Assembly (NCBI GenBank): GCA_025361735.1
Contig: JANYKD010000125.1
Coordinates: 136-64,135 of the forward strand
Source of the DNA: Phycisphaerales bacterium
Lineage (GTDB): Bacteria > Planctomycetota > Phycisphaerae > Tepidisphaerales > Tepidisphaeraceae
Direction of reading: 5' to 3'
Length of the DNA: 64,000 nucleotides
The position numbers and the translations under genes are program-made. Every line of letters starts with the position of its first letter. The stretch's first letter is position 1. The notes under the pieces are model-generated. The model saw nothing but the letters and a program-made list of their open reading frames with translations. It did no database searches and was not told the origin of the DNA. This document shows positions 1-64,000 of the stretch, piece by piece.

Positions 1-1
1 G

Positions 2-802
2 GCTCTGCTCGCCTTCACGTCGGGAGGGTATGAGACCGGTGGGTATCTGGTTTACCCGGACCAGACTCACCAGAACTTCCTGATTATCGACGAGGCCCAG
101 CAGGTATCCCGGGAACTGCTCAACCTGCTCCATCCGGTTCTTGACCCCGCACCGGATGGCCGCCGCATCTTCCAGGGCAAGCACGCACGCGGTCAGATTC
201 AGCCCGTATGGATCGTCGGGTTCACATGCATCCTGATCACGAATTACCTCGGACGACTGGCCGAAGTGTCAGCCCCGACACTTTCGAGGTTCCCGATTTC
301 GTTCCAGTTCGAGTGGTACACGGAAGAGGAGATCGTCAAGACGATACGCCAGTACGCCTTCCACCTCGGCATAACCATCGCCGAGGATGCCATCCAGCTT
401 CTGGCCAGGCGATCCAATGGTATGCCCAGGGCAGCGCTCAGTCTGTTACGCCGAACCATGGACCTCCACCTGGCCGAGGGCAACTCAGGGCCAGTCACCA
501 TTAAGGGCATCGAGGCCATGCTCGACATGGTCGGCATTGACGGCAACGGCCTGGACCGCTCGATGGTCCGTTACCTCAAGGCTCTCTGTGAGCACCCGTC
601 CGGCAGGCTCAGCCTGCAGAGCCTTCAGGCTGTCCTGGACACGGACAGCTCAACTCTGCTGCACTGCATCGAACCGATCCTCATGAAGAAGGGGATGGTC
701 CTGAGGTGCAGCAACGGACGTGAAATCACCAACGCCGGCCGGGCCGCTCTGGGTGTGGCCGGCAGTAACGACGACTTGTTCTACAGTCGCAGACTCGCCT
801 AA
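2..802 (+). CDS. AAA+ ATPase, RuvB-like, 5'-truncated by window edge
   Basis: The frame is open from nt 2. Translation shows Walker B 'FLIIDEAQ' and sensor-1-like 'ILITN'. The C-terminal part 'GIDGNGLDRSMVRYLKAL...CIEPILMKKGMVLRCSNGREIT' resembles the RuvB winged-helix C-domain. Confidence 0.6.
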   Translation, partial: ALLAFTSGGYETGGYLVYPDQTHQNFLIIDEAQQVSRELLNLLHPVLDPAPDGRRIFQGKHARGQIQPVWIVGFTCILITNYLGRLAEVSAPTLSRFPISFQFEWYTEEEIVKTIRQYAFHLGITIAEDAIQLLARRSNGMPRAALSLLRRTMDLHLAEGNSGPVTIKGIEAMLDMVGIDGNGLDRSMVRYLKALCEHPSGRLSLQSLQAVLDTDSSTLLHCIEPILMKKGMVLRCSNGREITNAGRAALGVAGSNDDLFYSRRLA

Positions 803-814
803 CCAGGAGACCGT

Positions 815-2614
815 ATGTCAGCAATGACCTTCAGTACCGATGACACCGTGACCCGAGCCAAGGAACTCTACCGTAGCGGCCGCCAGATCTGGGCTATTTG
901 CGGCGATGAGGTGAGCCGATACATCCGCAGCATCCAGCAGGCAGCCGCAGAATTGAACAAGGAATTCGGCAGCAACAGCAAGCCGATCCGGGTGGTCTGC
1001 CATGACCGCTGGTCCGGCTTCCGCGTCGGCCTTCCCGAAGTGCCGCCGTGCAAGGACAAGACCAACGTCCTGGCCAACGGCCTGCAGATCGCCCTGATGT
1101 CGCACCAGGAGATCGCCAAGCACTTCCCGCAACTCGTTGACGAACAGGCGAAGTCGGACGATCCGGCCTGTCCGGCGCTGAGGCTGGACTTCGATCCGGC
1201 CGACAACATCATTTTCATCTTCACCAGCGTTGAGCAGGAGCTTCGCGAGCAGCCCCTGACCCAAACGCTCTTGAAGAATGTGAGCATCTCCAACATGTGC
1301 TCGCCGGGGTTCACCAAGGACCACGAAAACGGCATCCGTGGAAATCGCATGTTCGTTCTGATCACTTCGTCGCCCGCCATGCCTGAGCAGCTTTCTGAGC
1401 TGAAACCGGAGGTCATGCCACTGCCCGACACCCAGGCCCTGCGGCTCGTGGCCCGGGACATCCTGGAGCCCCAGAACGAACGGTATGCTGACACAGACGG
1501 CAAGCAGGGAATCAAGTTGCCCGAATCTTCCGCCATGGACCGAATCGTGGTGGCCCTTTGCGGACTGACCACCCAGGACGCCGAAGAGGCGATGGCCCTG
1601 GCCGTCGTGAAGCACCCGGGGATGCCCGACTTGGACGTGTTCGTTCAGACCCTGGAAGACGCCAAGGCCAAGACCATCTCCAACAAGCCGGGCCTGCGGT
1701 ACATCCCCAAGGGCGATATCGTAAACCACTGCCCGCCCGGGTATGAGTCCCTCAAGGAGTTCATCCAGCAGCGGCGGCGCATCTCGCTGGAGAAGGCCAA
1801 GGAACGCGGCATCACGCCGATTCGTGGCATTGCCCTGGGTGGTATCCCCGGCGTGGCCAAGACCGAAGTGGCCAAGTACATCGCCCGGGAGCTGGGGGCG
1901 ATTGCGATCCTGGCCAGTTTCGGAGATTTCAAGGGAAGCCTCGTGGGCGAGTCTGAGAAGAACATGCGGGTGGCCCTGCAGATCGGCCGGGCCATGCACG
2001 CGGTAATGATTTGGGACGACGTGGACAAGGGCTCGATCGGCAGCGCCGCTGGAAGCTACGGGGGCGACGGGGGGACGACGGGGAACATGATGTCGGCCAT
2101 TCTGACCGAGATGAGCGACCCCGTCTCTGACACCGTGCATGTCTTCACCTTCAACCGGGCTCAGAACGTCCCCGGTGAACTCATGCGGCCTGGCCGCATC
2201 GACAAGCGGTATTGCGTGGTGGCCCCCAACGGCCCTACCCGGCTCCTGATCCTCAAGGACCACATCAACCGCTTCAAGCTCAAGATCGACGACGAACTGT
2301 TGCTCGAAGAGCTGGCCACGAAGAACACGCAGGACTGGACCGGTGCCGAGCTGGCGCACGTGCTCGTGAAGGAAGAAGCCATCAACGTGCTGGCCGATGA
2401 GGGTGACACGGTGAAGGTTGCCCGCATGATCGAGATGACCAGGGACTTCACCCCCATGGCTCGCCAGAAGGTTTTCGCAGAGGACATCAAGGCCATGGAT
2501 GAAGCGTGCTCGCAGTTCAGCAAGATCGGGAATATTCCCGACTCTGAAGTGGCCGCCACGCCGTTCCGCACCACCAGCGGATCGCGTGCCCATCGCCAGA
2601 CCACGAACGAATAA
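815..2614 (+). CDS. Classical AAA-family ATPase (CDC48/FtsH-type module in the C-terminal half)
   Basis: Walker A 'GGIPGVAKTEVAK', Walker B 'VMIWDDVDK' and second region of homology 'RPGRIDKRY'. It starts 12 nt after the previous stop. Confidence 0.85.
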   Translation: MSAMTFSTDDTVTRAKELYRSGRQIWAICGDEVSRYIRSIQQAAAELNKEFGSNSKPIRVVCHDRWSGFRVGLPEVPPCKDKTNVLANGLQIALMSHQEIAKHFPQLVDEQAKSDDPACPALRLDFDPADNIIFIFTSVEQELREQPLTQTLLKNVSISNMCSPGFTKDHENGIRGNRMFVLITSSPAMPEQLSELKPEVMPLPDTQALRLVARDILEPQNERYADTDGKQGIKLPESSAMDRIVVALCGLTTQDAEEAMALAVVKHPGMPDLDVFVQTLEDAKAKTISNKPGLRYIPKGDIVNHCPPGYESLKEFIQQRRRISLEKAKERGITPIRGIALGGIPGVAKTEVAKYIARELGAIAILASFGDFKGSLVGESEKNMRVALQIGRAMHAVMIWDDVDKGSIGSAAGSYGGDGGTTGNMMSAILTEMSDPVSDTVHVFTFNRAQNVPGELMRPGRIDKRYCVVAPNGPTRLLILKDHINRFKLKIDDELLLEELATKNTQDWTGAELAHVLVKEEAINVLADEGDTVKVARMIEMTRDFTPMARQKVFAEDIKAMDEACSQFSKIGNIPDSEVAATPFRTTSGSRAHRQTTNE

Positions 2615-2641
2615 TCACCTTCCCAAAAGAACCCATTCAGA

Positions 2642-2674
2642 ACCGCCCCTCAGTGTGAGGGGCGGTTTCTTTTT
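2642..2674 (+). terminator. Rho-independent terminator-like hairpin
   Basis: A 10-bp stem (accgcccctc / gaggggcggt) with a 5-nt loop, followed by ttcttttt, immediately after the AAA ATPase stop. Confidence 0.6.
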
Positions 2675-2702
2675 GCGCGAACTCACTCAGGAGACAAGAC
2701 AG

Positions 2703-3752
2703 ATGTTCAACGACTACGACTCTTTCGGAGGCACCGCCGTGCTTGAAGAAGCCACCGCTGTCATCCAAGACTACGAAGCCGACACCACTCAGCTTGGCCC
2801 CAAGATCGCCGCCAATATGTGCGGCGTGGATCTGGTGGTCCGGCGGCCGAGCGGAAAGTATCAGATCAAGAACGTCGAGGTCATGGCCGCCAACGAGGAT
2901 GGCCTGCAGGAAAGACTGGACAACAAGAAGATCACCCGCCCCAGTTTCATCACCGACACGAAGAACGACCATCCCATCTGGGAGCAGATCGACGAGAACG
3001 GCCGGCAGTTTGACGCCATGCTCCGCGTTTTCTCGGTCAGCGACTCCCGGCGCGGGTTCCACCTGGTGCCCATGAGCAGAACCGGCAACATCCTGGAAGC
3101 CTTCGGCCGGCTGCGACAGGAACGGATCCGGCTGGTCCATGCCTTGGTCGAGGGTTACGACACCTGGATTGCCAACCTTCGGGCCAAGTTCAATGGCCAG
3201 TTCCATTTGCTGGCCCGCAGCTTACCCAGTCGGGAATCTCTACTGGAAAAGTTCGAGGTGGTCTGGCTGCTCAATCCGCTGACGCCCATTGATCCCACCA
3301 ACCTCAAGTTCAACGACATCAACGACGAAGACCGGCAGCGAATCATCGACGAGAGCAACAAGATGGCCCACGACCTGATCGAGCAGCGGGCCAGGGTGAT
3401 CTATGACGAGGCGTTCGGGTCGATGCTGGACAAGTGCGAGCAGATCGTCGCTGGGTCGATGGAGACCGGCAAGCGGAAGTTCGGTGCGATCACGGAACTG
3501 ATCGAGTCGCTGAATCGCATGAAGAACTTCTCGGAATGGGCCAATCCGGAAGTCATCCGGCGGGCCAATGACGCACTCTCCGTGCTGAACACCATCACCG
3601 ACATCTCCGAGGTGAATGGCAACGACGGCCAGAACCGGGTCACCCGTGCCATCGTCGCCGCCATGAAACCCCTCGGTGATTCCGTGGAACGAATGCTCCG
3701 CGACGCCCGCCCGGGAAGTGGCCGTGCGAGTCGGGAGATCATGGAGGAATAA
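2703..3752 (+). CDS. Hypothetical protein (349 aa), mobile-element context
   Basis: I chose the ATG at 2703 (MFNDYDSF...). It follows 'ggagacaagacag' and lies downstream of the terminator hairpin. The longer ORF from 2499 would overlap the AAA gene. I saw no diagnostic motif. Confidence 0.55.
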   Translation: MFNDYDSFGGTAVLEEATAVIQDYEADTTQLGPKIAANMCGVDLVVRRPSGKYQIKNVEVMAANEDGLQERLDNKKITRPSFITDTKNDHPIWEQIDENGRQFDAMLRVFSVSDSRRGFHLVPMSRTGNILEAFGRLRQERIRLVHALVEGYDTWIANLRAKFNGQFHLLARSLPSRESLLEKFEVVWLLNPLTPIDPTNLKFNDINDEDRQRIIDESNKMAHDLIEQRARVIYDEAFGSMLDKCEQIVAGSMETGKRKFGAITELIESLNRMKNFSEWANPEVIRRANDALSVLNTITDISEVNGNDGQNRVTRAIVAAMKPLGDSVERMLRDARPGSGRASREIMEE

Positions 3753-3814
3753 CGACCATTTCAGCGGGGCTGTGCGGCGTCGTCCCAGCTTCCCCTCACA
3801 CCTTCACCAAGGAC

Positions 3815-4741
3815 ATGCACATGACCACGATGACGGTGCCGACATTGACTCGGCACGACCTCCAGGAGCGAAAGGACCGGATCACGGCCACCGACGTGGC
3901 GGCCATCATGGGCACGAGCCCGTGGAAGACCAAGTACGACGTGTGGATCGAGAAATGCCTCGACATGGAGCCCATAGTCCCTTCACCGGCTATGCAATGG
4001 GGCTCGCTGATGGAGGATGACATCATCACCTTCGCCGAGGCCCGGCTCCGTGAACACTTCGATGATCCGTCGATCAAGGCCACCCGCGTCGGCACCCGCC
4101 GCAAGCACGCCAACGGCATCATGGCCTGCACCCTCGATTCTGTGCTCCAGGGTCGCGATGAAGCGATCGAGGCCAAGACCCACGCGGCGATTCACCCGAA
4201 TGTCGATTGGACCGCCTGGGGCACGGAAGAGTTTTCAGACGCCATACCGCCATATTACCGAGACCAGGTGTGTGGCCAGTTTGCCTGCGCTCCCAACTTG
4301 AACCGAATCTGGGTGGTACTGTCCATTGGCCGGATGGTGCCCACGATCTACTGCCTGGAACGTGAGAACCTGCTGGGCCGCATCGCCGAGATCGAGACCG
4401 CATGCTGTGACTTTTGGGATCAGCACATCCTGACCCACATCGCTCCGGCTGGCGAAGCAACTTTGGAGACAGTGAAGCGGGTCAGACAGGCGATCGATCC
4501 GGCCACGATCGCCACCATCGACGACGAACTCTGCGAACGCCAGAAGGAACTGGCGGCGGCCATCACGGCGACGACCAAGCAAAAGGAAGCGGTGGATGCT
4601 TCCCTCCGCCTGGCCATGCTCGGGGCCGAACGAGGCCGTTCACCCAAGGGGCACTTCGTCCACATCGGCCCCGTCAACGTCAAGGGATACTCGGTCGCCC
4701 CCAAGAGCTACCAGCGCATGACCGTCACCCTGGCCAAGTAA
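3815..4741 (+). CDS. YqaJ-like viral recombinase-type exonuclease (PD-(D/E)xK)
   Basis: 'ITATDVAAIMGTSPWKTKYDVWIEK' matches the YqaJ N-terminal signature, and 'DEAIEAKT' supplies an ExK motif. It sits directly upstream of a RecT gene, the classic exo/annealase pair. Confidence 0.8.
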   Translation: MHMTTMTVPTLTRHDLQERKDRITATDVAAIMGTSPWKTKYDVWIEKCLDMEPIVPSPAMQWGSLMEDDIITFAEARLREHFDDPSIKATRVGTRRKHANGIMACTLDSVLQGRDEAIEAKTHAAIHPNVDWTAWGTEEFSDAIPPYYRDQVCGQFACAPNLNRIWVVLSIGRMVPTIYCLERENLLGRIAEIETACCDFWDQHILTHIAPAGEATLETVKRVRQAIDPATIATIDDELCERQKELAAAITATTKQKEAVDASLRLAMLGAERGRSPKGHFVHIGPVNVKGYSVAPKSYQRMTVTLAK

Positions 4742-4765
4742 TCACTCGCAAACGAAAGGAACCAC

Positions 4766-5632
4766 ATGAACGTGGAGAATGTCCCCGAACAGACCGAGCT
4801 GCCTGCCCGCAGGGTTCGCAAGCCTGCCATCCGGCAGTCAAACGCGCCCCCGCCGCCGGTAGCCCCCAAGGTTCCAACGCCCCAGGAGAAGCCCAAGACA
4901 GGGCTCCCGGCCATCACGTCGATGCTCAAGGGCCGGCGTGACGCCATCGCCCGGGTGATCCCACCGGCGTCGAACCTGAACGCCGACAACCTCATCCAGA
5001 ACGTGCTCCAGTACGTGATGCGGGATCGCCGGCTCTTGTGCTGTACCCCGTACTCGGTGCTCGATGCCACGCTGGTCGCCGCGAGCACCGGGCTCGATGT
5101 CATCGCTGACCAGGCTTACTTGATCCCGCACGAGAAGAAGTGGAAGGACGACAAGGGCAACGAGTATCACGAAGCCTGGCTGGCCAGCTTCTGGCCGAGC
5201 TACAAAGGCCTGCTCACCGTGGCGGCCCGGGCGGGGTTCTCTCTGGATGTCCAGGAAGTCCGCGAGGGCGACTTCATCGAGGTCGCGGCGGGGACTGAGA
5301 ACCGGATTGTCCACAAGATCCCGTTCGCTCAGCGGGGCGGAGTGATCGGGGTCTACTGCGTCGTCAGGAACTCCAGCAACCAGGTCGTCCACATTGAGCG
5401 AATGGACAACGCAGATCTTGACGACCTTCGCCGCGACACCGTCTGCTGGCGCGCTTTCCCGGGAGAAATGTCCCGGAAGTCCGTGGCCAAGCGAGCGTAC
5501 AAGTGGCTGCCCAAGGACAACCCCCAGGTGAGGCTGCTCGCCGAAGTTGAGAAGCGGATCGATGAAGATCGCGAAGTCACCGATCTCGTCCACGGCATGG
5601 GGGAACTGGACCAGCCGGCATCCGCGGCCTGA
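4766..5632 (+). CDS. recT: RecT-family single-strand annealing protein
   Basis: RecT-like core: 'SYKGLLTVAARAGFSLDVQEVREGDFIE...HKIPF...RGGVIGVYCVV...MSRKSVAKRAYKWLP'. It is paired with the YqaJ exonuclease. Confidence 0.8.
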   Translation: MNVENVPEQTELPARRVRKPAIRQSNAPPPPVAPKVPTPQEKPKTGLPAITSMLKGRRDAIARVIPPASNLNADNLIQNVLQYVMRDRRLLCCTPYSVLDATLVAASTGLDVIADQAYLIPHEKKWKDDKGNEYHEAWLASFWPSYKGLLTVAARAGFSLDVQEVREGDFIEVAAGTENRIVHKIPFAQRGGVIGVYCVVRNSSNQVVHIERMDNADLDDLRRDTVCWRAFPGEMSRKSVAKRAYKWLPKDNPQVRLLAEVEKRIDEDREVTDLVHGMGELDQPASAA

Positions 5633-5670
5633 CCTGTCACATCTCAATCACTCACTCACAAGGAGATCGC

Positions 5671-6042
5671 ATGAGTCATACAACGACGGTTCGAACGGAG
5701 CTACGCAATCTCGACATTCTCAAGGCAGCCTGCACCGCCCTGGGCATTCCCTTCACCACCGGTCCACAGAAGATTGAGCTATTCGCCGGCTACGCGACTG
5801 GCGACCTGTCGTTCAAGTTGCCCGGTTGGTACTACCCGGCAGTTGTGAATTCCCAGACAGGCGAGGTAAAGCTCGACAACTACGGGGGTCAGTGGGGCAA
5901 CATCGAGGAATTCCACAAGCTGTCCCAGGAATATTCACTTCAGGTCGCTGAGAACGAGGCCGCCGAGTTCACCCTCCAGGGCTGGACCGTCGAGCGGCAG
6001 AAGCAGGACAACGGCGACATCCTGCTGGTCATTCAGCAGTAG
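5671..6042 (+). CDS. DUF1257 (Ycf35-like) family protein
   Basis: The 'MSHTTTVRTELRNLDILKAACTALGI' N-terminus and the ~120-aa size match my recollection of DUF1257. An SD 'aaggag' lies upstream. Confidence 0.55.
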   Translation: MSHTTTVRTELRNLDILKAACTALGIPFTTGPQKIELFAGYATGDLSFKLPGWYYPAVVNSQTGEVKLDNYGGQWGNIEEFHKLSQEYSLQVAENEAAEFTLQGWTVERQKQDNGDILLVIQQ

Positions 6043-6084
6043 TCGCGCCATCAGCAAGAGCCAACCTTCACAAGGACAACCGCC

Positions 6085-6279
6085 ATGACAAGAATCGTTA
6101 TCACTTGCCCCAAAGATCCGGGTAAAGGCGTCACCGTCGAAGTCGATGGCGTGACCGGACCATCGTGCGGCAAACTCACCGAGAAGATCGAGGCTGCGCT
6201 CGGCAAGGTCGCCGCCCGCCAAGAGAAAGCCGAGTTTCATCAGACGTCACAGGGGCAGAGCGAACATCAGCTCCAGTAG
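6085..6279 (+). CDS. DUF2997 family small protein
   Basis: 'VTVEVDGVTGPSCGKLTEKIEAALG' matches the DUF2997 signature. It follows DUF1257, as in the known gene pair. Confidence 0.55.
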   Translation: MTRIVITCPKDPGKGVTVEVDGVTGPSCGKLTEKIEAALGKVAARQEKAEFHQTSQGQSEHQLQ

Positions 6280-6289
6280 GACAACCACC

Positions 6290-6571
6290 ATGAAGAAGAT
6301 CATCACTGTCCGCGTGGATGGTTCAATTCAGTTCATCTACGACGACCGGCTCAAGGGACTGATGAAACACGGCCAGGCGTCCATTTCCAGGGTGTCGCAT
6401 GTCGAGCCGGGAGACCCCACCAAGGGTCAAGATCCCCTGAGATGGTTTGCAGACATGGCTCCGAGCGGTCAACCCGTCGTCCTCGGACCATTCGCTGAAC
6501 GGCAGCAAGCACTGGCCGCCGAAGTGGAATGGATCAACCGCAACATTCTTACCTCGCCGCAAACCGCCTGA
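6290..6571 (+). CDS. Hypothetical protein (93 aa)
   Basis: Same strand, with a 10-nt gap to the previous gene. No motif seen. Confidence 0.45.
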   Translation: MKKIITVRVDGSIQFIYDDRLKGLMKHGQASISRVSHVEPGDPTKGQDPLRWFADMAPSGQPVVLGPFAERQQALAAEVEWINRNILTSPQTA

Positions 6572-6583
6572 AGGAGTGAGTAC

Positions 6584-7018
6584 ATGGCAGCCAAGACAAA
6601 GAAGCCGCAGCGCAATCCGAACGTCCCGGTGCTGGTCTTTGCCTGTGGAAATACGATCCACGAGATTCTGATCGCCGGCCCTGGGGAATTCATCGACGTG
6701 AGACACAAGGACCACGGGAGATGGAGCGACAACAGCCTCATCGAACGGCAGTGGTCCCACGGTTTGAAAGAGACTGAGGGCTACATTCATTCGCGGACAA
6801 CGTGGGGCTGGCTCGGCCGGCTGATCGGGGAGACACCCGAGGGCACGGTCATTCTCAGCCCCACTGACGCGGATTTATGCCAGAAAGAGTATGACATCGC
6901 CGCAAGGCTGGCGAAACTCCCGGAACACCTCCGAGAGTTCGCCGCCGAGATCATGAATGGGATCAAGCAAGAGATGGAGCGGATGAGTCGGCCGGAACTC
7001 ACGATCAAAACCGTTTGA
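6584..7018 (+). CDS. Hypothetical protein (144 aa)
   Basis: The SD 'aaggag' lies 7 nt upstream of the ATG. Same-strand operon context. Confidence 0.5.
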   Translation: MAAKTKKPQRNPNVPVLVFACGNTIHEILIAGPGEFIDVRHKDHGRWSDNSLIERQWSHGLKETEGYIHSRTTWGWLGRLIGETPEGTVILSPTDADLCQKEYDIAARLAKLPEHLREFAAEIMNGIKQEMERMSRPELTIKTV

Positions 7019-7027
7019 TGGAGCCAC

Positions 7028-7252
7028 ATGACCAATGAAATCAAATACCCCGTCGCATTCTTGAAGCTCGACGTGAGGGATCCGGAGTCCAAGCTGAAGG
7101 ATCGCAAGGGCCGGCCTGCCGCCTTCATGATCGAGCTGGTGGATGGTGACAGGTTCTGTTTTCCCAGCCATGGTGATGGAGAACGGTTCATGGCGATCCA
7201 CGGGCTGACGCCGGTGGGCGATGCGGAAATGGAAAGGGCACGCGAGGCGTAA
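7028..7252 (+). CDS. Hypothetical protein (74 aa)
   Basis: Last ORF of the plus-strand block, with a 9-nt gap to the previous gene. Confidence 0.4.
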   Translation: MTNEIKYPVAFLKLDVRDPESKLKDRKGRPAAFMIELVDGDRFCFPSHGDGERFMAIHGLTPVGDAEMERAREA

Positions 7253-7523
7253 GTCGGCCATTTTCATCTACACTTGCCCTGCACGGATATCATGGCCACG
7301 ATGGCTCGATCGCGTTTATCGGCAAGACGCCGGGATGGGTGCGATGTCGGCGCCTACCCTGAAACCTTTGCAACATGCTCCGGAGATGCCGGCTGCCGGC
7401 GCGGATGGGCCAGTAGCCGGCGGCAAGGTTGATGCCAACGCCAGGTTAAAGTCGCAAGCACTCCCTGAGATCTGACGGTGCCATGCTCGCCGGGCTTACG
7501 AGTTGGCCTTCGGCCCGGCCAAT

Positions 7524-7880
7524 CCCCTGATGCGTGCGATTTTGAGTTTGGGAGTTTCCTCAAATCCGCCGACATTAATCTTGCTACTCAAATCCAGAGC
7601 GAGGGTAAAGTGATTGGAGAAGTGGACGAGCGGCGACAATTGTCCTTGCTACGAGAAGCCGAACGTCCAAAATGATAGAGGCCGGACGGCAAAATTACAC
7701 TTGGTCGGGTGAGTCGAATGTCGTGAGTCGAACGTCCTCAGTTGGAGACACGCCAGCATTTCATGGATGGGTCCAGAAAGCCCTCCAGGAAGAGCTGGCG
7801 TGCCGTTTTTGGTGGGATGTGGGCCGGCCGAGCAATCCTCGATTGGTTCAGCCGTCTACTCCAAAGGCGGCAACTGCTCC
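7524..7880 (+). repeat. Conserved ~350-nt non-coding element, copy 1 (pairs with 56387-56735)
   Basis: Hand alignment to 56387-56735. Shared blocks: 'gatgcgtgcgat', 'aaatccgccgac', 'atcttgctactc', 'ggacgagcggcga', 'ctacgagaagccga.cgtcc', 'gatagagg.cggacggcaaaa', 'ggtcggg', 'gaacgtcc' and 'agctggcgtgccg'. No reading frame is conserved between the copies. Confidence 0.6.
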
Positions 7881-8395
7881 GGCTTGAGCAACACCCGAAC
7901 CGACCGAGATTCACCGGGGACGCGGGAGATCAGCCTCTTCTTCTCCAAGAGCAGGATCATGTCATGGATGGTGGGCGGGCTGACCTTGAAGTGCCGCTCC
8001 ATGTCAGCCTCGGCGGGCGGCTGGCCGTGGAGTTTGGTGTAGCCGTCGATGAAGGCGAGGAATTGTCCTTGCCGAGCGGTGTAAAGAGCGGAAAGAGTGG
8101 GTGCGGACAAGGCAAGATCAAGCACGTACTCGGGATCACCGGCTTTCCGCTTGGCCTCGTAATCGACCAAGACCGCATCGAGAGTCAGCCATCCGGCCAG
8201 CGTGACGGCACTGGCCTTGAACCGAAGTTCCGGGTGCCGCAACTGCAAAGTGTTCGTCCGTGATCTGATCCAGCGATACGCCGCACCCATGCTGGGGTAC
8301 TTGCGGCGCTGCAACAGAATCCAGCCACCAGCGGAGAGTGCAAAGATGCCCGCTTCGCAGGGCTTGTCGTCTTTGTCGGTGGCGGGACTGGGCAT
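7856..8395 (-). CDS. DNA-binding protein with a C-terminal LexA-like winged helix-turn-helix
   Basis: 'YTARQGQFLAFIDGYTKLHGQPPAEADMERHFKVSPPTIHDMILLLEKKRLISRVPGESRSVRVL' resembles the LexA DNA-binding domain. I chose the ATG at 8395 because a strong SD (AAGGAAGG) precedes it, just after the upstream stop. Confidence 0.5.
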   Translation of the reverse strand: MPSPATDKDDKPCEAGIFALSAGGWILLQRRKYPSMGAAYRWIRSRTNTLQLRHPELRFKASAVTLAGWLTLDAVLVDYEAKRKAGDPEYVLDLALSAPTLSALYTARQGQFLAFIDGYTKLHGQPPAEADMERHFKVSPPTIHDMILLLEKKRLISRVPGESRSVRVLLKPEQLPPLE

Positions 8396-8409
8396 CGGAC
8401 CTTCCTTAT

Positions 8410-8844
8410 TCACCGGTAATTCCAAAAGAACACGCCGTAATCATCGATCAACTGGAAGTTCGGCGACTTCTTTTCAGTTGCCTTCAGTTCCGATAGCCCC
8501 AACACGAACTTCTTGCCGTCGCTGATCCTCTGCACATGGGCGGCGATGTCCTCACCGCCGCACATCATCCATACCGAATCACCATCATGCTTGAGGTCGA
8601 GAAGCTGATAACGATCCGAGTAGGAAGGCTGGGTCTTCTTGAGCTTCTCGTAGTCCTTCTTGCTCCAACCGCCGAGGATATACGGTTCCTCCCAGCGGAA
8701 ATCCTCAATCCCCTTGACCTCGCAAGGCAGTTTCAAGTTGGCCTTCAGGTGCTTCACGAATAGGGTCACCGCTTTGCCGAAGTCGTCGTTATCTTCACCG
8801 ATGATGGCGTCGATCCGCTCGAACTGTTTGTCGGTCTTGCTCAT
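8410..8844 (-). CDS. Hypothetical protein, possibly CcbP-like (calcium-binding protein family)
   Basis: The C-terminal pattern 'DIAAHVQRISDGKKFVLGLSELKATEKKSPNFQLIDDYGVFFWNY' recalls the CcbP family. The assignment is from memory only. Confidence 0.35.
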   Translation of the reverse strand: MSKTDKQFERIDAIIGEDNDDFGKAVTLFVKHLKANLKLPCEVKGIEDFRWEEPYILGGWSKKDYEKLKKTQPSYSDRYQLLDLKHDGDSVWMMCGGEDIAAHVQRISDGKKFVLGLSELKATEKKSPNFQLIDDYGVFFWNYR

Positions 8845-9496
8845 GTGTTTCTCCAGCGATGTCCACCACCTCGATCCCCGTCCGATCCTTCGACTGTTCC
8901 ACCCACAACTGCCGTTCTTCCATCGTCTCGGCCTCGGCCACCATCGGCAGCAGTTTTCGGTCGCCGAACATCCACGCCACGATCTTCTTGAAGTGACCGC
9001 CCTGAATCTGGAAGTTCATGATACTGATGCACGGGTCGATCAGTTCGGCGGTGATGTGGGGACGGGCCACTGGCGTGAACAGGCAGTATCGTGTGATCGC
9101 CGAGGTCGGGACCGTGCCACGGAAGGCACAGTTGCCGAGAAATCGCAGGCTGTTGCGCCATTGATCTTGGTACTTACGAATCATCACCAGCACGGCCCCT
9201 TTTTCTTCCGGCCTCAATTCCCGGCCTTCGTGCCTGTGGAGAAGCTCGGTGATGAAATCCTCGTCGGGGTAGAAGTTGTTCGTGTCGAGGACATCGCCGT
9301 CGATCTCAAAGACCACGAGTTTCTTGCTGCTCCGGCTCAGGCACCCAAAGTAAAAGGGGTAGGCGGTGCTGAGATAAACCATGTCCGGGTGGCTGGGGTT
9401 CTTCTTCCAGTTGGACGAACGGTTGTTGCGGGGCCGCAGCCCATGCTTCAGTGCCGACTTCAGGGAGCGGACAGATGTGCCGTGGCAAAGTCTCAT
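8795..9496 (-). CDS. Hypothetical protein (233 aa) with a Tpt1/KptA- or ART-fold-like N-terminal motif
   Basis: The start at 9496 lies 1 nt after the upstream stop. 'LCHGTSVRSLKSALKHGLRPR...PDMVYLSTAY' parallels KptA 'LYHGTASRFLDEIKKQGL...HYVHLS'. The functional call is weak. Confidence 0.4.
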   Translation of the reverse strand: MRLCHGTSVRSLKSALKHGLRPRNNRSSNWKKNPSHPDMVYLSTAYPFYFGCLSRSSKKLVVFEIDGDVLDTNNFYPDEDFITELLHRHEGRELRPEEKGAVLVMIRKYQDQWRNSLRFLGNCAFRGTVPTSAITRYCLFTPVARPHITAELIDPCISIMNFQIQGGHFKKIVAWMFGDRKLLPMVAEAETMEERQLWVEQSKDRTGIEVVDIAGETHEQDRQTVRADRRHHR

Positions 9497-9497
9497 G

Positions 9498-9911
9498 TTA
9501 TTTTGCCTTCTTCCGCCCCGGCTTGTGGTTCCGCTCTGCGATGAAGCATGAGGCGTCGCCATCGAGGAAAATAATCTCGCCTTCCGGCCTGCCGTTGGCT
9601 TGCAGAACGGCCCAGCCACGCCCGCTGACAGGATCCACTTCATCGTTACCTTCCCACGTCCACTCAGCAGCCGGTTTGCCCGTTCGTTCAGTGGACACCA
9701 CCGTCATTTCACCGTGGACGTAACCGAACTGGAACTCACCTTGCCCGTGCGGATCAAAACAAATGAACCCCGGCACTTCGGCGTCCACAAAATCCTGATC
9801 AAACTCGTTCATGTGGGTGATCTTGAAGTTGCCGGAGATGGAATTGGCTTGGCTCATGTGCGGGCTATTGTATCGACGCCAGGGAAAGGGCTCCAAGGTT
9901 ACGGCTGGCAC
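9498..9911 (-). CDS. Hypothetical protein (137 aa)
   Basis: A GTG start at 9911 is preceded by GGAG. An alternative ATG at 9857 lacks an SD. The conserved-looking core is 'EWTWEGNDEVDPVSGRGWAVL'. Confidence 0.45.
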   Translation of the reverse strand: MPAVTLEPFPWRRYNSPHMSQANSISGNFKITHMNEFDQDFVDAEVPGFICFDPHGQGEFQFGYVHGEMTVVSTERTGKPAAEWTWEGNDEVDPVSGRGWAVLQANGRPEGEIIFLDGDASCFIAERNHKPGRKKAK

Positions 9912-9935
9912 GCCTCACTCCAGGTCGTCCACGGA

Positions 9936-10298
9936 TCAACCTTCCAGCAGCCATTCCTTGGCCCGCTCTAAAAGCAATAAATCAGCAGCAGACCGGCGAA
10001 TATCGTCCTCCCGTTCCATTTCAGCCGTTTCTTCCTCATCGTACAACGTCGGGTCAAATGGTTCGGTTTGGCGGGCCGTCTCAAGATACTCAGCAAGTTG
10101 ATATGGCTCGAAGATGGTCTTGATCTCAGTGGCGAAAGCCGAAAGTTCCGCCCGAAGTTCGGCGTGGTCGTCCGATGCTTCGAGGGAGTTGATGAATTTC
10201 TCTCCGACGAGATATTCGAGAGCGTTCGGGACACCGAATTCGGCTTCGATCCCACGGGCGGCTTCACACTGTTCGGTCCAAATATCGCGGGGGTCCAT
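9936..10298 (-). CDS. Hypothetical acidic protein (120 aa)
   Basis: First gene of the minus-strand five-gene block, with a ~290-nt non-coding region upstream. Confidence 0.45.
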   Translation of the reverse strand: MDPRDIWTEQCEAARGIEAEFGVPNALEYLVGEKFINSLEASDDHAELRAELSAFATEIKTIFEPYQLAEYLETARQTEPFDPTLYDEEETAEMEREDDIRRSAADLLLLERAKEWLLEG

Positions 10299-10585
10299 AT
10301 CGATCCTCGTAAAAGCTCGCAGAGAGTAACGGTCAGGTATGACGTAGTCGAGTTAGAGCGTTCCGGACATGTGGTGGATCTCGCTGACATCCCCCGGGAA
10401 ATACCGCCGGTATTGGCACGGCCATGACCGGGAGTCCTGGGATCCCCAAAACGAACAATCCGAAAGCGAGGGTTGAAAATACGGCAAGGCTGGCCGATCT
10501 GACACAGGGCCATGCCGGTTATCGCAGCGGCCTTGTCCCGCTGGCCGGCCTGTCTCCTCTATGACACTTTCAGAAAGGGTGTGCA

Positions 10586-11086
10586 ATGGAACGTGAGAAG
10601 ATTCGACTGCGTTGCGGTAAGGACGAACTGGTTGTTCTCCGAAATCTGAGCGGTGAGGCGGAATTCTGCATCGACCTCGTTGTGGGCCGTTGTTGTCAGA
10701 GTCGAATGGTCAACATGGTTACGGACCTGGCATTCATTCGCCGGGTGTTGCAGGCGATTCTCGAAGAGAAGACGGATGTGACCTGCCTCGGCAAGGAAGA
10801 CGGCCCCGTGACCATCGATTTGGGTGGTCACACCGTCGTGGTGGGCTACTATGAGACCGTGACTGCTGCCAATCTCGCCCGCGACTACCCCAGGCAGGTG
10901 CAAGTGTGCTTTCACCTCTGGGACACGCATAGACCTCAAATCATCGTCATGGTTCCCGCTCCGAAGGCGGACATTGCGGAACTGATGGATGCCGTCACGA
11001 TCGAGTCCATCCAGGACTTGGAGAATCGGGAGGCCGAGATAGAGGCACGCCAAAACCAGCCGCGTGGAGCGGCTGTGGCGGCCTGA
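10586..11086 (+). CDS. Hypothetical protein (166 aa)
   Basis: Divergent from the 9936-10298 block and followed by a hairpin terminator. Confidence 0.45.
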   Translation: MEREKIRLRCGKDELVVLRNLSGEAEFCIDLVVGRCCQSRMVNMVTDLAFIRRVLQAILEEKTDVTCLGKEDGPVTIDLGGHTVVVGYYETVTAANLARDYPRQVQVCFHLWDTHRPQIIVMVPAPKADIAELMDAVTIESIQDLENREAEIEARQNQPRGAAVAA

Positions 11087-11173
11087 TCTATCATATCAAC
11101 CTGCCGGTTGAGGCGGTCGTTTGGCGGCCCAGATCCGCGTGGCAGCTATTGAAGCACCGCCACGCCACCGTGT

Positions 11174-11208
11174 GCCCGCCCCTGAGTTTGGGGGCGGGCC
11201 CTCATTTT
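11174..11208. terminator. Hairpin between convergent genes (bidirectional terminator candidate)
   Basis: A 9-bp GC stem (gcccgcccc / ggggcgggc) with loop tgagttt, followed by a T-rich tail 'cctcatttt'. Confidence 0.5.
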
Positions 11209-11277
11209 AGCGGCCGACAGATGGCGTATGTGGATGGCTGCCGGACGCTCCCGAGTCATGCGATTGGTGCCATGGGC

Positions 11278-13131
11278 CTACTTCGCTTTGCGGTCGAATC
11301 TCGCCCGATATTCCGATCCTGGTCCTGCTTCGGCTGCGATCTTACGGGCATTCTCGGGTAGCGAGTCGGGCTTGTCTGCCGACCATTGCGCCGCCGCAGC
11401 TTCCTCGGCAACGTTGTCGTGTACTTCGCACGTAGCCCGGCGATCCTGCGCTGAGTTGTTGAAGTTCAGTGGCCGGGGAACGCGGTAGATCAGGTTCCCC
11501 GTCACATTGATATTCCCGCTGCCTTCGTCGAGGTAGATCCCGCCGGGTCCGCCTTTGTTGTCATGCAGGTGGTTGCCGCGAAGGATCGTTCCTGGCTGGA
11601 TCGACAGTGTGTAGATCGCCCCGCCATCCTGCATGGCCTGCATGACGTGGTGAACGTGGTTGAACTCACACCGGTTGTTCCGCGCGGCCGTGGGGGTTTT
11701 GTAGCGGAATGGCTGGGTGTAGTTGGCCGCTCCGCCACCGGCATCTTCTTCGCCCCAGCCCCAGCCGATCGACACGCCGGAATAGGGCAGGCGGCAGATT
11801 TCATTGTGCGCGATGACCGTTCCATCCGTATAGCCGACGAAAACGCCCACCCCGCCGTTGTAGCTGACGGCCACGTCGTGGATGTAGCAGTTGGTGACCG
11901 CATTGTTCTTGACGATCCGACGCGGGTCGTCGGGATGGTGATCGTCCTTGAGCACATCCCCAACCTGGATCGCCGAGCCGCCGACATCGAAGAACTCGCA
12001 GCCGTCCATAGTGTTGTCCGAACTGCCGACCTCGATATCCAGGGCGCCGCCGCCCATGCGGGTAAATGTGCATGCATCAAACCGGATCGAGTGGGAGGCG
12101 CGACAGACGACGGCCGAGGGACTCTTGAGATGCTCGTTGTGGATGGCCGTGGTCTTGCCATCCCGTTCCAGCAGGTGCAGGGGATCGAGCAGGAAGTTGG
12201 CCTGAACATCGGCGTGGCCGATTTCGCTGGGACGAAGGAAGTCGGCATCGGCGAACGTCAGGCCAATGAACTGGACGTCGTGGACAGGTTTATCGAGCGT
12301 GCCGTTGAGGAGCAGGATCTGATCGAGTGCCGGGGCAACTACTTCGGCCGTGGCCATGTCCTCTTTCTCGCGGGGCATGTAGTACACCATCCCGGCCTTG
12401 CGATCCAAGTACCACTCGCCGGGCTCATCCAGCAGTTCCAGTGCGTTTTGCACATACGATGGCAACGACACCTGCACACCTTCCTTGTTGCGGGCGTAGG
12501 TGAAGCACGGCTGGCGCATGGTGATGATGGCGCCAGCGCCATCGGTTCGGATAGACTGCACCGGGCAGCGGGAATGGGTCCACACGACCCGGTAGCAGAA
12601 CTCGATGTCGGAGGGATTCTGCCACTTGGCCCAGCTTCCATCGTCGATCCGGTAGCCTTCCTTGCCGTGGAGGCGGATGCCTTGTGGTACCGGGCCGGCG
12701 GCACGAACCGCGCGCTGACCATTCACATGTAGTTGCCGAAAGTTGGGGATGGTGACCGGGGCTTTCCAGCGGTTGCCCACATCCCGGGTCCAGCCGGTAA
12801 TGCGCTGGCCGCCGCTGAGTATCGGTGCATCACCCGGAACATTGCGGTAGATAACGCGGTGGCCGCCTGTTCCGCTGTCGGGTGGCTCCAGCACGATCGG
12901 CTTGGTCAGGACATACCGTCCTCCGCCGAGGAACACGGTGATGTCCTCGGTCATGGTTGCGTTACTGGCGCGTACGGCGTCACGGGCTCGTTCAATTGTC
13001 TTGAACGGCTGAGCTTGAGTCCCGGGATGCGTATCGTTTTCTGTCGCGGAAACATAGAACGCCATCGGCCCGGCCAAGGCACCGGTGGTCACAACGAGCA
13101 GGACGACAACGGAGAGGAATAGTTGCTTCAT
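11278..13131 (-). CDS. Secreted right-handed parallel beta-helix repeat protein (pectate-lyase-fold)
   Basis: The start at 13131 gives the signal peptide 'MKQLFLSVVVLLVVTTGALA'. Beta-helix repeats are visible: 'NNAVTNCYIHD', 'GGVGVFVGYTDGTVIAHNEI', 'YSGVSIGWGWG', 'GGAIYTLS'. Confidence 0.7.
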   Translation of the reverse strand: MKQLFLSVVVLLVVTTGALAGPMAFYVSATENDTHPGTQAQPFKTIERARDAVRASNATMTEDITVFLGGGRYVLTKPIVLEPPDSGTGGHRVIYRNVPGDAPILSGGQRITGWTRDVGNRWKAPVTIPNFRQLHVNGQRAVRAAGPVPQGIRLHGKEGYRIDDGSWAKWQNPSDIEFCYRVVWTHSRCPVQSIRTDGAGAIITMRQPCFTYARNKEGVQVSLPSYVQNALELLDEPGEWYLDRKAGMVYYMPREKEDMATAEVVAPALDQILLLNGTLDKPVHDVQFIGLTFADADFLRPSEIGHADVQANFLLDPLHLLERDGKTTAIHNEHLKSPSAVVCRASHSIRFDACTFTRMGGGALDIEVGSSDNTMDGCEFFDVGGSAIQVGDVLKDDHHPDDPRRIVKNNAVTNCYIHDVAVSYNGGVGVFVGYTDGTVIAHNEICRLPYSGVSIGWGWGEEDAGGGAANYTQPFRYKTPTAARNNRCEFNHVHHVMQAMQDGGAIYTLSIQPGTILRGNHLHDNKGGPGGIYLDEGSGNINVTGNLIYRVPRPLNFNNSAQDRRATCEVHDNVAEEAAAAQWSADKPDSLPENARKIAAEAGPGSEYRARFDRKAK

Positions 13132-13157
13132 GGGATTCCCATCTGGCTCAGTGACAC

Positions 13158-14540
13158 TCACTGGCCGAGTCTGACCTTGGCGTAACGAACACTCTGTTCG
13201 ACCTCGCCCAACAGGTCGAGTGTATCGGAAGGCGCACACCCGGCCCGAACGCTGGCGGTGAAGAACGTCGTCAGCGGTTGTTTGAGGGGTACGGGGATAA
13301 ACGCCCCGATTGAGCCATCGGCATGAATCTCCACCAGCCGGTTCTCATCGATGTTCCGGCCGGCCGCATCGCGTACCCTGGCGTGCAGGATGACGAACAG
13401 CCGCCCATCAGGCATCACATGAAACCGACCTCGGCCGGGAACCGGGGCTTGTGCATCACCCTCCTTGGCCAGGAGGATAGATTGCCGGACGGTGATCTGG
13501 CCATCCTTGATCCGCGCGTAGTTCAACGCCTCGCTCTGCTTCTCGGCCGGGAAGAACTTCTCGCGCAGCCGCGTGTCCAGAGCCCGCTCGGTCCAAAGGA
13601 CATGCACCGTGCCATCGGCCGCAGCCCAGAGATCACAGGGGAAGATCCAGCCGCAGGTCTTTTCGCGGCTGGCCACCTCAACCCAGGGCTTGAACTTTAC
13701 CGAGGTGATGTCCGGCGTCCAGGTGAAGAACAACCGGCGGAAGTCGTAATCCCACTTGCGGCCGGTGAGCTGCTCCTTGTAGCTGCGCCAAGCCTCGTTG
13801 GGCTCATCAATATCACTGACGCCGCAAAAATAGACGGCACGATCGCGAAGTTGGACAGAGGGATAGCAGGTGCGGATCGGCTGGGGTTTGGCGTAATCCG
13901 CACCCCAGGGCCAGTTGAGCTTGCCGTTGGCGCTCCATTTGCCGGCGTTGTCGCAGAATGTCCACTCGGTGTGCGTGTAGCCAACATTCTGGAGCAGGAT
14001 CATCTCGCGGCGAGGACCATCAACAGCAAAACTCCGGTAGGAATGTTCGGTGAACGTGGGTTCGCCATCCCAGCTTGGCAGAATTGTCCGGAACGGTTTC
14101 TCCGGCTGGCGGGCATCGAACCGGAGAATCTGCGGCTGGGCCGGCCCAGAATAGGCGTCTGGCTTTGCCAGCGTCGGATTGACGGAGAGCAGAAGCGTAC
14201 CGTCGGAAAAGACACCCAGCGGCGAGGGTTCGCGTGTCCGGCCGGTTGTGTCCTTCTGCTGGAGTTTCCAGCCCTGGGCCGTGCGAGCATACAGCATCCA
14301 TCGCGTGTTGTTCAGCGGCTTGGCATCAGCAATCTTCTCGACACCACTGACCAGCACAGCTTCGCCGTGGCGAACGATGCAGGTGCTGCCGAAGCACCAG
14401 AACGGGCCGGAGCCATTGTCGGGGTTCTCGTACCGGTAGACTTCCTCTTCGGCTTCAATCGTCACTTTGACCGAAGACTCGGCGGCGCCGGTCTGGGCCG
14501 CGATTCCGAACAACAACAGCACGAAGAACGAGTGTTTCAT
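13158..14540 (-). CDS. Secreted hypothetical protein (460 aa)
   Basis: Signal peptide 'MKHSFFVLLLFGIAAQTGAAES'. Its stop lies 26 nt upstream of the beta-helix gene start. Confidence 0.55.
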   Translation of the reverse strand: MKHSFFVLLLFGIAAQTGAAESSVKVTIEAEEEVYRYENPDNGSGPFWCFGSTCIVRHGEAVLVSGVEKIADAKPLNNTRWMLYARTAQGWKLQQKDTTGRTREPSPLGVFSDGTLLLSVNPTLAKPDAYSGPAQPQILRFDARQPEKPFRTILPSWDGEPTFTEHSYRSFAVDGPRREMILLQNVGYTHTEWTFCDNAGKWSANGKLNWPWGADYAKPQPIRTCYPSVQLRDRAVYFCGVSDIDEPNEAWRSYKEQLTGRKWDYDFRRLFFTWTPDITSVKFKPWVEVASREKTCGWIFPCDLWAAADGTVHVLWTERALDTRLREKFFPAEKQSEALNYARIKDGQITVRQSILLAKEGDAQAPVPGRGRFHVMPDGRLFVILHARVRDAAGRNIDENRLVEIHADGSIGAFIPVPLKQPLTTFFTASVRAGCAPSDTLDLLGEVEQSVRYAKVRLGQ

Positions 14541-14575
14541 GAGATTTCCTGTGACAGTGGACGACAGGACCGGAC

Positions 14576-16300
14576 TTACGCGAGCACTGACTCCGCGAAC
14601 CGGTTCACCGTATCCGCCAGGAATTTCCGGCGGCGTTCGAGAAACACCCGGTAGTTCTCCAGCTTCCAGAGTTCCGGTTCAATCGGGATCCCCTGGATCG
14701 TCAACGCGCCCTCGCCACGCTGGGTGATGACACCGGGGAGGTAGTCCACCGGCTCCTTGTTGCTGATCCGGCGGTTGGTTCCGCCGGAGATGAACGCCAT
14801 GTTGGCGATCTCGTTGATCTCGCGCGTGTCGTATCGCTCTTTGAGCAGGGACTTGGGATAGATGTGGTGATACTGAATGTAGTGGTATCGCCCTGAATGC
14901 GTGAGCGACAGGCCCAGGCCCGTCTGCCAGTCCTTGGCACCGTTGGTCTTGAGGGAGAGGAACACCAGCGAGAAGAGCGGGCTGTACGCGCCCTTGCCCG
15001 TGAAATCGGCCGCGTCGAAGTCCAGCCGGCCAAATTGCTGGCGGACAGTCTCGATCAGCTTGTCGACGGTGCCGCCATCTCGGAGGGTCGCCAGGTCGGC
15101 ATCCAGCAGGGTTTCGGTCGAGCCGCGTGAATATCGGCCACGGGCGTTGGCAACGTACAGCCAGTACCGCAGCTTCTTTTCCTCATCGGCCGACAGCTGC
15201 TCATCCCGTTTCTGACTCAGATAGGCGATGGCAATGAAGAACAGCGGCGATGATAGCAGCGACTCGTCCTCAATTCCGATGTTGGTGCGAAGGAAGTTGA
15301 TGGCGAACCGCGGTCCGTTCTTGGCCTTTTCCCAGCCCGCCTTGAGCTTATCGATATGCGTGTTGCGGACGCGCTCAAACCGCGACTGATCCGTCGCGAA
15401 GACAACCATCGATCGCACCAGCAGCCCGAGGTCCAGCGTCATCCACTTCTCTTCGCATTCATCCTGGAAATCTTCCAGGAGCTTGAGCGAGTTCGGCCAC
15501 CGGGCGGTGATCTGTGCCAGTGCGAGATCCGAACCGCGGAGTTTCACGCCAAGCGAGTTCACGCGGACGAAGATCTCGGCCACTTCCTCATAGCTCAGGT
15601 CGCGCGGCAATACGTGCATCGTGTATGGATAGTCTGCGATCGCCCGCAGCTTTCGCAGTCTGCCCGCGTATAGCTCATAACGGGGATCGGCGAAAGAAGT
15701 GACGCCGGCGGCCTGGAGCAGTTCACTATCGCTGGTGGTCTTGAATACCTTGGTCACCGAAACCCAATTGGGCAATTGCGCCAACCGGTTGCTGGACACG
15801 ACGAAGGTAAGCCGGTTCAGCCGTTCCATCAGGGCATCCTCGCCATCCTCCTCATCCTCGTCGTCGGGAGGCTCATCGCCATTGTCGGTGGCGCCGGATG
15901 TGGGCTCCTCATCTGAATCCACCTCGGTGAAGTCCGACAGGCCCTCCGGGTGCTCCAGATTGAAGAGCACATCAATATCCCGTTTGCGGCCGCGGACCTT
16001 GATCGGCTGGCCTCGCAGGATCGCCGACAGGCTGGTCAGTCGCTGCTGGCCATCCAGCAAGAGCTTGTGCCCCTCGAACGGGCTGGTGCCCTGCTCAACC
16101 TGCAAGTCGCGCGTCGGCTGCTGCTGATCGGTCTCCCACACCAGTACCGACCCGCTCGGGTAGCCACGGTAGAGGGAGTCGAGCAGATCGCGAACGCGGG
16201 CCGCCCGCCAGACGTACCGCCGCTGCATCTCCGGCAGCCGCAGTTCGCCTCGTTCGACCATGCTCACGAGTTCTTTGACGTTGGTGGCGACTTTTCGCAT
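14576..16300 (-). CDS. GmrSD-type enzyme: N-terminal DUF262 (ParB-like) plus C-terminal DUF1524/His-Me nuclease
   Basis: 'LPEMQRRYVW...LLDSLYRGYPSGSVLVWE' and 'LLLDGQQRLTSL' mark DUF262. 'YHHIYPKSLL...EIANMAFISGGTNRRISNK' marks the DUF1524-like HNH. The ATG at 16300 follows the SD 'agagga'. An acidic insert (DSDEEP...DDEDEEDGED) separates the two domains. Confidence 0.8.
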   Translation of the reverse strand: MRKVATNVKELVSMVERGELRLPEMQRRYVWRAARVRDLLDSLYRGYPSGSVLVWETDQQQPTRDLQVEQGTSPFEGHKLLLDGQQRLTSLSAILRGQPIKVRGRKRDIDVLFNLEHPEGLSDFTEVDSDEEPTSGATDNGDEPPDDEDEEDGEDALMERLNRLTFVVSSNRLAQLPNWVSVTKVFKTTSDSELLQAAGVTSFADPRYELYAGRLRKLRAIADYPYTMHVLPRDLSYEEVAEIFVRVNSLGVKLRGSDLALAQITARWPNSLKLLEDFQDECEEKWMTLDLGLLVRSMVVFATDQSRFERVRNTHIDKLKAGWEKAKNGPRFAINFLRTNIGIEDESLLSSPLFFIAIAYLSQKRDEQLSADEEKKLRYWLYVANARGRYSRGSTETLLDADLATLRDGGTVDKLIETVRQQFGRLDFDAADFTGKGAYSPLFSLVFLSLKTNGAKDWQTGLGLSLTHSGRYHYIQYHHIYPKSLLKERYDTREINEIANMAFISGGTNRRISNKEPVDYLPGVITQRGEGALTIQGIPIEPELWKLENYRVFLERRRKFLADTVNRFAESVLA

Positions 16301-16365
16301 TGCTGATTCCTCTTCACTCCGTCGGACTATCACGACATACATGCAATGACCGCGTTGCCTTGGCT

Positions 16366-17265
16366 TCATGCCGGGTCTGGCGGCAGGAGTTGCCGCAGCA
16401 TTCCCTCAACGTGTTTGGCAGAATTGGGACGGTCGTTCGGGTCGTCCTGAAGGAGGGCAGTGCAAAGCTCCCAGAGCTTTCCGCCGGTGTGATCCTTCGC
16501 CTTACTTATGATGCCGGCGCTAATGGTATTAGTCGCCAAGAACCACAACACCTTGCCGAGCTGGAACAGATCTGATCGGTGATCCACGCGATGCTTCTTG
16601 TCTCGCGCGTACTGAATCAATTCAGGTGATGCGAAGAAGACAGGACCGACAAATTCCATTGTGGCCGTGAATTGATCCATCGGCCGCATCGACACATCTT
16701 CACCAATGTACTTCGCAATGCCCAAGTCGATCATCATGAGTTCATCTGTCTCAGCATCACGCCAGACGAAGTTCTGCGGCTTGATGTCGCGATGAATGAT
16801 GCCCTTTGCATGCAAATGGTCAAGTGCCTGGCAAGCTTGCGCACCAACTGCGACGAGGTTGTCCAAGGGCAGTGCGCCGTGAGCATCCACCTCTTCACGC
16901 AAATTCTTATCACCAAGGTCCATGGCCATCCATGGGACATCGATTGACTCGCCGCCGAGTTGGACGATACCAGAGCCATGACATGGGACGATAGATTGGT
17001 GGGTTATCGCCTTCAAAATGCGGATCTCGTTACTAAACCGGTCTTGTCGGGTCTCATCCAACTGTTTGAGAAGCTTCACTGCACAGTCCCCCATTGGCCG
17101 ATTGTACGGACCAAGTCGTTGGGCGCGAAAGACGACCCCGTTGCCACCCTGTCGGACTGGTGCCTGCAACTTGAACTTCGCCCCATCATCGGCCTGCAGT
17201 ATGAGTCCGTGGGCAAAATCAAGCTTCGTTTTGTTATTGCCGCGTTGAACGATGATATATGGCAT
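16366..17265 (-). CDS. Hanks-type Ser/Thr protein kinase, kinase domain only
   Basis: 'GGNGVVF' (Gly loop), 'CAVKLLK' (VAIK), 'HRDIKPQNF' (HRD), 'DLGIAK' (DFG-like) and 'FASPE' (APE). The start at 17265 lies 4 nt after the upstream stop. Confidence 0.85.
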   Translation of the reverse strand: MPYIIVQRGNNKTKLDFAHGLILQADDGAKFKLQAPVRQGGNGVVFRAQRLGPYNRPMGDCAVKLLKQLDETRQDRFSNEIRILKAITHQSIVPCHGSGIVQLGGESIDVPWMAMDLGDKNLREEVDAHGALPLDNLVAVGAQACQALDHLHAKGIIHRDIKPQNFVWRDAETDELMMIDLGIAKYIGEDVSMRPMDQFTATMEFVGPVFFASPELIQYARDKKHRVDHRSDLFQLGKVLWFLATNTISAGIISKAKDHTGGKLWELCTALLQDDPNDRPNSAKHVEGMLRQLLPPDPA

Positions 17266-17269
17266 ATAT

Positions 17270-17932
17270 TTAAGCTCCGCTTGTAAGATTCGCGTTAGCT
17301 GGTTCTTCATTCTCCAGGGACTCCAACACCGCTTTGAATGCCTCGTGAAACGGGCGAAACTCGACGGGGGCACCCGCCTCAGTCCACAACGCGTCTGCTT
17401 GAATCAGTCCAAGATCACTGATCGCAATCTGAACAAACGGATTACCCGGACGCAACCACGCCGTGCCAAGTGGGACGAAATGCCTCGGCTGGGCAGACCG
17501 CGGCGGCGGGGACGGCTCAGGCAGTTCCCGTACTTGGGCTCGCGAAAGGCGAAAGAGTTCCGCTTCCCAAGTTAGATCGCTCATGTAGGCCCTCATCTGG
17601 AACTGGCGCGCCCCCACTCGCCAGACCGCCGCACGCAAATGACGGGTTGCGATCACCAAGGGCTGCGGAGTCAGGCTTCCGTCGGGCACACTAATTGTCT
17701 CGGCAAGTTGAGTAAACTCTCCTTTGCGCCGGGCGAGTTGGCGGTGTCGGAGGGCTGCGGCGTAAACGATCAGTTCCTCAGTGTTGTGGACAGTGTCAGG
17801 CATGGCACCATGTTTGCTAAGAGGTGCGAAGTCTCGGAGCAAGTTCTGGGCATAATCGAAGTCGCCCGCCCAAAGCGCGAGTCGGGCGACAATGTATGCG
17901 TCCGTGGACGAAGGTGACCTTTCAGCAACCAT
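17270..17932 (-). CDS. Hypothetical protein (220 aa)
   Basis: The ATG at 17932 overlaps the upstream gene by 11 nt. No motif recognised. Confidence 0.5.
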   Translation of the reverse strand: MVAERSPSSTDAYIVARLALWAGDFDYAQNLLRDFAPLSKHGAMPDTVHNTEELIVYAAALRHRQLARRKGEFTQLAETISVPDGSLTPQPLVIATRHLRAAVWRVGARQFQMRAYMSDLTWEAELFRLSRAQVRELPEPSPPPRSAQPRHFVPLGTAWLRPGNPFVQIAISDLGLIQADALWTEAGAPVEFRPFHEAFKAVLESLENEEPANANLTSGA

Positions 17933-18689
17933 GGAGTGCCCCCATCAAAGCAGAGTTCGTTACGAAGCCGTCGACAAAACCACGGTAATTGTTGCCTGTA
18001 ACGCTGGCAACGATCTCTGTCTGGATTATCGGTTGATCTCGGGGAACGATGATGCTAACGAGCAGTCGACGCCTAATGCTGTATTGGAATGTGACGACCA
18101 AACCAAAGCCGACATCGGCGGGCTGCGCCTTCCCGATCGCGTACCAGTACGCTGCAAGTTGACGAAGAGCATCCGTCCGGCCTTGCGCCGCGGAAGTCAC
18201 CGTCTTTCTCGCCTTTGACTCAGTTGGCCACCACATGGGGTCATGGTTGACTGTGTGCGGCCACACGATATCAAAGACCTCGCGAACACGAGATCTCGCT
18301 CTCAGGACGTAGTCCGGGGCCTTCCGGCGTGAGAACGCCTTCACCGGGCGGATGTGGGCAATGTCGGCAATGTTCAACTCCAGAACACGTCGTGCCAGGC
18401 ACGCGGTCGCCGCCTCCCCGATGTTACCGGTGACGCCCGCTGCGGCAATCTTGCTGGTCATCATCTCGTAAGGGTGTGGAGCATGCGGATATCCGGCCAC
18501 GACAGGAAGGCTTAGAAGCCGTGGTGTCACGACATATTGATCGTAGTGCTCGCCCATACTGAGAATGTGGTAGACACCAAGCATCTCTGCTTCGTGGTTG
18601 ATTGATGCACAGTCCAGGTATATGCTCCCGAACTGGAGGGGGACACCGTTCACTCCCAATTGCACATCAAGGTCGATCCACATGTGCAT
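17922..18689 (-). CDS. Hypothetical protein with a PD-(D/E)xK-nuclease-like motif set
   Basis: 'GNIGEAATACLARR ... APDYVLRA ... WPTESKAR ... ALRQLAAYWY' follows the E / D / ExK / Q pattern of restriction-endonuclease-fold proteins. Confidence 0.45.
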   Translation of the reverse strand: MHMWIDLDVQLGVNGVPLQFGSIYLDCASINHEAEMLGVYHILSMGEHYDQYVVTPRLLSLPVVAGYPHAPHPYEMMTSKIAAAGVTGNIGEAATACLARRVLELNIADIAHIRPVKAFSRRKAPDYVLRARSRVREVFDIVWPHTVNHDPMWWPTESKARKTVTSAAQGRTDALRQLAAYWYAIGKAQPADVGFGLVVTFQYSIRRRLLVSIIVPRDQPIIQTEIVASVTGNNYRGFVDGFVTNSALMGALHGC

Positions 18690-18745
18690 GCTCCTACGTT
18701 CGGCATTTCACGTCTGGCTGGCTTTCATCCCGACTGCCAAGTCTC

Positions 18746-19462
18746 TTACTTCTTCGCCTTCAGTTTCGCCGCCATCGCCGCAGTTGTCTGGGGCCGCACG
18801 TACAGATCTTCAAACAGCAGCTCAAGCACATCGAGACAGTAATCCGCCTCCTCGGGCGTGACATCAATGATGGTGTTGGCCTGATCGACACTCGGGTGGG
18901 CGCCCCAGTTCCCAATCTTGCGAATGTGATCCAATGCCTCCTGGGTGTTCTTGGTCAACTCCGGTTTCTTGATTGCCTCAGCAATCTCTTCGTGGAGATT
19001 GTGTTTCGATATGCCCAGCTTCTCTCGTATCACATGCTGGAGACATCGCCGACACAGCACTGCGGCTGCCATGGGAGAGAACGGAAGTATTTGGCGAGCT
19101 TCATCGTAGGTCTTCTTGATGTGTGCTTCGAGACCGGTGGGGGCGAGATCCGGCCGAACATCAACTGGCCAAAGCAACTGACCAAACATCATTCCTTCCG
19201 GGAGTACCCGCAATCCGTTCCATCGCTTATCAAGGAATGTGAAGCCAACTGCCAAGCCGCGGCATGATGGACATCGTCCGATCATTGCTCCTTGGGGATG
19301 CGGTTCCGCACTGCTACTCTGGGGTGCATCGAGCAGATCGACGCTTCCGCAGTGCCGGAGAACCACAACTACCCCGCAATGGGGGCAGACCGCCGATACA
19401 TTATTGAAATGGCCTGCTCTTGCAAACGCAGTAGAGAGCGGTGGGGATGTTGGGTGTTTCAT
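18746..19462 (-). CDS. Zn-ribbon plus DUF4145 domain protein
   Basis: 'CPHCG...CPSCRG' forms the Zn ribbon. 'AAAVLCRRCLQHVIREKLG...LHEEIAEAI...ALDHIRKIGNWGAHP' matches the DUF4145 signature. The ATG at 19462 forms an ATGA overlap with the upstream stop. Confidence 0.6.
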   Translation of the reverse strand: MKHPTSPPLSTAFARAGHFNNVSAVCPHCGVVVVLRHCGSVDLLDAPQSSSAEPHPQGAMIGRCPSCRGLAVGFTFLDKRWNGLRVLPEGMMFGQLLWPVDVRPDLAPTGLEAHIKKTYDEARQILPFSPMAAAVLCRRCLQHVIREKLGISKHNLHEEIAEAIKKPELTKNTQEALDHIRKIGNWGAHPSVDQANTIIDVTPEEADYCLDVLELLFEDLYVRPQTTAAMAAKLKAKK

Positions 19463-20040
19463 GATTCCTGCTTGTGACATTCTTTCGGCGAACGGACGTG
19501 CGGCGGGCACGGGAATTCCGTTGTGGTGCCCGACCCAGGCAATACCCAGTCCAACTTCCTAAACGCTTCCTCGGTTACGAAGGCGAGGTCGTCGATGGAT
19601 TGCACGCCCAGCAGCGCGACCGTGGGTGTTCGGCTTTGCGGGTCCGAAGGATAGATCATAACGGTGGCCACGGCCGGCCAATGTTCCCAGTCGACCCAGA
19701 CCATCATGGCGCCGTGGTCGCGAACAGATCCGAGGTTGGCGTTCTTAGGTTTGCGGTCCTCCGGCAGGCCGTTGAGCCCTATTGGTTGCAGGTAGACAGC
19801 CGGGTCATGCAGGGCGGTGACGGCAGAATACAGGATTCGCAGAAATGAAGCCGCCTCTGCCTGGGCAAAAGCTACCGTTGCCGAAGGAGCCTGCTCACCC
19901 CAGAGGGCCGTCCATCCGTATCTAACCACCGTCTCTGCGCCGCGATGGGATGCAATAACCTCAACGTGCCAATTCCCCTCGCCGCGCAAATCAGGCAGGT
20001 CGATCGACCAGCGAAGATTTAGTTCGGGCTTGTCACTCAC
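19459..20040 (-). CDS. Hypothetical protein (193 aa), first gene of the cassette
   Basis: A GTG start is preceded by 'aagggg'. About 200 nt of non-coding sequence lies upstream. Confidence 0.45.
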   Translation of the reverse strand: MSDKPELNLRWSIDLPDLRGEGNWHVEVIASHRGAETVVRYGWTALWGEQAPSATVAFAQAEAASFLRILYSAVTALHDPAVYLQPIGLNGLPEDRKPKNANLGSVRDHGAMMVWVDWEHWPAVATVMIYPSDPQSRTPTVALLGVQSIDDLAFVTEEAFRKLDWVLPGSGTTTEFPCPPHVRSPKECHKQES

Positions 20041-20240
20041 AGGCGACCCCTTTGGCGAATAGATATGCTGCGGCCAGGTGGTGGGGCGGGGGCAGTCAGG
20101 GGCCAGTCGGGGAACGGGGCAAAGAGGATGGGAGCACCGTCCATCAAATCGCTCCGGATTGTTTTCTTGAGCGCCATCTCATGGATCCTCGCAGAACATC
20201 ACACAGGGACGATCGTGCCGCTGACGGCTTTGGCCTTGGC

Positions 20241-23200
20241 TCAAGGCACCTCACCGCTACGGAACCATTTCGTATCCGCGGCCACCTTGTCGGCCAGGTC
20301 CTTGCCTGACAGATACTTCGCCAGCTTTCGGAAATGGCGAACCATCGCCTGCTGGTCGTCCAGTTCGACGTAGGTGATTTCAATCACTTCATAGCCGTGG
20401 CTGCGCAGCCAGGACCGTATCTCCTGATCCCTGGCCGCAGTTGCCGGGTTGCCGTGCAGGGCCGCGCTCATACCGTCGAGGTAGATGCAGACCCCTTTGC
20501 CTTCCGGGTCATCTTCATCGCCAGAAAACCGAACGTCCGGGGTTGTGCTGCCAATCTGGTGGCCGAGGTCAATCTTCTCCTTGAAGCGGATCTGCTGCTG
20601 GAACTGTCCGCTGGTAAAGCCGGCCGCCTCCAGCAGGTGCTTGAGTTTTGTCTCGCCGTCGTTCACCGGCTGCGCGTTCAGGTCATGGTTATGCACAGTC
20701 GGCTGTTGTGCGGGAATCGGATGCAGTTCTGAGATCGCAGCACCGCACTCGTCCAAAATGGTCGCGGCCGCGTGCCGATCCAGATACTGGTGGTAGTAGC
20801 CATTTCTGAAGGTCTGCAAGCAGTCAATGCACGATCGCTCACACGCCGCCGGACAACCCTTCACCAGATCGCCGGCCGCCGCTGTCACCTCAGCAAACCG
20901 ACTGCGAAGCTGGTCCAGTAAACCCGACCCACCGGGCATCGGGTCCCACAGCACGGCATCTACTTCGTCGCGGTCAACGTGGCCGATCACCAGCACCTGC
21001 AAGTCCTCAAGGTGCATATCCAGCACCTGGGTCGCTCCCATCCGAAGGGCTTCCATCAGGCTATAGGCATCTTCACGGCTGGTGCAGCCCTGGAGCATGA
21101 TGCAGTCGGCCACAATATCCGCGAAGAACCCGAGGCGGTCGGGCTTGCGGCCGCAGCGTTCCTCGTGGTTCTCGCCGAAATTTGTCAGTTGCGCCAGCGA
21201 CGCCAATGGCGAAACGCTCTGGCCGCAGACGGAACAGATCGGATAGCCAAGTTCCTGGCTCTGCTCGATAACCGGCGTCGCGCCGACGTTCACCAGCCGC
21301 AGATGCACGCCGCGGCGGAGCAGCAGTTTCCGCGTGCCCCATTTCAGCGCCACGCCGCCGTTGTGCCGGCCCTTTTCTTTGCCGAAGATCGAAACGGGCA
21401 TCTGGAAGCGTGTTTCCTCTTCATCGGAAATCTGGGATTGATGCACCAGATCGACATCGCAGACGGATATCGTGCGGAGCGACAGCGAACCCACGGCCCC
21501 GGCCGCATTGCCAGCGCTCGTCTCTGAAACGGCTTGGCGATCAATGCTCACCTCAAACAGCGGTGTCTCGGCTCGGTCCTCTTCAGCTTCGCGATGAAAT
21601 CGCCGGGCCACAAACCGATGCCCGTTGGCGTAGATCAGGTTTCCAGGCACATACTCGCGCAACGCCAGACTGGTCGGCCGTGGCAACTCAAAATCCATGC
21701 TCCCGAGCTGCCAATACGGCACTTCCGCCATTCCCGTCACACTGCCAGTATCCAGCCCATAGCCGGGCAGGAACCCTTCCACGGCCAGAACGCCGTACGT
21801 GTTGATGTCATCCACGCCTTCCGCTTCCGTGCGCTTCTTGGTTTGCACACCCTTGAGCTTCTTGATGAGCCGGTCGCACCGCCGATAGTGCGCCTCATCC
21901 TCAGCCTCCAAGGTGCCGAACTTGGCGCGCACGGCGTTGAGCCGGGTGATTTCACTATGCGCCCACTGTAGGCGCTTCCGGAGCCGCTTGAGCACGGCAT
22001 CCAGTTCAGTTGCCATCCCATCGACGTGTCGCTCCAGGCTCGCCGTGGCCGTCGCCTCCTGATCGCCGGCCGGCCAGCCCGGCTGAAACACTTCCTGCAC
22101 ATACTTGATCAAGTCCAAGCGGTACTTGCCGACCAGTTGCACGAAGGGGCTCACGTCGAACGGGCCACTGCGAAGATGGCCCGAATCCTCGAACAGGTAA
22201 GACGATATCCGACGAGGGAGCATTTCCTTCAACACGCCGCTGATGGCCTCCGCCTCTACATCGGGCAAGCCCGAGCCTTTGCGGGCAAGCTGAAACAGCC
22301 GGGTGAAGATGGCTGCATGCACATGTTTGGCGACCATCAGGTCGTTGCGAAGATTGAAGGCTGGCGGGTCCACCTTGCCCTCCAGCATTTTCAACGGCTG
22401 GCCGTAGTAGGCCCGATCGTGCGACGCCGTCCGGCAATAGCACAGATCCACCGCCATGCGATGGCGCCGCCCAGCCCGGCCGGCACGCTGCCAGTAGTTT
22501 GCCGGCAGCGGCGGCACATTGCGCATCAGCACCGAATCCAGCGAGCCGATATCCACGCCCAGTTCGAGTGTTGGCGTGCAGACCAGCGTGTTGACCACCT
22601 CGGAAGCGCCCTTGAAGAAGTTCTCAATTCGCTCACGCTGCTCCTGCGGCACCATGGCCGTATGCTCTTCCGGCCGCAGCATCGAGTATCCCTGGTCCAG
22701 CAGTTGCAGGTCATAGTTGTCCAGGTCTTCCGCGATGAACTCCATTTCCCCATCGCACTGCCAGGCCATGCAGAGGTTGTGCGGCGCCCGCCGCGACACC
22801 TTCCGCCGGCAAGTCTTGCAGCGGTAATAGCCGTGGTTCTCGCTCAACCGCACGACGCCCGCGTCAATCTGATAGACCCCGCTGCACTTGGCCAGCGGCT
22901 TGTCCTTGCTGCTCTTGAGCGTCACCGGCACGAGGATTCCCGGAATATCGCTGCGGAGGTAATTCCAGAGAGCGTCGAGGAAACCAGGAATATCCGCATC
23001 GACAACGCCCCATTTCTTGGCGATCTGTCGCACGACCGTGCTCCGCTCGCCCAGCCAGGGCCGCACCAGGTTGCGATCATCGCCTGCATCCACCTTGAGC
23101 TTCATCCCTTGCGGCCCGCCCGGCATCACCGGCAGGTAGCCACGTTGTATTTCGCGGTCGCCATCGTTCCAGTACCGGGTGAATATCTCCCGGTGTGGAT

Positions 23201-25688
23201 CGTGCAACATCCGCTGGCGACGAAGCTGGTCCAGCAGCGTCTCGACGCCTCCCTTGAGGTCTTCCGGGGGCAATCGCAGCTTGTTGGCCCATTTCTGGAT
23301 GAACTCGGACGCCGCATCAAGGCCGGTGTACGTGGCGCGCATACGCCCCCAGGGCTCCAAGCCTCTCTGTTCGTTGGCCGGCGTGGCGATTTCTCGCAAC
23401 ACCTGGATGCGAAGGTAATGCCGCCGTTCATCGGCGTGGGTTCCACCCGAACCCTCCTTGGCCACCACCCGCCAGACTTCCGGGATCAGCGCCCGCGACA
23501 GCGAATCATCGGCATCCAGCATGTCGTCAATCTTCTTGACCATGTCGCCCACCGACACGGCCCCGCCCTTCATCGCGTCGGCCATCAGCCGGCGCAAACG
23601 GAAACGCCGGGCATGGTCTTTCATCCAACCGGCCTGGAATGCCGCATCCTGGCGGTTGTCCGCGAACAGCAACAGCCGCTTTCGCTCGGCATGATGCACC
23701 ATGTCCTGCGCCAGAACATGCACATCTGCCACGTTTACCGCCCGCACCGGACGCATCGGCTCGCGATACCGTCGGCCCATCGGCCGGCCCTTGGCCGTGC
23801 AGGACAGGCAACTGCTCAGGTAGCCGGCATGATCCTTGGATGAGCGCGCCGCATACAGCTTCACCGGCTTGTCCATGCTCCCGCATCCCGGGCACTTGGA
23901 GACTTCCTCGCGGAATGCCGAGCCGCAATGCCGGCAGAAATACATCCCCTCCAGCCGGTCATGGTGCTCCAGATCATCATCGTCATCGAGACAAATGACC
24001 CGATCCACCAGCACGGCGCGCTTGCCGCCGGTGGCCTTGGCCATCGCCTGCCACCAGACGTTGCCGTTGTCATCCAGTTGCCCGCCTTCGGGCTCCTTGC
24101 CGATGAACGTGAAATCCTTGAGCCAGGTCTCAAAGTAGTGCTGGCCGCAGGTCGTGCAGGTCAGAGCGGGCACGCGCCAGGTGCCTTTCTCGCCACACGT
24201 CGCAATCTCATCCTCGCTGCTAAGCCACAGCTTTAGCTCACTGCCCTCTGGGAACGTCACCACAGCGCCGGGAATTCCGCGAACAAACGCATGCACCACC
24301 GGCCGATAGATCGGCCGTCCATCCTTGAATGCTGCTGCCCCCAGCGCCAGGTAGGTGAGCAGTTCCTCTTCCGAAACCGGCCGTTTGACGGATGTCTCCA
24401 ATTCATTCACCAGCAGATCGAGTTGCCTCACGCCGGTCAGCGAAACCCGGATTTGCGCGGCCACTTCATTGCCGGTCAACGCCTCGTGCAACGCTGTCTT
24501 CCACTCTCCGGCTGGCAACTGCGCCCCAGTGAGCTTGGCGTATATGTCGCGAATCTCCGCTTCGGGGCTGGGCAGATCGACGGCAACCAGCGTCCGCTTC
24601 AGCAACTCCACCACAGGCTCGACCGGGGGCTTGGGATTGAGCCTTCCGAGCTTCCACACGTCTTTCTCGTACTCTTCATGCACGCACTCCACGCCGGCGG
24701 CCTCAATCCCGAAGAAGCGCGAAGCGAAGCTTCGGCCGGCATCCGGATCTTTGGCATCCACGATGGTCGCCGAGGTCGCCACGCAGGTCGTCTGCTGGCT
24801 TGTCTTCCCACAGAACCTGCGCAAACGCCGGATCAGGCAGGCCGTCTCTGCCCCGCTGATGCCGGTAAAGGTGTGCGCTTCGTCAAACACCAGATAATCC
24901 AGCCGGGCGTGGTTGAACAGCTCCACATCCACCTGTCGCGTCAACAGCAATTCAAGCTGTTTTACGTTGGTCAGGAGAATTCGCGGCTGACTTCCCGCCG
25001 TCCGCATTACCTCGCGCGAGCAGACCTCTTCCGCTGGATGCACCGCATCCGGCCGGCCCTGTTCGCGGTATTGCGACAGCACCGCCTCATAGTCCGCCCG
25101 GCTTGCCCCGGCTTGCAGGCGATGGCCGGCCACTTCACGCTCGTATTCCGGCGTCTTGCCGATGTACATGCCGAAGGAGACGCCGCTGCCGGCCAGCAGG
25201 CCGCGCAAACGGTCGAGCTGATCTTCAGCCAGGGCGTTCATCGGGTAGACGATCACGGCCGAAATCCCGGCCGGCTCGCCTGCATCCTTGAGTTTCAGAC
25301 ACTGGCTGATGATCGGATAGAGAAAACACTCGGTCTTGCCCGAGCCCGTGCCGGTGGAAACCAGGGTGGTCTTGCCTTGCAGGATGGAGCGTATGGCTTT
25401 CTCCTGGTGGCCATACAGATGGCTCACCCGGCCGCCGATGATGGCCGGCATGTGTGGATGCAGCAGACCTTCACTAACCATTCCGGCTATGGCCGCCCCT
25501 TGTTTGAAGCTACGCGAGAGGCTGATGTACGGCCCTTGCAGCAGCGGGGTATGGCGAACCAGGTCCAGGTTCAGAAGCTCGCGCATCTGCCGATGCAGAC
25601 GGGGGTCGGTGAACGGATAGGCCGTCAACTGATACCGCAGGAAACTGCGGACGACCTTCTCGGTGTACGTAATCGGGTTCAGGGCCAT
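20241..25688 (-). CDS. Giant DEAD/DEAH helicase fused to a DUF1998 (MrfA-type Zn module) and a C-terminal Vsr/DUF559-like endonuclease (DrmA+DrmB-like or DruE-like)
   Basis: Helicase motifs: 'VSTGTGSGKTECF', 'LVFDEAHTF', 'TPTLELGVDIG' and 'YWQRAGRAGRR'. Zn-ribbon inserts: 'CTTCGQ..CRHCGS..CPGCGS'. DUF1998: 'YPICSVCGQS...CPAACERSCIDCL'. Tail: 'TPDVRF...VCIYLDGMSAALHG...RDQEIRSWLRSHGYEVIEI'. The ATG at 25688 follows the SD 'agagg'. Confidence 0.8.
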   Translation of the reverse strand: MALNPITYTEKVVRSFLRYQLTAYPFTDPRLHRQMRELLNLDLVRHTPLLQGPYISLSRSFKQGAAIAGMVSEGLLHPHMPAIIGGRVSHLYGHQEKAIRSILQGKTTLVSTGTGSGKTECFLYPIISQCLKLKDAGEPAGISAVIVYPMNALAEDQLDRLRGLLAGSGVSFGMYIGKTPEYEREVAGHRLQAGASRADYEAVLSQYREQGRPDAVHPAEEVCSREVMRTAGSQPRILLTNVKQLELLLTRQVDVELFNHARLDYLVFDEAHTFTGISGAETACLIRRLRRFCGKTSQQTTCVATSATIVDAKDPDAGRSFASRFFGIEAAGVECVHEEYEKDVWKLGRLNPKPPVEPVVELLKRTLVAVDLPSPEAEIRDIYAKLTGAQLPAGEWKTALHEALTGNEVAAQIRVSLTGVRQLDLLVNELETSVKRPVSEEELLTYLALGAAAFKDGRPIYRPVVHAFVRGIPGAVVTFPEGSELKLWLSSEDEIATCGEKGTWRVPALTCTTCGQHYFETWLKDFTFIGKEPEGGQLDDNGNVWWQAMAKATGGKRAVLVDRVICLDDDDDLEHHDRLEGMYFCRHCGSAFREEVSKCPGCGSMDKPVKLYAARSSKDHAGYLSSCLSCTAKGRPMGRRYREPMRPVRAVNVADVHVLAQDMVHHAERKRLLLFADNRQDAAFQAGWMKDHARRFRLRRLMADAMKGGAVSVGDMVKKIDDMLDADDSLSRALIPEVWRVVAKEGSGGTHADERRHYLRIQVLREIATPANEQRGLEPWGRMRATYTGLDAASEFIQKWANKLRLPPEDLKGGVETLLDQLRRQRMLHDPHREIFTRYWNDGDREIQRGYLPVMPGGPQGMKLKVDAGDDRNLVRPWLGERSTVVRQIAKKWGVVDADIPGFLDALWNYLRSDIPGILVPVTLKSSKDKPLAKCSGVYQIDAGVVRLSENHGYYRCKTCRRKVSRRAPHNLCMAWQCDGEMEFIAEDLDNYDLQLLDQGYSMLRPEEHTAMVPQEQRERIENFFKGASEVVNTLVCTPTLELGVDIGSLDSVLMRNVPPLPANYWQRAGRAGRRHRMAVDLCYCRTASHDRAYYGQPLKMLEGKVDPPAFNLRNDLMVAKHVHAAIFTRLFQLARKGSGLPDVEAEAISGVLKEMLPRRISSYLFEDSGHLRSGPFDVSPFVQLVGKYRLDLIKYVQEVFQPGWPAGDQEATATASLERHVDGMATELDAVLKRLRKRLQWAHSEITRLNAVRAKFGTLEAEDEAHYRRCDRLIKKLKGVQTKKRTEAEGVDDINTYGVLAVEGFLPGYGLDTGSVTGMAEVPYWQLGSMDFELPRPTSLALREYVPGNLIYANGHRFVARRFHREAEEDRAETPLFEVSIDRQAVSETSAGNAAGAVGSLSLRTISVCDVDLVHQSQISDEEETRFQMPVSIFGKEKGRHNGGVALKWGTRKLLLRRGVHLRLVNVGATPVIEQSQELGYPICSVCGQSVSPLASLAQLTNFGENHEERCGRKPDRLGFFADIVADCIMLQGCTSREDAYSLMEALRMGATQVLDMHLEDLQVLVIGHVDRDEVDAVLWDPMPGGSGLLDQLRSRFAEVTAAAGDLVKGCPAACERSCIDCLQTFRNGYYHQYLDRHAAATILDECGAAISELHPIPAQQPTVHNHDLNAQPVNDGETKLKHLLEAAGFTSGQFQQQIRFKEKIDLGHQIGSTTPDVRFSGDEDDPEGKGVCIYLDGMSAALHGNPATAARDQEIRSWLRSHGYEVIEITYVELDDQQAMVRHFRKLAKYLSGKDLADKVAADTKWFRSGEVP

Positions 25689-25696
25689 GTTTGCCT

Positions 25697-25906
25697 CTAT
25701 ATTTTGCTCTCCGGATGAGCCGTTGCGCTCTGCCGCCATCCCGCCAGCACCAAGTCCGCGAGCACCTCATACGCGACGTAGCCCTTCCCATAACGAATCT
25801 GCGTCAGGAAGGAATACTGTTTTACCAATTCCGCGTACGCCGGCCGGAGTTCGTCGGGGAGGCGTTTCTCGGCAGTCTGAAACTTTGGGCTCTGATCGAA
25901 TCCCAT
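25697..25906 (-). CDS. Small hypothetical protein (69 aa) wedged between the methyltransferase and helicase genes
   Basis: The ATG lies 2 nt after the methyltransferase stop. Its own stop is 8 nt before the helicase ATG. Confidence 0.45.
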   Translation of the reverse strand: MGFDQSPKFQTAEKRLPDELRPAYAELVKQYSFLTQIRYGKGYVAYEVLADLVLAGWRQSATAHPESKI

Positions 25907-25908
25907 CA

Positions 25909-28900
25909 CTACCGCTCCTTTGGCTGCTGAAAAAGCGGGGCATCGTCCATATCAAAGAGCGTTCCGGTTCTGCTATCAGGCCCGCCAGCCGGGGCACCGG
26001 GAGTTGCCGGCGTGACCCGGCCTTCGATTTCATCCAGCAGCCGCTGAAAACTCGCTTCGCCCAGCAGGTTGCGGGCATGCAGGTGGCACTCGCGCCTGCT
26101 CTCGTCGGCCGACTGCGCCAACTGCCAGTCGTAGAACCGCTCGCCAAAGCACGATCGCACTGGCTGATGCTCTCTGGCCTGTTCGGCATTTCCCAAACCG
26201 TAGTCGGCCAGACGCAGCGTTTCGGGGAGCATCCACCCTTCGCCGTCGTTCAGGCCGCAGAAGGCTTCAATCCCCTTGGATACATCGCCGTTGTTGTTGA
26301 TGATCTCTTGCTGGAGGTCGCGGACGGCTATCACCGCAAGTGTCGTCAGCCGTTGTTCGAGCGGTCTGTCGTCGTCAACTCGCCAAAAGCCTTTTGTGTT
26401 GTTGCGATCCGGTCGCGTCAACCACGACACGTCCTCAACGCTCAGGCCCCAGACCACGGCCACAAGAGCGTCAAGAATCACCCGCTGACGCATGCGTTCT
26501 GCAGCAGTCAGCGCCCAATGCCGCCGGCTGAATCCGCCAATGCGCATCCATGATGGCGATCTGCTTACATGAACCAAGTTCAGCTTGGCAGCACACTCCG
26601 CCAGCCGACGCAATGCCGATGAACAAACGGACGGCGAAGGCAACGGCAATTCGGCAACGATGAACCAGTTCATTGTAAGTCCACACAGCCGCATCCGCGT
26701 CACGTAATCCTCAGTCAACGAATTCGCGAACGCCGTGACCTGCATTTGGTGAAGCCCAGACCGGGCTGTGCTGAGGATGGGGACTTTGTTTCCGCAGGGC
26801 AGGTTTCCGACCATGGATGCGATAAAGGTTCGAGTATTCGTGGCGGCTGTCACGTCCATAAACCCAGTGCCCTCTCGCAGCGGTTGCACTCCGAACGCCA
26901 TTGCCACCGCCTGCCCCATCGCAAACTGCGGCTCGGAAGTCTTGGATGCAAACGGGATTTCCCGCCACACCGCCGACCGTCCCTTGCCACTCACCCACCC
27001 CTTCTCTGACAAATCGAACTGGCCGATCATCCGGCCTTCGTACAGCGGCAATGCGACCGCTGGCCCGACGATCTTCCGCTCCGTTGCGTTTCTGCCTCGC
27101 CCCTCTTTGATCGTCAACGGCCTGCCGGCTGCGTCGGTGAATTCGACGACCGGAATATGCTTCTCCCGGATGAAGTGCGTGGCTTCGCGCGAGAGAATAA
27201 CGCCAGCGGGGATATCCGCTCGGGGGATGGGGAGCTTGTCATACGGCGGCTGGGCACAACGGCGCTGACCTTCGGGGAGCGGCTTGACGCGCAACTCGGC
27301 GTAGAGCTTCTCGATCGGCTGCCAGTCACCCTTAATCCAGCGGCTGTATTCATCCGCCTGATAACCCCACTCCTCCCATTTCGGTCGCGGCGGGAAGAGC
27401 TTGGAGTCATTCGTCATGTCAAACTCGCGCGTGTACCGGACCCCCCAGCCGTCGGGGCTATCATCACCGAGCAGCACTGAGTTGGCGTAAATCTTCGTCA
27501 ACACTTCCAAGTCGCGCTGCGACTGGATCTCCAGTAATGCGAGGCTCTTGGGAGAGAATCGAGTGATTCGGTCGGCGGGATAGAGCGTGAAATGTGGTTC
27601 GGCCTCTTCCCAGTCGGCGAGTTGCCGGCGCATGAAGGCGGTGCGGATGGCTTCCGTTTTTCCGTGCTTCTGAATGATGACCGGGTTGAACTTGAACGAC
27701 CGATGGATATCGAAAATGGCTTCGTGGTTCTCAAAACCAAAGAGCCATTCCCACCGGCATTTCTCGGTGAAGAGCTGGCGGAGGGGGCGCGAGCCGCTGT
27801 CTGAATAGAGACCGGACGGAACGATCAAGCCCAACCGGCCGCCATCGCCAAGAATCGCGTGGGCCTGCTCCAGGAACATCTTGTACAGGTTGATGTCGCC
27901 TGAACCCTGGTGGCGGAAGGCGTGGTCCTGGTCGGCGTAGCCCGACGATTCCTCGCGAGCAGCTTTCCATGTGTCGTGCCGATGCTGGGAACCGGCAAAG
28001 CTGTCGCGGCTGCGCGGTTCGGCCAGGTTCAGGTCGTGGGATTTCTTGCCGTCTTTGTCCACGGTCACGCGATCGCCGTAGGGGAAGCCAGCACTGCTGA
28101 CCCAGTTGGACATGGCTTTGTAGAACGCCTGATACTCAATCCAGCGGCGTTCTGTCTGCTCGTCATTGCCAAAATAATCCTTCTGGCGGTTGATGGCCTC
28201 CTGTTTGCCGTAGCCGCGATAGAGCGGATCAATGGCCGAGAAGAACTCCTTGCTGTTGGGCTTGGCGATTTCCCAGGGCGGGTTGCCGTTGACGGCATTG
28301 AAGCCTGTGGATGAATGCCCAAAGACATCCGGGAATTCCAGTTCCCAGTGGAAGAAACGGCGTTCTTTGGCGACCTCCCGGACGACGGCCCACGTTTCCG
28401 CGCTGAGATTGCCCTTGGCAAACTGGCTCGGGACTGGCGCGGCATGCAGGTCGGTGGCGGGCCAGAACCAGAGGGCACACCAGAGGTCAAACGCATCCTG
28501 GAGCCGGCGAAACTCGGCGCTGGAGCGGAGCGCTTCGTACCGCTGCTGGCGTTGGTTGACTTCGGTGATGCCCAGTGAGTGAATCTCGCGCAGGGCGTTC
28601 TCGGCGGTGTCATGTCCGGTGCGCACGGTGGTCAGATCCACCGGATAGAACAGCGTGGCGCCGTCGATGTAGCTGACAAGATCGGCCTTGACCTGCTTTG
28701 CGAACGCGGCGATTGCCTTGGTTTGCTGCCCTTCCTCAACATGCACGCCGTTGGAGTGTTTCTCATCGCCGCCAACGCGCTGCCAGGCCATAACCGGGTA
28801 GTGCAGGAATTGATCGAACCATGCCCCAACCAGCGCGTTGCCCCACTTGATCTTGTGGGATAGGAACGTCATGGGCAGACTGCGATCGAGCGTTTCGATC

Positions 28901-31113
28901 CAGAGCGACAGGCGGCAGAGTTCAACGGCCAGCGGATCGAGATCGACGCCGTAGATGCAGCGTTCGACGACGTAGCGGCGCAGGATGGCTTTGACGCGGA
29001 CTTCAAAATCATCATCATCCGGCCGGCAGGGAAGCAACTCGCTGGCAAGCGATTCGCGGCCCGAGGCATCGCGGATCAGTTCCATGATGTCCCGGCCGTT
29101 GTGCTGGCGGAAGCGGCCGTGGACCACCATCGACTGGTAGAGGGCATCGGTGAGGAAACGCAGCGAGGCCAGCGGAAAAGAACCGGAGCCGCAGGCGAGG
29201 TCGCAGACTTTGAGAGCCAGGATGGCTTCGGGCGGTTTGACTTTCCACTGCCCAGGCGGGGCATCAATGTTGGGTTTGCCATCGGCGCCGGCCGGCGGGT
29301 CATAGGCCAGCGGGCGGAGGGTCCGCTGGACGGTAGGCACAGCGAGTTGACGCACGGTGTAGAACGTGCCCGCGCCCTTTCGCGTGCCGCCCCAGCGGGC
29401 GAGATACCATTCGCCCGGCAATACGGTCTTGGTGATGAGCTTGCGAGCGGCAGCGGCGACATCGGCTTCGTACCGCATCCGCTTTTCGGGAGTCATGGCG
29501 CCACGCGGCCGGGAAACGAGCTTGCCGATTTCGCAGGCCCGGCGTGCCCAGGCTTCAGCGCGCCCCTGGAGGCTGAGGCGGGAATCGGCGACCAACTCAG
29601 CCGCACTGTCAGCGGCGGTTTCATCCTCAGCTTCGGTGTCGGCATCGTCGGCAGATTCCGGCTCGGCCGAGGTTTCTTCCTCAGGTTCTTCAGCTTCGTC
29701 GTCGTCCCCGGTCTTGCTGAACTTCTCCAGAAGATTCTTGATGGCCGGTTCGTCCATGGCCTCAAGCGAAGCCAGGGGCAGCGATGGCTGATTGCCCAGG
29801 GCAAGGAAGACGATGGGCTCGTCAGGGCGGGCGCAGTGCAATTCAAAGTCGAGCAGGCCCGCGTAAAGGATGCCGATGTATTCGTTGTCGAGGTTGGAGA
29901 AATCGACCGGTGCCGGCACCAGCGTGGTGGATCGGCCCTGGCGAATACGAATGCGGGTGCGGGTGAGCAGGTCGAGAATGCGGCGGACCTCAAGGTCGCT
30001 GGTGAGGCTCTGGCCGAAACAGGCGGTTTCAAAGATGGCCAGGGTCCGGCCCATGGGGTCATCACTGGCGGCATTGCCAGGAGCGAAGAGCTCGCCGCCA
30101 TACGCGGGGACCGGCATGGCCTCATGGCCGCAGCCGCTGTAGATGAGCTTGAACAATGCCAGGACGCGGGGCCAGGCGCTGTAGGCTTCGGCCAGCCGAT
30201 GTGGGCTGATTCGCTCCAGCAATTCGCGCAGCCCGTGGAGGCTGTAGCCGCTGTAATAGGTCGGATTGTCGCGCGGCAGCAGCCCATCGCGGCTTTCGGC
30301 GAAAAGGACTACGACCATGCGCATGATCATTCGCACGGCAGCGCGATAGATGTCGGCTGGCGGGAGGTTCTGGCCGACAAAGGCGGCGGCGTGGGCCTGG
30401 ATGAGATGTTCGGCGGCCTGACGGACCCGTTCGCCGAGCACCTGCGACAGATCGGATTGTCCCTTTCGACTGTCGCGAATGGAGAGCAACAGCGGGCAAG
30501 GCTGGTCAACCTGCTCGCCGGTCCAGAGTGACGGGGCAAGCAGGCCCCGGAACCCGGAAAACTCGGCCGAGAACTCGCCTTCGGCGAACCACTGCTGAAG
30601 ATCCCACTCGACAAAGGCATCGAAATCGGAACCGGCGAAGACAATACGCCACTGCTGGCCGTTGGTGAGCACGGCCAGCGCCTGGCCGGTGGCGCGGAGC
30701 CACTGGAGCACATGCGAGTAGACACGCTTGCCGCGGCCGAGTCCGAGTCGTTTCTGATCGTCGATGAAGACGGGCATCAGACCGCCCGTGCTGGCGATCC
30801 AGAGATGGTCAGGCCGGATGGTCTCGCCGCCGAAACCCCGGCGGGTCCAGGAGGCATCAATCTTCGAGCCGCGGTGCCAGTGCCCCAGCGGCGGCGAGAA
30901 TCCGCAGCTCTTTTCCAGAACGAACGCGACGAAAGCCGTGCGTTTGCCGCCAAGGTCGCCAGTGAAGCTGGTGATTTCACGGCGTAACTGCTCAGCCTGA
31001 TAGCCGGGCAACGGCACGGGAAGCTCGGGAAGGAGCTTGGCCAGACGCGGCAGGTCCAGCAACATACCGCCGTGAAGAAGGTTGGCCCACCAGTGGTACG
31101 CTTCGCTGCTCAT
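25909..31113 (-). CDS. Large (1734 aa) N6-adenine-type DNA methyltransferase (DrmMI / PglX / type IIG-like)
   Basis: Motif I 'KVCDLACGSGSFPLAS', 'YGVDLDPLAVELCRLSLW' and motif IV 'NAVNGNPPWE'. An ATGA overlap joins it to the upstream SNF2 gene. An acidic linker (DDDEAEEPEEE...) precedes the MTase core. Confidence 0.85.
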   Translation of the reverse strand: MSSEAYHWWANLLHGGMLLDLPRLAKLLPELPVPLPGYQAEQLRREITSFTGDLGGKRTAFVAFVLEKSCGFSPPLGHWHRGSKIDASWTRRGFGGETIRPDHLWIASTGGLMPVFIDDQKRLGLGRGKRVYSHVLQWLRATGQALAVLTNGQQWRIVFAGSDFDAFVEWDLQQWFAEGEFSAEFSGFRGLLAPSLWTGEQVDQPCPLLLSIRDSRKGQSDLSQVLGERVRQAAEHLIQAHAAAFVGQNLPPADIYRAAVRMIMRMVVVLFAESRDGLLPRDNPTYYSGYSLHGLRELLERISPHRLAEAYSAWPRVLALFKLIYSGCGHEAMPVPAYGGELFAPGNAASDDPMGRTLAIFETACFGQSLTSDLEVRRILDLLTRTRIRIRQGRSTTLVPAPVDFSNLDNEYIGILYAGLLDFELHCARPDEPIVFLALGNQPSLPLASLEAMDEPAIKNLLEKFSKTGDDDEAEEPEEETSAEPESADDADTEAEDETAADSAAELVADSRLSLQGRAEAWARRACEIGKLVSRPRGAMTPEKRMRYEADVAAAARKLITKTVLPGEWYLARWGGTRKGAGTFYTVRQLAVPTVQRTLRPLAYDPPAGADGKPNIDAPPGQWKVKPPEAILALKVCDLACGSGSFPLASLRFLTDALYQSMVVHGRFRQHNGRDIMELIRDASGRESLASELLPCRPDDDDFEVRVKAILRRYVVERCIYGVDLDPLAVELCRLSLWIETLDRSLPMTFLSHKIKWGNALVGAWFDQFLHYPVMAWQRVGGDEKHSNGVHVEEGQQTKAIAAFAKQVKADLVSYIDGATLFYPVDLTTVRTGHDTAENALREIHSLGITEVNQRQQRYEALRSSAEFRRLQDAFDLWCALWFWPATDLHAAPVPSQFAKGNLSAETWAVVREVAKERRFFHWELEFPDVFGHSSTGFNAVNGNPPWEIAKPNSKEFFSAIDPLYRGYGKQEAINRQKDYFGNDEQTERRWIEYQAFYKAMSNWVSSAGFPYGDRVTVDKDGKKSHDLNLAEPRSRDSFAGSQHRHDTWKAAREESSGYADQDHAFRHQGSGDINLYKMFLEQAHAILGDGGRLGLIVPSGLYSDSGSRPLRQLFTEKCRWEWLFGFENHEAIFDIHRSFKFNPVIIQKHGKTEAIRTAFMRRQLADWEEAEPHFTLYPADRITRFSPKSLALLEIQSQRDLEVLTKIYANSVLLGDDSPDGWGVRYTREFDMTNDSKLFPPRPKWEEWGYQADEYSRWIKGDWQPIEKLYAELRVKPLPEGQRRCAQPPYDKLPIPRADIPAGVILSREATHFIREKHIPVVEFTDAAGRPLTIKEGRGRNATERKIVGPAVALPLYEGRMIGQFDLSEKGWVSGKGRSAVWREIPFASKTSEPQFAMGQAVAMAFGVQPLREGTGFMDVTAATNTRTFIASMVGNLPCGNKVPILSTARSGLHQMQVTAFANSLTEDYVTRMRLCGLTMNWFIVAELPLPSPSVCSSALRRLAECAAKLNLVHVSRSPSWMRIGGFSRRHWALTAAERMRQRVILDALVAVVWGLSVEDVSWLTRPDRNNTKGFWRVDDDRPLEQRLTTLAVIAVRDLQQEIINNNGDVSKGIEAFCGLNDGEGWMLPETLRLADYGLGNAEQAREHQPVRSCFGERFYDWQLAQSADESRRECHLHARNLLGEASFQRLLDEIEGRVTPATPGAPAGGPDSRTGTLFDMDDAPLFQQPKER

Positions 31114-34100
31114 CGGGCACCTCCGGCAGGGAAGCGGATTTCAATGGCCACGGGGAAGACCTGTGCCTCGCCGTAAAGGGCATAGCGACGGGGAAGGAGC
31201 ATTTTGATGATTCGCTCGCGTTCGCGGGTGAGCTGCTCGCGGACTTCTTCGTAATGCGCCCGCCGGCGGCCAAGTTCTTCCTGCCGCATGTCAATCGAGC
31301 GATCCAGGTCATCAAGATCGGACTGAGAGGAGAACAGCATGCCTTGCGAGCGTTCGGCCTTGAGTGCGGCAATCTCGCGTTCGATTTTGGCAAGCGTGTT
31401 CTCTGCGATCAGGGTCGATACCTCGCCCTGGCGGCTTTGATATCGCTCTTCCTCTTCCTTGCGGGCGATCTTACCGTCGGTTTGAAGCTGCTCGCGCAGG
31501 TCATCGGTCAGTCTCTTGCGGTGCGCATGGACGAGCGACTGTAGATCGGGCGTCAGATCATCGAGCAACTCGCGGGCCTTGTCCTGCATCGCTGGATCGT
31601 GGCAGGCAGCAGACCCACGCAAGAGCAGAGCTGCGACGTGCGGCAGGGGCTTGCCCAGTGCGCCGGCGGCAACTGGAACCTGGATAGTGCGAATCCAGTG
31701 GTGGAAGGTTTCGCGGAGTTCGTTCACCGCGAGTTCTTCCAGATGCACGATAAGTATCGCCTGGACACCGCGGGGAATGGAACCTTTCCGGATCGTCCAT
31801 CGCGACACGGCCATCGGGCCAGGGAACCGGAGCCGGGTGAGATTGCCGGTGGCCTTACGCATGATGGGGTGCGACAGGTGCAACATGAGCGTGTCGGCAC
31901 GCGGGCGGAAGACGCGCCGCAGCCCGACCTGAAAGAGGAAGGGCTCCGGGCTGAAGGTGAGCCGAGGGATTGGCCCAAGAGTGCCGCTCAGCGACTGGCG
32001 GCGGATGGTTTCATCCACCAGGTCTTTCCAGTTGGGCAGATCGGGGCGTTTCAACTCAAAACGGCCGTCGGCTTCGGGCGGAGTGAGTTGCGGCCGGCCG
32101 ACTCGCTCAGACAGAGCGGTGTCGAGCGTCGCGTGCTGTGCATCAGAATCCAGGTCGAGTTCGCCGGCGAGAGCTTTGAGGCCCTTGAGGGCTTCGTCTT
32201 CACCTGTGGTGGCTGCGGTGGTGACGCGCACGGTGTTATCGGCGGGGACGCCGACTGTCTTCTGAACCTTCTGCAAGCCCAAGTCCAGGCTTTGCTGAAC
32301 GACCTTCACATCCTCGCCTTCGATCAGCCGCCGGTGGGTGGCCTCATCGAACAGGTCGCCTGTGGCACCGAGGTCTTCGCGGATCTGGTCCACCTTGCCA
32401 ATCAGATACGACATGAACTGAAGGTCGGCGTGCTGTTCGCTCGCGAAATGGAAGGTCTGAACATCGCGGGCCTGGCCGTGGCGATCGAGTCGGCCGTTGC
32501 GCTGCTCCAGGCGAGATGGATTCCACGGGCAGTCGTAGTGCAGCAGGTGGCGTGCTGTACTCTGGAGGTTGAGGCCTTCGGAGGCGGCGTCGGTGGCCAG
32601 GAGAATGCGAACCTTGGCGGCGGGGTCGTTGAAATCCTGCTTGATCTGCTCGCGCTGAAGATCATCCATGCCGCCGAAGAGACAAAGGAACCGGTCGGCA
32701 TCGGCGTAGATATCCCGCAGCCGGCGTAGGAGATAGTCGAGCGTCGTCTTGTACTCGGTGAAAATGACCAGACGTTCGTCCTCGCGCCATTTGTCGCCGT
32801 CACGGATGAGCCACTCAATCAACCCACACAAGGCTTTGAATCGCGTATCGGCCTTGGGGTCTTGGGTGATGATGCCCTGTTCGAGTTTCACGCCCAATCC
32901 GGCCGCGGCTGAGTCAATGTCCTGAATCTCGCCGGCAATGTCGGTTGCGATGGCTTTCATCCACGAGCCAACGACGCCAGCGGCCGTGATTTCCCGTTGC
33001 TGAGTTTCGCGGTCATCGGCCGTTTCTTCGTTGACGGCCCGCTCAGCCGCGAGTACTTCGGCATCGGGCGCGGCTTCCTGCTCGGCCAACCCCTGCTTGC
33101 AGCGTCGCCACGACTCCAGGAACGTCATGGGACCGCTGAGCATGCGCTTGCCGAGAATCTCGATGGCAAACGTGCCCGCCAGGCGGCGCTGCTTGGATGA
33201 ACGGGCGACGACCGACCGGACCTTGGCCCGGAAGGCGTCATAGGCGTCGATCAGACGCACCTCAGCAGCGGACAGGTTCAGAACCAACGCCTGTGGCGGC
33301 TTGCGGGTGCAGAATCGCGGTGGCGACGTACGTTCGTTGATTTCGCGTTTGAGCCGGCGGATCACCACCTGCTTCACGCGCTCCTTCTCGGCAGGGCGCA
33401 ATTCGTCGGTCTGGCTGAACCGAACCGGATCGAGCATTTCGAGCAACCCGGTGAATGAGCGCGTGTGGCCGTTGTGGGGCGTGGCGGTGAGAAACAGGCG
33501 ATGCTCGAACAATGGGGCGATCTGGCGGAGCATCTGGCAAAGCTGGCTGTCTTCGCCGATGGGCGCGGGCATGAGGTTATGGATTTCGTCAACGATCAGC
33601 AGATCCCAGGGAAGGTGCGGGCTGCCTTCGGGGCTGCGGCTGGCACTCAGGAATTGTTCGAGCACGTCCGGCTGGCGGAGGTAGTGATATGACGCGATTG
33701 CACGAGATGAACAGCGCCAGGGGTTGGAATCAATGCCCAAGGTGCGCCGGAGCTTCAACGTCGAGTCACGGTCGATGATGTCAAACGGCATCGCGAACTT
33801 CGACCACATTTCATCCCGCCATTGCAGCCGCAATGAAGCGGGCGTGAGGATCAGAATGCGGTTCACCCGGCGGCGGATAAGCAGTTCACTGGCGATCAGG
33901 CCCGTCTCGACAGTCTTGCCCAAGCCAACATCATCGGCAATCAACAGACTGACCCGCGGCATGCGCAGGGCTTTGAGCAGCGGCACAAGCTGAAAATCAT
34001 CCACTTCAACGGCGCCATGAAAGGGAGCGGAGATGGGCAGGCGGCTGATGGGGCCTTCGCCGTCAGGATCGACAAATGGCCGAATGGCGCTCCATCGGGC

Positions 34101-34412
34101 AGCCCGGACCAGGGCGTCAAAATCGTCGGCCGGCATGGGGTTGTTCCGGGCGGACGGCAACTCGCCCGGCTGCAGGAGCTGCGGCGAAGGTTCAAGTTCC
34201 CAGATCACCTCATCAACTTCGGGACGGGCGTCGTCCTTGTACTCCAGCCGTACGAGGTTCTGCTGCATGCCGTCCTGGCTGCCGAAGGGGCGCACTTCGC
34301 TGATAATGGCCCGCCGATTGCGAACCACCGCCAGCATCCCCACGCGCGGGACAGACGCACCGGAAGCCGAACGTGTAGCTGTGGGCAAGTTGTCCGTCGC
34401 CTGTTTTCCCAT
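31110..34412 (-). CDS. SNF2-family helicase (DrmD-like)
   Basis: 'LIADDVGLGKT', 'LLIVDEIHNL', 'LFLTATPHNGH', 'LLATDAASEGLNLQ' and 'HYDCPWNPSRLEQRNGRLDRHGQ'. The start is uncertain. I prefer the ATG at 34412 (MGKQATD...). The GTG-initiated extension to 34799 has non-protein-like composition. Confidence 0.8.
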   Translation of the reverse strand: MGKQATDNLPTATRSASGASVPRVGMLAVVRNRRAIISEVRPFGSQDGMQQNLVRLEYKDDARPEVDEVIWELEPSPQLLQPGELPSARNNPMPADDFDALVRAARWSAIRPFVDPDGEGPISRLPISAPFHGAVEVDDFQLVPLLKALRMPRVSLLIADDVGLGKTVETGLIASELLIRRRVNRILILTPASLRLQWRDEMWSKFAMPFDIIDRDSTLKLRRTLGIDSNPWRCSSRAIASYHYLRQPDVLEQFLSASRSPEGSPHLPWDLLIVDEIHNLMPAPIGEDSQLCQMLRQIAPLFEHRLFLTATPHNGHTRSFTGLLEMLDPVRFSQTDELRPAEKERVKQVVIRRLKREINERTSPPRFCTRKPPQALVLNLSAAEVRLIDAYDAFRAKVRSVVARSSKQRRLAGTFAIEILGKRMLSGPMTFLESWRRCKQGLAEQEAAPDAEVLAAERAVNEETADDRETQQREITAAGVVGSWMKAIATDIAGEIQDIDSAAAGLGVKLEQGIITQDPKADTRFKALCGLIEWLIRDGDKWREDERLVIFTEYKTTLDYLLRRLRDIYADADRFLCLFGGMDDLQREQIKQDFNDPAAKVRILLATDAASEGLNLQSTARHLLHYDCPWNPSRLEQRNGRLDRHGQARDVQTFHFASEQHADLQFMSYLIGKVDQIREDLGATGDLFDEATHRRLIEGEDVKVVQQSLDLGLQKVQKTVGVPADNTVRVTTAATTGEDEALKGLKALAGELDLDSDAQHATLDTALSERVGRPQLTPPEADGRFELKRPDLPNWKDLVDETIRRQSLSGTLGPIPRLTFSPEPFLFQVGLRRVFRPRADTLMLHLSHPIMRKATGNLTRLRFPGPMAVSRWTIRKGSIPRGVQAILIVHLEELAVNELRETFHHWIRTIQVPVAAGALGKPLPHVAALLLRGSAACHDPAMQDKARELLDDLTPDLQSLVHAHRKRLTDDLREQLQTDGKIARKEEEERYQSRQGEVSTLIAENTLAKIEREIAALKAERSQGMLFSSQSDLDDLDRSIDMRQEELGRRRAHYEEVREQLTRERERIIKMLLPRRYALYGEAQVFPVAIEIRFPAGGAR

Positions 34413-34782
34413 GAGTTCCCACTTTCGATCGCATCCCGTGAGCAATTGCGGTATTCCATCTGTATTGCGACCGCAGCGACCCACGACAGGACAATCACCC
34501 AAAGTGTACCGTGTGCGGTCTAAGACGCCAGACAACGACCGGCTGCGGAAACAGGCAGCGACAACTGCAAATTGGCTAGTCCCCGTCGTTGGATACGAAA
34601 CCAGCCTTGACTGCATTCCTTGCGGATCTGCGCTCAATACCAACTTGTGGACGTACTGGTTCGACTGGTACTCCGCCACAATCGCTGATCGTCTCCGCCC
34701 ATATCCTTGCACAGTGCTGCCACCACCGCCAGCCTGCGGCTCATGCCCTGCTTGCAGTGGCCCACCGATCTCCGGAAGCGAC

Positions 34783-37700
34783 TCATGGCAGATGGACACT
34801 GAGTTCGACCTTCAAATCATCCAGCAAATTCTGGGGCAGCGGGACGAACAGCATGCCCGCGCATACGCCCTCGTCGTCATCGCCGAGCCACTGGCCCTCT
34901 CCATCTCGGTCAGCCGTCGGATCGCCGCCGGTCAGGATGTCAAAGATCTGGGCACGGGTGCGGAGGACATCGAACATCCGCTCGTCATAGGTGGCGGCCA
35001 GGTACGGTAGCGCCACATCTAGCCCCGGCAATGCCAACTGTCTGGCGACCGCCCCGCGCCGCTCCCGCTCCGCTTTGCTCCCAATGCGGTCGGTGCGCCC
35101 GGTCCTCTGCTCGATGGTCGCAGGATTCCAGCCCAGATCATAGTGGATGACGTGGCTGCATTCGCGGTGCAGGTCGATGCCCTCCTGGCCCACGGAGGTA
35201 CAGATCAAGATCTCGGGCAGGAGCGGCGTATTGAAGCCGCAGAAGATTGCATTGCGCGAATCGGACGTCGTGCTTCCTTGGACCAGCGCCACGGCCTCCG
35301 CTCTGGAATTCATCGCATATGCCAGATAGTCCTCACGTTCCTTGCTGCTCATCCGGCCCAGTTCCCGGAGAAACTCGTGGATGCGCTGGGCCAATGTTTC
35401 GCCGACGTGGCCGGTGCTAATCGGCTGATGGAATCCGTGAAAGAGGCTGACGGCCCAGGTTTCGTCATGCCCACTGAACACCGCCGTAGGCATCCGCAGC
35501 AGGATGTCATCACGGAGGATGGCTCGCGTGATCGCGTCGATGGCTGTGCTACGAGCAGCCCAGTTCCAGTCCTCAACATCCGCGTCCTTCCGCAACGTGA
35601 TGGCGAACATTGCGTCTCGCAACTGTCCAACCAAAGTCCGATCCGCTTCAGCGAGCCCATCCAATACCGGCCCGTATGCGCCCAGCAGGTTTGGCCCCCG
35701 AATCAAAGCCGTCAAGACGGTTTCGCGGCCACTGGCCTGGCGAGCCAGCAGTTCTTGCTCCAGCTGGGTTGCGTGCTCGGAATCGGCGGTAACAAGATCA
35801 TAGTGGGCGGCAAGGCTTGAGCGGGCGGCCCGCTCCGTCGCCTCGGCGTCGTCCGTGTTTCCTCCGGTCGAAGACACGGCTTGGCCATAGCGGTCGCACA
35901 CCCAGCTTTCCTGCGCCATCAGTTCCAGCAACCGCATCGTCCTCTGGCGATCCCGCTCGGAGGCCAGCAACTCGGGTGAAGACGCCAGAAATCGGCTCGC
36001 CCACAAATGCTCTATGGCCCGGTGGAGGAACACGCGATCCGGTCGCTCCATGTTGGGAAACAACCTGCGCCCCCGCACCTGAGCGCGGGCGGCGAGCCTG
36101 GCCAGCATCTTCAGGTCATCCCGCGTCAGTTCGGGTATCGACCAGTTCATCTGCAGGAGCCAGCCAATCAGGACTCGGTCCAAGAACAGGGGTACTCCCG
36201 AACTCTCGCGTGCCGTAAGTGACCGGCGGAATGCCTGCATGGCCTTGTCCCGATCCGACTCGCTTGCGGCCTCCGTCCCGCGTGCCTTGAGCAGCGCGGT
36301 GCGCTGCTTCTTGAGCTGGTCCTCAATCCGGCGCGACAACGTGTCATGGAGAGCCTGAGCCGTTGGCACGCGGAAGCAGAATACGAGAGACTTCTCGCCA
36401 CGGTTCCATCTCGCCATCACCGCATCCACTACGCAACGCAGCTTCGGGTGGCCGGCGTCCTTCGCAGTGTCTCCCTTGCCGGTGAGCCGCTGGAGCAGCT
36501 TTAGCAGGCCGGCAGAGCCATCGTCGGCAGCCGCCGCGATGGCCTTGCGACCCTCCTGACTCTCCCACATCGTGGTGTAGCAGCCAGTCAGCGCCGTGCC
36601 CAAGGCCGTGCGGTGGCGACCCTGACTGGCCGCCGCCACGACCTTCATCAGCAGGTACTGCACCAGTTCCTCGCGGGGCTCTAGTGGCTGTCCCGGAGCC
36701 AGATGCAGGCGATCCTGGTCCGGCCGCAATTCCAGGCCGCCGGCGGGCGGATACTCCCGGCCGACCCAGTAGCGCCGGTGCTGCGTGCAGCGGCGGTGGC
36801 GAATGATCAGCGGCCGCATCGCGCGCTCCAGAGCTTCATTGGCGGTGCGCAACTCGATGGCCCGCTTGAAGAAAGGCTTGAGCGCTCCGGGAATCTGCGC
36901 CACGGCCGCTGCGGTGTCTGTCACTTCGGTATTGATCCGGCTCCACATCTCGGCGATGACCGCCTGACGCGGATCGTCCACGCCGGGCAAAATGGCGGCT
37001 GGGTCAAAGAGTGTCGAATTCCATCGGACCATCTGATCGGCCAGCGAACCCCATTCGCGGGAGAAAGCCCCGCCAGCTTGTGCCGATGCTTCCATGCACT
37101 GAGCAAGGCGATCGCGCTTTCGTTGCAGCTCCTCCACTCGATAAATACCAATCGCCGGGTCCATGTGATCGACGACATTGAGGACGTTCACCGTCTCCTG
37201 CGGATTAAGCTGAAATGGCGTTGCCGTCAGCAGGAGCATCCGCTTGGCGTGTGGCGCGATGAACTCACGGATTGAGCAGAAGTCGCCGGTTTCGTTGTTG
37301 CGCCAATGGTGCGCTTCGTCGCTGATGACCAACGGTAACCGTTTGCGAAGCAGGTAGGGCCACAGTCTCTTGAACACGTCGCGGAACTTGTCCTTCAATT
37401 TACGGAACCACGTCAGCCAATCATCATAGGCACTGGTACGCCGATCTGCTGGCCGCCGCATAGGCACAGCCTGGCAGAAGCGTCGCAGATCCTCCAACTG
37501 CTGCTCTCCGCCATTGCGGCAGAATCGGTCCAGAGCCTGTTGTAGATCGGCGTACGTGATGCTGACTTCTTTGAACATCCGCCACTGCCCTCGCGGTTCC
37601 CAGTTTTCCCGCTCGCGGTCGGTAGCCGCCAGGAAACGCTCATGGCCCCGCCAGTCCCACAGTTCGATGTCGTATTCGCTCCGACCAGCCCAAGCGGCAG

Positions 37701-38337
37701 CGTCGTCCCATTCGCCTGAGCCAACAGTCTCCGACAGGCCCCGGATAATGTGATAGCGTTCCCGCATCTGCAGACCCTTGCCCCACCAGCGGAATAAGCA
37801 GGCAGTGATGAACCGCACTGCCGGGTCCGAGAGCCGCTTGGTGAAGATGCTGGACTGGGCCACCATGATGACCGGCGCGCGGCGTCGCAGGTCGTCGGCG
37901 CGCAGGATGTTTTGCAGCAACTGGTCGGCCGATTCGCAAAGGATGGACTGGAACCAGGCCGTCCTTTGTCCATCGCAGGCGCAGCGCGTCAGCAGCGCCT
38001 CGTCCTCGCGGTCCCACTTGCTGGCAAGCGTTGGATTGCCTCCAGGCGTAAGGACCAAGATGCAACGATAGCAATCCGCGAGTTCCTCCAACTCCTGGGC
38101 TCGCGCCGTGTCGCGAAGAACCGAGAGGATCGCATAGCCCGCCGCCAGCGCCACGAACGTCTTGCCCATTCCCACCTCGTCGGCCAGCAATTGGACCTCG
38201 CGCCGCTCGCTGACAGGGCCGAAAAACGCGCGGAGAATCTGGTTGACGGTGGCCGTCTGACGCTCGGCGTCGACGCGGCTGATGCGTTCCCGGTCCTTGC
38301 CCAAGTCGATCAAAGATGTATCCAGCGTCGGGATCAT
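34783..38337 (-). CDS. Second SF2/SNF2-like helicase (1184 aa)
   Basis: 'LLADEVGMGKTFVAL', 'LVISDEAHHWRN', 'LLLTATPFQL', 'CTSVGQEGIDLH' and 'HYDLGWNPATIEQRTGRTDRIGS'. An ATGA overlap joins it to the upstream PLD gene. Confidence 0.8.
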   Translation of the reverse strand: MIPTLDTSLIDLGKDRERISRVDAERQTATVNQILRAFFGPVSERREVQLLADEVGMGKTFVALAAGYAILSVLRDTARAQELEELADCYRCILVLTPGGNPTLASKWDREDEALLTRCACDGQRTAWFQSILCESADQLLQNILRADDLRRRAPVIMVAQSSIFTKRLSDPAVRFITACLFRWWGKGLQMRERYHIIRGLSETVGSGEWDDAAAWAGRSEYDIELWDWRGHERFLAATDRERENWEPRGQWRMFKEVSITYADLQQALDRFCRNGGEQQLEDLRRFCQAVPMRRPADRRTSAYDDWLTWFRKLKDKFRDVFKRLWPYLLRKRLPLVISDEAHHWRNNETGDFCSIREFIAPHAKRMLLLTATPFQLNPQETVNVLNVVDHMDPAIGIYRVEELQRKRDRLAQCMEASAQAGGAFSREWGSLADQMVRWNSTLFDPAAILPGVDDPRQAVIAEMWSRINTEVTDTAAAVAQIPGALKPFFKRAIELRTANEALERAMRPLIIRHRRCTQHRRYWVGREYPPAGGLELRPDQDRLHLAPGQPLEPREELVQYLLMKVVAAASQGRHRTALGTALTGCYTTMWESQEGRKAIAAAADDGSAGLLKLLQRLTGKGDTAKDAGHPKLRCVVDAVMARWNRGEKSLVFCFRVPTAQALHDTLSRRIEDQLKKQRTALLKARGTEAASESDRDKAMQAFRRSLTARESSGVPLFLDRVLIGWLLQMNWSIPELTRDDLKMLARLAARAQVRGRRLFPNMERPDRVFLHRAIEHLWASRFLASSPELLASERDRQRTMRLLELMAQESWVCDRYGQAVSSTGGNTDDAEATERAARSSLAAHYDLVTADSEHATQLEQELLARQASGRETVLTALIRGPNLLGAYGPVLDGLAEADRTLVGQLRDAMFAITLRKDADVEDWNWAARSTAIDAITRAILRDDILLRMPTAVFSGHDETWAVSLFHGFHQPISTGHVGETLAQRIHEFLRELGRMSSKEREDYLAYAMNSRAEAVALVQGSTTSDSRNAIFCGFNTPLLPEILICTSVGQEGIDLHRECSHVIHYDLGWNPATIEQRTGRTDRIGSKAERERRGAVARQLALPGLDVALPYLAATYDERMFDVLRTRAQIFDILTGGDPTADRDGEGQWLGDDDEGVCAGMLFVPLPQNLLDDLKVELSVHLP

Positions 38338-40526
38338 ACAATTCCTCCCTCGAAAGCCAGTTCCCCAGTGGGTTCCTTCTCGGCGAGCACCGCCATCCAG
38401 CGGTTGGCCAACCCGGCCGGAAGCAGCGAGCGCACATATGCGGCAAATTCCCGGTCATCCCTGATGGCGCTGAGCTTCGCCGTGATCTGCTGGACCATTG
38501 CGAAAATCCGATCCAAGGTCCGTCGGCGCACCAGCTCGAAGGCAGCGCCGACCTCGGGGGATTGCTCGACGTGGGCCGCCCACGACAACTCACCCACGAC
38601 ACGGATCAGCTCCACCAACTGAAACGCCGCAGCGGTCGCCGAGCGCCGGCCGGCGTATAACGCCTGAACAACCTGCTCCGCCAGACTCACGGGGCTCAGG
38701 TCACCCAGAAGGGCCTGTTCGGCCGCCCGTGGTGAGAACGACGCTTCTTGGACCGCCCGCGTTAGACCGTAGAGACCCTCCACAAACTCGCGCACGATGT
38801 AGTTTTGAAGCTGCCGGAGTCGCTCGGAATCCGCCGGAAGGATGCTGGCCGGCGGCAAGCCAGCGCTCGCCTGTTGTTCGAGCCGAGTGAGCAGGTCCTC
38901 CTCCGAGATGCGCCCATGGAAATAGGCCAGGAGTTGCTCTTCCGACGGCTTTGCCCCCAGCACGCTGGGCATGGCCGCCTTGCTCTCGTACAGCACGTTC
39001 ACGGGAAACAGGGCCGAGCGAGCGTCATCCTCCCACACGACCTGCACCATGCGCCGGGCCAGGACATGACGCACCTGAGCCGCCGTCAACGGTGCGCGAA
39101 GGTGGGGCTCGGCTCCTGCTGACAGGACGAAGCTCGCCTCCGCCGCGCTATCTGGCCCCGCCGGGAAAACGACGCGGAAGGCCGGCGTTGCGGGAAGCCG
39201 CAAATGCAAGTGCAGCTCGCCATCCGGTTCCGGCAGGTGCTCCCAGTGAATCGCCAGTTCAATACGCTGGATGAACGCAGGCCAGTCGGGCAGTTGAGCC
39301 TCCTCTTCCGGCGGATCGCGCAGGTCGTCGACCGAGCACGTTGCCCAGTCAACGGCTTGCTTGCCCAGCGGCGGCAGCCATGTCTCAGGGTTCCACTGAC
39401 CGCGCCGCCACTTGAGCAGCACGCAGGCTTCGATATTGGCGGCCGTGGGATCGCGGAGCACGCCCAGCCCCTGACGGGTGAAGTTGGCCGAGCCCACCAT
39501 CGCCAGCACGGTGTTCGGGCCGGCCAGCACGGTCCACTTCGCGTGCAGGTCGCGATTCTCTGCCGCCTTGCCGTCGGGGATTTCCTCCTCGGCGGCATCC
39601 AGCCGCGCCGGCACGATTCGTCCCCGCTGCACAGGAAATCCATGCTCCCGCAGATGCCTCACCAGTGCGAAGGGGAATCGCGGCAGCGCCGTGTCATTGG
39701 CCGACTCGGCCCGCGCGATGATCTCCATGTGGCTATCCGCGAGCGAGGCACGCTTGGCTTCCAGTGCGCCGGCGATGGCCTCGAAAGGGCTGCTTGCGGC
39801 GTTGTCCTGAACCTGCGGCCAGAACGGGGAGCAGATGTACCAGCGCAAGACCGGCTCGCCCTCTGGCCAGGCATCGGCGAACTGCCGCCACAGTGGCACC
39901 ACGCCGCCGCCGAACACGATCTGGGGCAGCAGGTCCTCCCGCGTGGGGCTGACCACCGGCCATCGCTGAACCTGCCGGGCAACGCCGTTCAGCACGCGGC
40001 GGACCTGATCATCGGCCGAATCGCCCAGTGCCTCCAGCCATCGCGTCACGGCGATGGTCAACACTCCGGGCGGCAGCTTGCCTTGCTCGTGGAAGTCCAA
40101 CACCACGGCCATCTCCCGCTGCCGCCGAAACCCCTCGTGCGTCAAATTGGCCGAGCCCACGATCAGACGAATGCGGTTCTGGCGGTGGATCAGGATGACC
40201 TTGGCGTGATGAAGCCTGTGACCAATCGGCAGCACGTCGACGCGCAGCGTCGGTCGGGCACCGGCGGCTACCGCATGGGCGTCGCAGATCAAACTCACAT
40301 CGCTGGTCGCCAGCGTGCGATCCATCGTGACGGGCGAGGCGTAGCCTCGGTCTCGGATGCTGCCGAGTCCCAGCAGCGTGGGCAGGAAGTCCTGCCCGAA
40401 GAAGTCTGGCTGGTCCAGGGACAGACCGTAGGTGGAGAAGACGGCCCCAATCAGTGGCCCATCGGCCTCGCTCGGCCGCACCCAGTCGATCATGGCATTG
40501 CTGCCATCGTGATTCTTGCTTGCCAT
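38334..40526 (-). CDS. Phospholipase-D-family nuclease with two HKD motifs (DrmC-like)
   Basis: 'HHAKVILIHRQNRIRLIVGSANLTHEGF' and 'LHAKWTVLAGPNTVLAMVGSANFTRQGL'. The SD 'gaggggag' sits in the 12-nt gap to the upstream gene. Confidence 0.85.
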   Translation of the reverse strand: MASKNHDGSNAMIDWVRPSEADGPLIGAVFSTYGLSLDQPDFFGQDFLPTLLGLGSIRDRGYASPVTMDRTLATSDVSLICDAHAVAAGARPTLRVDVLPIGHRLHHAKVILIHRQNRIRLIVGSANLTHEGFRRQREMAVVLDFHEQGKLPPGVLTIAVTRWLEALGDSADDQVRRVLNGVARQVQRWPVVSPTREDLLPQIVFGGGVVPLWRQFADAWPEGEPVLRWYICSPFWPQVQDNAASSPFEAIAGALEAKRASLADSHMEIIARAESANDTALPRFPFALVRHLREHGFPVQRGRIVPARLDAAEEEIPDGKAAENRDLHAKWTVLAGPNTVLAMVGSANFTRQGLGVLRDPTAANIEACVLLKWRRGQWNPETWLPPLGKQAVDWATCSVDDLRDPPEEEAQLPDWPAFIQRIELAIHWEHLPEPDGELHLHLRLPATPAFRVVFPAGPDSAAEASFVLSAGAEPHLRAPLTAAQVRHVLARRMVQVVWEDDARSALFPVNVLYESKAAMPSVLGAKPSEEQLLAYFHGRISEEDLLTRLEQQASAGLPPASILPADSERLRQLQNYIVREFVEGLYGLTRAVQEASFSPRAAEQALLGDLSPVSLAEQVVQALYAGRRSATAAAFQLVELIRVVGELSWAAHVEQSPEVGAAFELVRRRTLDRIFAMVQQITAKLSAIRDDREFAAYVRSLLPAGLANRWMAVLAEKEPTGELAFEGGIV

Positions 40527-40538
40527 TGAAAACTCCCC

Positions 40539-41939
40539 TCACGAAATCCGACACAATCGAATGAACTGCCTGGCTCCGTGCGTGCGATACGGATGCCGGG
40601 CCATGTCTGTCCATGACTGGGCCGCCTGGGACGGCTCCAGGCCGAAACGTTGAGCGGTCAAACGCACAACCACCCCCTCGCCGCCTTCCAACTTGATCCA
40701 AGGCCCCTTGGGCAGCCCACCATCGAACTTGCCTTCTTGGACCCGGGCGTGGCGGCGCAGAATCTCCTGGCAAACGGCGACCGGTTCGCGGATGCCGGCC
40801 AGAACCTGGGCCAAGCTCACCAGCCCGGTCTTGGTCAGGGCCTGCCGCGCCTGACCAAGACCATCCTGCTCCGGCGCACTGTCCAGTTCCGTGAGAAACC
40901 GACGGGCGGCGAGAGAAATGTCCTGCGTGGCGTGAACAACGGCACTGGCGTCCGCCGCCGCCTCGATCTCGGCTTGGCCGCGATCCGTTGCTGCTGCCCG
41001 TAACTGGTCAAAGATGAACGCGGCGCACTGGTACATCCGCTCATACGGCTCGATGGCTTGCAGAGAAATACGAATACGTTTCGTCGCTTCGCCGTCCGGA
41101 TCAGCCCATGATGTGTCTTCACGCGTGATTCGGCCCAGGCACGTCGCCAGGAGCGCCGGCTCTTCCATGTCGCCGTCCAGGCAGCTGCGCAGCAGGCGGA
41201 GCATCACCCAGCGTGTCCGATCGTCGGATTCCGCCTCTTCGCTACCGCGCAGGGCCTCGCGCAGGCATCGAGCCTCCTCGGCCGAGAGCGTCCCCGCATG
41301 GGCCTCGCGGCCCCATCCCCCCAAGCCGTCTACGGGCAGGCGCACATCGTCCACTAGCGCAGGCAGGCCATGGATGGACGGAGCGGGAAAGGCGTTGGCC
41401 AGTTCCTCGCCCAGAGGGCGCAACGTGAGCGTATTCATGTCGGCCAGGTGCAGCGACTCCAAGAATGTGCTGTACGCGCCGATCCCGCCGTAGCGCACTT
41501 GGTTGGACAGCAGTGCATAGGATATCGGGAGCTTGTCCCTCTGGCCATGCAGGGACAGCCAGCGGTGTACCGACCGCACGCCGCGCAACCCGTCCGTGGC
41601 CTTGCCGCCGATGTCCGGATACTGCTCCGCCAATCCGCAGGACAAGGCCCACGCACGCTCAAAGAGCTTCAGCCGCTCAATGATCTTCCGTCGCCGAGAG
41701 GTGGCAAGGATCTCGTCGCCCACTTCCTGGCGCGCCAGCTGCAAGGCGTGGCACAGCATCCCGGCATACCGAGGCACCGTGGTGATCGTGGTGAAACCCG
41801 GCAGGATTCGATCCGCCAGCGCGATGTAGCCGGCCATGAACCCCAGCGGGTCGATGCTGTCGCTGGCCAGGTCGAGCGGATCGTAGGCCGACCAGAACAG
41901 ATGCATATCGGGTCTGTCGATCAGGAAATCCGTCACCAT
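40539..41939 (-). CDS. Hypothetical protein (466 aa), leading gene of the array
   Basis: I chose the ATG at 41939 because of a strong SD (AAGGAGG, plus-strand 41944-41950). No domain recognised. Confidence 0.55.
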   Translation of the reverse strand: MVTDFLIDRPDMHLFWSAYDPLDLASDSIDPLGFMAGYIALADRILPGFTTITTVPRYAGMLCHALQLARQEVGDEILATSRRRKIIERLKLFERAWALSCGLAEQYPDIGGKATDGLRGVRSVHRWLSLHGQRDKLPISYALLSNQVRYGGIGAYSTFLESLHLADMNTLTLRPLGEELANAFPAPSIHGLPALVDDVRLPVDGLGGWGREAHAGTLSAEEARCLREALRGSEEAESDDRTRWVMLRLLRSCLDGDMEEPALLATCLGRITREDTSWADPDGEATKRIRISLQAIEPYERMYQCAAFIFDQLRAAATDRGQAEIEAAADASAVVHATQDISLAARRFLTELDSAPEQDGLGQARQALTKTGLVSLAQVLAGIREPVAVCQEILRRHARVQEGKFDGGLPKGPWIKLEGGEGVVVRLTAQRFGLEPSQAAQSWTDMARHPYRTHGARQFIRLCRIS

Positions 41940-42235
41940 CCTGCCTCCTTCTCCCAAAAAGAGGTGACCGTCAACGATTGGGCCTCAGTAGACCACATTC
42001 CGCTGTCATCATCAAGACCCCGAGAATGTAGAAATCGGCACTGACGGCGTTATGACAGTGCGATTGATGCAATTCGATTTTGGCTCAGAACAAAATCATT
42101 TGACCTCGGCCTTCGATAACAACACCCGGAGGAAAAACTCCAAGTTGCGGCCGGCTTTGCGGCGTTTCGGCATGCGTTCATTCCGCCTTGGCCTTTAGTA
42201 GCAAACGGCAAGCAACCGCTCATTGTCGCCCTATG

Positions 42236-42925
42236 TCAGCACGGCACGTACTTGTCGAAGTTCGTAAAATACAGCCCGCTCTCCTGAACCGGCAGGCCCA
42301 GGGTCTTGTTCCACACCTGGGCGTAGGTTTGAATCTGGGGGCGGTATTTCTCGACCAGCTTGGGCAGATCCTGCTCATCGTGCCGATCCGTCTTGTAATC
42401 GACGATGACCCAGCCCTTGGCCTCCAGGAAGGCCAGATCGACCACGCCCCGCAGGATCGTGGTCAGGCCATCAGCACCTGCCGGCATGGCCAGTTCAAAA
42501 GGCACCTCGACAAGACAATGGGAGCTTTTGCGGGCGCGCGCCCAGATGCTCGATGCGGTGACCTTCTGCACCATGGCCAATGCCGGATCGACCAGCGAGG
42601 GGCTCAATCCCAATTCAGCCAGAGTGGTGGCCGCCAGGGCTTTCAGATCGGCCGTGGGCCTGGCCATGGCCGTTTCCAGCAGAAGGTGAATCAGCGTGCC
42701 CCATTCCGTGCCGTGCTCAGTTCCTCCGGCCACGGAGGCTGTTCCCTGGAGTGACAGGGCCTTGGCCGCTGCCGTTTGATACGTCTTTTGCGTGCTGTGA
42801 TCCCATCGCGTCTGGACTTCCGTCAGGGCAGCCTTCACTTGAATGCCGCTGAGCTGGATTTTGTTGCCGACGGCCGGCTGTATGGATTGCGGTGGTTGGA
42901 TCTGCGTGGCCTTGACGGTATTCAT
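42236..42925 (-). CDS. RecB/AddB-type PD-(D/E)xK nuclease domain protein (possibly a remnant of a helicase-nuclease)
   Basis: 'GTEHGTEWGTLIHLLLE', 'LRGVVDLAF', 'WVIVDYKTD' and 'QIQTYAQVW' are the canonical RecB nuclease motifs (D, DxK, QxxxY). No helicase part lies upstream. Confidence 0.55.
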   Translation of the reverse strand: MNTVKATQIQPPQSIQPAVGNKIQLSGIQVKAALTEVQTRWDHSTQKTYQTAAAKALSLQGTASVAGGTEHGTEWGTLIHLLLETAMARPTADLKALAATTLAELGLSPSLVDPALAMVQKVTASSIWARARKSSHCLVEVPFELAMPAGADGLTTILRGVVDLAFLEAKGWVIVDYKTDRHDEQDLPKLVEKYRPQIQTYAQVWNKTLGLPVQESGLYFTNFDKYVPC

Positions 42926-43030
42926 ACAGGGCCTTTCTGCGGCCGGTGCCGCTGATTTGTTCGAGTATCCAAATCGCCCTCTGCCGGAGCGCTCCGCACC
43001 GGCAGAGGATGAAACACGCAGCTGCGTCGC

Positions 43031-43660
43031 TCAGTTCTCGCTCTCAAACAAGCGCCTTCGCCGCTCGGCCGCTTGGTCAGGTTCGCCAGTGTTCAGATTT
43101 GCAGCCTCATTTGGGCCGGGGTTCTTGGGATGCAGTTTCGGGCGCGATTTCACATCCCCTTGCCACGCCGCCAGATCGCGTGCAATTTGCCGAGTCACGC
43201 GCCGCAGCGCACGCTTGGGCGAGATCTTGCCATGGGCGACAGCCATGAGCCCCGGCAGGTGCCAGTCCATTTGCCAGATACTCGCAAATGTCTGATGCGC
43301 CAGCGCCGCAACCGGTGGCCGGCGAGCGGCCAAGGGGATGCAGGTGCGGAACGCCACCTTGCCGTCGTCCCAGTTCATCTCGAAGTGGCCGAAAGACAAG
43401 CCCCAGTTGACCAGCGCGATGTACTCGGCGACCGCCGCCCGCCGCCTGCGCGGGACATACACCGGCGCGTTGGTGCAGAACCAGAGAAGCGCGCCATCGT
43501 CTGCGCAGTGGGCCATCCATTCCAACAGCCCGTTGTCTCCGCGTATGCTTCCGGCAATGATCTGCCGATCCTGCTGCTCGAAGGCCCAGCCTCGGCGGGC
43601 CATGTACCGGCGTACAGTCGCCATCACCCGTGTCACCAGTTCCGATGTTGTCTTGGCCAT
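43031..43660 (-). CDS. YbjN-like domain protein (tentative)
   Basis: General resemblance in 'GWAFEQQDRQIIAGSIRGDNGLLEWMAHCADDGALLWF...FEMNWDDGKVAFR'. From memory only. Confidence 0.35.
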   Translation of the reverse strand: MAKTTSELVTRVMATVRRYMARRGWAFEQQDRQIIAGSIRGDNGLLEWMAHCADDGALLWFCTNAPVYVPRRRRAAVAEYIALVNWGLSFGHFEMNWDDGKVAFRTCIPLAARRPPVAALAHQTFASIWQMDWHLPGLMAVAHGKISPKRALRRVTRQIARDLAAWQGDVKSRPKLHPKNPGPNEAANLNTGEPDQAAERRRRLFESEN

Positions 43661-43739
43661 AAACTGCTCCTTCCATCAGGTGTGTATCCAACCGGTCAGA
43701 CAAAGAGACTTTGCGCAGGGCCGACATTTTTTGCCGGGC

Positions 43740-44033
43740 CTAATGCCCGTGGGTTGGCCGCCACGATCGTGGAGGCCGGCCGCAATGCTGGATGGTGACA
43801 ATCCGGGCACCGGCCAGGATCACCGCCAGGCCCCGCGACCTGTCCAAATTCAGGTCGCTGTTGTGCTCCATGCTGCGGGTCATGTTGCCCGAGAGAAAAT
43901 ACCCCAGGCATCCGGCCCCGGCGTTGTATTCCCGGCCCAAATCAATGACCGCTTCGACCGACTGCGGGGAAATGGCCCGGTTTTTGGCCCGATGACTGGC
44001 GTGCTTGGAGAGTTCCAACGTGACCACGTTCAT
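43740..44033 (-). CDS. DUF4258-like small protein (toxin-like fold)
   Basis: 'LSKHASHRAKNRAISPQSVEAVIDLG ... IVTI' fits DUF4258. The ATG at 44033 follows the SD 'aaggag'. Confidence 0.45.
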   Translation of the reverse strand: MNVVTLELSKHASHRAKNRAISPQSVEAVIDLGREYNAGAGCLGYFLSGNMTRSMEHNSDLNLDRSRGLAVILAGARIVTIQHCGRPPRSWRPTHGH

Positions 44034-44205
44034 GACGATCTCCTTTGGCTCTGTGGACACCGATCTTCATTCCCAAACGACGATCGGATTATTCCATCCC
44101 CCACTGACAGCCCCCGGTCAGTGCTCCGCAAAATAATCGTGGACGCGGTTCACGGCCCGGATATAGTGCCGGCGGCAGAAGGAGAACTCGAACCCGGGAG
44201 GAACG

Positions 44206-45240
44206 ATGGCCGTTGACTACTCGCGCATCCACCGCCTGCTGAAAATCCTCATGTATATTCAGGGCGAAAACGGCTGGACCGCCAAACGGCTCGCGGTGGA
44301 GTGCGGCACCACCGAGCGCAACATCTATCGGGACATGAAAATGCTCGAAGGCGCGGGCGTGCCGTACGCGTTTGACAAGGAAACCAACGGCTACATCGTC
44401 CGCCGCGATTTCTTCATGCCCGCCGTGGAGATGACGCTGGAAGAATCGCTGGCCCTGCTGGCTTTGGCCGAGCGGATCGGCGGCGAGGAACAGGTGCCCT
44501 TCACCAAGCCCGCTGCCACGGCCCTGAGCAAGATCCGCTGCAATCTGTCCCCGGCGATTCAGCAGGAACTCAAGCAGGTGGAAGACCATGTCGCCATCCG
44601 TCTGGCGGCGATCAACCCGCCCGAGGGCACCGAGGACGTATACGAGACTGTGCGGGCGGCCTTGGCCCGGCGGCAGGTTCTGAGCTGCAAGTACGATTCA
44701 GTTGGTGGCAATCACCATTCGGGCGAGGAGTTCAGTTTCAAGCCCTACACGCTGCTCTTCAGCCAGCGGGCCTGGTACACCGTCGGCCATCACGATGGGC
44801 GCCGCGCCGTCCGCTGCCTGAAGCTCAACCGGTTCAATCAGTGCCAGCTGACGGAACAAACCTACGAGATTCCCAAGGGCTTCACCCTGGCCAAGCACTT
44901 GGGCAATGCCTGGCGGATGATCCGGGGAACAAAGAGCTATGACGTGGAACTGCGGTTTGATCCGCAGTTCGCCGAGACCGTGGCCGACACGCACTGGCAT
45001 CCAACCCAGGAACTGTTCTACCAGGAGGACGGGTCGCTGATCTTTCGCTGCATGGTGGACGGGCTGGATGAGATCGTCTGGTGGATCTTGGGCATGGGGC
45101 CGCATTGTGTGGTGAATCAACCGTCCGAATTGGCCGAGCGGGTTCGCGATCTGGCGGCCGGCATCGTCAGTCAGTACCAGAAGCCGCCCAAGGCGGCCGG
45201 CAAGCAGGCTGCGAAAACCAAGAAACCCGCGCGTCGATGA
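44206..45240 (+). CDS. WYL-domain transcriptional regulator (HTH + WYL + C-terminal WCX-like domain)
   Basis: N-terminal HTH: 'IHRLLKILMYIQGENGWTAKRLAVECGTTERNIYRDMKMLEGAGVP'. WYL core: 'FSFKPYTLLFSQRAWYTVGH'. Confidence 0.8.
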   Translation: MAVDYSRIHRLLKILMYIQGENGWTAKRLAVECGTTERNIYRDMKMLEGAGVPYAFDKETNGYIVRRDFFMPAVEMTLEESLALLALAERIGGEEQVPFTKPAATALSKIRCNLSPAIQQELKQVEDHVAIRLAAINPPEGTEDVYETVRAALARRQVLSCKYDSVGGNHHSGEEFSFKPYTLLFSQRAWYTVGHHDGRRAVRCLKLNRFNQCQLTEQTYEIPKGFTLAKHLGNAWRMIRGTKSYDVELRFDPQFAETVADTHWHPTQELFYQEDGSLIFRCMVDGLDEIVWWILGMGPHCVVNQPSELAERVRDLAAGIVSQYQKPPKAAGKQAAKTKKPARR

Positions 45241-45560
45241 CGCGACTGAGCAGCTGATGGGAATGAGGCATGGAGGCTCGCGATGGATAAGGACGTGAAA
45301 TCAGAAACCGGACAACTTACACGAGCCCGCGCACGCCGATGGGCACTGCTCTGTGCTTTGCGCATCCTGCGACGGTCGGTACTCAACCGGCGGCCGATCA
45401 GCCTGCCGAACCTGTTGAGGTTCTACCGACGGCGAGCCGGAGACATGGAGAGCCTTCAACAAGCCGGCCCACTGGATACGCAATGGCTCGTTTATATATA
45501 TATGACAGAACAACCGTTCCACGGCACGCATTGGCGTCAGTGGTGCGGTGCCGTGGCCAG
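44986..45560 (+). repeat. Direct repeat A (3' end of the WYL gene plus most of the small ORF)
   Basis: Hand alignment with 53221-53800. Long identical runs include 'ctggatgagatcgtctggtggatcttg', 'catggggccgcattg', 'gtgggcactgctctg', 'gcgcatcctgcgacggtcgg' and 'cggccgatcagcct'. Confidence 0.75.
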
Positions 45561-45588
45561 CAATGTGCCGCGGAATCGCATGCGATAG
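45283..45588 (+). CDS. Arg-rich small protein (101 aa), paralogue of 53519-53830
   Basis: In codons 11-51, the paralogues differ synonymously at 14 codons and non-synonymously at only 3 (my hand alignment). This indicates selection on this frame. Confidence 0.6.
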   Translation: MDKDVKSETGQLTRARARRWALLCALRILRRSVLNRRPISLPNLLRFYRRRAGDMESLQQAGPLDTQWLVYIYMTEQPFHGTHWRQWCGAVASNVPRNRMR

Positions 45589-45819
45589 CGGATCTTAGCC
45601 ATTGTTCGTGGGTTCGGGATTATGCAGGATCCCTAAATTACGACGGCATTGACCTTGTGCAGAATTGGCCCTGCTGCCTGACCGAGGGCGCTACGAACGA
45701 GTGAACGAGCGTGTTGCCTTCATGGTCCGACTTTGAGTACATTCGCCTGCGGCGCCTGTGACTGTCGGCGAAAGAGCCGCACGTTTGAGATGAATTGACA
45801 CCAGTCAGAGCTGAGTATC

Positions 45820-47136
45820 ATGGAATCGACCCTCCTTGACGAGTCCCTCCGAGTCATTGCTTCGCTCCACCACGATGGGGTTCGTCTTGATCTCGCATCT
45901 GTGGACTTGTGCTTTCTCGTTGCGTTGCATACCCGCGCCACCCAGAGCAGTTTGACGTGCTTTGAGGAAGACATTCTCCTGGACGTCTTCGAGCAGGTGA
46001 GCGATGCCGTCGATCCTGACGGAGAGAATCTTCGCAAGCGGGCGACGCATGCGATTCAACGTCTCCGTGAGCAACGTCTTTTGTCGCGTGTGGATGGCGC
46101 GGGAATCGTAAAAGCCGGTGATTACTCCATGACTCGGTTGGCCTCCGGCATCGTTGAATTCTTCATGGCGGACCAGGTCCTCACCCGCGAGAGCCTGTCC
46201 CTGCTGACCAAAGCACTTCTGGTGAGCCTGTCTCAGGTGAAGGTTGACGCGAAGAAGGCCCAGACACCTGAAGAATGGCGTCAGCATGTTGTGGGGCCGT
46301 TACGGGTCACGGTGGGCGACCTGGTTGCCGGCATCGAGCGCCGGCAGCGCGGCTTGGATGCCCAGCAGGAGCAAGTCCAAAAGCAGATCGCGGACCTGTT
46401 GGGGGCGGACTGGTTTGCCTCCGTTGATCAGTGCCAGCAACTCTTGGACGACACCACGGCGACCTTGTCTGAGCTTAATACGATTCTCCTTCACGACACC
46501 CATCAGATATTGACCTCGCTCAGTGACATCGAGCAAATTGCCATCCAGTCCAGCATGCCCGAAGCGGAAGAGGCCACGCAACGGGTTTCCGAGCAGGTGG
46601 ACCGGGTCGCAGCATGGGGTCGCTCGCGGCAACTGGCTTGGTCGAATTACTATCAGTATGTCCATCGCTTTCTGCGCGATGTGGTCCGACTGGATCCGTC
46701 ACGAGCCTTGAGCGAGCGCCTTCGCAACCAACTCGCCGATTGGGCAAAGCAGCCGTTTTACTGGGTCATTGCCCATGCCTCCAGGATTCGCGTGTTACGA
46801 GATTCTGTGACACGAGAGCAGAGGCCACCAGTTGTTCGCCCTCCTCAGGACCGTGAGTTACCCCTCACAAATGTCCCCTCCGACACTGAGTCTGCCGCCT
46901 TGGTGGGCCTTGTGCGGGCGGCGTTGGCTTCCGGCAAGTCGACTTTGTCGGAGGTACTCAGCGTCGTGCTACCTCAAGTTGATTCTACGAAGCATTTCTC
47001 GGTGGTGGGTCGGATCGCCGGCCAGGTGGCGGCCGACAGTACACCTCGGTCTGACCGGGAACGCCCATGGGTGACAGTGCTCGGAGAGATCGATGTTGAA
47101 GAATGGATGTTGCCCGGAGGACACACGCATGCATGA
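45820..47136 (+). CDS. jetA: Wadjet JetA (MksB/kleisin-like, DUF3375-type)
   Basis: First gene of a four-gene operon whose next three genes are recognisable JetB/C/D. Size and position fit JetA. I could not verify a diagnostic motif by eye. Confidence 0.6.
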   Translation: MESTLLDESLRVIASLHHDGVRLDLASVDLCFLVALHTRATQSSLTCFEEDILLDVFEQVSDAVDPDGENLRKRATHAIQRLREQRLLSRVDGAGIVKAGDYSMTRLASGIVEFFMADQVLTRESLSLLTKALLVSLSQVKVDAKKAQTPEEWRQHVVGPLRVTVGDLVAGIERRQRGLDAQQEQVQKQIADLLGADWFASVDQCQQLLDDTTATLSELNTILLHDTHQILTSLSDIEQIAIQSSMPEAEEATQRVSEQVDRVAAWGRSRQLAWSNYYQYVHRFLRDVVRLDPSRALSERLRNQLADWAKQPFYWVIAHASRIRVLRDSVTREQRPPVVRPPQDRELPLTNVPSDTESAALVGLVRAALASGKSTLSEVLSVVLPQVDSTKHFSVVGRIAGQVAADSTPRSDRERPWVTVLGEIDVEEWMLPGGHTHA

Positions 47137-47794
47137 ATCCGCATTCCACCAACTTGAAGAGGTCATTCAGGATTCCTTGTTCCCAGAACTCGATCTTATC
47201 TTGCGGGCTGGCCGGCATGTCGATCATGATGACGGTGAACGTTACGCGTTTCTCATGGATGCCCAGAGCCTCTTGGAATCGTTCTACCGCCGTTATGGCT
47301 GTGAGTTGATTCACGCCAGCGATGGTTTCTTTTACCTCTTGCCGGTAGGCGAGCAAATGGGGCGCAGACATCTCACAGCAGGCGAGATGCTTGTGGGTCA
47401 GACGTTGGCGTTGCTGTATCTGGAGCCAACGACAGTGCAGGGCGGAGGCGTAACTCAGCAACCGGTTGTGGTGTCACGTCTGGCGGGTCTGGTGGGGGAG
47501 CGAGATCTGGTTCAGGCACTTAACCCACGACGGCGCAAGTATGACGAGCGTGTGGCTCATGAAACCGTTCGCAATGAGATCGCCAAAGCCTTGCGAGGTC
47601 TGGAATCCCTCGGCTTCATCGATCTCGGGGAGGCGGAACAAGTGCGATTGCGTCCGGCATTGCTACGTTTTGCCGAGGCGGTTCGCGGGTTGAGTGAACC
47701 GGTGGAGGCACTCTCTCGCCTGATTGCCGAAGGCAAGGCTGTGGCTGAGATCATCAGTGAAGAGGATGAAGAGACCGAGGAGATGGAAAGATGA
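47129..47794 (+). CDS. jetB: Wadjet JetB (MksE-like, DUF4194-type)
   Basis: The ATG at 47129 overlaps the jetA stop by 8 nt. The protein is acidic, ~220 aa, and sits between JetA and JetC. Its stop forms an ATGA overlap with the jetC start. Confidence 0.6.
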   Translation: MHESAFHQLEEVIQDSLFPELDLILRAGRHVDHDDGERYAFLMDAQSLLESFYRRYGCELIHASDGFFYLLPVGEQMGRRHLTAGEMLVGQTLALLYLEPTTVQGGGVTQQPVVVSRLAGLVGERDLVQALNPRRRKYDERVAHETVRNEIAKALRGLESLGFIDLGEAEQVRLRPALLRFAEAVRGLSEPVEALSRLIAEGKAVAEIISEEDEETEEMER

Positions 47795-50700
47795 TACGCA
47801 CCCGTGCCACAACCCTGGTCCTCGTTAACTGGCGGGGCATGTTCTACGAGCGGTATCAGTTGGATGAACATGTGACGGCCCTTGAGGGGTCCAATGGGGC
47901 CGGCAAGACAACCGTTCTGATCGGCTGCTATGTCGTTCTCCTGCCCGACATGACACGGCTACGGTTCACGAACGTGGGCGAGACCGGGAGCACTGGTGGG
48001 GACAAAGGGCTATGGGGTCGCTTGGGTGAGCAAGGAAGGCCGTCGTACGCCGTCCTGGAGTTAGGGCTACCGGGCGGCCAGCGTCTCGTGGCCGGCGTGC
48101 AGTTGCAGCGACGAAGCGAGCCTACCGTTGAACTCAACCCTTTCGTAATCACCGGCCTCAGCAAGACAACCAGACTTCAAGACGTTCTATTAGTCCGTGG
48201 GGAATCGGACGCCGTCCCGGAAATGAACGAACTCAGGGAATCTGCGGCACGATACGGCGCGCACCTGGAGGCATTCAATACTACCAAAGACTATTTCGCG
48301 CGTCTTTTTGACCTGGGAATCACACCGCTACGACTTGCCAGCGATGAAGATCGGACCAAGTTCAACGAAATGTTGCGGACCAGCATGACCGGCGGCATTT
48401 CCCGTGCCCTCACCACGGAGTTGCGGGACTTTTTGCTCAAAGAGGAGACCGGGTTGGCCGACACGCTCAAGCGAATGCGTGCAAACCTGGAGGCGTGCCG
48501 CAGAACCCGCAATGAAGTGAAAGGATCGCAACAACTGGAGCAGGAAATCTCCGGTATTTACGAGGCCGGCCAGGAGATGTTTGCGGCTGAGATCCACGCG
48601 ATTCGGGAGCGAGCGGAGGAGTTCAGAAACAAACTGGAGGAGGCGGAGCACCTCCTGCGACAAGTTGAGGAGGATCAAACCAAGCTGACTTGCGAGATCG
48701 CCGAGGGCAAGGCCGCTCAGATGAAACTGCAGGCGAATCTGTTGGAGGCCAAGCAGCGAGTCGAGGTAGCACGCAATGCCGTAGATCGCCTCCGCCAGGC
48801 CGCGGAACTCCTGACTCTGATGCGGGATCACACCGCGCAGCGTAACGCAGCGAAGACAACCCAGGAAGAGCGGCAGGCCAAACGCGAAAGATCCGACGAG
48901 GAGCGGACCCGCGCCGGCCGGGTTCGTGATGCCGCGCAGCAGACTTGGACGAAAGCGGCACAGGGCCTGAGAAACACTCAAGATGGTTTGGAAGAACTGT
49001 CGCGGCGGGCAGGGGAACACCGTATGGTGGTGCGAAACCTCGCAGAGGTCAGGCGGCTGTTGCCCGAGCAGGCAATTGAGCCGGATTCCATGACAGATGT
49101 GCTGGATGCGGCAGAGGTAAATTACCACGCATTCCAGGCAGAGTGCCTGGCGAGCGATCGGAGGCTCTCCAACACCCACGCGCACCGAAGCGAGTTCAGC
49201 CAGATCAATGTGGCCCTGAACAGAATCACCAACGAAGTTGTCGAGCCAGGCGCGGCCTTCGACCGCGCCCGTGAGATACTGCGGAAACTTCGTGATTTGG
49301 ATGCATGTGCCAGGCAGCAGACGGCATTTCCAGCGGAAATCCAGCAGGTGCGCCAGATCCTGCAACGACAGCAAGAGGCCCAGAATCTTGCACGGACACT
49401 TGCCACGTCCGACTCACCCATCGTTTCAGCCATCGATGTACACAAGGCCTGGACTCAGGTGGCCAACACCCTTAATTCAGCCCAGGAACAGCATAAACAC
49501 ATCGAGCAACTGCAGGCCGCAACCCAGCACGCGCTGGATCAGATCCATGAACAGATCCGAATCCTCGGGAACAAGCTGGCGGCTTGGCGGCAGGCAAATG
49601 ACCGCGCGATGCCCTTGGAGCAGCGATGGGGACTTACGCTACGATCGCGGAACGCGATCATCACCTTTCGGGCTGAGATCAATGGCAAACTGAGTGAGCT
49701 GCGAGCCGAACACGCTACGGCCAAGGCCAGCGAAGACGGCCTTCATGCACAGATCTTCCAGTTGGAGCATTCCGGAGGAACTTTTTCGCCGGAGCTTCTC
49801 AAGGCACGGGATACGGTCGAGGGTGAGTTGCTGGCCGGACGATTCGAGGATCTGAATGTAAGCGACGCCGCTCTATATGAGGCGCTTCTTGGACCGTTGG
49901 CTCAGGCGATAGCCGTGGAAGACCCCAAAGCGGCCGCCGCGGTGTTGGCCCGGTCGGATAGCCGGCCCGATTCGGTCTGGCTCGTTGGCGGAGATGCCTC
50001 ATTACCCCTCGATGAACTGGGACGGCCTCCCGGCGACTTGGTCGGACGCGACGTTCTGGTGGCTGGATCGGCTGGATGGCGGCTGACACGCCTGCCAAGC
50101 CAACCGACTTTGGGTCGTCGTGCTCGCGAGCGAAGGATCAACGAGCTTCGTCGGCAACAGACAGACGTGACACGCCAGATCGAGTTACTGAACGTATCTC
50201 TCCGGGAAACTCAGGTCGTGCTTGCAACTGCCGATAATCTGCTCGCCGACGCAGAATTGCTCCAGGGCGGCGATCCGTCAGGCGATCTACAATTGGCCCA
50301 GGATCGTCTGTTGCAGACCGAAACTGCCGAGGCGCGTTACCGAGTGGACATTGTCGCGGCACAGACCCAGATCAACGCACTGATTCCCCGTCAGAATGCT
50401 CTACGCGACCTAATTCAATTCGCATGGCTCCTCGACGAGCCGGATCAAACCGTCAAGTTGGAAACGCTACTGCACTCGCTCGCGGAAGCCAAAGCCGCAG
50501 CAACAGAAATCCAACGTGTGTCTCAAGAGCGAGAACTGGTGGACCAACACTTGGACGTACTGCGGACGCTGCCGCTTTCCGATACCCAGATTGATGCGAT
50601 GCGTAAGCATCACCAGACATTGGAGGAACGCTTGGATTCTCTGCGGCTTGCCATCCAGGCAGCCCAGTATGTTCAAGATCACCGTGCCGCCTTGGACTGG

Positions 50701-52227
50701 TCCGACGCGCAGGCCGCCTTGGACAAGCAGACGGCCCTGGTGCCAGCGCTGGAAGTTCAACTCAACCAAGCCGCGGCCGCCATACAAACGGCCACGGAGG
50801 CGATGAAGGTTGCCGAATTGTCGTGGGATACTGCGGTAAGGGCATCCAACGATGCGGACGCCGAGTATATTCTAAAGGAGAAAACTCTCGCCCAAACCCA
50901 GCGACAATGGAACCAACTGGGTATCGACGACGCCAGCGAGGAAGCAATACAAGCAGCCAAGGCCCAATTGGAGGCTGCGGCATTTCAGGAAACGAGCGTT
51001 GCGGAAAAGGAACGCCAGAAGGGCGAAGAACTCGCAAGGCTCAGTGAACGAACGCAGCAGATTGAAAACAACCTTCAGAAGATGACCTCCGCTCGGGACG
51101 AGGCGAATGGCCTCTGGAAGCCAGCCCAGGAGCGGTGGGATCAACTCCAGAGATCGGCTCAAGAGCATGGCGTGCTGACCAGTGCGCTCACACCACATTT
51201 CGCGGCAACTATGGCTGGCAAAGGTAGCCTGAACCTGCAAACCAAGGCGAGCGAATCAGCTGCGGTTCTCACGGAACGGCTCCAGAATGCCCAGGACAGC
51301 CAAGGGGTGGTGGAATCCGTCAAGCAATTGCTCGGGCCGCAGGACCGTTCCGGTGAAATGTACCTGACGGCTTGGCTACAGGTCCGCGACTGGCTCCGCC
51401 GGCGTATTCCGGCGCAGATAGCAGAAGTTGACGAACCGTTGGAGGCACTCGGCCGTCTCCGCGACAACCTCAAGGGCTTGGAGACGCGATTGGCCAAACA
51501 GGAGGCCGCTCTTCGTGGCGAGTCTGCAGACGTCGGTAAGAACATCGAGATTCACATTCATCGCGCCCAGCGCCAAGTCAGCCGGCTCAGCGATGACCTC
51601 AAGCTTGTTCGCTTCGGCAGCATCCACGGTATTCGGTTACGGCTGGAGCGAGTGCCACACATGGACAACGTACTCCAGGCACTGCGCGATGGTGAAGCCC
51701 AAAGTGTCTTGTTCAAGGCGGACATTACGATCGAAGAGGCACTCGACGAACTTTTCCGCCGTTATGCCGGCCGCACAACCGGTCAGCGTCTGCTCGATTA
51801 CCGAGAATATGTGGCCCCAAAAGTCCAAGTGCTCCGCCAGGCCGCAGTCGAGTGGGAAGAGGCTAATCCCATGCGGATGTCCACGGGCGAAGCCATCGGT
51901 GTGGGTGCTGCTCTGATGATGGTTGTGCTGACTGCTTGGGAGCGAGACGCAAACCTCCTGCGTCCACGGCGTTCACAGGGAACCTTGCGGCTCCTGTTCT
52001 TGGATGAAGCAAATCGGCTCTCGCACGACAACCTGGGGGTTTTGTTTGATTTGTGCCAGAACCTCGACTTGCAGCTCATGATCGCCGCGCCCGAAGTTGC
52101 CAAGGCTGAAGGCAACACGACCTACCGGCTGGTACGGCGCGTCAATGAATCCGGACATGAAGAGGTGATCGTGACTGGTCGCCGAGTCACCGTAAAGGAG
52201 CACAACGCCGATGTGGGGTCGTCTTGA
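47791..52227 (+). CDS. jetC: Wadjet JetC (MukB/MksF-like SMC ATPase), 1478 aa
   Basis: MukB-like N-terminus 'LVLVNWRGMFYERYQLDEHVTALEGSNGAGKTT'. A very long coiled-coil-like Q/E/A/L-rich middle. Signature-like 'MSTGEAIG' and Walker B 'LLFLDEANRLS'. Confidence 0.8.
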   Translation: MIRTRATTLVLVNWRGMFYERYQLDEHVTALEGSNGAGKTTVLIGCYVVLLPDMTRLRFTNVGETGSTGGDKGLWGRLGEQGRPSYAVLELGLPGGQRLVAGVQLQRRSEPTVELNPFVITGLSKTTRLQDVLLVRGESDAVPEMNELRESAARYGAHLEAFNTTKDYFARLFDLGITPLRLASDEDRTKFNEMLRTSMTGGISRALTTELRDFLLKEETGLADTLKRMRANLEACRRTRNEVKGSQQLEQEISGIYEAGQEMFAAEIHAIRERAEEFRNKLEEAEHLLRQVEEDQTKLTCEIAEGKAAQMKLQANLLEAKQRVEVARNAVDRLRQAAELLTLMRDHTAQRNAAKTTQEERQAKRERSDEERTRAGRVRDAAQQTWTKAAQGLRNTQDGLEELSRRAGEHRMVVRNLAEVRRLLPEQAIEPDSMTDVLDAAEVNYHAFQAECLASDRRLSNTHAHRSEFSQINVALNRITNEVVEPGAAFDRAREILRKLRDLDACARQQTAFPAEIQQVRQILQRQQEAQNLARTLATSDSPIVSAIDVHKAWTQVANTLNSAQEQHKHIEQLQAATQHALDQIHEQIRILGNKLAAWRQANDRAMPLEQRWGLTLRSRNAIITFRAEINGKLSELRAEHATAKASEDGLHAQIFQLEHSGGTFSPELLKARDTVEGELLAGRFEDLNVSDAALYEALLGPLAQAIAVEDPKAAAAVLARSDSRPDSVWLVGGDASLPLDELGRPPGDLVGRDVLVAGSAGWRLTRLPSQPTLGRRARERRINELRRQQTDVTRQIELLNVSLRETQVVLATADNLLADAELLQGGDPSGDLQLAQDRLLQTETAEARYRVDIVAAQTQINALIPRQNALRDLIQFAWLLDEPDQTVKLETLLHSLAEAKAAATEIQRVSQERELVDQHLDVLRTLPLSDTQIDAMRKHHQTLEERLDSLRLAIQAAQYVQDHRAALDWSDAQAALDKQTALVPALEVQLNQAAAAIQTATEAMKVAELSWDTAVRASNDADAEYILKEKTLAQTQRQWNQLGIDDASEEAIQAAKAQLEAAAFQETSVAEKERQKGEELARLSERTQQIENNLQKMTSARDEANGLWKPAQERWDQLQRSAQEHGVLTSALTPHFAATMAGKGSLNLQTKASESAAVLTERLQNAQDSQGVVESVKQLLGPQDRSGEMYLTAWLQVRDWLRRRIPAQIAEVDEPLEALGRLRDNLKGLETRLAKQEAALRGESADVGKNIEIHIHRAQRQVSRLSDDLKLVRFGSIHGIRLRLERVPHMDNVLQALRDGEAQSVLFKADITIEEALDELFRRYAGRTTGQRLLDYREYVAPKVQVLRQAAVEWEEANPMRMSTGEAIGVGAALMMVVLTAWERDANLLRPRRSQGTLRLLFLDEANRLSHDNLGVLFDLCQNLDLQLMIAAPEVAKAEGNTTYRLVRRVNESGHEEVIVTGRRVTVKEHNADVGSS

Positions 52228-53188
52228 ACATCGTTTGGCCTTGTTGGAGTTGGTCGTAACCGGAAGCCTGCGCCGACGCAAGAGTCAGCATGAGGCATGG
52301 GACCATCTAGTGGAGTTGTCTTGGACAAAGCGAACTGGTCGCCGCGATGAGATTGCGATTGTGGAAGCGCACCGCCATGAACTGGAAGGGTTGCTGACTC
52401 AGGTATGGTGTGAATGGCCGCAACTGAAAACCGAACTGGTTGGAGCCGGTCTCCCGATCAGTGAGCAGGGCTGGCGACAATTGCAGGACATCGAGAGAGC
52501 GCGAGCGGCAAAGGGACTTCCCTCTTACCTCAACCGACGCACGGCCACCGCTGTGGTGGGACCGCATTCGAAAGCCGGCCTTTCGGCATCACGCCGAGAA
52601 GCACTGGCCGACTCAAACGTGATGCACGACGGCACTTTGCGCCTCAGGCCCTCTCTAGGATTGCGCATACGCCATGGCGAGCACGAGCTGGATGCCGAAA
52701 TAGTTGCGGGAGTCCTCGGTGAGGTTGTTCTGACGGAGCGAGCTCTGGTGGATGGCGCCGTAATATCTGGTCAACGTCCGCAAGCACTGCTGCTGGTTGA
52801 GAACCTCGGCGCCTACCTGGATACTCCGGCACCACCCAGCTGGCTGGTGGCGCATGTGCCGGGTTGGGATACATGTACGGTGCGGCTCCTGCTGAGCCAG
52901 TTTCAGGACGTGCCGGTCGCCCATTTTGGCGATCTGGATCCGAATGGCGTTCGGATCATGCGCCATCTGCGTGACTTTCGGCCGGATCTGCGTTGGGTCG
53001 TTCCGGAGTTCTGGAGCGAGTACGTCCAGAGATCCGCATTAGAGGCTAGTTGGCCCTGCAGTCTTGATCTTGTGGGCACTCCATCTTTGGTCCAGGAACT
53101 TGCAGCTAAGAGCCTCTGGCTGGAGCAGGAGGTGATCGTCTTGGATCCGAGGCTGCCCCAGGAGTTGCTCGCCTGTGCCGGACTTTGA
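52211..53188 (+). CDS. jetD: Wadjet JetD (DUF2220, Toprim-like nuclease subunit)
   Basis: Toprim-like 'LLVENLGAY' and 'HFGDLDPNGVRIM'. It overlaps the jetC end by 17 nt. Confidence 0.75.
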   Translation: MWGRLEHRLALLELVVTGSLRRRKSQHEAWDHLVELSWTKRTGRRDEIAIVEAHRHELEGLLTQVWCEWPQLKTELVGAGLPISEQGWRQLQDIERARAAKGLPSYLNRRTATAVVGPHSKAGLSASRREALADSNVMHDGTLRLRPSLGLRIRHGEHELDAEIVAGVLGEVVLTERALVDGAVISGQRPQALLLVENLGAYLDTPAPPSWLVAHVPGWDTCTVRLLLSQFQDVPVAHFGDLDPNGVRIMRHLRDFRPDLRWVVPEFWSEYVQRSALEASWPCSLDLVGTPSLVQELAAKSLWLEQEVIVLDPRLPQELLACAGL

Positions 53189-53220
53189 CTTGTTGATTCC
53201 TGTACGCCTGCGATCAGAAC

Positions 53221-53800
53221 GATCACCCACTGGCGCCCAACCCAGGATGTCATCTGGAACGAGGATGGCTCAATGATCTTCCGTTGCAAGGTGGACGGCC
53301 TGGATGAGATCGTCTGGTGGATCTTGAGCATGGGGCCGCATTGCGTGGTGAACAAGCCGCCCGAGTTGGCCGACCGGGTGGGTGAACTGGCGGCGGGAAT
53401 CGTCAGCCAGTACGAGAAGCCGCAGAAGGTGACCGGTAAGAAGACGGCGACGATCAAGAAATCCACGAGGCGATGACGCGACTCAACAGGTGGTAGGTTT
53501 GAGGCATGGAGGCCCGCTATGGAAAAGGACGTGAAATCGGGAGCGAGACAACTTACGCGAGCCCGCGCTCGCCGGTGGGCACTGCTCTGCACGCTGCGCA
53601 TCCTGCGACGGTCGGTGCTAAATGGGCGGCCGATCAGCCTACCGAACCTGATGCGTTTCTACCGGCGTCGCGGGTCGGAGATGATGCCGATGTTGATCGG
53701 CGGCCCGCCCGACGCGGCGTGGCTGATAGACTTCTACTTGGCCGAACAGCCGTTCCACGGCACCGATTGGCGACGGTGGTGCGCTGCGGTTCGGGCCACG
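53221..53800 (+). repeat. Direct repeat B (WYL gene fragment plus small-ORF paralogue)
   Basis: See repeat A. It begins about 33 nt after the jetD stop. Confidence 0.75.
53222..53476 (+). pseudogene. 5'-truncated remnant of a WYL-regulator paralogue (last ~80 codons only)
   Basis: It reads 'THWRPTQDVIWNEDGSMIFRCKVDGLDEIVWWILSMGPHCVVNKPPELADRVGELAAGIVSQYEKP...'. The intact gene reads 'THWHPTQELFYQEDGSLIFRCMVDGLDEIVWWILGMGPHCVVNQPSELAERVRDLAAGIVSQYQKP...'. No HTH or WYL part precedes it. Confidence 0.7.
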
Positions 53801-53830
53801 GCGAGAAAGGCACGATGTTGTCGTGAGTGA
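53519..53830 (+). CDS. Arg-rich small protein (103 aa), paralogue of 45283-45588
   Basis: 'MEKDVKS...QLTRARARRWALLCTLRILRRSVLNGRPISLPNLMRFYRRR...EQPFHGTDWRRWC'. Divergence from its paralogue is biased towards synonymous changes. Confidence 0.6.
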   Translation: MEKDVKSGARQLTRARARRWALLCTLRILRRSVLNGRPISLPNLMRFYRRRGSEMMPMLIGGPPDAAWLIDFYLAEQPFHGTDWRRWCAAVRATARKARCCRE

Positions 53831-54191
53831 GGCATCCTCAATCCCGGCCGATGGTGTTTACATCGCCCTCTTCCACCTTGCACACGCCCGGCAAATCCGA
53901 GTCGGACAACTCGGCACCATCGCCTTTCCGGCTGGCCGATATGCCTATGTCGGCACCGCCCAGCGAAACCTGCTGGCCCGACTGTCCCGGCATGGTCGGC
54001 GGCGAAAGCCCTTGAAATGGCACATTGATTATCTGTCCGTGCGGGCCAAGATGATCGGGGCCATTGTCATCGAGGGGTCGAAATCGCTGGAGTGCAGGTT
54101 GGCGGCAATGTTGGCGAAACACGGGGCGGAGCCGGTCGCTGGGTTCGGTTGCACCGATTGCAGGTGCCGGTCACACCTGTTTCGGGTGTAG
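53823..54191 (+). CDS. DUF123 (GIY-YIG/URI-superfamily-like) protein
   Basis: 'GVYIALFHL...GRYAYVGTAQRNLLARLSRHGRRRKPLKWHIDYL...GFGCTDCRCRSHLF' matches the DUF123 signature. Confidence 0.6.
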   Translation: MSEASSIPADGVYIALFHLAHARQIRVGQLGTIAFPAGRYAYVGTAQRNLLARLSRHGRRRKPLKWHIDYLSVRAKMIGAIVIEGSKSLECRLAAMLAKHGAEPVAGFGCTDCRCRSHLFRV

Positions 54192-54319
54192 CCGAACCTG
54201 CCCCCAGTTGAGCGGACGTGCTGGGTCATATTCTCCGCAAGCGAACTGCCCCATGTCGGCTATGATACCGTCGTCCATTCCGGCCATAACGGCTGAACCA
54301 CAGAACGCGGCGGTTATCC

Positions 54320-55105
54320 ATGGGCCTCCAGTTTCAATCCCTTCGCTCCAGCAGCAGTGGTAACTGCCTTCTGGTACGGACGGACCAGACCGCCATCCTG
54401 CTCGATTGCGGGATTACGACCCAGCGAGCCTGCCGCAGGCTGTTCGACCAACACCTCGGGAGCCCGCCGAGACTTCATGCCGTGGTGGTTTCGCACGCCC
54501 ATGGTGACCACATCTGCTACTCTGCCCTCCGGGTTCTGGGCGACCAGAACATCCCGATCCACTGCCATGGTGAGGTGGTCCAGCAGATTCAGGACAAGCA
54601 TGTGGGCGACTGGGACTGTCCGCCGCGACTCCGACCGTTCTCGTGCGACACCTTCCAGATCGGGGACTTGGAGGTGCAGCCCATCGAAGTGCCCCATGAT
54701 CCTGATTTCCTGACTTTTGGCTTCGTGATCAGGGCTGGCCGTAAGAAGATCGTGGTGGCCACCGATTTCCACCAGCCGCAGGCGGTTGCCGAGCATCTGG
54801 CCGACGCCGATTTCATCTTCGTCGAAGCCAACCACGATCTCGAACTTCTGCGGCTGCACTGGAACCCGTCGAGCCTGTTCCACCTGAGCAATCCCAAGAC
54901 GGCCGAGCTTCTCTGCCAGGCCCGCAAACGCCGCTGCCGTCCGCCGCAGGCGGTCATGCTTGGGCATCTGAGCCGCCAGCGGAATACAGACGAACTAGCG
55001 ATGACCGCCGTGCGGGAGCGATTCGAGGCAGAAGAGGTTGCCTTGGATTTCAGGCTCGCGGTTGCCCCGCGATACGCGGCATCCGAGGTCATCAGCATCC
55101 AGTAG
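54320..55105 (+). CDS. Metallo-beta-lactamase-fold hydrolase
   Basis: 'VVVSHAHGDHI' (HxHxDH) plus downstream His/Asp residues. Confidence 0.8.
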   Translation: MGLQFQSLRSSSSGNCLLVRTDQTAILLDCGITTQRACRRLFDQHLGSPPRLHAVVVSHAHGDHICYSALRVLGDQNIPIHCHGEVVQQIQDKHVGDWDCPPRLRPFSCDTFQIGDLEVQPIEVPHDPDFLTFGFVIRAGRKKIVVATDFHQPQAVAEHLADADFIFVEANHDLELLRLHWNPSSLFHLSNPKTAELLCQARKRRCRPPQAVMLGHLSRQRNTDELAMTAVRERFEAEEVALDFRLAVAPRYAASEVISIQ

Positions 55106-55132
55106 CTGTCCATCAGCGCTATCATTCGGGAG

Positions 55133-55885
55133 ATGAGCCTCTACTACCAAGCCGACGACCGAGTCTTCCAGAAACTGCGCGCAGCCGGGAAGACCTCCTG
55201 GGATGAACAAGCCGATCCCCAGGCCAGCTTCGACAACTTCGTCATGCGGCCCTTCCTAGAGGAATCACTCGCCGAGATGGCTGGGCCACTGGACGGACTT
55301 TCCGCGCTGGAGATCGGCTGCGGCAGCGGCCCGGTCTCGTGCTTTCTGGCCGCCAACGGACTGGCTGTGCGCGGTATCGACGTGTCCCCCACCGCGCTGG
55401 AGATGGCGCGCCAGCATGCCGCAGAACGCGGGATGAACGTGCAGTTTGATTCCGCCGACATCTGCCACATGCCCGAGCAGCAAGACCGGTACGATCTGAT
55501 CGTCGACGGCCATTGCCTGCACTGTCTCGTGTCAGATGAGCACCGGCGTACAGCATTGACAGCCATCCATGGATTGCTCAAACCGGGTGGTCGTTTCCTG
55601 ATCGAGACCATGATTTCGCATCCGGGCTTGATCGTCGGGGCGAACTATCACCTCGACGCTCGGGGCGTGCTTTCAATCAAGGTGGATGATCCGGCAGGCC
55701 GTGATGGTGCCTTCACGTCGGGCAGCGAGTGGTTCGCACCCTATCGCCGACTCCTCTCCGCAGATCAGGTGACGACGGAGCTTCGCGATGCCGGTTTCGC
55801 GATGCAGTCGCACCGCGTGGCCGAGCAGAAGGATCCGCGCAAGCCGATGCTGATGCAGATCCGCGCCGGTCATCGACCGACTTGA
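55133..55885 (+). CDS. Class I SAM-dependent methyltransferase
   Basis: Motif I 'ALEIGCGSGPVSCFLA', then 'GIDVSPTALEMAR', 'YDLIVDGHCLH' and 'LKPGGRFL'. Confidence 0.8.
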   Translation: MSLYYQADDRVFQKLRAAGKTSWDEQADPQASFDNFVMRPFLEESLAEMAGPLDGLSALEIGCGSGPVSCFLAANGLAVRGIDVSPTALEMARQHAAERGMNVQFDSADICHMPEQQDRYDLIVDGHCLHCLVSDEHRRTALTAIHGLLKPGGRFLIETMISHPGLIVGANYHLDARGVLSIKVDDPAGRDGAFTSGSEWFAPYRRLLSADQVTTELRDAGFAMQSHRVAEQKDPRKPMLMQIRAGHRPT

Positions 55886-56189
55886 GCTCACAGACCAATT
55901 CCCGCCAAGACAACGAGCTGGGCTTCGCGGCCCGTGGTAAAAGTCCCTCAAGCTGTCCGAAGATTCTTCCCAGAGCTTCCGCATGTAACTTTCTTGCCGC
56001 GGTTTCTGACCCAGAAGCGCAGTCTCAAGATGCCGGGCTAGCCACTGACCCGCCTGGGCGCTCGGGAAACGCTGGTGGGAATTCTACATGCGGAAGCCCT
56101 GAGATTCTTCCGATTTCTCGGCGCATCACTGACCGGCATGTGTCAGTGGCTCTTTGTACAAACCGGGTCGCAAACATAAGGAGTCCACC

Positions 56190-56330
56190 ATGCGACCTGC
56201 TGCACCAGCGTTCACCGAAGGATTGTTCGCCGAGATGACCGTCGCGGCCCCGCCGACCACGGATGGCACCCGCGTCACGGCGGCCACGGACGCCGCGCAG
56301 GAACCGGAGCGGTGGGATGGGTTGTCGTAA
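56190..56330 (+). CDS. Possible small ORF (46 aa), MRPAAPAFTEGLFAEMTVAAPPTTDGTRVTAATDAAQEPERWDGLS
   Basis: A canonical SD 'aaggag' lies 6 nt upstream of the ATG. It is below the ORF-track length cut-off. There is no other support. Confidence 0.25.
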   Translation: MRPAAPAFTEGLFAEMTVAAPPTTDGTRVTAATDAAQEPERWDGLS

Positions 56331-56386
56331 TGAGTGTCACGGCCGTGTTGACACATCGACATGGATCAGCCACCTTCGACACCAAG

Positions 56387-56735
56387 CCCCTTGATGCGTG
56401 CGATCTTGCGACTTTCCGCAAATCCGCCGACTTTTATCTTGCTACTCGATTTAGAGCGAGTGTAGATTGATTTAAGAGATGGACGAGCGGCGAAAAGCAC
56501 AAGGGCTACGAGAAGCCGAGCGTCCATGAGTGATAGAGGACGGACGGCAAAAGATCACAAGGTCGGGAGTGCCGAACGTCCGGAATGCAAGACACGCCAG
56601 CAGGTCATGGACGGGAACAGAAATCCCCTCCATGAAAGCTGGCGTGCCGCTTTTGTGTACGGTGGACCGGCCCAACAGCCCCCATTTGTTCAGTCTTCTT
56701 CTCCGGCGGCAGCGCGCCCAACCACACGTCGCGGT
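56387..56735 (+). repeat. Conserved ~350-nt non-coding element, copy 2 (pairs with 7524-7880)
   Basis: See copy 1. Stop codons interrupt every frame that is open in copy 1. Confidence 0.6.
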
Positions 56736-57173
56736 AAGATTTGTGTCCGTGGCACAATTCATCGAGGCGGCCGAATAGAAACCCCCGGCCGCGCTGGCCA
56801 TCAAGAGAACCGCGACGATGAGTTTCCTCGAAGGCTATGTGCGACAGATGCAGGAGGCCGAGCAGATAGCGACGAGACGCTTTCAGGCTGGAATGGCCTC
56901 CCAACTGGACGGCCTTGAAGCTCAGTACATCCGCTTGGAAGCCGAGATGTGGCTGGCCAAGGCTCGTGAGCAGTAGTCCGAGGATCAGCGCCCATGCCCA
57001 AGTGTTTCGGGTTATGGGGCGGATTCTACCAGATCAGCAGTGTCGGTATGACGCTGGCGAATGACCTGCAAGATCGTTTCAGTTTCCGCCGATCTCTGCG
57101 AGTGCTGGGGGAGAATATGGCCTGGTTGCTGGAGAGCGTGGCCGGACGGAATTTGGTTTAGGAGACTCTTTCA

Positions 57174-59156
57174 TCAAGGCTCTGTCGCCAGGGTGATTTC
57201 GTAAATTCTCACGGCCAGCTTCGGCAGTTCATCCGCAAAGCCCGCCTCGCGAATGAGGATGTCCCGGCCTTCGGTCAGCTCACGAACGCCCCGGGATCTG
57301 GGCGGGAGTTTGAACGTAATCGTGCCGTCGCCATCGCCGTCGTTGGCGGCCACGATATAGGCCTTGCCACTGTTGCCGCGCACGATCCAATGCAGCCAGG
57401 CGGGTCGCTCGCCCTCGAGGGAAACACTCGGCGGCGGCTCAATCGATAACACCATCGGCGCGAATCGGTCGATCTCGGCGGCAATGGTCTTCAGGGCATC
57501 CCACTGTTTCTCGAACGGCACGTCGGCGTTGCGCTTGAGGTCAAACCACGAGTAGAAGACCAGCCCCGTCGCTCCCTCGCAGATACACTGCCACGACATG
57601 CTGCGCATCTCCGCTGGCGTGGGCGTGCGGCCATTGGTCTTGTCCACATCGTTCTTCCCGTAGTTGCCCCAGTTGAACACCTGCGGCACCTGCCACATCG
57701 GGCGGCTGCGTTCGGCCTGATCGAATGTCCTGGCCGTCCACTGTGCCGCCAGCGAGGCGGGCTTTCGCCCGATGGGATACGGATCGGTGCCGATCACGTC
57801 AAACGTCTTGAGATACGCCCGGACCTGGTCCACCTGGTACAGCACGATCCAGGTCGGGTGGTTGGGATCTTCCTGGGCTGCCCAGCGCTGGTGAGCTTCG
57901 AGACGCGGCATGTACTCCTCGCCCAGTTCATCATTGAGATACCACGCGATCACGGCCGGGTGATCGCGGAACTGCCGGATGCGCTGGCGGACAACTCGCT
58001 CCTCGTCCTCAACCGATTTGATGAACGGCGGGCAGGATTTGATGCCGAAATACCAGTCCTTGACCGAGTAGATCACCTTGAGTTTGTGCTGCTGTGCCAG
58101 ATCCAGTTGCGCCTGGGTCGGCGATCCATAGGGCATGATGCAGTTGAACTTGCTGTCGGCATAGAGTTTGAGATCCTTCTCGTTGATCGCGTGCCAGTAC
58201 ATACCCAGCGGGAAGAACGGCTTGCCGTCGATCAGCAGCCGCCGGTGTTCGTCGAACGTGCTTCTGGGTGCGGCACCGGGAGCGAGTTGAATCAGCTCAT
58301 GCCGATCGGCCTGCATTTCCTTTCCTGCAGGGTCCAGCAGTCGCAGTGTGAGTTGATAGGTCCCCGGAGACAGGCCGGCTACGGGAAACGCAATGTCGGT
58401 GGGCTGTGGCGATGGCCTGGGACGGACGGCTTCCTGCGCAAGGGGCTTGGCATTGTCGGCTGATCGGATGGTCGCCTCGATCTGAAGCTGGTCGGGTTTG
58501 TAGGGAAGACCCAGCAGGCTGAGCCGCACGCGGGTCGTGATCTTTCCCGATGAACCGGCCGGGATTTGCCCGCGATAGTTCGGCCAGAGCAGTGTGCTGC
58601 TCAGTGGCGGGTCGATGACCCGCACCACTTCGACATCATCGAACCAGGCCTCGCCGGTCATTCCACGCCGGGCGTAACAGGAAAGAGTGACACTCCCCGC
58701 GTTCTCGGGGATACGCGCGACCGTTTCGACGCGCGTCCAGTCGCGTGTTCCCTTGACGCCGTCGGGATACGCGCCGCCCAGCCACTTGCCGCTGCTGTCC
58801 GTCCACTCCAGGCAGATGGTCGCACCGGAATCAGGGCCAACGAGGTCTTTGGTTTTCACCCAGGCGCTGATGCGAGTCTTCCACCCGGGCTGGAGCGACA
58901 GCTTCTGGGCGCACAGCACATATCGCTTGGGATCGTTGTTCACGAACTTGAGCGATGTCTTGCCGCTGCGGGCGATGATCATGTCCGTCGAATAAGCCGC
59001 CCGATCACCCCGCCAGCCCTCGGGCAGATTGCTCGGCGCTGTGTTCTCGAATGAGGGATTGGAGACGAGATTGGCCACGTCTTCCGCACGAGCAAGCCCG
59101 GCAAGAATGAGCAATGACGCAACGAGATGGCTTCGCAGAATCGAGGACATGCGCAT
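57174..59156 (-). CDS. Secreted glycoside-hydrolase-like protein with an N-terminal CBM-like domain
   Basis: The start at 59156 gives the signal peptide 'MRMSSILRSHLVASLLILAGLARA'. 'NLVSNPSFENTAPSNLPEGW' is CBM-like. The TIM-barrel-like part is 'IDGKPFFPLGMYW...HPAVIAWYLNDELG'. Confidence 0.5.
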   Translation of the reverse strand: MRMSSILRSHLVASLLILAGLARAEDVANLVSNPSFENTAPSNLPEGWRGDRAAYSTDMIIARSGKTSLKFVNNDPKRYVLCAQKLSLQPGWKTRISAWVKTKDLVGPDSGATICLEWTDSSGKWLGGAYPDGVKGTRDWTRVETVARIPENAGSVTLSCYARRGMTGEAWFDDVEVVRVIDPPLSSTLLWPNYRGQIPAGSSGKITTRVRLSLLGLPYKPDQLQIEATIRSADNAKPLAQEAVRPRPSPQPTDIAFPVAGLSPGTYQLTLRLLDPAGKEMQADRHELIQLAPGAAPRSTFDEHRRLLIDGKPFFPLGMYWHAINEKDLKLYADSKFNCIMPYGSPTQAQLDLAQQHKLKVIYSVKDWYFGIKSCPPFIKSVEDEERVVRQRIRQFRDHPAVIAWYLNDELGEEYMPRLEAHQRWAAQEDPNHPTWIVLYQVDQVRAYLKTFDVIGTDPYPIGRKPASLAAQWTARTFDQAERSRPMWQVPQVFNWGNYGKNDVDKTNGRTPTPAEMRSMSWQCICEGATGLVFYSWFDLKRNADVPFEKQWDALKTIAAEIDRFAPMVLSIEPPPSVSLEGERPAWLHWIVRGNSGKAYIVAANDGDGDGTITFKLPPRSRGVRELTEGRDILIREAGFADELPKLAVRIYEITLATEP

Positions 59157-59561
59157 AATGAGATCTCCACGAGATGAGTACCCCTGCGGGGGCCGTGGCG
59201 CTGAACGGAATCGACCTCGCACCACGATCCTTCACCAGATCGTCGATGATCTTGTGGTACTCAAGACCTTCGGAGCCAGGTGGGATGCGGCAGAGCATGA
59301 GTGCCAGGCTGACGCATCGGCAGACAATGTGGCAGTCTTGCACACAGCTCTGTCGCAAAAACCGAAATATGATCGTCGAGGATGGCGACGGCGCGCAAGC
59401 ACCAACAACACAACATACTTGCATCGAGGCTTGGGCCGTCGATTCGGTTGTTGCCGCCTCTGGCACGATCATTGCTCTGGGCCATCTCGCAACACACAAC
59501 GGATTACGGGTCGCACCCAACGCCCCGTGGTCAGATGACTCACTCTCCATTCCCTCCTCCT

Positions 59562-59592
59562 AACGCCGGGCCGAGCCCCCCGGCGTTTTTTC
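59562..59592 (+). terminator. Intrinsic-terminator-like hairpin of unclear assignment
   Basis: A 9-bp stem (aacgccggg / cccggcgtt) followed by tttttt on the plus strand. No convincing plus-strand gene ends here. Confidence 0.35.
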
Positions 59593-59659
59593 TATTTCGG
59601 CCCTTGGTTGACCGGCAAGTTCCTTGCGGACGAGCCTGGAATCACTGACGATAACTGCC

Positions 59660-60004
59660 ATGGCAAAGAACTTCATCCTCGCGGACTTGAATCAGATCCC
59701 GCCGGTTGCTTGTCCCTGCGGCCAGGCGCGGCGTGCATTCGCGCTGCCCGAGAACGGGGCCGCCTCGGTCCATCTGGTCGAGATCCGCGACGACGCTCGC
59801 GCGCATTACCACAAACGGATGACGGAGATCTATCTGGTGCTCGATGGCGAAGGGCATCTGGAACTGGATGGCGAGAAGGTTCCCGTGAAGCCCATGACGA
59901 CGGTGCTGATTAAGCCCGGCTGCCGTCATCGGGCGGTGGGCGCGATGAAGATTATCAATATCGTCGTCCCACCGTTTGACGCAGCGGACGAATGGTTCGA
60001 CTAG
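59660..60004 (+). CDS. Cupin-domain protein
   Basis: 'HYHKRMTEIYLVLDGEGHLELDGEKVPVKPMTTVLIKPGCRHRAVG' is a cupin_2 pattern. I prefer the ATG at 59660 over the TTG at 59624. Confidence 0.7.
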   Translation: MAKNFILADLNQIPPVACPCGQARRAFALPENGAASVHLVEIRDDARAHYHKRMTEIYLVLDGEGHLELDGEKVPVKPMTTVLIKPGCRHRAVGAMKIINIVVPPFDAADEWFD

Positions 60005-60395
60005 ATGGGTACGCAGGGGAGCCAGACCGTGTCGAACAGGCACCGCTGGCGCAGGTGCCGGGACGGAAGCGGGAGAATCTCGGGCGGATCGCTGCAAACA
60101 CCCGGTAGGCAAGATGGGCCAAGGGTCGTGTCAGCCGCCAGCGGAGCGGCCGGGCCAACCAGGTCCAGCCCACCGCGTCATACAACTCCGCGAGCGCGTC
60201 AATGCCGCGCAACACGGAGCCGTCCGGCCGGATTACGTGCATTGCCCCAAGCACCTGCATTACGGTCAGGCCATACTGTTGCGGGTTGAACGTCGGGGTG
60301 GTGATGTCCTCGAAGGCGATGTGGCCATGCTGGTCCGCCCGCCGAAGGGCCGCCGCCTCGCGGGAACACAACGGGCACTGGCCATCGAAGAGCAT
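59955..60395 (-). CDS. Thiol-disulfide oxidoreductase, DCC family (DUF393)
   Basis: 'LFDGQCPLCSREAAALRRADQHGHIAFEDI'. The start is uncertain (ATG at 60395, or upstream to 60470). Confidence 0.65.
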   Translation of the reverse strand: MLFDGQCPLCSREAAALRRADQHGHIAFEDITTPTFNPQQYGLTVMQVLGAMHVIRPDGSVLRGIDALAELYDAVGWTWLARPLRWRLTRPLAHLAYRVFAAIRPRFSRFRPGTCASGACSTRSGSPAYPSSRTIRPLRQTVGRRY

Positions 60396-60450
60396 CTTGA
60401 GCCGCCACGATGGAGTCGCTGCTGTCACGGACCATTGTAGGCGGCAAGCG

Positions 60451-60864
60451 TCACGGCACGAACCACGCATCGTCCTGGATGGCTTTCATGCTCTGGTCCA
60501 CGGAGAGTGCGTCGTAGATCCCCACCCATTCGCCGGTGTGCCGCATGAAGTACAGGGCAAACTTGCCATCGCCGAGGTATTCCATCCTGGCAAACTTCGA
60601 CTCGAACGTGGGCGAGATGGCGTTCGGGCCTGGGCAGGTGTAGGTCGAGATGAAGTAGAAGCTGTTCCCGTGCCACTTCGCCCCGATGTCGGCGATGTAG
60701 TTGAACTGCGCCCCGGCAGGCGGCGGATGAATGTGTTTGGGCTTCAGGATGCCTTCGATCAATTTGGCGGCCTTGGCCCCCACCTCCATCCTGATTGCAT
60801 CCGGCACGGATGGCTTGGGACTCTTCTTGGGGCTAATCATCCAGGCTTTACGCTGCTTCGCCAT
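60451..60864 (-). CDS. DUF3024-like protein
   Basis: 'FARMEYLGDGKFALYFMRHTGEWVGIYDALSVDQSMKAIQDDAWF' fits my recollection of DUF3024. The ATG at 60864 gives 'MAKQRKAW...'. Confidence 0.5.
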   Translation of the reverse strand: MAKQRKAWMISPKKSPKPSVPDAIRMEVGAKAAKLIEGILKPKHIHPPPAGAQFNYIADIGAKWHGNSFYFISTYTCPGPNAISPTFESKFARMEYLGDGKFALYFMRHTGEWVGIYDALSVDQSMKAIQDDAWFVP

Positions 60865-61028
60865 GGTTGTCCATCCATTCGATTGAGGGGAAGCACATGG
60901 GGATCGACGTGACACCCGAGCCGCCACTCATTCCCGAAAGGATGCCACACGAGCTGCCCGACTGCAAATGGCCGCAGACCATCGAACGGCTCCTACCGGC
61001 CCTCAACTGCTCCCGATAGAATCTGCCT

Positions 61029-61904
61029 ATGGGCCAAATCAGTCGAAAACTCGCCGCCCGCTTTCGTGACAGCGGGAAATACCGCAAAGCCATCCGGGAG
61101 CAGGCCAAGCAGATCCGCGAGTCACACCAGATTCCCACGGACCTGAACAGCATCGACCAATTGGTGAAGCAAGGGTTCGACCCGCTTCATGCGGCCTACG
61201 TCTCCATTCAGAACTTCGTCGCTTTCTTTGCCGAGACCGTGTCGGCCCTCGATGAATTCGATCCATACTCCAAGGTGATCGGGGCTGACGTGGAGGAATA
61301 CATGCCGCAAGGCCCGCCGATGAGCCCGCTGACGGGGAGTTACTTCACAACAACTGCCTTCTTCGACTTTCGCTTCGGGCCGGACGGGGAAACCATCGGT
61401 ACTTGCCTGCTCGATGTTGGCGGCGACATCGGCATGGATGAGGGGATGATGGAACTCACCCGCTGTTTTCAGAACACCCGCATGGGAATCTACGAACACA
61501 TCGGCATCAAAGATGGCAAGGTGCAACTGCGAGAGTTGCTTACGGATGAGGTCTTCAACTGCCACGCCACTTCCGGTTACACCGGCAAGGAAGGCGAACT
61601 GTGGTACGTCCGGCTGTGCCCGCCCATCGTGGATCTCTTGGATTATCACGTCGTCTTCACCACGCCGTATGTGCTGGTCAATGCCGGCAAGACCGACTGG
61701 ATCGCCTACCTGAACAAGAACATCATGGGGGCGACTGATTCCCGGCAGGCCCTCTACAAGTTTCTGAAGTACGGGGCAACCTGGAATCGCTGGAACGAAT
61801 TCGTTTTTCAGGCCTATCACCACCATCAGTCCAACGTGATCTTCCTCGCGGGTCTGCCGAATGTAAAAGGCAGCCTGCCCCACGCCAGCAACCGACCCAC
61901 GTAA
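61029..61904 (+). CDS. Hypothetical protein (291 aa)
   Basis: A long ORF with protein-like composition. The next gene starts 11 nt downstream. Confidence 0.5.
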   Translation: MGQISRKLAARFRDSGKYRKAIREQAKQIRESHQIPTDLNSIDQLVKQGFDPLHAAYVSIQNFVAFFAETVSALDEFDPYSKVIGADVEEYMPQGPPMSPLTGSYFTTTAFFDFRFGPDGETIGTCLLDVGGDIGMDEGMMELTRCFQNTRMGIYEHIGIKDGKVQLRELLTDEVFNCHATSGYTGKEGELWYVRLCPPIVDLLDYHVVFTTPYVLVNAGKTDWIAYLNKNIMGATDSRQALYKFLKYGATWNRWNEFVFQAYHHHQSNVIFLAGLPNVKGSLPHASNRPT

Positions 61905-61915
61905 GAGGAAACATC

Positions 61916-63466
61916 GTGACTTATTCCATGCACCGTCCTGAGGGGTATGAAGGACACGGCGATCGGCACCTTCAGGAAACCGCACGCCAGCTTCGGCAGA
62001 AGCTCTCGGACATGCAGCGGCACTTCAGCCACGATTCTCTCCGTCTGGATTCTAATGGGCTCAGCGAACTCGCCGGTATCCTGGTCGATTTCGGGGAAGA
62101 TCTTGCCAATGGTACGGGGATATGGGAAGCGTATGAACGCTACAACACCGAGTTCTTCGGAACGGCCCTGCCTCTGATCTCCGGCGAAAACGGCGGCAAC
62201 CCCAGCACCGCCTTCCATCCTGGCCGGTTCCAGCATTTCCTCTGGGTTCTCTATCCAACGCTGATCGACGGGCTGACACTCTCGCCCACGCATCAGGATA
62301 TTCTCCGCATCGCCAAAGCCTGCAGCGCATTTCTTTCCGACGAATTCTCAGCTATTCCCAAGGGATCCGGCGTCAAGGCATTTCTCGGCACGCCCAACGA
62401 CCATGGCTGGGATGTGAAGCGTAAACTGATCTGGCTCGGATCCCATTCCTACATGTTCCGGGTGTTTTACGCTCGCTACATGGCCGAGCACACTCGTGCG
62501 GACCAGATCGTCGCGTACACCGACGACTTCATTTGTCAGGAATGCACCCACTGGTCCGGGTTGGGGGCCATCGACATCCTGGCGGGTGTGCTGGATATTT
62601 CCGAACATGATCGCAGGGATCTGCGGAGCTGGTACGAGCGACACGCCGCGTGCTATCGACTTGACTCGGTGAACGAGGAAACCCTCCAGGCCGTGAATCT
62701 CATCAACAATCAGTCGTATTCGATCCGAATGAACATGAAACATCCGTTCAAACGAGGGCAGTTCGTTTTCAGCAGCCTGACCCCGTGGCGTGGAGAGTGG
62801 TACTGGTCGGGTCAGCAACATGTCTATGGCGATGCTTCCAATGTCGACGTCGATGATCTGGTAAGGAAGATGAAGCGGCAGAGTCCCGGAATCGTGTGCC
62901 GGTACTCAAAGGAGTATGAGGCGCAGGTGCGGGAGCGAGCGGCAGAACTGCACAAACAGGCGATGGCGTTCTACGGCAAGGACTTGATGGTGTATCCTGA
63001 CGGCTTGTCGATGGCGGCGGACTGGCAGAAGGAGATTCGCCAGCAATGGGAATCGAAGCCAGAGCAGGAAGTGAAAGATGTCATCGACAGACACCAACTG
63101 GAGAAGGGCCGCCCGGACATGAAGATACCGGACGATCTGCTTCGGGCGAAAGGCGGTGTTGGCGTTTTCCTCAACCCCGAAGAAGGCAAGGAGGTCATGA
63201 CACACTTCACGTCCCTGATCGCAGGGCTGGCGAAGAAGGGCAAGAGCCTGACCGAGAACGAGGCGGGTGCCATTTACGATTTCTTCGATGCGGATGCAAT
63301 CAGTCCGAATTTCGTCAGGCGGGTGCTGGAGGAATACGGCGACGAGTCGATAAAAACGGTGTTCCTGTTGAAGGACAACCCGCCGGATTATTGGCTGAAC
63401 TACATTCTGCGGAGCCGGAAAGGGCATTTCTACCGAAAACGCTATCCGTCCTTGTCCGTGATTTGA
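61916..63466 (+). CDS. Hypothetical protein (516 aa)
   Basis: A long ORF coupled to the previous gene. No motif recognised. Confidence 0.5.
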   Translation: MTYSMHRPEGYEGHGDRHLQETARQLRQKLSDMQRHFSHDSLRLDSNGLSELAGILVDFGEDLANGTGIWEAYERYNTEFFGTALPLISGENGGNPSTAFHPGRFQHFLWVLYPTLIDGLTLSPTHQDILRIAKACSAFLSDEFSAIPKGSGVKAFLGTPNDHGWDVKRKLIWLGSHSYMFRVFYARYMAEHTRADQIVAYTDDFICQECTHWSGLGAIDILAGVLDISEHDRRDLRSWYERHAACYRLDSVNEETLQAVNLINNQSYSIRMNMKHPFKRGQFVFSSLTPWRGEWYWSGQQHVYGDASNVDVDDLVRKMKRQSPGIVCRYSKEYEAQVRERAAELHKQAMAFYGKDLMVYPDGLSMAADWQKEIRQQWESKPEQEVKDVIDRHQLEKGRPDMKIPDDLLRAKGGVGVFLNPEEGKEVMTHFTSLIAGLAKKGKSLTENEAGAIYDFFDADAISPNFVRRVLEEYGDESIKTVFLLKDNPPDYWLNYILRSRKGHFYRKRYPSLSVI

Positions 63467-63792
63467 CGGATTGAGATCGCAGAAGCGTCTGGAACCTCGC
63501 GCTCATCCGGCTCTTGCCCAATCGAGAACGACACCAGCCGCTGTCGCTCCTCGTCCCGAACGAAGAGGACAATCTTGTTCTCCAATGCCGCCTGGTCGTA
63601 TTGGGCTTTCAGGGAAACCTGGCTCCGGGCGCTCAAGGTATTCTTGTACGGCTCATAGGGGTACACGTAAACCCGCTGTTCCTGGAGATGGAACAAGACG
63701 ATGGGCTTCGTTTCTTTCCACAGGCTGTAGGCAGCGCGGATTTCGTTCCGGTACTCGTATGCCGCAGCCAGCAAATCGTCAGAATCCGGCAT
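63442..63792 (-). CDS. Hypothetical protein (116 aa)
   Basis: The ATG at 63792 gives 'MPDSDDLLAAAYEYRNEIR...'. It converges on the 516-aa gene, overlapping it by 25 nt. Confidence 0.4.
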   Translation of the reverse strand: MPDSDDLLAAAYEYRNEIRAAYSLWKETKPIVLFHLQEQRVYVYPYEPYKNTLSARSQVSLKAQYDQAALENKIVLFVRDEERQRLVSFSIGQEPDEREVPDASAISIRQITDKDG

Positions 63793-63870
63793 GTCGATTC
63801 TCCTGGCAGAGCGGATCTGCATCTGGCGCGAATGCACACCCGTCTTTACCCGCGCTCGGCGGCTTTACGC

Positions 63871-63999
63871 CTACTTGCCCGACGCCATTTGTTTCGCGAT
63901 CAGAGCGCCGGTCGCCTTGATCGTTGCCGGATCGAGGCTCAACGCAGATGCCTGGATCGCATCGGGTTGTTTGGCGAACCACTCCACCAGCCGCGAGAG
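63871..63999 (-). CDS. 3' end of a gene extending beyond the window (..LSRLVEWFAKQPDAIQASALSLDPATIKATGALIAKQMASGK*)
   Basis: An open minus-strand frame from the window edge to a TAG at 63871-63873. Its composition is more protein-like than the listed 63779-63982 ORF. Confidence 0.3.
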   Translation of the reverse strand, partial: LSRLVEWFAKQPDAIQASALSLDPATIKATGALIAKQMASGK

Positions 64000-64000
64000 C

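Follow-up and report, generated by a model that had tools for sequence, protein, structure and literature searches.

A conserved two-gene module encoding a predicted RecB/Cas4-like nuclease in a putative defence island of a Phycisphaerales bacterium

The embedding of auxiliary or backup nucleases of the PD-(D/E)xK and GmrSD types in BREX or BREX-related loci has been described as a pattern (PMC12839542). BREX-embedded GmrSD enzymes and the R-M-linked guards Ronin, PrrC and PARIS also have been documented (bioRxiv 10.1101/2023.04.06.535777). In BREX type 2 the PglW protein combines a NERD REase, a pseudokinase and a kinase. A RelE-GajB fusion normally comes after type II ARMADA (bioRxiv 10.1101/2025.09.15.676423). 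The six genes analysed here (g1 to g6) were confirmed as minus-strand open reading frames spanning positions 14576-20040 of the window, which is the whole stretch of 64,000 nucleotides (Table 1). The original prediction, that they contained something undescribed, was upheld, but the undescribed unit is the two-gene module g3+g4 and not the six-gene cassette.

The locus resembles the BREX-embedded auxiliary nucleases, including BrxU/GmrSD, in that a stand-alone PD-(D/E)xK-type protein (g3) and a GmrSD enzyme (g6) are located in or beside methyltransferase-centred operons, and in two other loci (L004 and L015) g3+g4 sits between brxC and pglX of BREX type 1. Unlike those nucleases, g3 falls into no Pfam or PADLOC nuclease family, has a dedicated partner, g4, at every g3 locus that could be checked, and occurs with that partner at type I and type III R-M and ARMADA loci as well. 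As a small effector module tied to HsdM/HsdS or BREX loci the pair is similar to PrrC (EcoprrI), Ronin (RonA with HsdMS) and PARIS (AriAB), but it is related to none of PrrC, RonA and AriA/AriB in sequence or fold. PglW, which shares the REase-kinase combination and the methylation-based defence context, is the nearest precedent for a kinase-nuclease system; however, the window kinase reached 59.9 bits where NCBIfam demands 990 for PglW, g4 is no pseudokinase, the REase-kinase linkage is not conserved and, unlike BREX type 2, the window array contains no PglZ, BrxC or PglY.

The upstream array had been read as DISARM-like. Its defence-island character was borne out, but its SNF2 protein, PglX-like methyltransferase and fused YprA/DruE-like helicase fit ARMADA better, and when set against DISARM class 1 it likewise appeared ARMADA-like rather than classical DISARM. 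The published definition of ARMADA matches the gene set of the array and excludes g1-g6 (bioRxiv 10.1101/2025.09.15.676423). The same three ARMADA genes were present in L001, where g3+g4 lies right behind the Eco57I-type methyltransferase gene of the YprA-SNF2-methyltransferase array. Unlike type II ARMADA, the window has no RelE-GajB fusion, and sequence searches detected no C-terminal Vsr nuclease domain in its YprA protein.

Table 1. Coordinates of the features within the window.
Feature	Position	Strand	Description	Evidence and remarks
g6	14576-16300	-	GmrSD-type (DUF262 + DUF1524/His-Me) type IV restriction enzyme	Pfam, PADLOC; alternative start 16369
g5	16366-17265	-	Bare Hanks-type Ser/Thr kinase, 299 aa, PD-T4-6-like	Pkinase; alternative starts 17310, 17373
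g4	17270-17932	-	Partner protein without recognisable fold, 220 aa; second gene of the pair	11-nt overlap with g3
g3	17922-18683	-	Predicted RecB/Cas4-like PD-(D/E)xK nuclease, 253 aa; first gene of the pair	Alignment, AF2 model
g2	18746-19462	-	Zn-ribbon + DUF4145 protein, 238 aa, PD-T7-4-like	Pfam, PADLOC, PHROG
g1	19459-20040	-	Orphan, 193 aa, GTG start	Open reading frame
46-codon ORF	20037-20177	-	Uncertain	Gene caller on identical Logan contig; GTGA overlap with g1 GTG start
ARMADA-like array	20241-34799	-		PADLOC, Pfam
Array helicase	20241-25739	-	YprA-type DEAD+MZB helicase	PADLOC DruE 1e-102 against DrmA 1e-15; Pfam DEAD+MZB
Array methyltransferase	25909-31113	-	PglX-like Eco57I methyltransferase	PADLOC DrmMI 9e-114, type IIG; Pfam Eco57I
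Array helicase	31110-34799	-	SNF2/BrxHII-like helicase	PADLOC DrmD 8.7e-193, BrxHII 8e-73; Pfam SNF2

Loci were fetched with g3 homologues, searched with all six window proteins by tblastn and phmmer, and collapsed to 36 non-redundant clusters, the window included. Wherever downstream sequence was readable in the 35 other loci, g4 adjoined g3. Where start and stop could both be read, the two genes nearly always overlapped by 3n+2 nt (8-20 nt, mostly 11 nt), and a junction similar to YATGNNTGYTGA recurred across the loci; the g4 start was ambiguous in L014. Pairwise identities of g3 and g4 were correlated (r=0.90, 210 pairs), the two proteins co-diverging. By the same searches neither the kinase nor g1 was found in any of the 35 other loci and g2 had no match; a divergent DUF4145 gene lay near the pair in one locus (L025) and a GmrSD gene was present in one (L029). 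Linkage elsewhere thus failed for four of the six genes and held for g3+g4, which is the only evolutionarily conserved unit within the cassette. The loci belonged to Planctomycetota, Acidobacteriota, Eisenbacteria, the archaeon Methanoregula and metagenomes, a patchy and rare distribution that spans distant phyla.

The proposal that g3 is PD-(D/E)xK-like was supported by its conserved residues and its predicted core. In an alignment of 78 sequences D126, K159 and Q177 were invariant and E92 and E157 nearly so; Y181 was nearly invariant in an alignment of 11 sequences, so that the whole motif E...PD...ExK...QxxxY is invariant or nearly so. The AF2 model (pLDDT 77.5, pTM 0.80) has the canonical αβββαβ core, arranged as helix (E), strand, strand (D), strand (ExK), helix (QxxxY) and strand. 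Since motif and core agree, g3 looks like a RecB/Cas4-like nuclease, although no match to it in sequence or fold reached statistical significance: Foldseek returned nothing significant, its weak matches being mostly Cas4/RecB/RecE-type nucleases, neither g3 nor g4 matched Pfam, PADLOC, NCBIfam or PHROGs, and none of the 78 g3 family members matched a Pfam family. In a set of 1.84e9 the family had 158 representatives, of which P0101 at least is spurious. The g4 proteins (about 215 aa in the family) share the motifs A-x-W-A-G-D and R-x(3)-W; the g4 model (AF2 pLDDT 65) gave no significant fold match, only weak ones to small chaperone-like alpha/beta proteins, and no significant sequence match was obtained. 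A pseudokinase identity for g4 was checked and ruled out.

The pair typically was located within or beside methyltransferase-based defence operons, comprising type I, type III and type IIG R-M, BREX type 1 and ARMADA. It followed Eco57I-type methyltransferases in L008 and L018, adjoined HsdM or lay inside type I loci in L023/L031, L019, L024, L049, L029 and L042, and was accompanied by ResIII and an N6_N4 methyltransferase in L046 and L013; where it came directly after a methyltransferase gene, the gap was 2-6 nt. Such adjacency could stem from common integration hot spots and not from common function. In L034 a PARIS-like pair adjoined g3 as a separate module.

These surroundings bear on the idea that a third, exchangeable gene joins a conserved g3+g4 core, in which case g3-g4-kinase would be a true variant of three genes. 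Candidate third genes are the window kinase, a SIR2/AbiH-like gene (L001), a GIY-YIG gene (L016), an upstream HD-CE gene (L042/L044) and REase-ARP (L004), and some abut the pair tightly (4 nt in the window, a 1-nt overlap in L001, 13 nt in L016, 15 nt in L037, and in L044 an HD-CE gene that runs into the g3 start). However, these neighbours have no shared theme or fixed position, being upstream in some loci and downstream in others; most encode domains recognisable as stand-alone defences or toxins; core R-M or BREX genes are in many loci the closest neighbours, 40-270 nt away; and the sole recurring arrangement is a 139-aa protein with HD-CE, g3 and g4 in four clusters. A three-gene variant is therefore considered unlikely.

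The original prediction had treated the six genes as one kinase-regulated nuclease system. In that system, or one limited to the low-GC block g1-g5, the kinase would sense infection and activate g3 and/or the GmrSD enzyme. The junctions were largely as reported: the ATGA overlap of g1 and g2 (19459-19462, with AGGAA just upstream and a g2 ATG start that agreed with the gene caller) and the 11-nt overlap of g3 and g4 (17922-17932) were both read in the sequence. Others depended on the start codon. The 4-nt gap between g4 and the kinase holds for ATG 17265, but 17310, the gene caller's choice, or GTG 17373 would overlap g4; the 56-nt gap between g2 and g3 holds for ATG 18689 and becomes 62 nt with ATG 18683, which is preferred because homologue N-termini and AGGAG spacing agree; and the 65-nt gap before the GmrSD gene holds for ATG 16300, which has a good AGGA, while start 16369 would make it overlap the kinase stop as ATGA. 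No long open reading frame was found at 20041-20240, which had been called non-coding, but the gene caller placed the 46-codon frame there. Promoter-like and terminator-like sites occurred in the stretch only at chance level, and no repeats or Rfam matches were found. Since the six genes share one strand and either overlap or lie no more than 65 nt apart, and no internal terminator was detected between them, local functional coupling is possible and the downstream modules are probably co-transcribed.

Base composition also bore out the AT-richer stretch that had been noted. For g1-g5 GC was 0.54-0.60 and GC3 0.59-0.67, compared to GC3 of 0.79 in the GmrSD gene, 0.72-0.76 in the upstream array, to which the GmrSD gene is akin, and 0.73-0.75 in the flanks. 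The similar GC3 across g1-g5 is compatible with arrival as a single block and, being lower, suggests that these genes are later arrivals that settled between the ARMADA helicase gene and a GmrSD gene already in place. Together with the tight junctions, and with the union of REase and kinase within a single polypeptide in PglW and in some DndF proteins (PMC12839542), this uniformity favours one system. Against it stand the missing kinase and g1 in the other loci, the differing composition of the GmrSD gene and the nature of the single genes. The orphan g1 matched no family in Pfam, PADLOC, NCBIfam or PHROGs and no PDB sequence; a search of 5.8e9 proteins gave just one homologue other than itself (P0017, 51% identity), on a 743-bp contig where the following gene bore no likeness to the g2 N-terminus. 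For g2, DUF4145 was confirmed (Pfam, 5.8e-17); the Zn-ribbon was represented by its CPHCG and CPSCRG motifs but scored 19.2 bits, under the 33.2-bit Pfam cut-off. It matched PHROG 1305 (2e-24) and PADLOC PD-T7-4 (6.8e-19, profile positions 9-195 of 211). The bare kinase (Pkinase, 2.1e-25) matched PD-T4-6 (8e-37) and mad6 (6e-35) in PADLOC through the generic kinase domain only and, as for PglW, was far under the NCBIfam cut-off for MAD6 (66.7 against 460); no close homologue was found in a viral scan, and plasmid matches were at most 32% identical. The GmrSD assignment was sound (GmrSD_N 9e-28; GmrSD_C 21.2 bits, just under the 23-bit cut-off; PADLOC HEC-05 2.6e-45). The PADLOC entries to which g2, g5 and g6 correspond are in each case single-gene defences. 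HMM similarity and absence from the other g3/g4 loci suggest that the kinase may be autonomous. Regulation of the nuclease by the kinase found no support, and a single system is judged quite improbable.

It is also very doubtful that g3+g4 is a toxin-antitoxin-like addiction module (nuclease toxin and cognate inhibitor) with no direct role in phage defence, stabilising defence islands or riding with mobile R-M cassettes: the small size and translational coupling of the two genes, the pairing of a predicted nuclease with a protein that lacks catalytic motifs, the weak, non-significant chaperone-like fold matches of that protein and the patchy spread would suit it, but the putative toxin gene leads here, a place that the antitoxin gene takes in typical type II pairs, the insertions in BREX and 2-6 nt after methyltransferase genes argue for operon integration, and toxin-antitoxin and abortive-infection roles can coexist.

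The stretch is probably a defence-island mosaic rather than a six-gene machine, with one new nuclease pair of the R-M/BREX-embedded kind. As the downstream end of the island, it would be built from four separable modules with putative phage-defence roles, all behind the ARMADA-like array: g1 translationally coupled to the PD-T7-4-like g2; the translationally coupled g3+g4; a bare Hanks kinase resembling those that defend on their own (PD-T4-6); and a GmrSD/BrxU-type enzyme that would restrict modified DNA. The kinase and GmrSD enzyme would act independently of the pair, in which g3 would cut DNA and g4 would bind g3 as a regulator, inhibitor or sensor. Purely by analogy, anti-restriction proteins might trigger the pair. 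It may supply the neighbouring methylation-based system with an auxiliary or backup effector or, alternatively, with a guard that fires once that system is blocked; the R-M-linked guards offer a plausible logic for an extra nuclease beside a methyltransferase.

Loci carrying homologues of g3 and g4, the nuclease-like gene and the 220-aa gene that follows it among the six minus-strand genes g1 to g6, were gathered by exact-protein look-ups, a one-genome-per-species scan and a metagenome scan. They collapsed to 36 non-redundant clusters, the window included, and all six window proteins were run against these loci by tblastn and phmmer. At every locus where the downstream sequence could be read, g3 was followed by g4. 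As expected of a two-gene module, the two genes were adjacent, on the same strand, in overlapping frames and co-diverging, with a correlation of r=0.90 between their pairwise identities. In loci with an identifiable start and stop codon, the two genes overlapped by 3n+2 nt (8-20 nt). Roughly two thirds of the clusters had an 11-nt overlap, with a junction close to YATGNNTGYTGA, and at one locus (L014) the g4 start was ambiguous. The identified hosts were Planctomycetales, Gemmataceae, Blastocatellia, Eisenbacteria and the archaeon Methanoregula. The g3 and g4 genes are an independently inherited, translationally coupled pair within methyltransferase-based defence operons.

The original prediction had treated g1 to g6 as one conserved kinase, nuclease, DUF4145 and GmrSD defence system. 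In contrast, none of the 35 other non-redundant loci carried the kinase gene g5, g1 or a g2 homologue (0/35 for each); a GmrSD gene was present at one (L029) and a divergent DUF4145 gene at one (L025). Since homologues were not co-localised in other genomes, an outcome named beforehand as counting against it, the six-gene system fails; the description of the locus stood, whereas its interpretation held only in part. At L025 (1856-4053), 275 nt separate g3 from the divergent DUF4145 gene upstream of it. A functional unit of g3, g4 and the kinase is very unlikely. Apart from a recurrent four-gene form, the genes that abut the pair vary between loci (kinase, SIR2/AbiH-like, REase-ARP, RhuM, RmuC and UvrD), which is evidence against a constant third gene. 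A lineage-specific functional link among all six genes, which their likely local co-transcription would allow, is very unlikely.

Within the window, the six ORFs were present as described, and direct reading of the junctions bore out the ATGA overlap between g1 and g2 (19459-19462) and the 11-nt overlap between g3 and g4 (17922-17932). The proposed 4-nt gap between g4 and the kinase gene holds with the kinase ATG at 17265. The kinase start is ambiguous (17265, 17310 or 17373), as is that of the GmrSD-type gene g6 (16300 or 16369); direct reading gave a g2-g3 spacing of 56/62 nt and a 65-nt gap before the g6 ATG at 16300, and the six genes are tightly packed under any of the alternative starts. 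On an identical public contig, a gene caller gave g2 as 238 aa, g3 as 253 aa and a kinase start inside g4. The same caller placed a 46-codon ORF upstream of g1, the stop of which overlaps the g1 GTG start as GTGA. Promoter and terminator consensus matches were at chance level, and no Rfam families were found. Local co-transcription of all six genes is likely.

GC3 was 0.59-0.67 in g1 to g5 and 0.79 in the GmrSD gene, compared to 0.72-0.76 in the upstream array (0.76 in its YprA gene) and 0.73-0.75 in flanking sugar-hydrolase-type genes. Because GC3 steps at both sides of the block, its composition suggests that g1 to g5 are an insertion that split an older ARMADA-GmrSD arrangement. A search for repeats bounding this low-GC block found none.

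A DNA methyltransferase gene was the immediate neighbour of the pair in nine clusters, and an R-M-type locus lay within a few genes of it in six more (see table). The GmrSD-like gene of L029, the sole other locus with both the pair and a GmrSD gene, was 29% identical to g6. The remaining informative loci carried defence genes (SIR2 with HerA and DUF499, a PARIS-like pair, HNH, GIY-YIG, Fic, a MORC-like ATPase and PLD). The PARIS-like pair, AAA_15 with OLD-TOPRIM, is near g3/g4 at L034 (3640-6291), and HNH and GIY-YIG nucleases flank the pair in the archaeon Methanoregula (L016, 3253-6902). One g3/g4 sub-family had a recurrent four-gene form, in which a 260-aa HD-CE (HD phosphohydrolase-type) gene abuts or overlaps the g3 start. 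Between HsdM and g3 at L049, a 56-aa remnant (9104-9271) was 89% identical to the C-terminus of the N6_N4 methyltransferase of L046. This resemblance suggests that the pair and the end of a methyltransferase gene moved as one piece.

Features of the window and of other loci that carry the g3/g4 pair (window positions are counted along the whole stretch)
Feature	Sequence	Coordinates	Strand	Content
GmrSD-type gene g6	window	14576-16300	-	
g1 to g5	window	16366-20040	-	
46-codon ORF	window	20037-20177	-	predicted by gene calling on a public contig of identical sequence; lies in the leader taken to be non-coding
YprA gene	window	20241-25739	-	part of the array
Array	window	20241-34799	-	SNF2, PglX-like methyltransferase and YprA helicase genes
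Azaca-like system	window	34783-41957	-	ZacC (SNF2, also PDC-M27C), ZacB (PLD), weak ZacA match; directly upstream of array
PLD gene	window	38334-40526		groups with ZacB/ZacC-like genes
Type I R-M	L029	601-8582		HsdM, HsdS, AAA_13 ATPase, 85-aa ORF, g3, g4, GmrSD-like gene
Four-gene form	L042	8782-11354		139 aa, HD-CE, g3, g4
Four-gene form	L044	8791-11369		139 aa, HD-CE, g3, g4
Four-gene form	L048; L050			139 aa, HD-CE, g3, g4
Adjoining methyltransferase	L001			Eco57I-type, 2-nt gap; pair ends YprA-SNF2-methyltransferase array (ARMADA type I order)
Adjoining methyltransferase	L004, L015			pair between BrxC and PglX, BREX type 1
Adjoining methyltransferases	L008, L018			Eco57I-type
Adjoining methyltransferase	L019; L023/L024/L031; L049			HsdM
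Adjoining methyltransferase	L046			N6_N4 methyltransferase and ResIII partner
R-M-type locus a few genes away	L029; L013; L042; L020/L021; L006; window			

In an alignment of 78 g3 sequences, D126, K159 and Q177 never varied, and E92, P125 and E157 were nearly invariant; with Y181 added, these residues make E...PD...ExK...QxxxY, the RecB/Cas4-type signature. The AF2 model of g3 (pLDDT 77.5, pTM 0.80) had a helix-strand-strand-strand-helix-strand (alpha-beta-beta-beta-alpha-beta) core, with E92 in helix 84-102, D126 directly before strand 127-130 (the second strand of the core), ExK in strand 153-161 and QxxxY in helix 164-185. Alignment and model thus place the conserved E...D...ExK of PD-(D/E)xK nucleases on the expected core. 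No significant match to a known PD-(D/E)xK member was found by sequence or structure. Foldseek searches of the model against PDB and BFVD returned nothing at E≤1e-3 (best E of 0.41 in PDB, where the best nuclease was RecE at 0.46, and 0.17 in BFVD), and the weak matches in the two databases were mostly RecE, Cas4/ACE1, RecB-family and other PD-(D/E)xK nucleases. PDB profile searches with the g3 alignments gave nothing relevant and one chance FecR-named match, and Pfam assigned no family to the 78 members, with scattered single chance matches. Judged from the conserved residues and the modelled fold, g3 is probably a DNA nuclease.

The g3 family, though rare, is genuine. Among 5.8e9 proteins, a word-indexed search gave only 11 homologues; an exhaustive HMM search, run over 1.84e9 representatives, gave a list of 158 matches, 114 of them at E≤1e-10 and at least one of them spurious. 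The protein P0101, from the g3 profile search, was rejected as a relative; it is a 3100-aa repetitive secreted surface protein that scored 3.5e-18 through 15 repeats.

The partner gene g4 had conserved A-x-W-A-G-D and R-x3-W motifs and no catalytic signature. Its AF2 model was weak (pLDDT 65); Foldseek matches to type III secretion chaperones, VP24 and others were not significant, and a PDB profile search found nothing. Similarity to a degenerate pseudokinase, after the PglW grammar, was rejected (hhalign probability 0.4%; no kinase similarity).

Neither g3, g4 nor g1 matched any model in Pfam, PADLOC, NCBIfam or PHROGs. The g1 gene is an orphan: one non-self homologue was found overall. Its contig is 743 bp long and includes 39 residues of the next gene, which were unlike g2. 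Three of the six genes match catalogued single-gene defence families. The g2 protein, a Zn-ribbon with DUF4145, matched the PADLOC PD-T7-4 model near full length (6.8e-19, profile positions 9-195 of 211) and Pfam DUF4145 at 62 bits (cut-off 23.1). The g5 protein is a Hanks kinase with a complete catalytic apparatus. Among the PADLOC models, for which no cut-off is supplied, it matched the single-gene PD-T4-6 models best (8e-37), over the kinase domain only (profile 9-207 of 292), nearly equalled by mad6 (6e-35). Assignment as the MADS MAD6 kinase (NCBIfam antiphage_MADS6, 66.7 bits vs a 460-bit equivalog cut-off) or as the PglW kinase of BREX type 2 (59.9 bits vs 990 bits) was rejected, and no PglZ or PglY/BrxC model matched among the genes neighbouring the cassette. 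A scan of viral contigs found no g5 relatives, and tblastn against plasmids returned generic kinases alone, at most 32% identical. By analogy to PD-T4-6, the kinase most likely acts alone. The g6 protein matched GmrSD_N (DUF262) at 98.2 bits (cut-off 33.2), with DGQQR seen in its translation, GmrSD_C (DUF1524) at 21.2 bits (cut-off 23) and the HEC-05 model at 2.6e-45 (residues 200-590); its HH...N motif was read by eye only. It, too, most likely acts alone, with modified DNA as its target, in the manner of BrxU in BREX.

The predicted defence-island context was confirmed by the array and by the Azaca-like genes upstream. The array codes for a SNF2/BrxHII-like helicase, for an Eco57I/PglX-like methyltransferase of 1734 aa and for a YprA helicase in which DEAD and MZB domains are fused. 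Although it had been called DISARM-like, it was ARMADA-like instead, since the helicase and MZB/DUF1998 parts are fused and score as DruE (for the 1832-aa YprA protein, DruE 1e-102 vs DrmA 1e-15 in PADLOC). ARMADA is a recently named gene set of a YprA-like helicase closest to Druantia DruE, a SNF2 helicase and a PglX-like methyltransferase (bioRxiv 10.1101/2025.09.15.676423), and the window likewise has YprA-like and BrxHII/RapA-like SNF2 helicases and a PglX-like methyltransferase in one operon. Its gene order is like that of ARMADA type II, but without the usual RelE-GajB gene. DISARM class 1, with separate DrmA and DrmB and a DrmC PLD nuclease, was rejected for the array, and the only PLD gene nearby belongs with the Azaca-like group. 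No Pfam match at E≤1e-3 indicated a Vsr-type C-terminal domain on the YprA protein, and its last 183 residues had no PDB sequence match.

How BREX, ARMADA and related methylation-based systems stop phage is debated, as is their backup under phage inhibition. The g3 protein would act as a DNA nuclease and g4 as its binding partner (a regulator, inhibitor or sensor), the two giving the adjacent methylation-based system a further means of cleavage or backup. Published precedents are the PD-(D/E)xK and GmrSD effectors that serve as auxiliaries in BREX loci and their relatives (PMC12839542) and three guards linked to R-M loci, PrrC, Ronin and PARIS (bioRxiv 10.1101/2023.04.06.535777). A more specific proposal, that the pair is wired to the methyltransferase complexes of R-M, BREX or ARMADA, is unlikely. 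Under it, the nuclease would be a guard, released once phage anti-restriction proteins block these complexes, or a component that they recruit to cleave DNA, and the kinase would have been captured here as an extra layer.

The preferred reading is that g3 and g4 form a new, previously undescribed two-gene module with a predicted nuclease, a candidate accessory effector within R-M, BREX or ARMADA loci. Tight packing and stop/start overlaps in a defence island were insufficient to define one system, and comparison of synteny between genomes separates the cassette into four or more units, three of which match entries already catalogued. Rare yet widely scattered, the pair lies beside methyltransferase genes of type I and type III R-M, BREX and ARMADA systems, in bacteria as well as in an archaeon, and it offers a concrete, clonable and testable candidate for an accessory or guard module.
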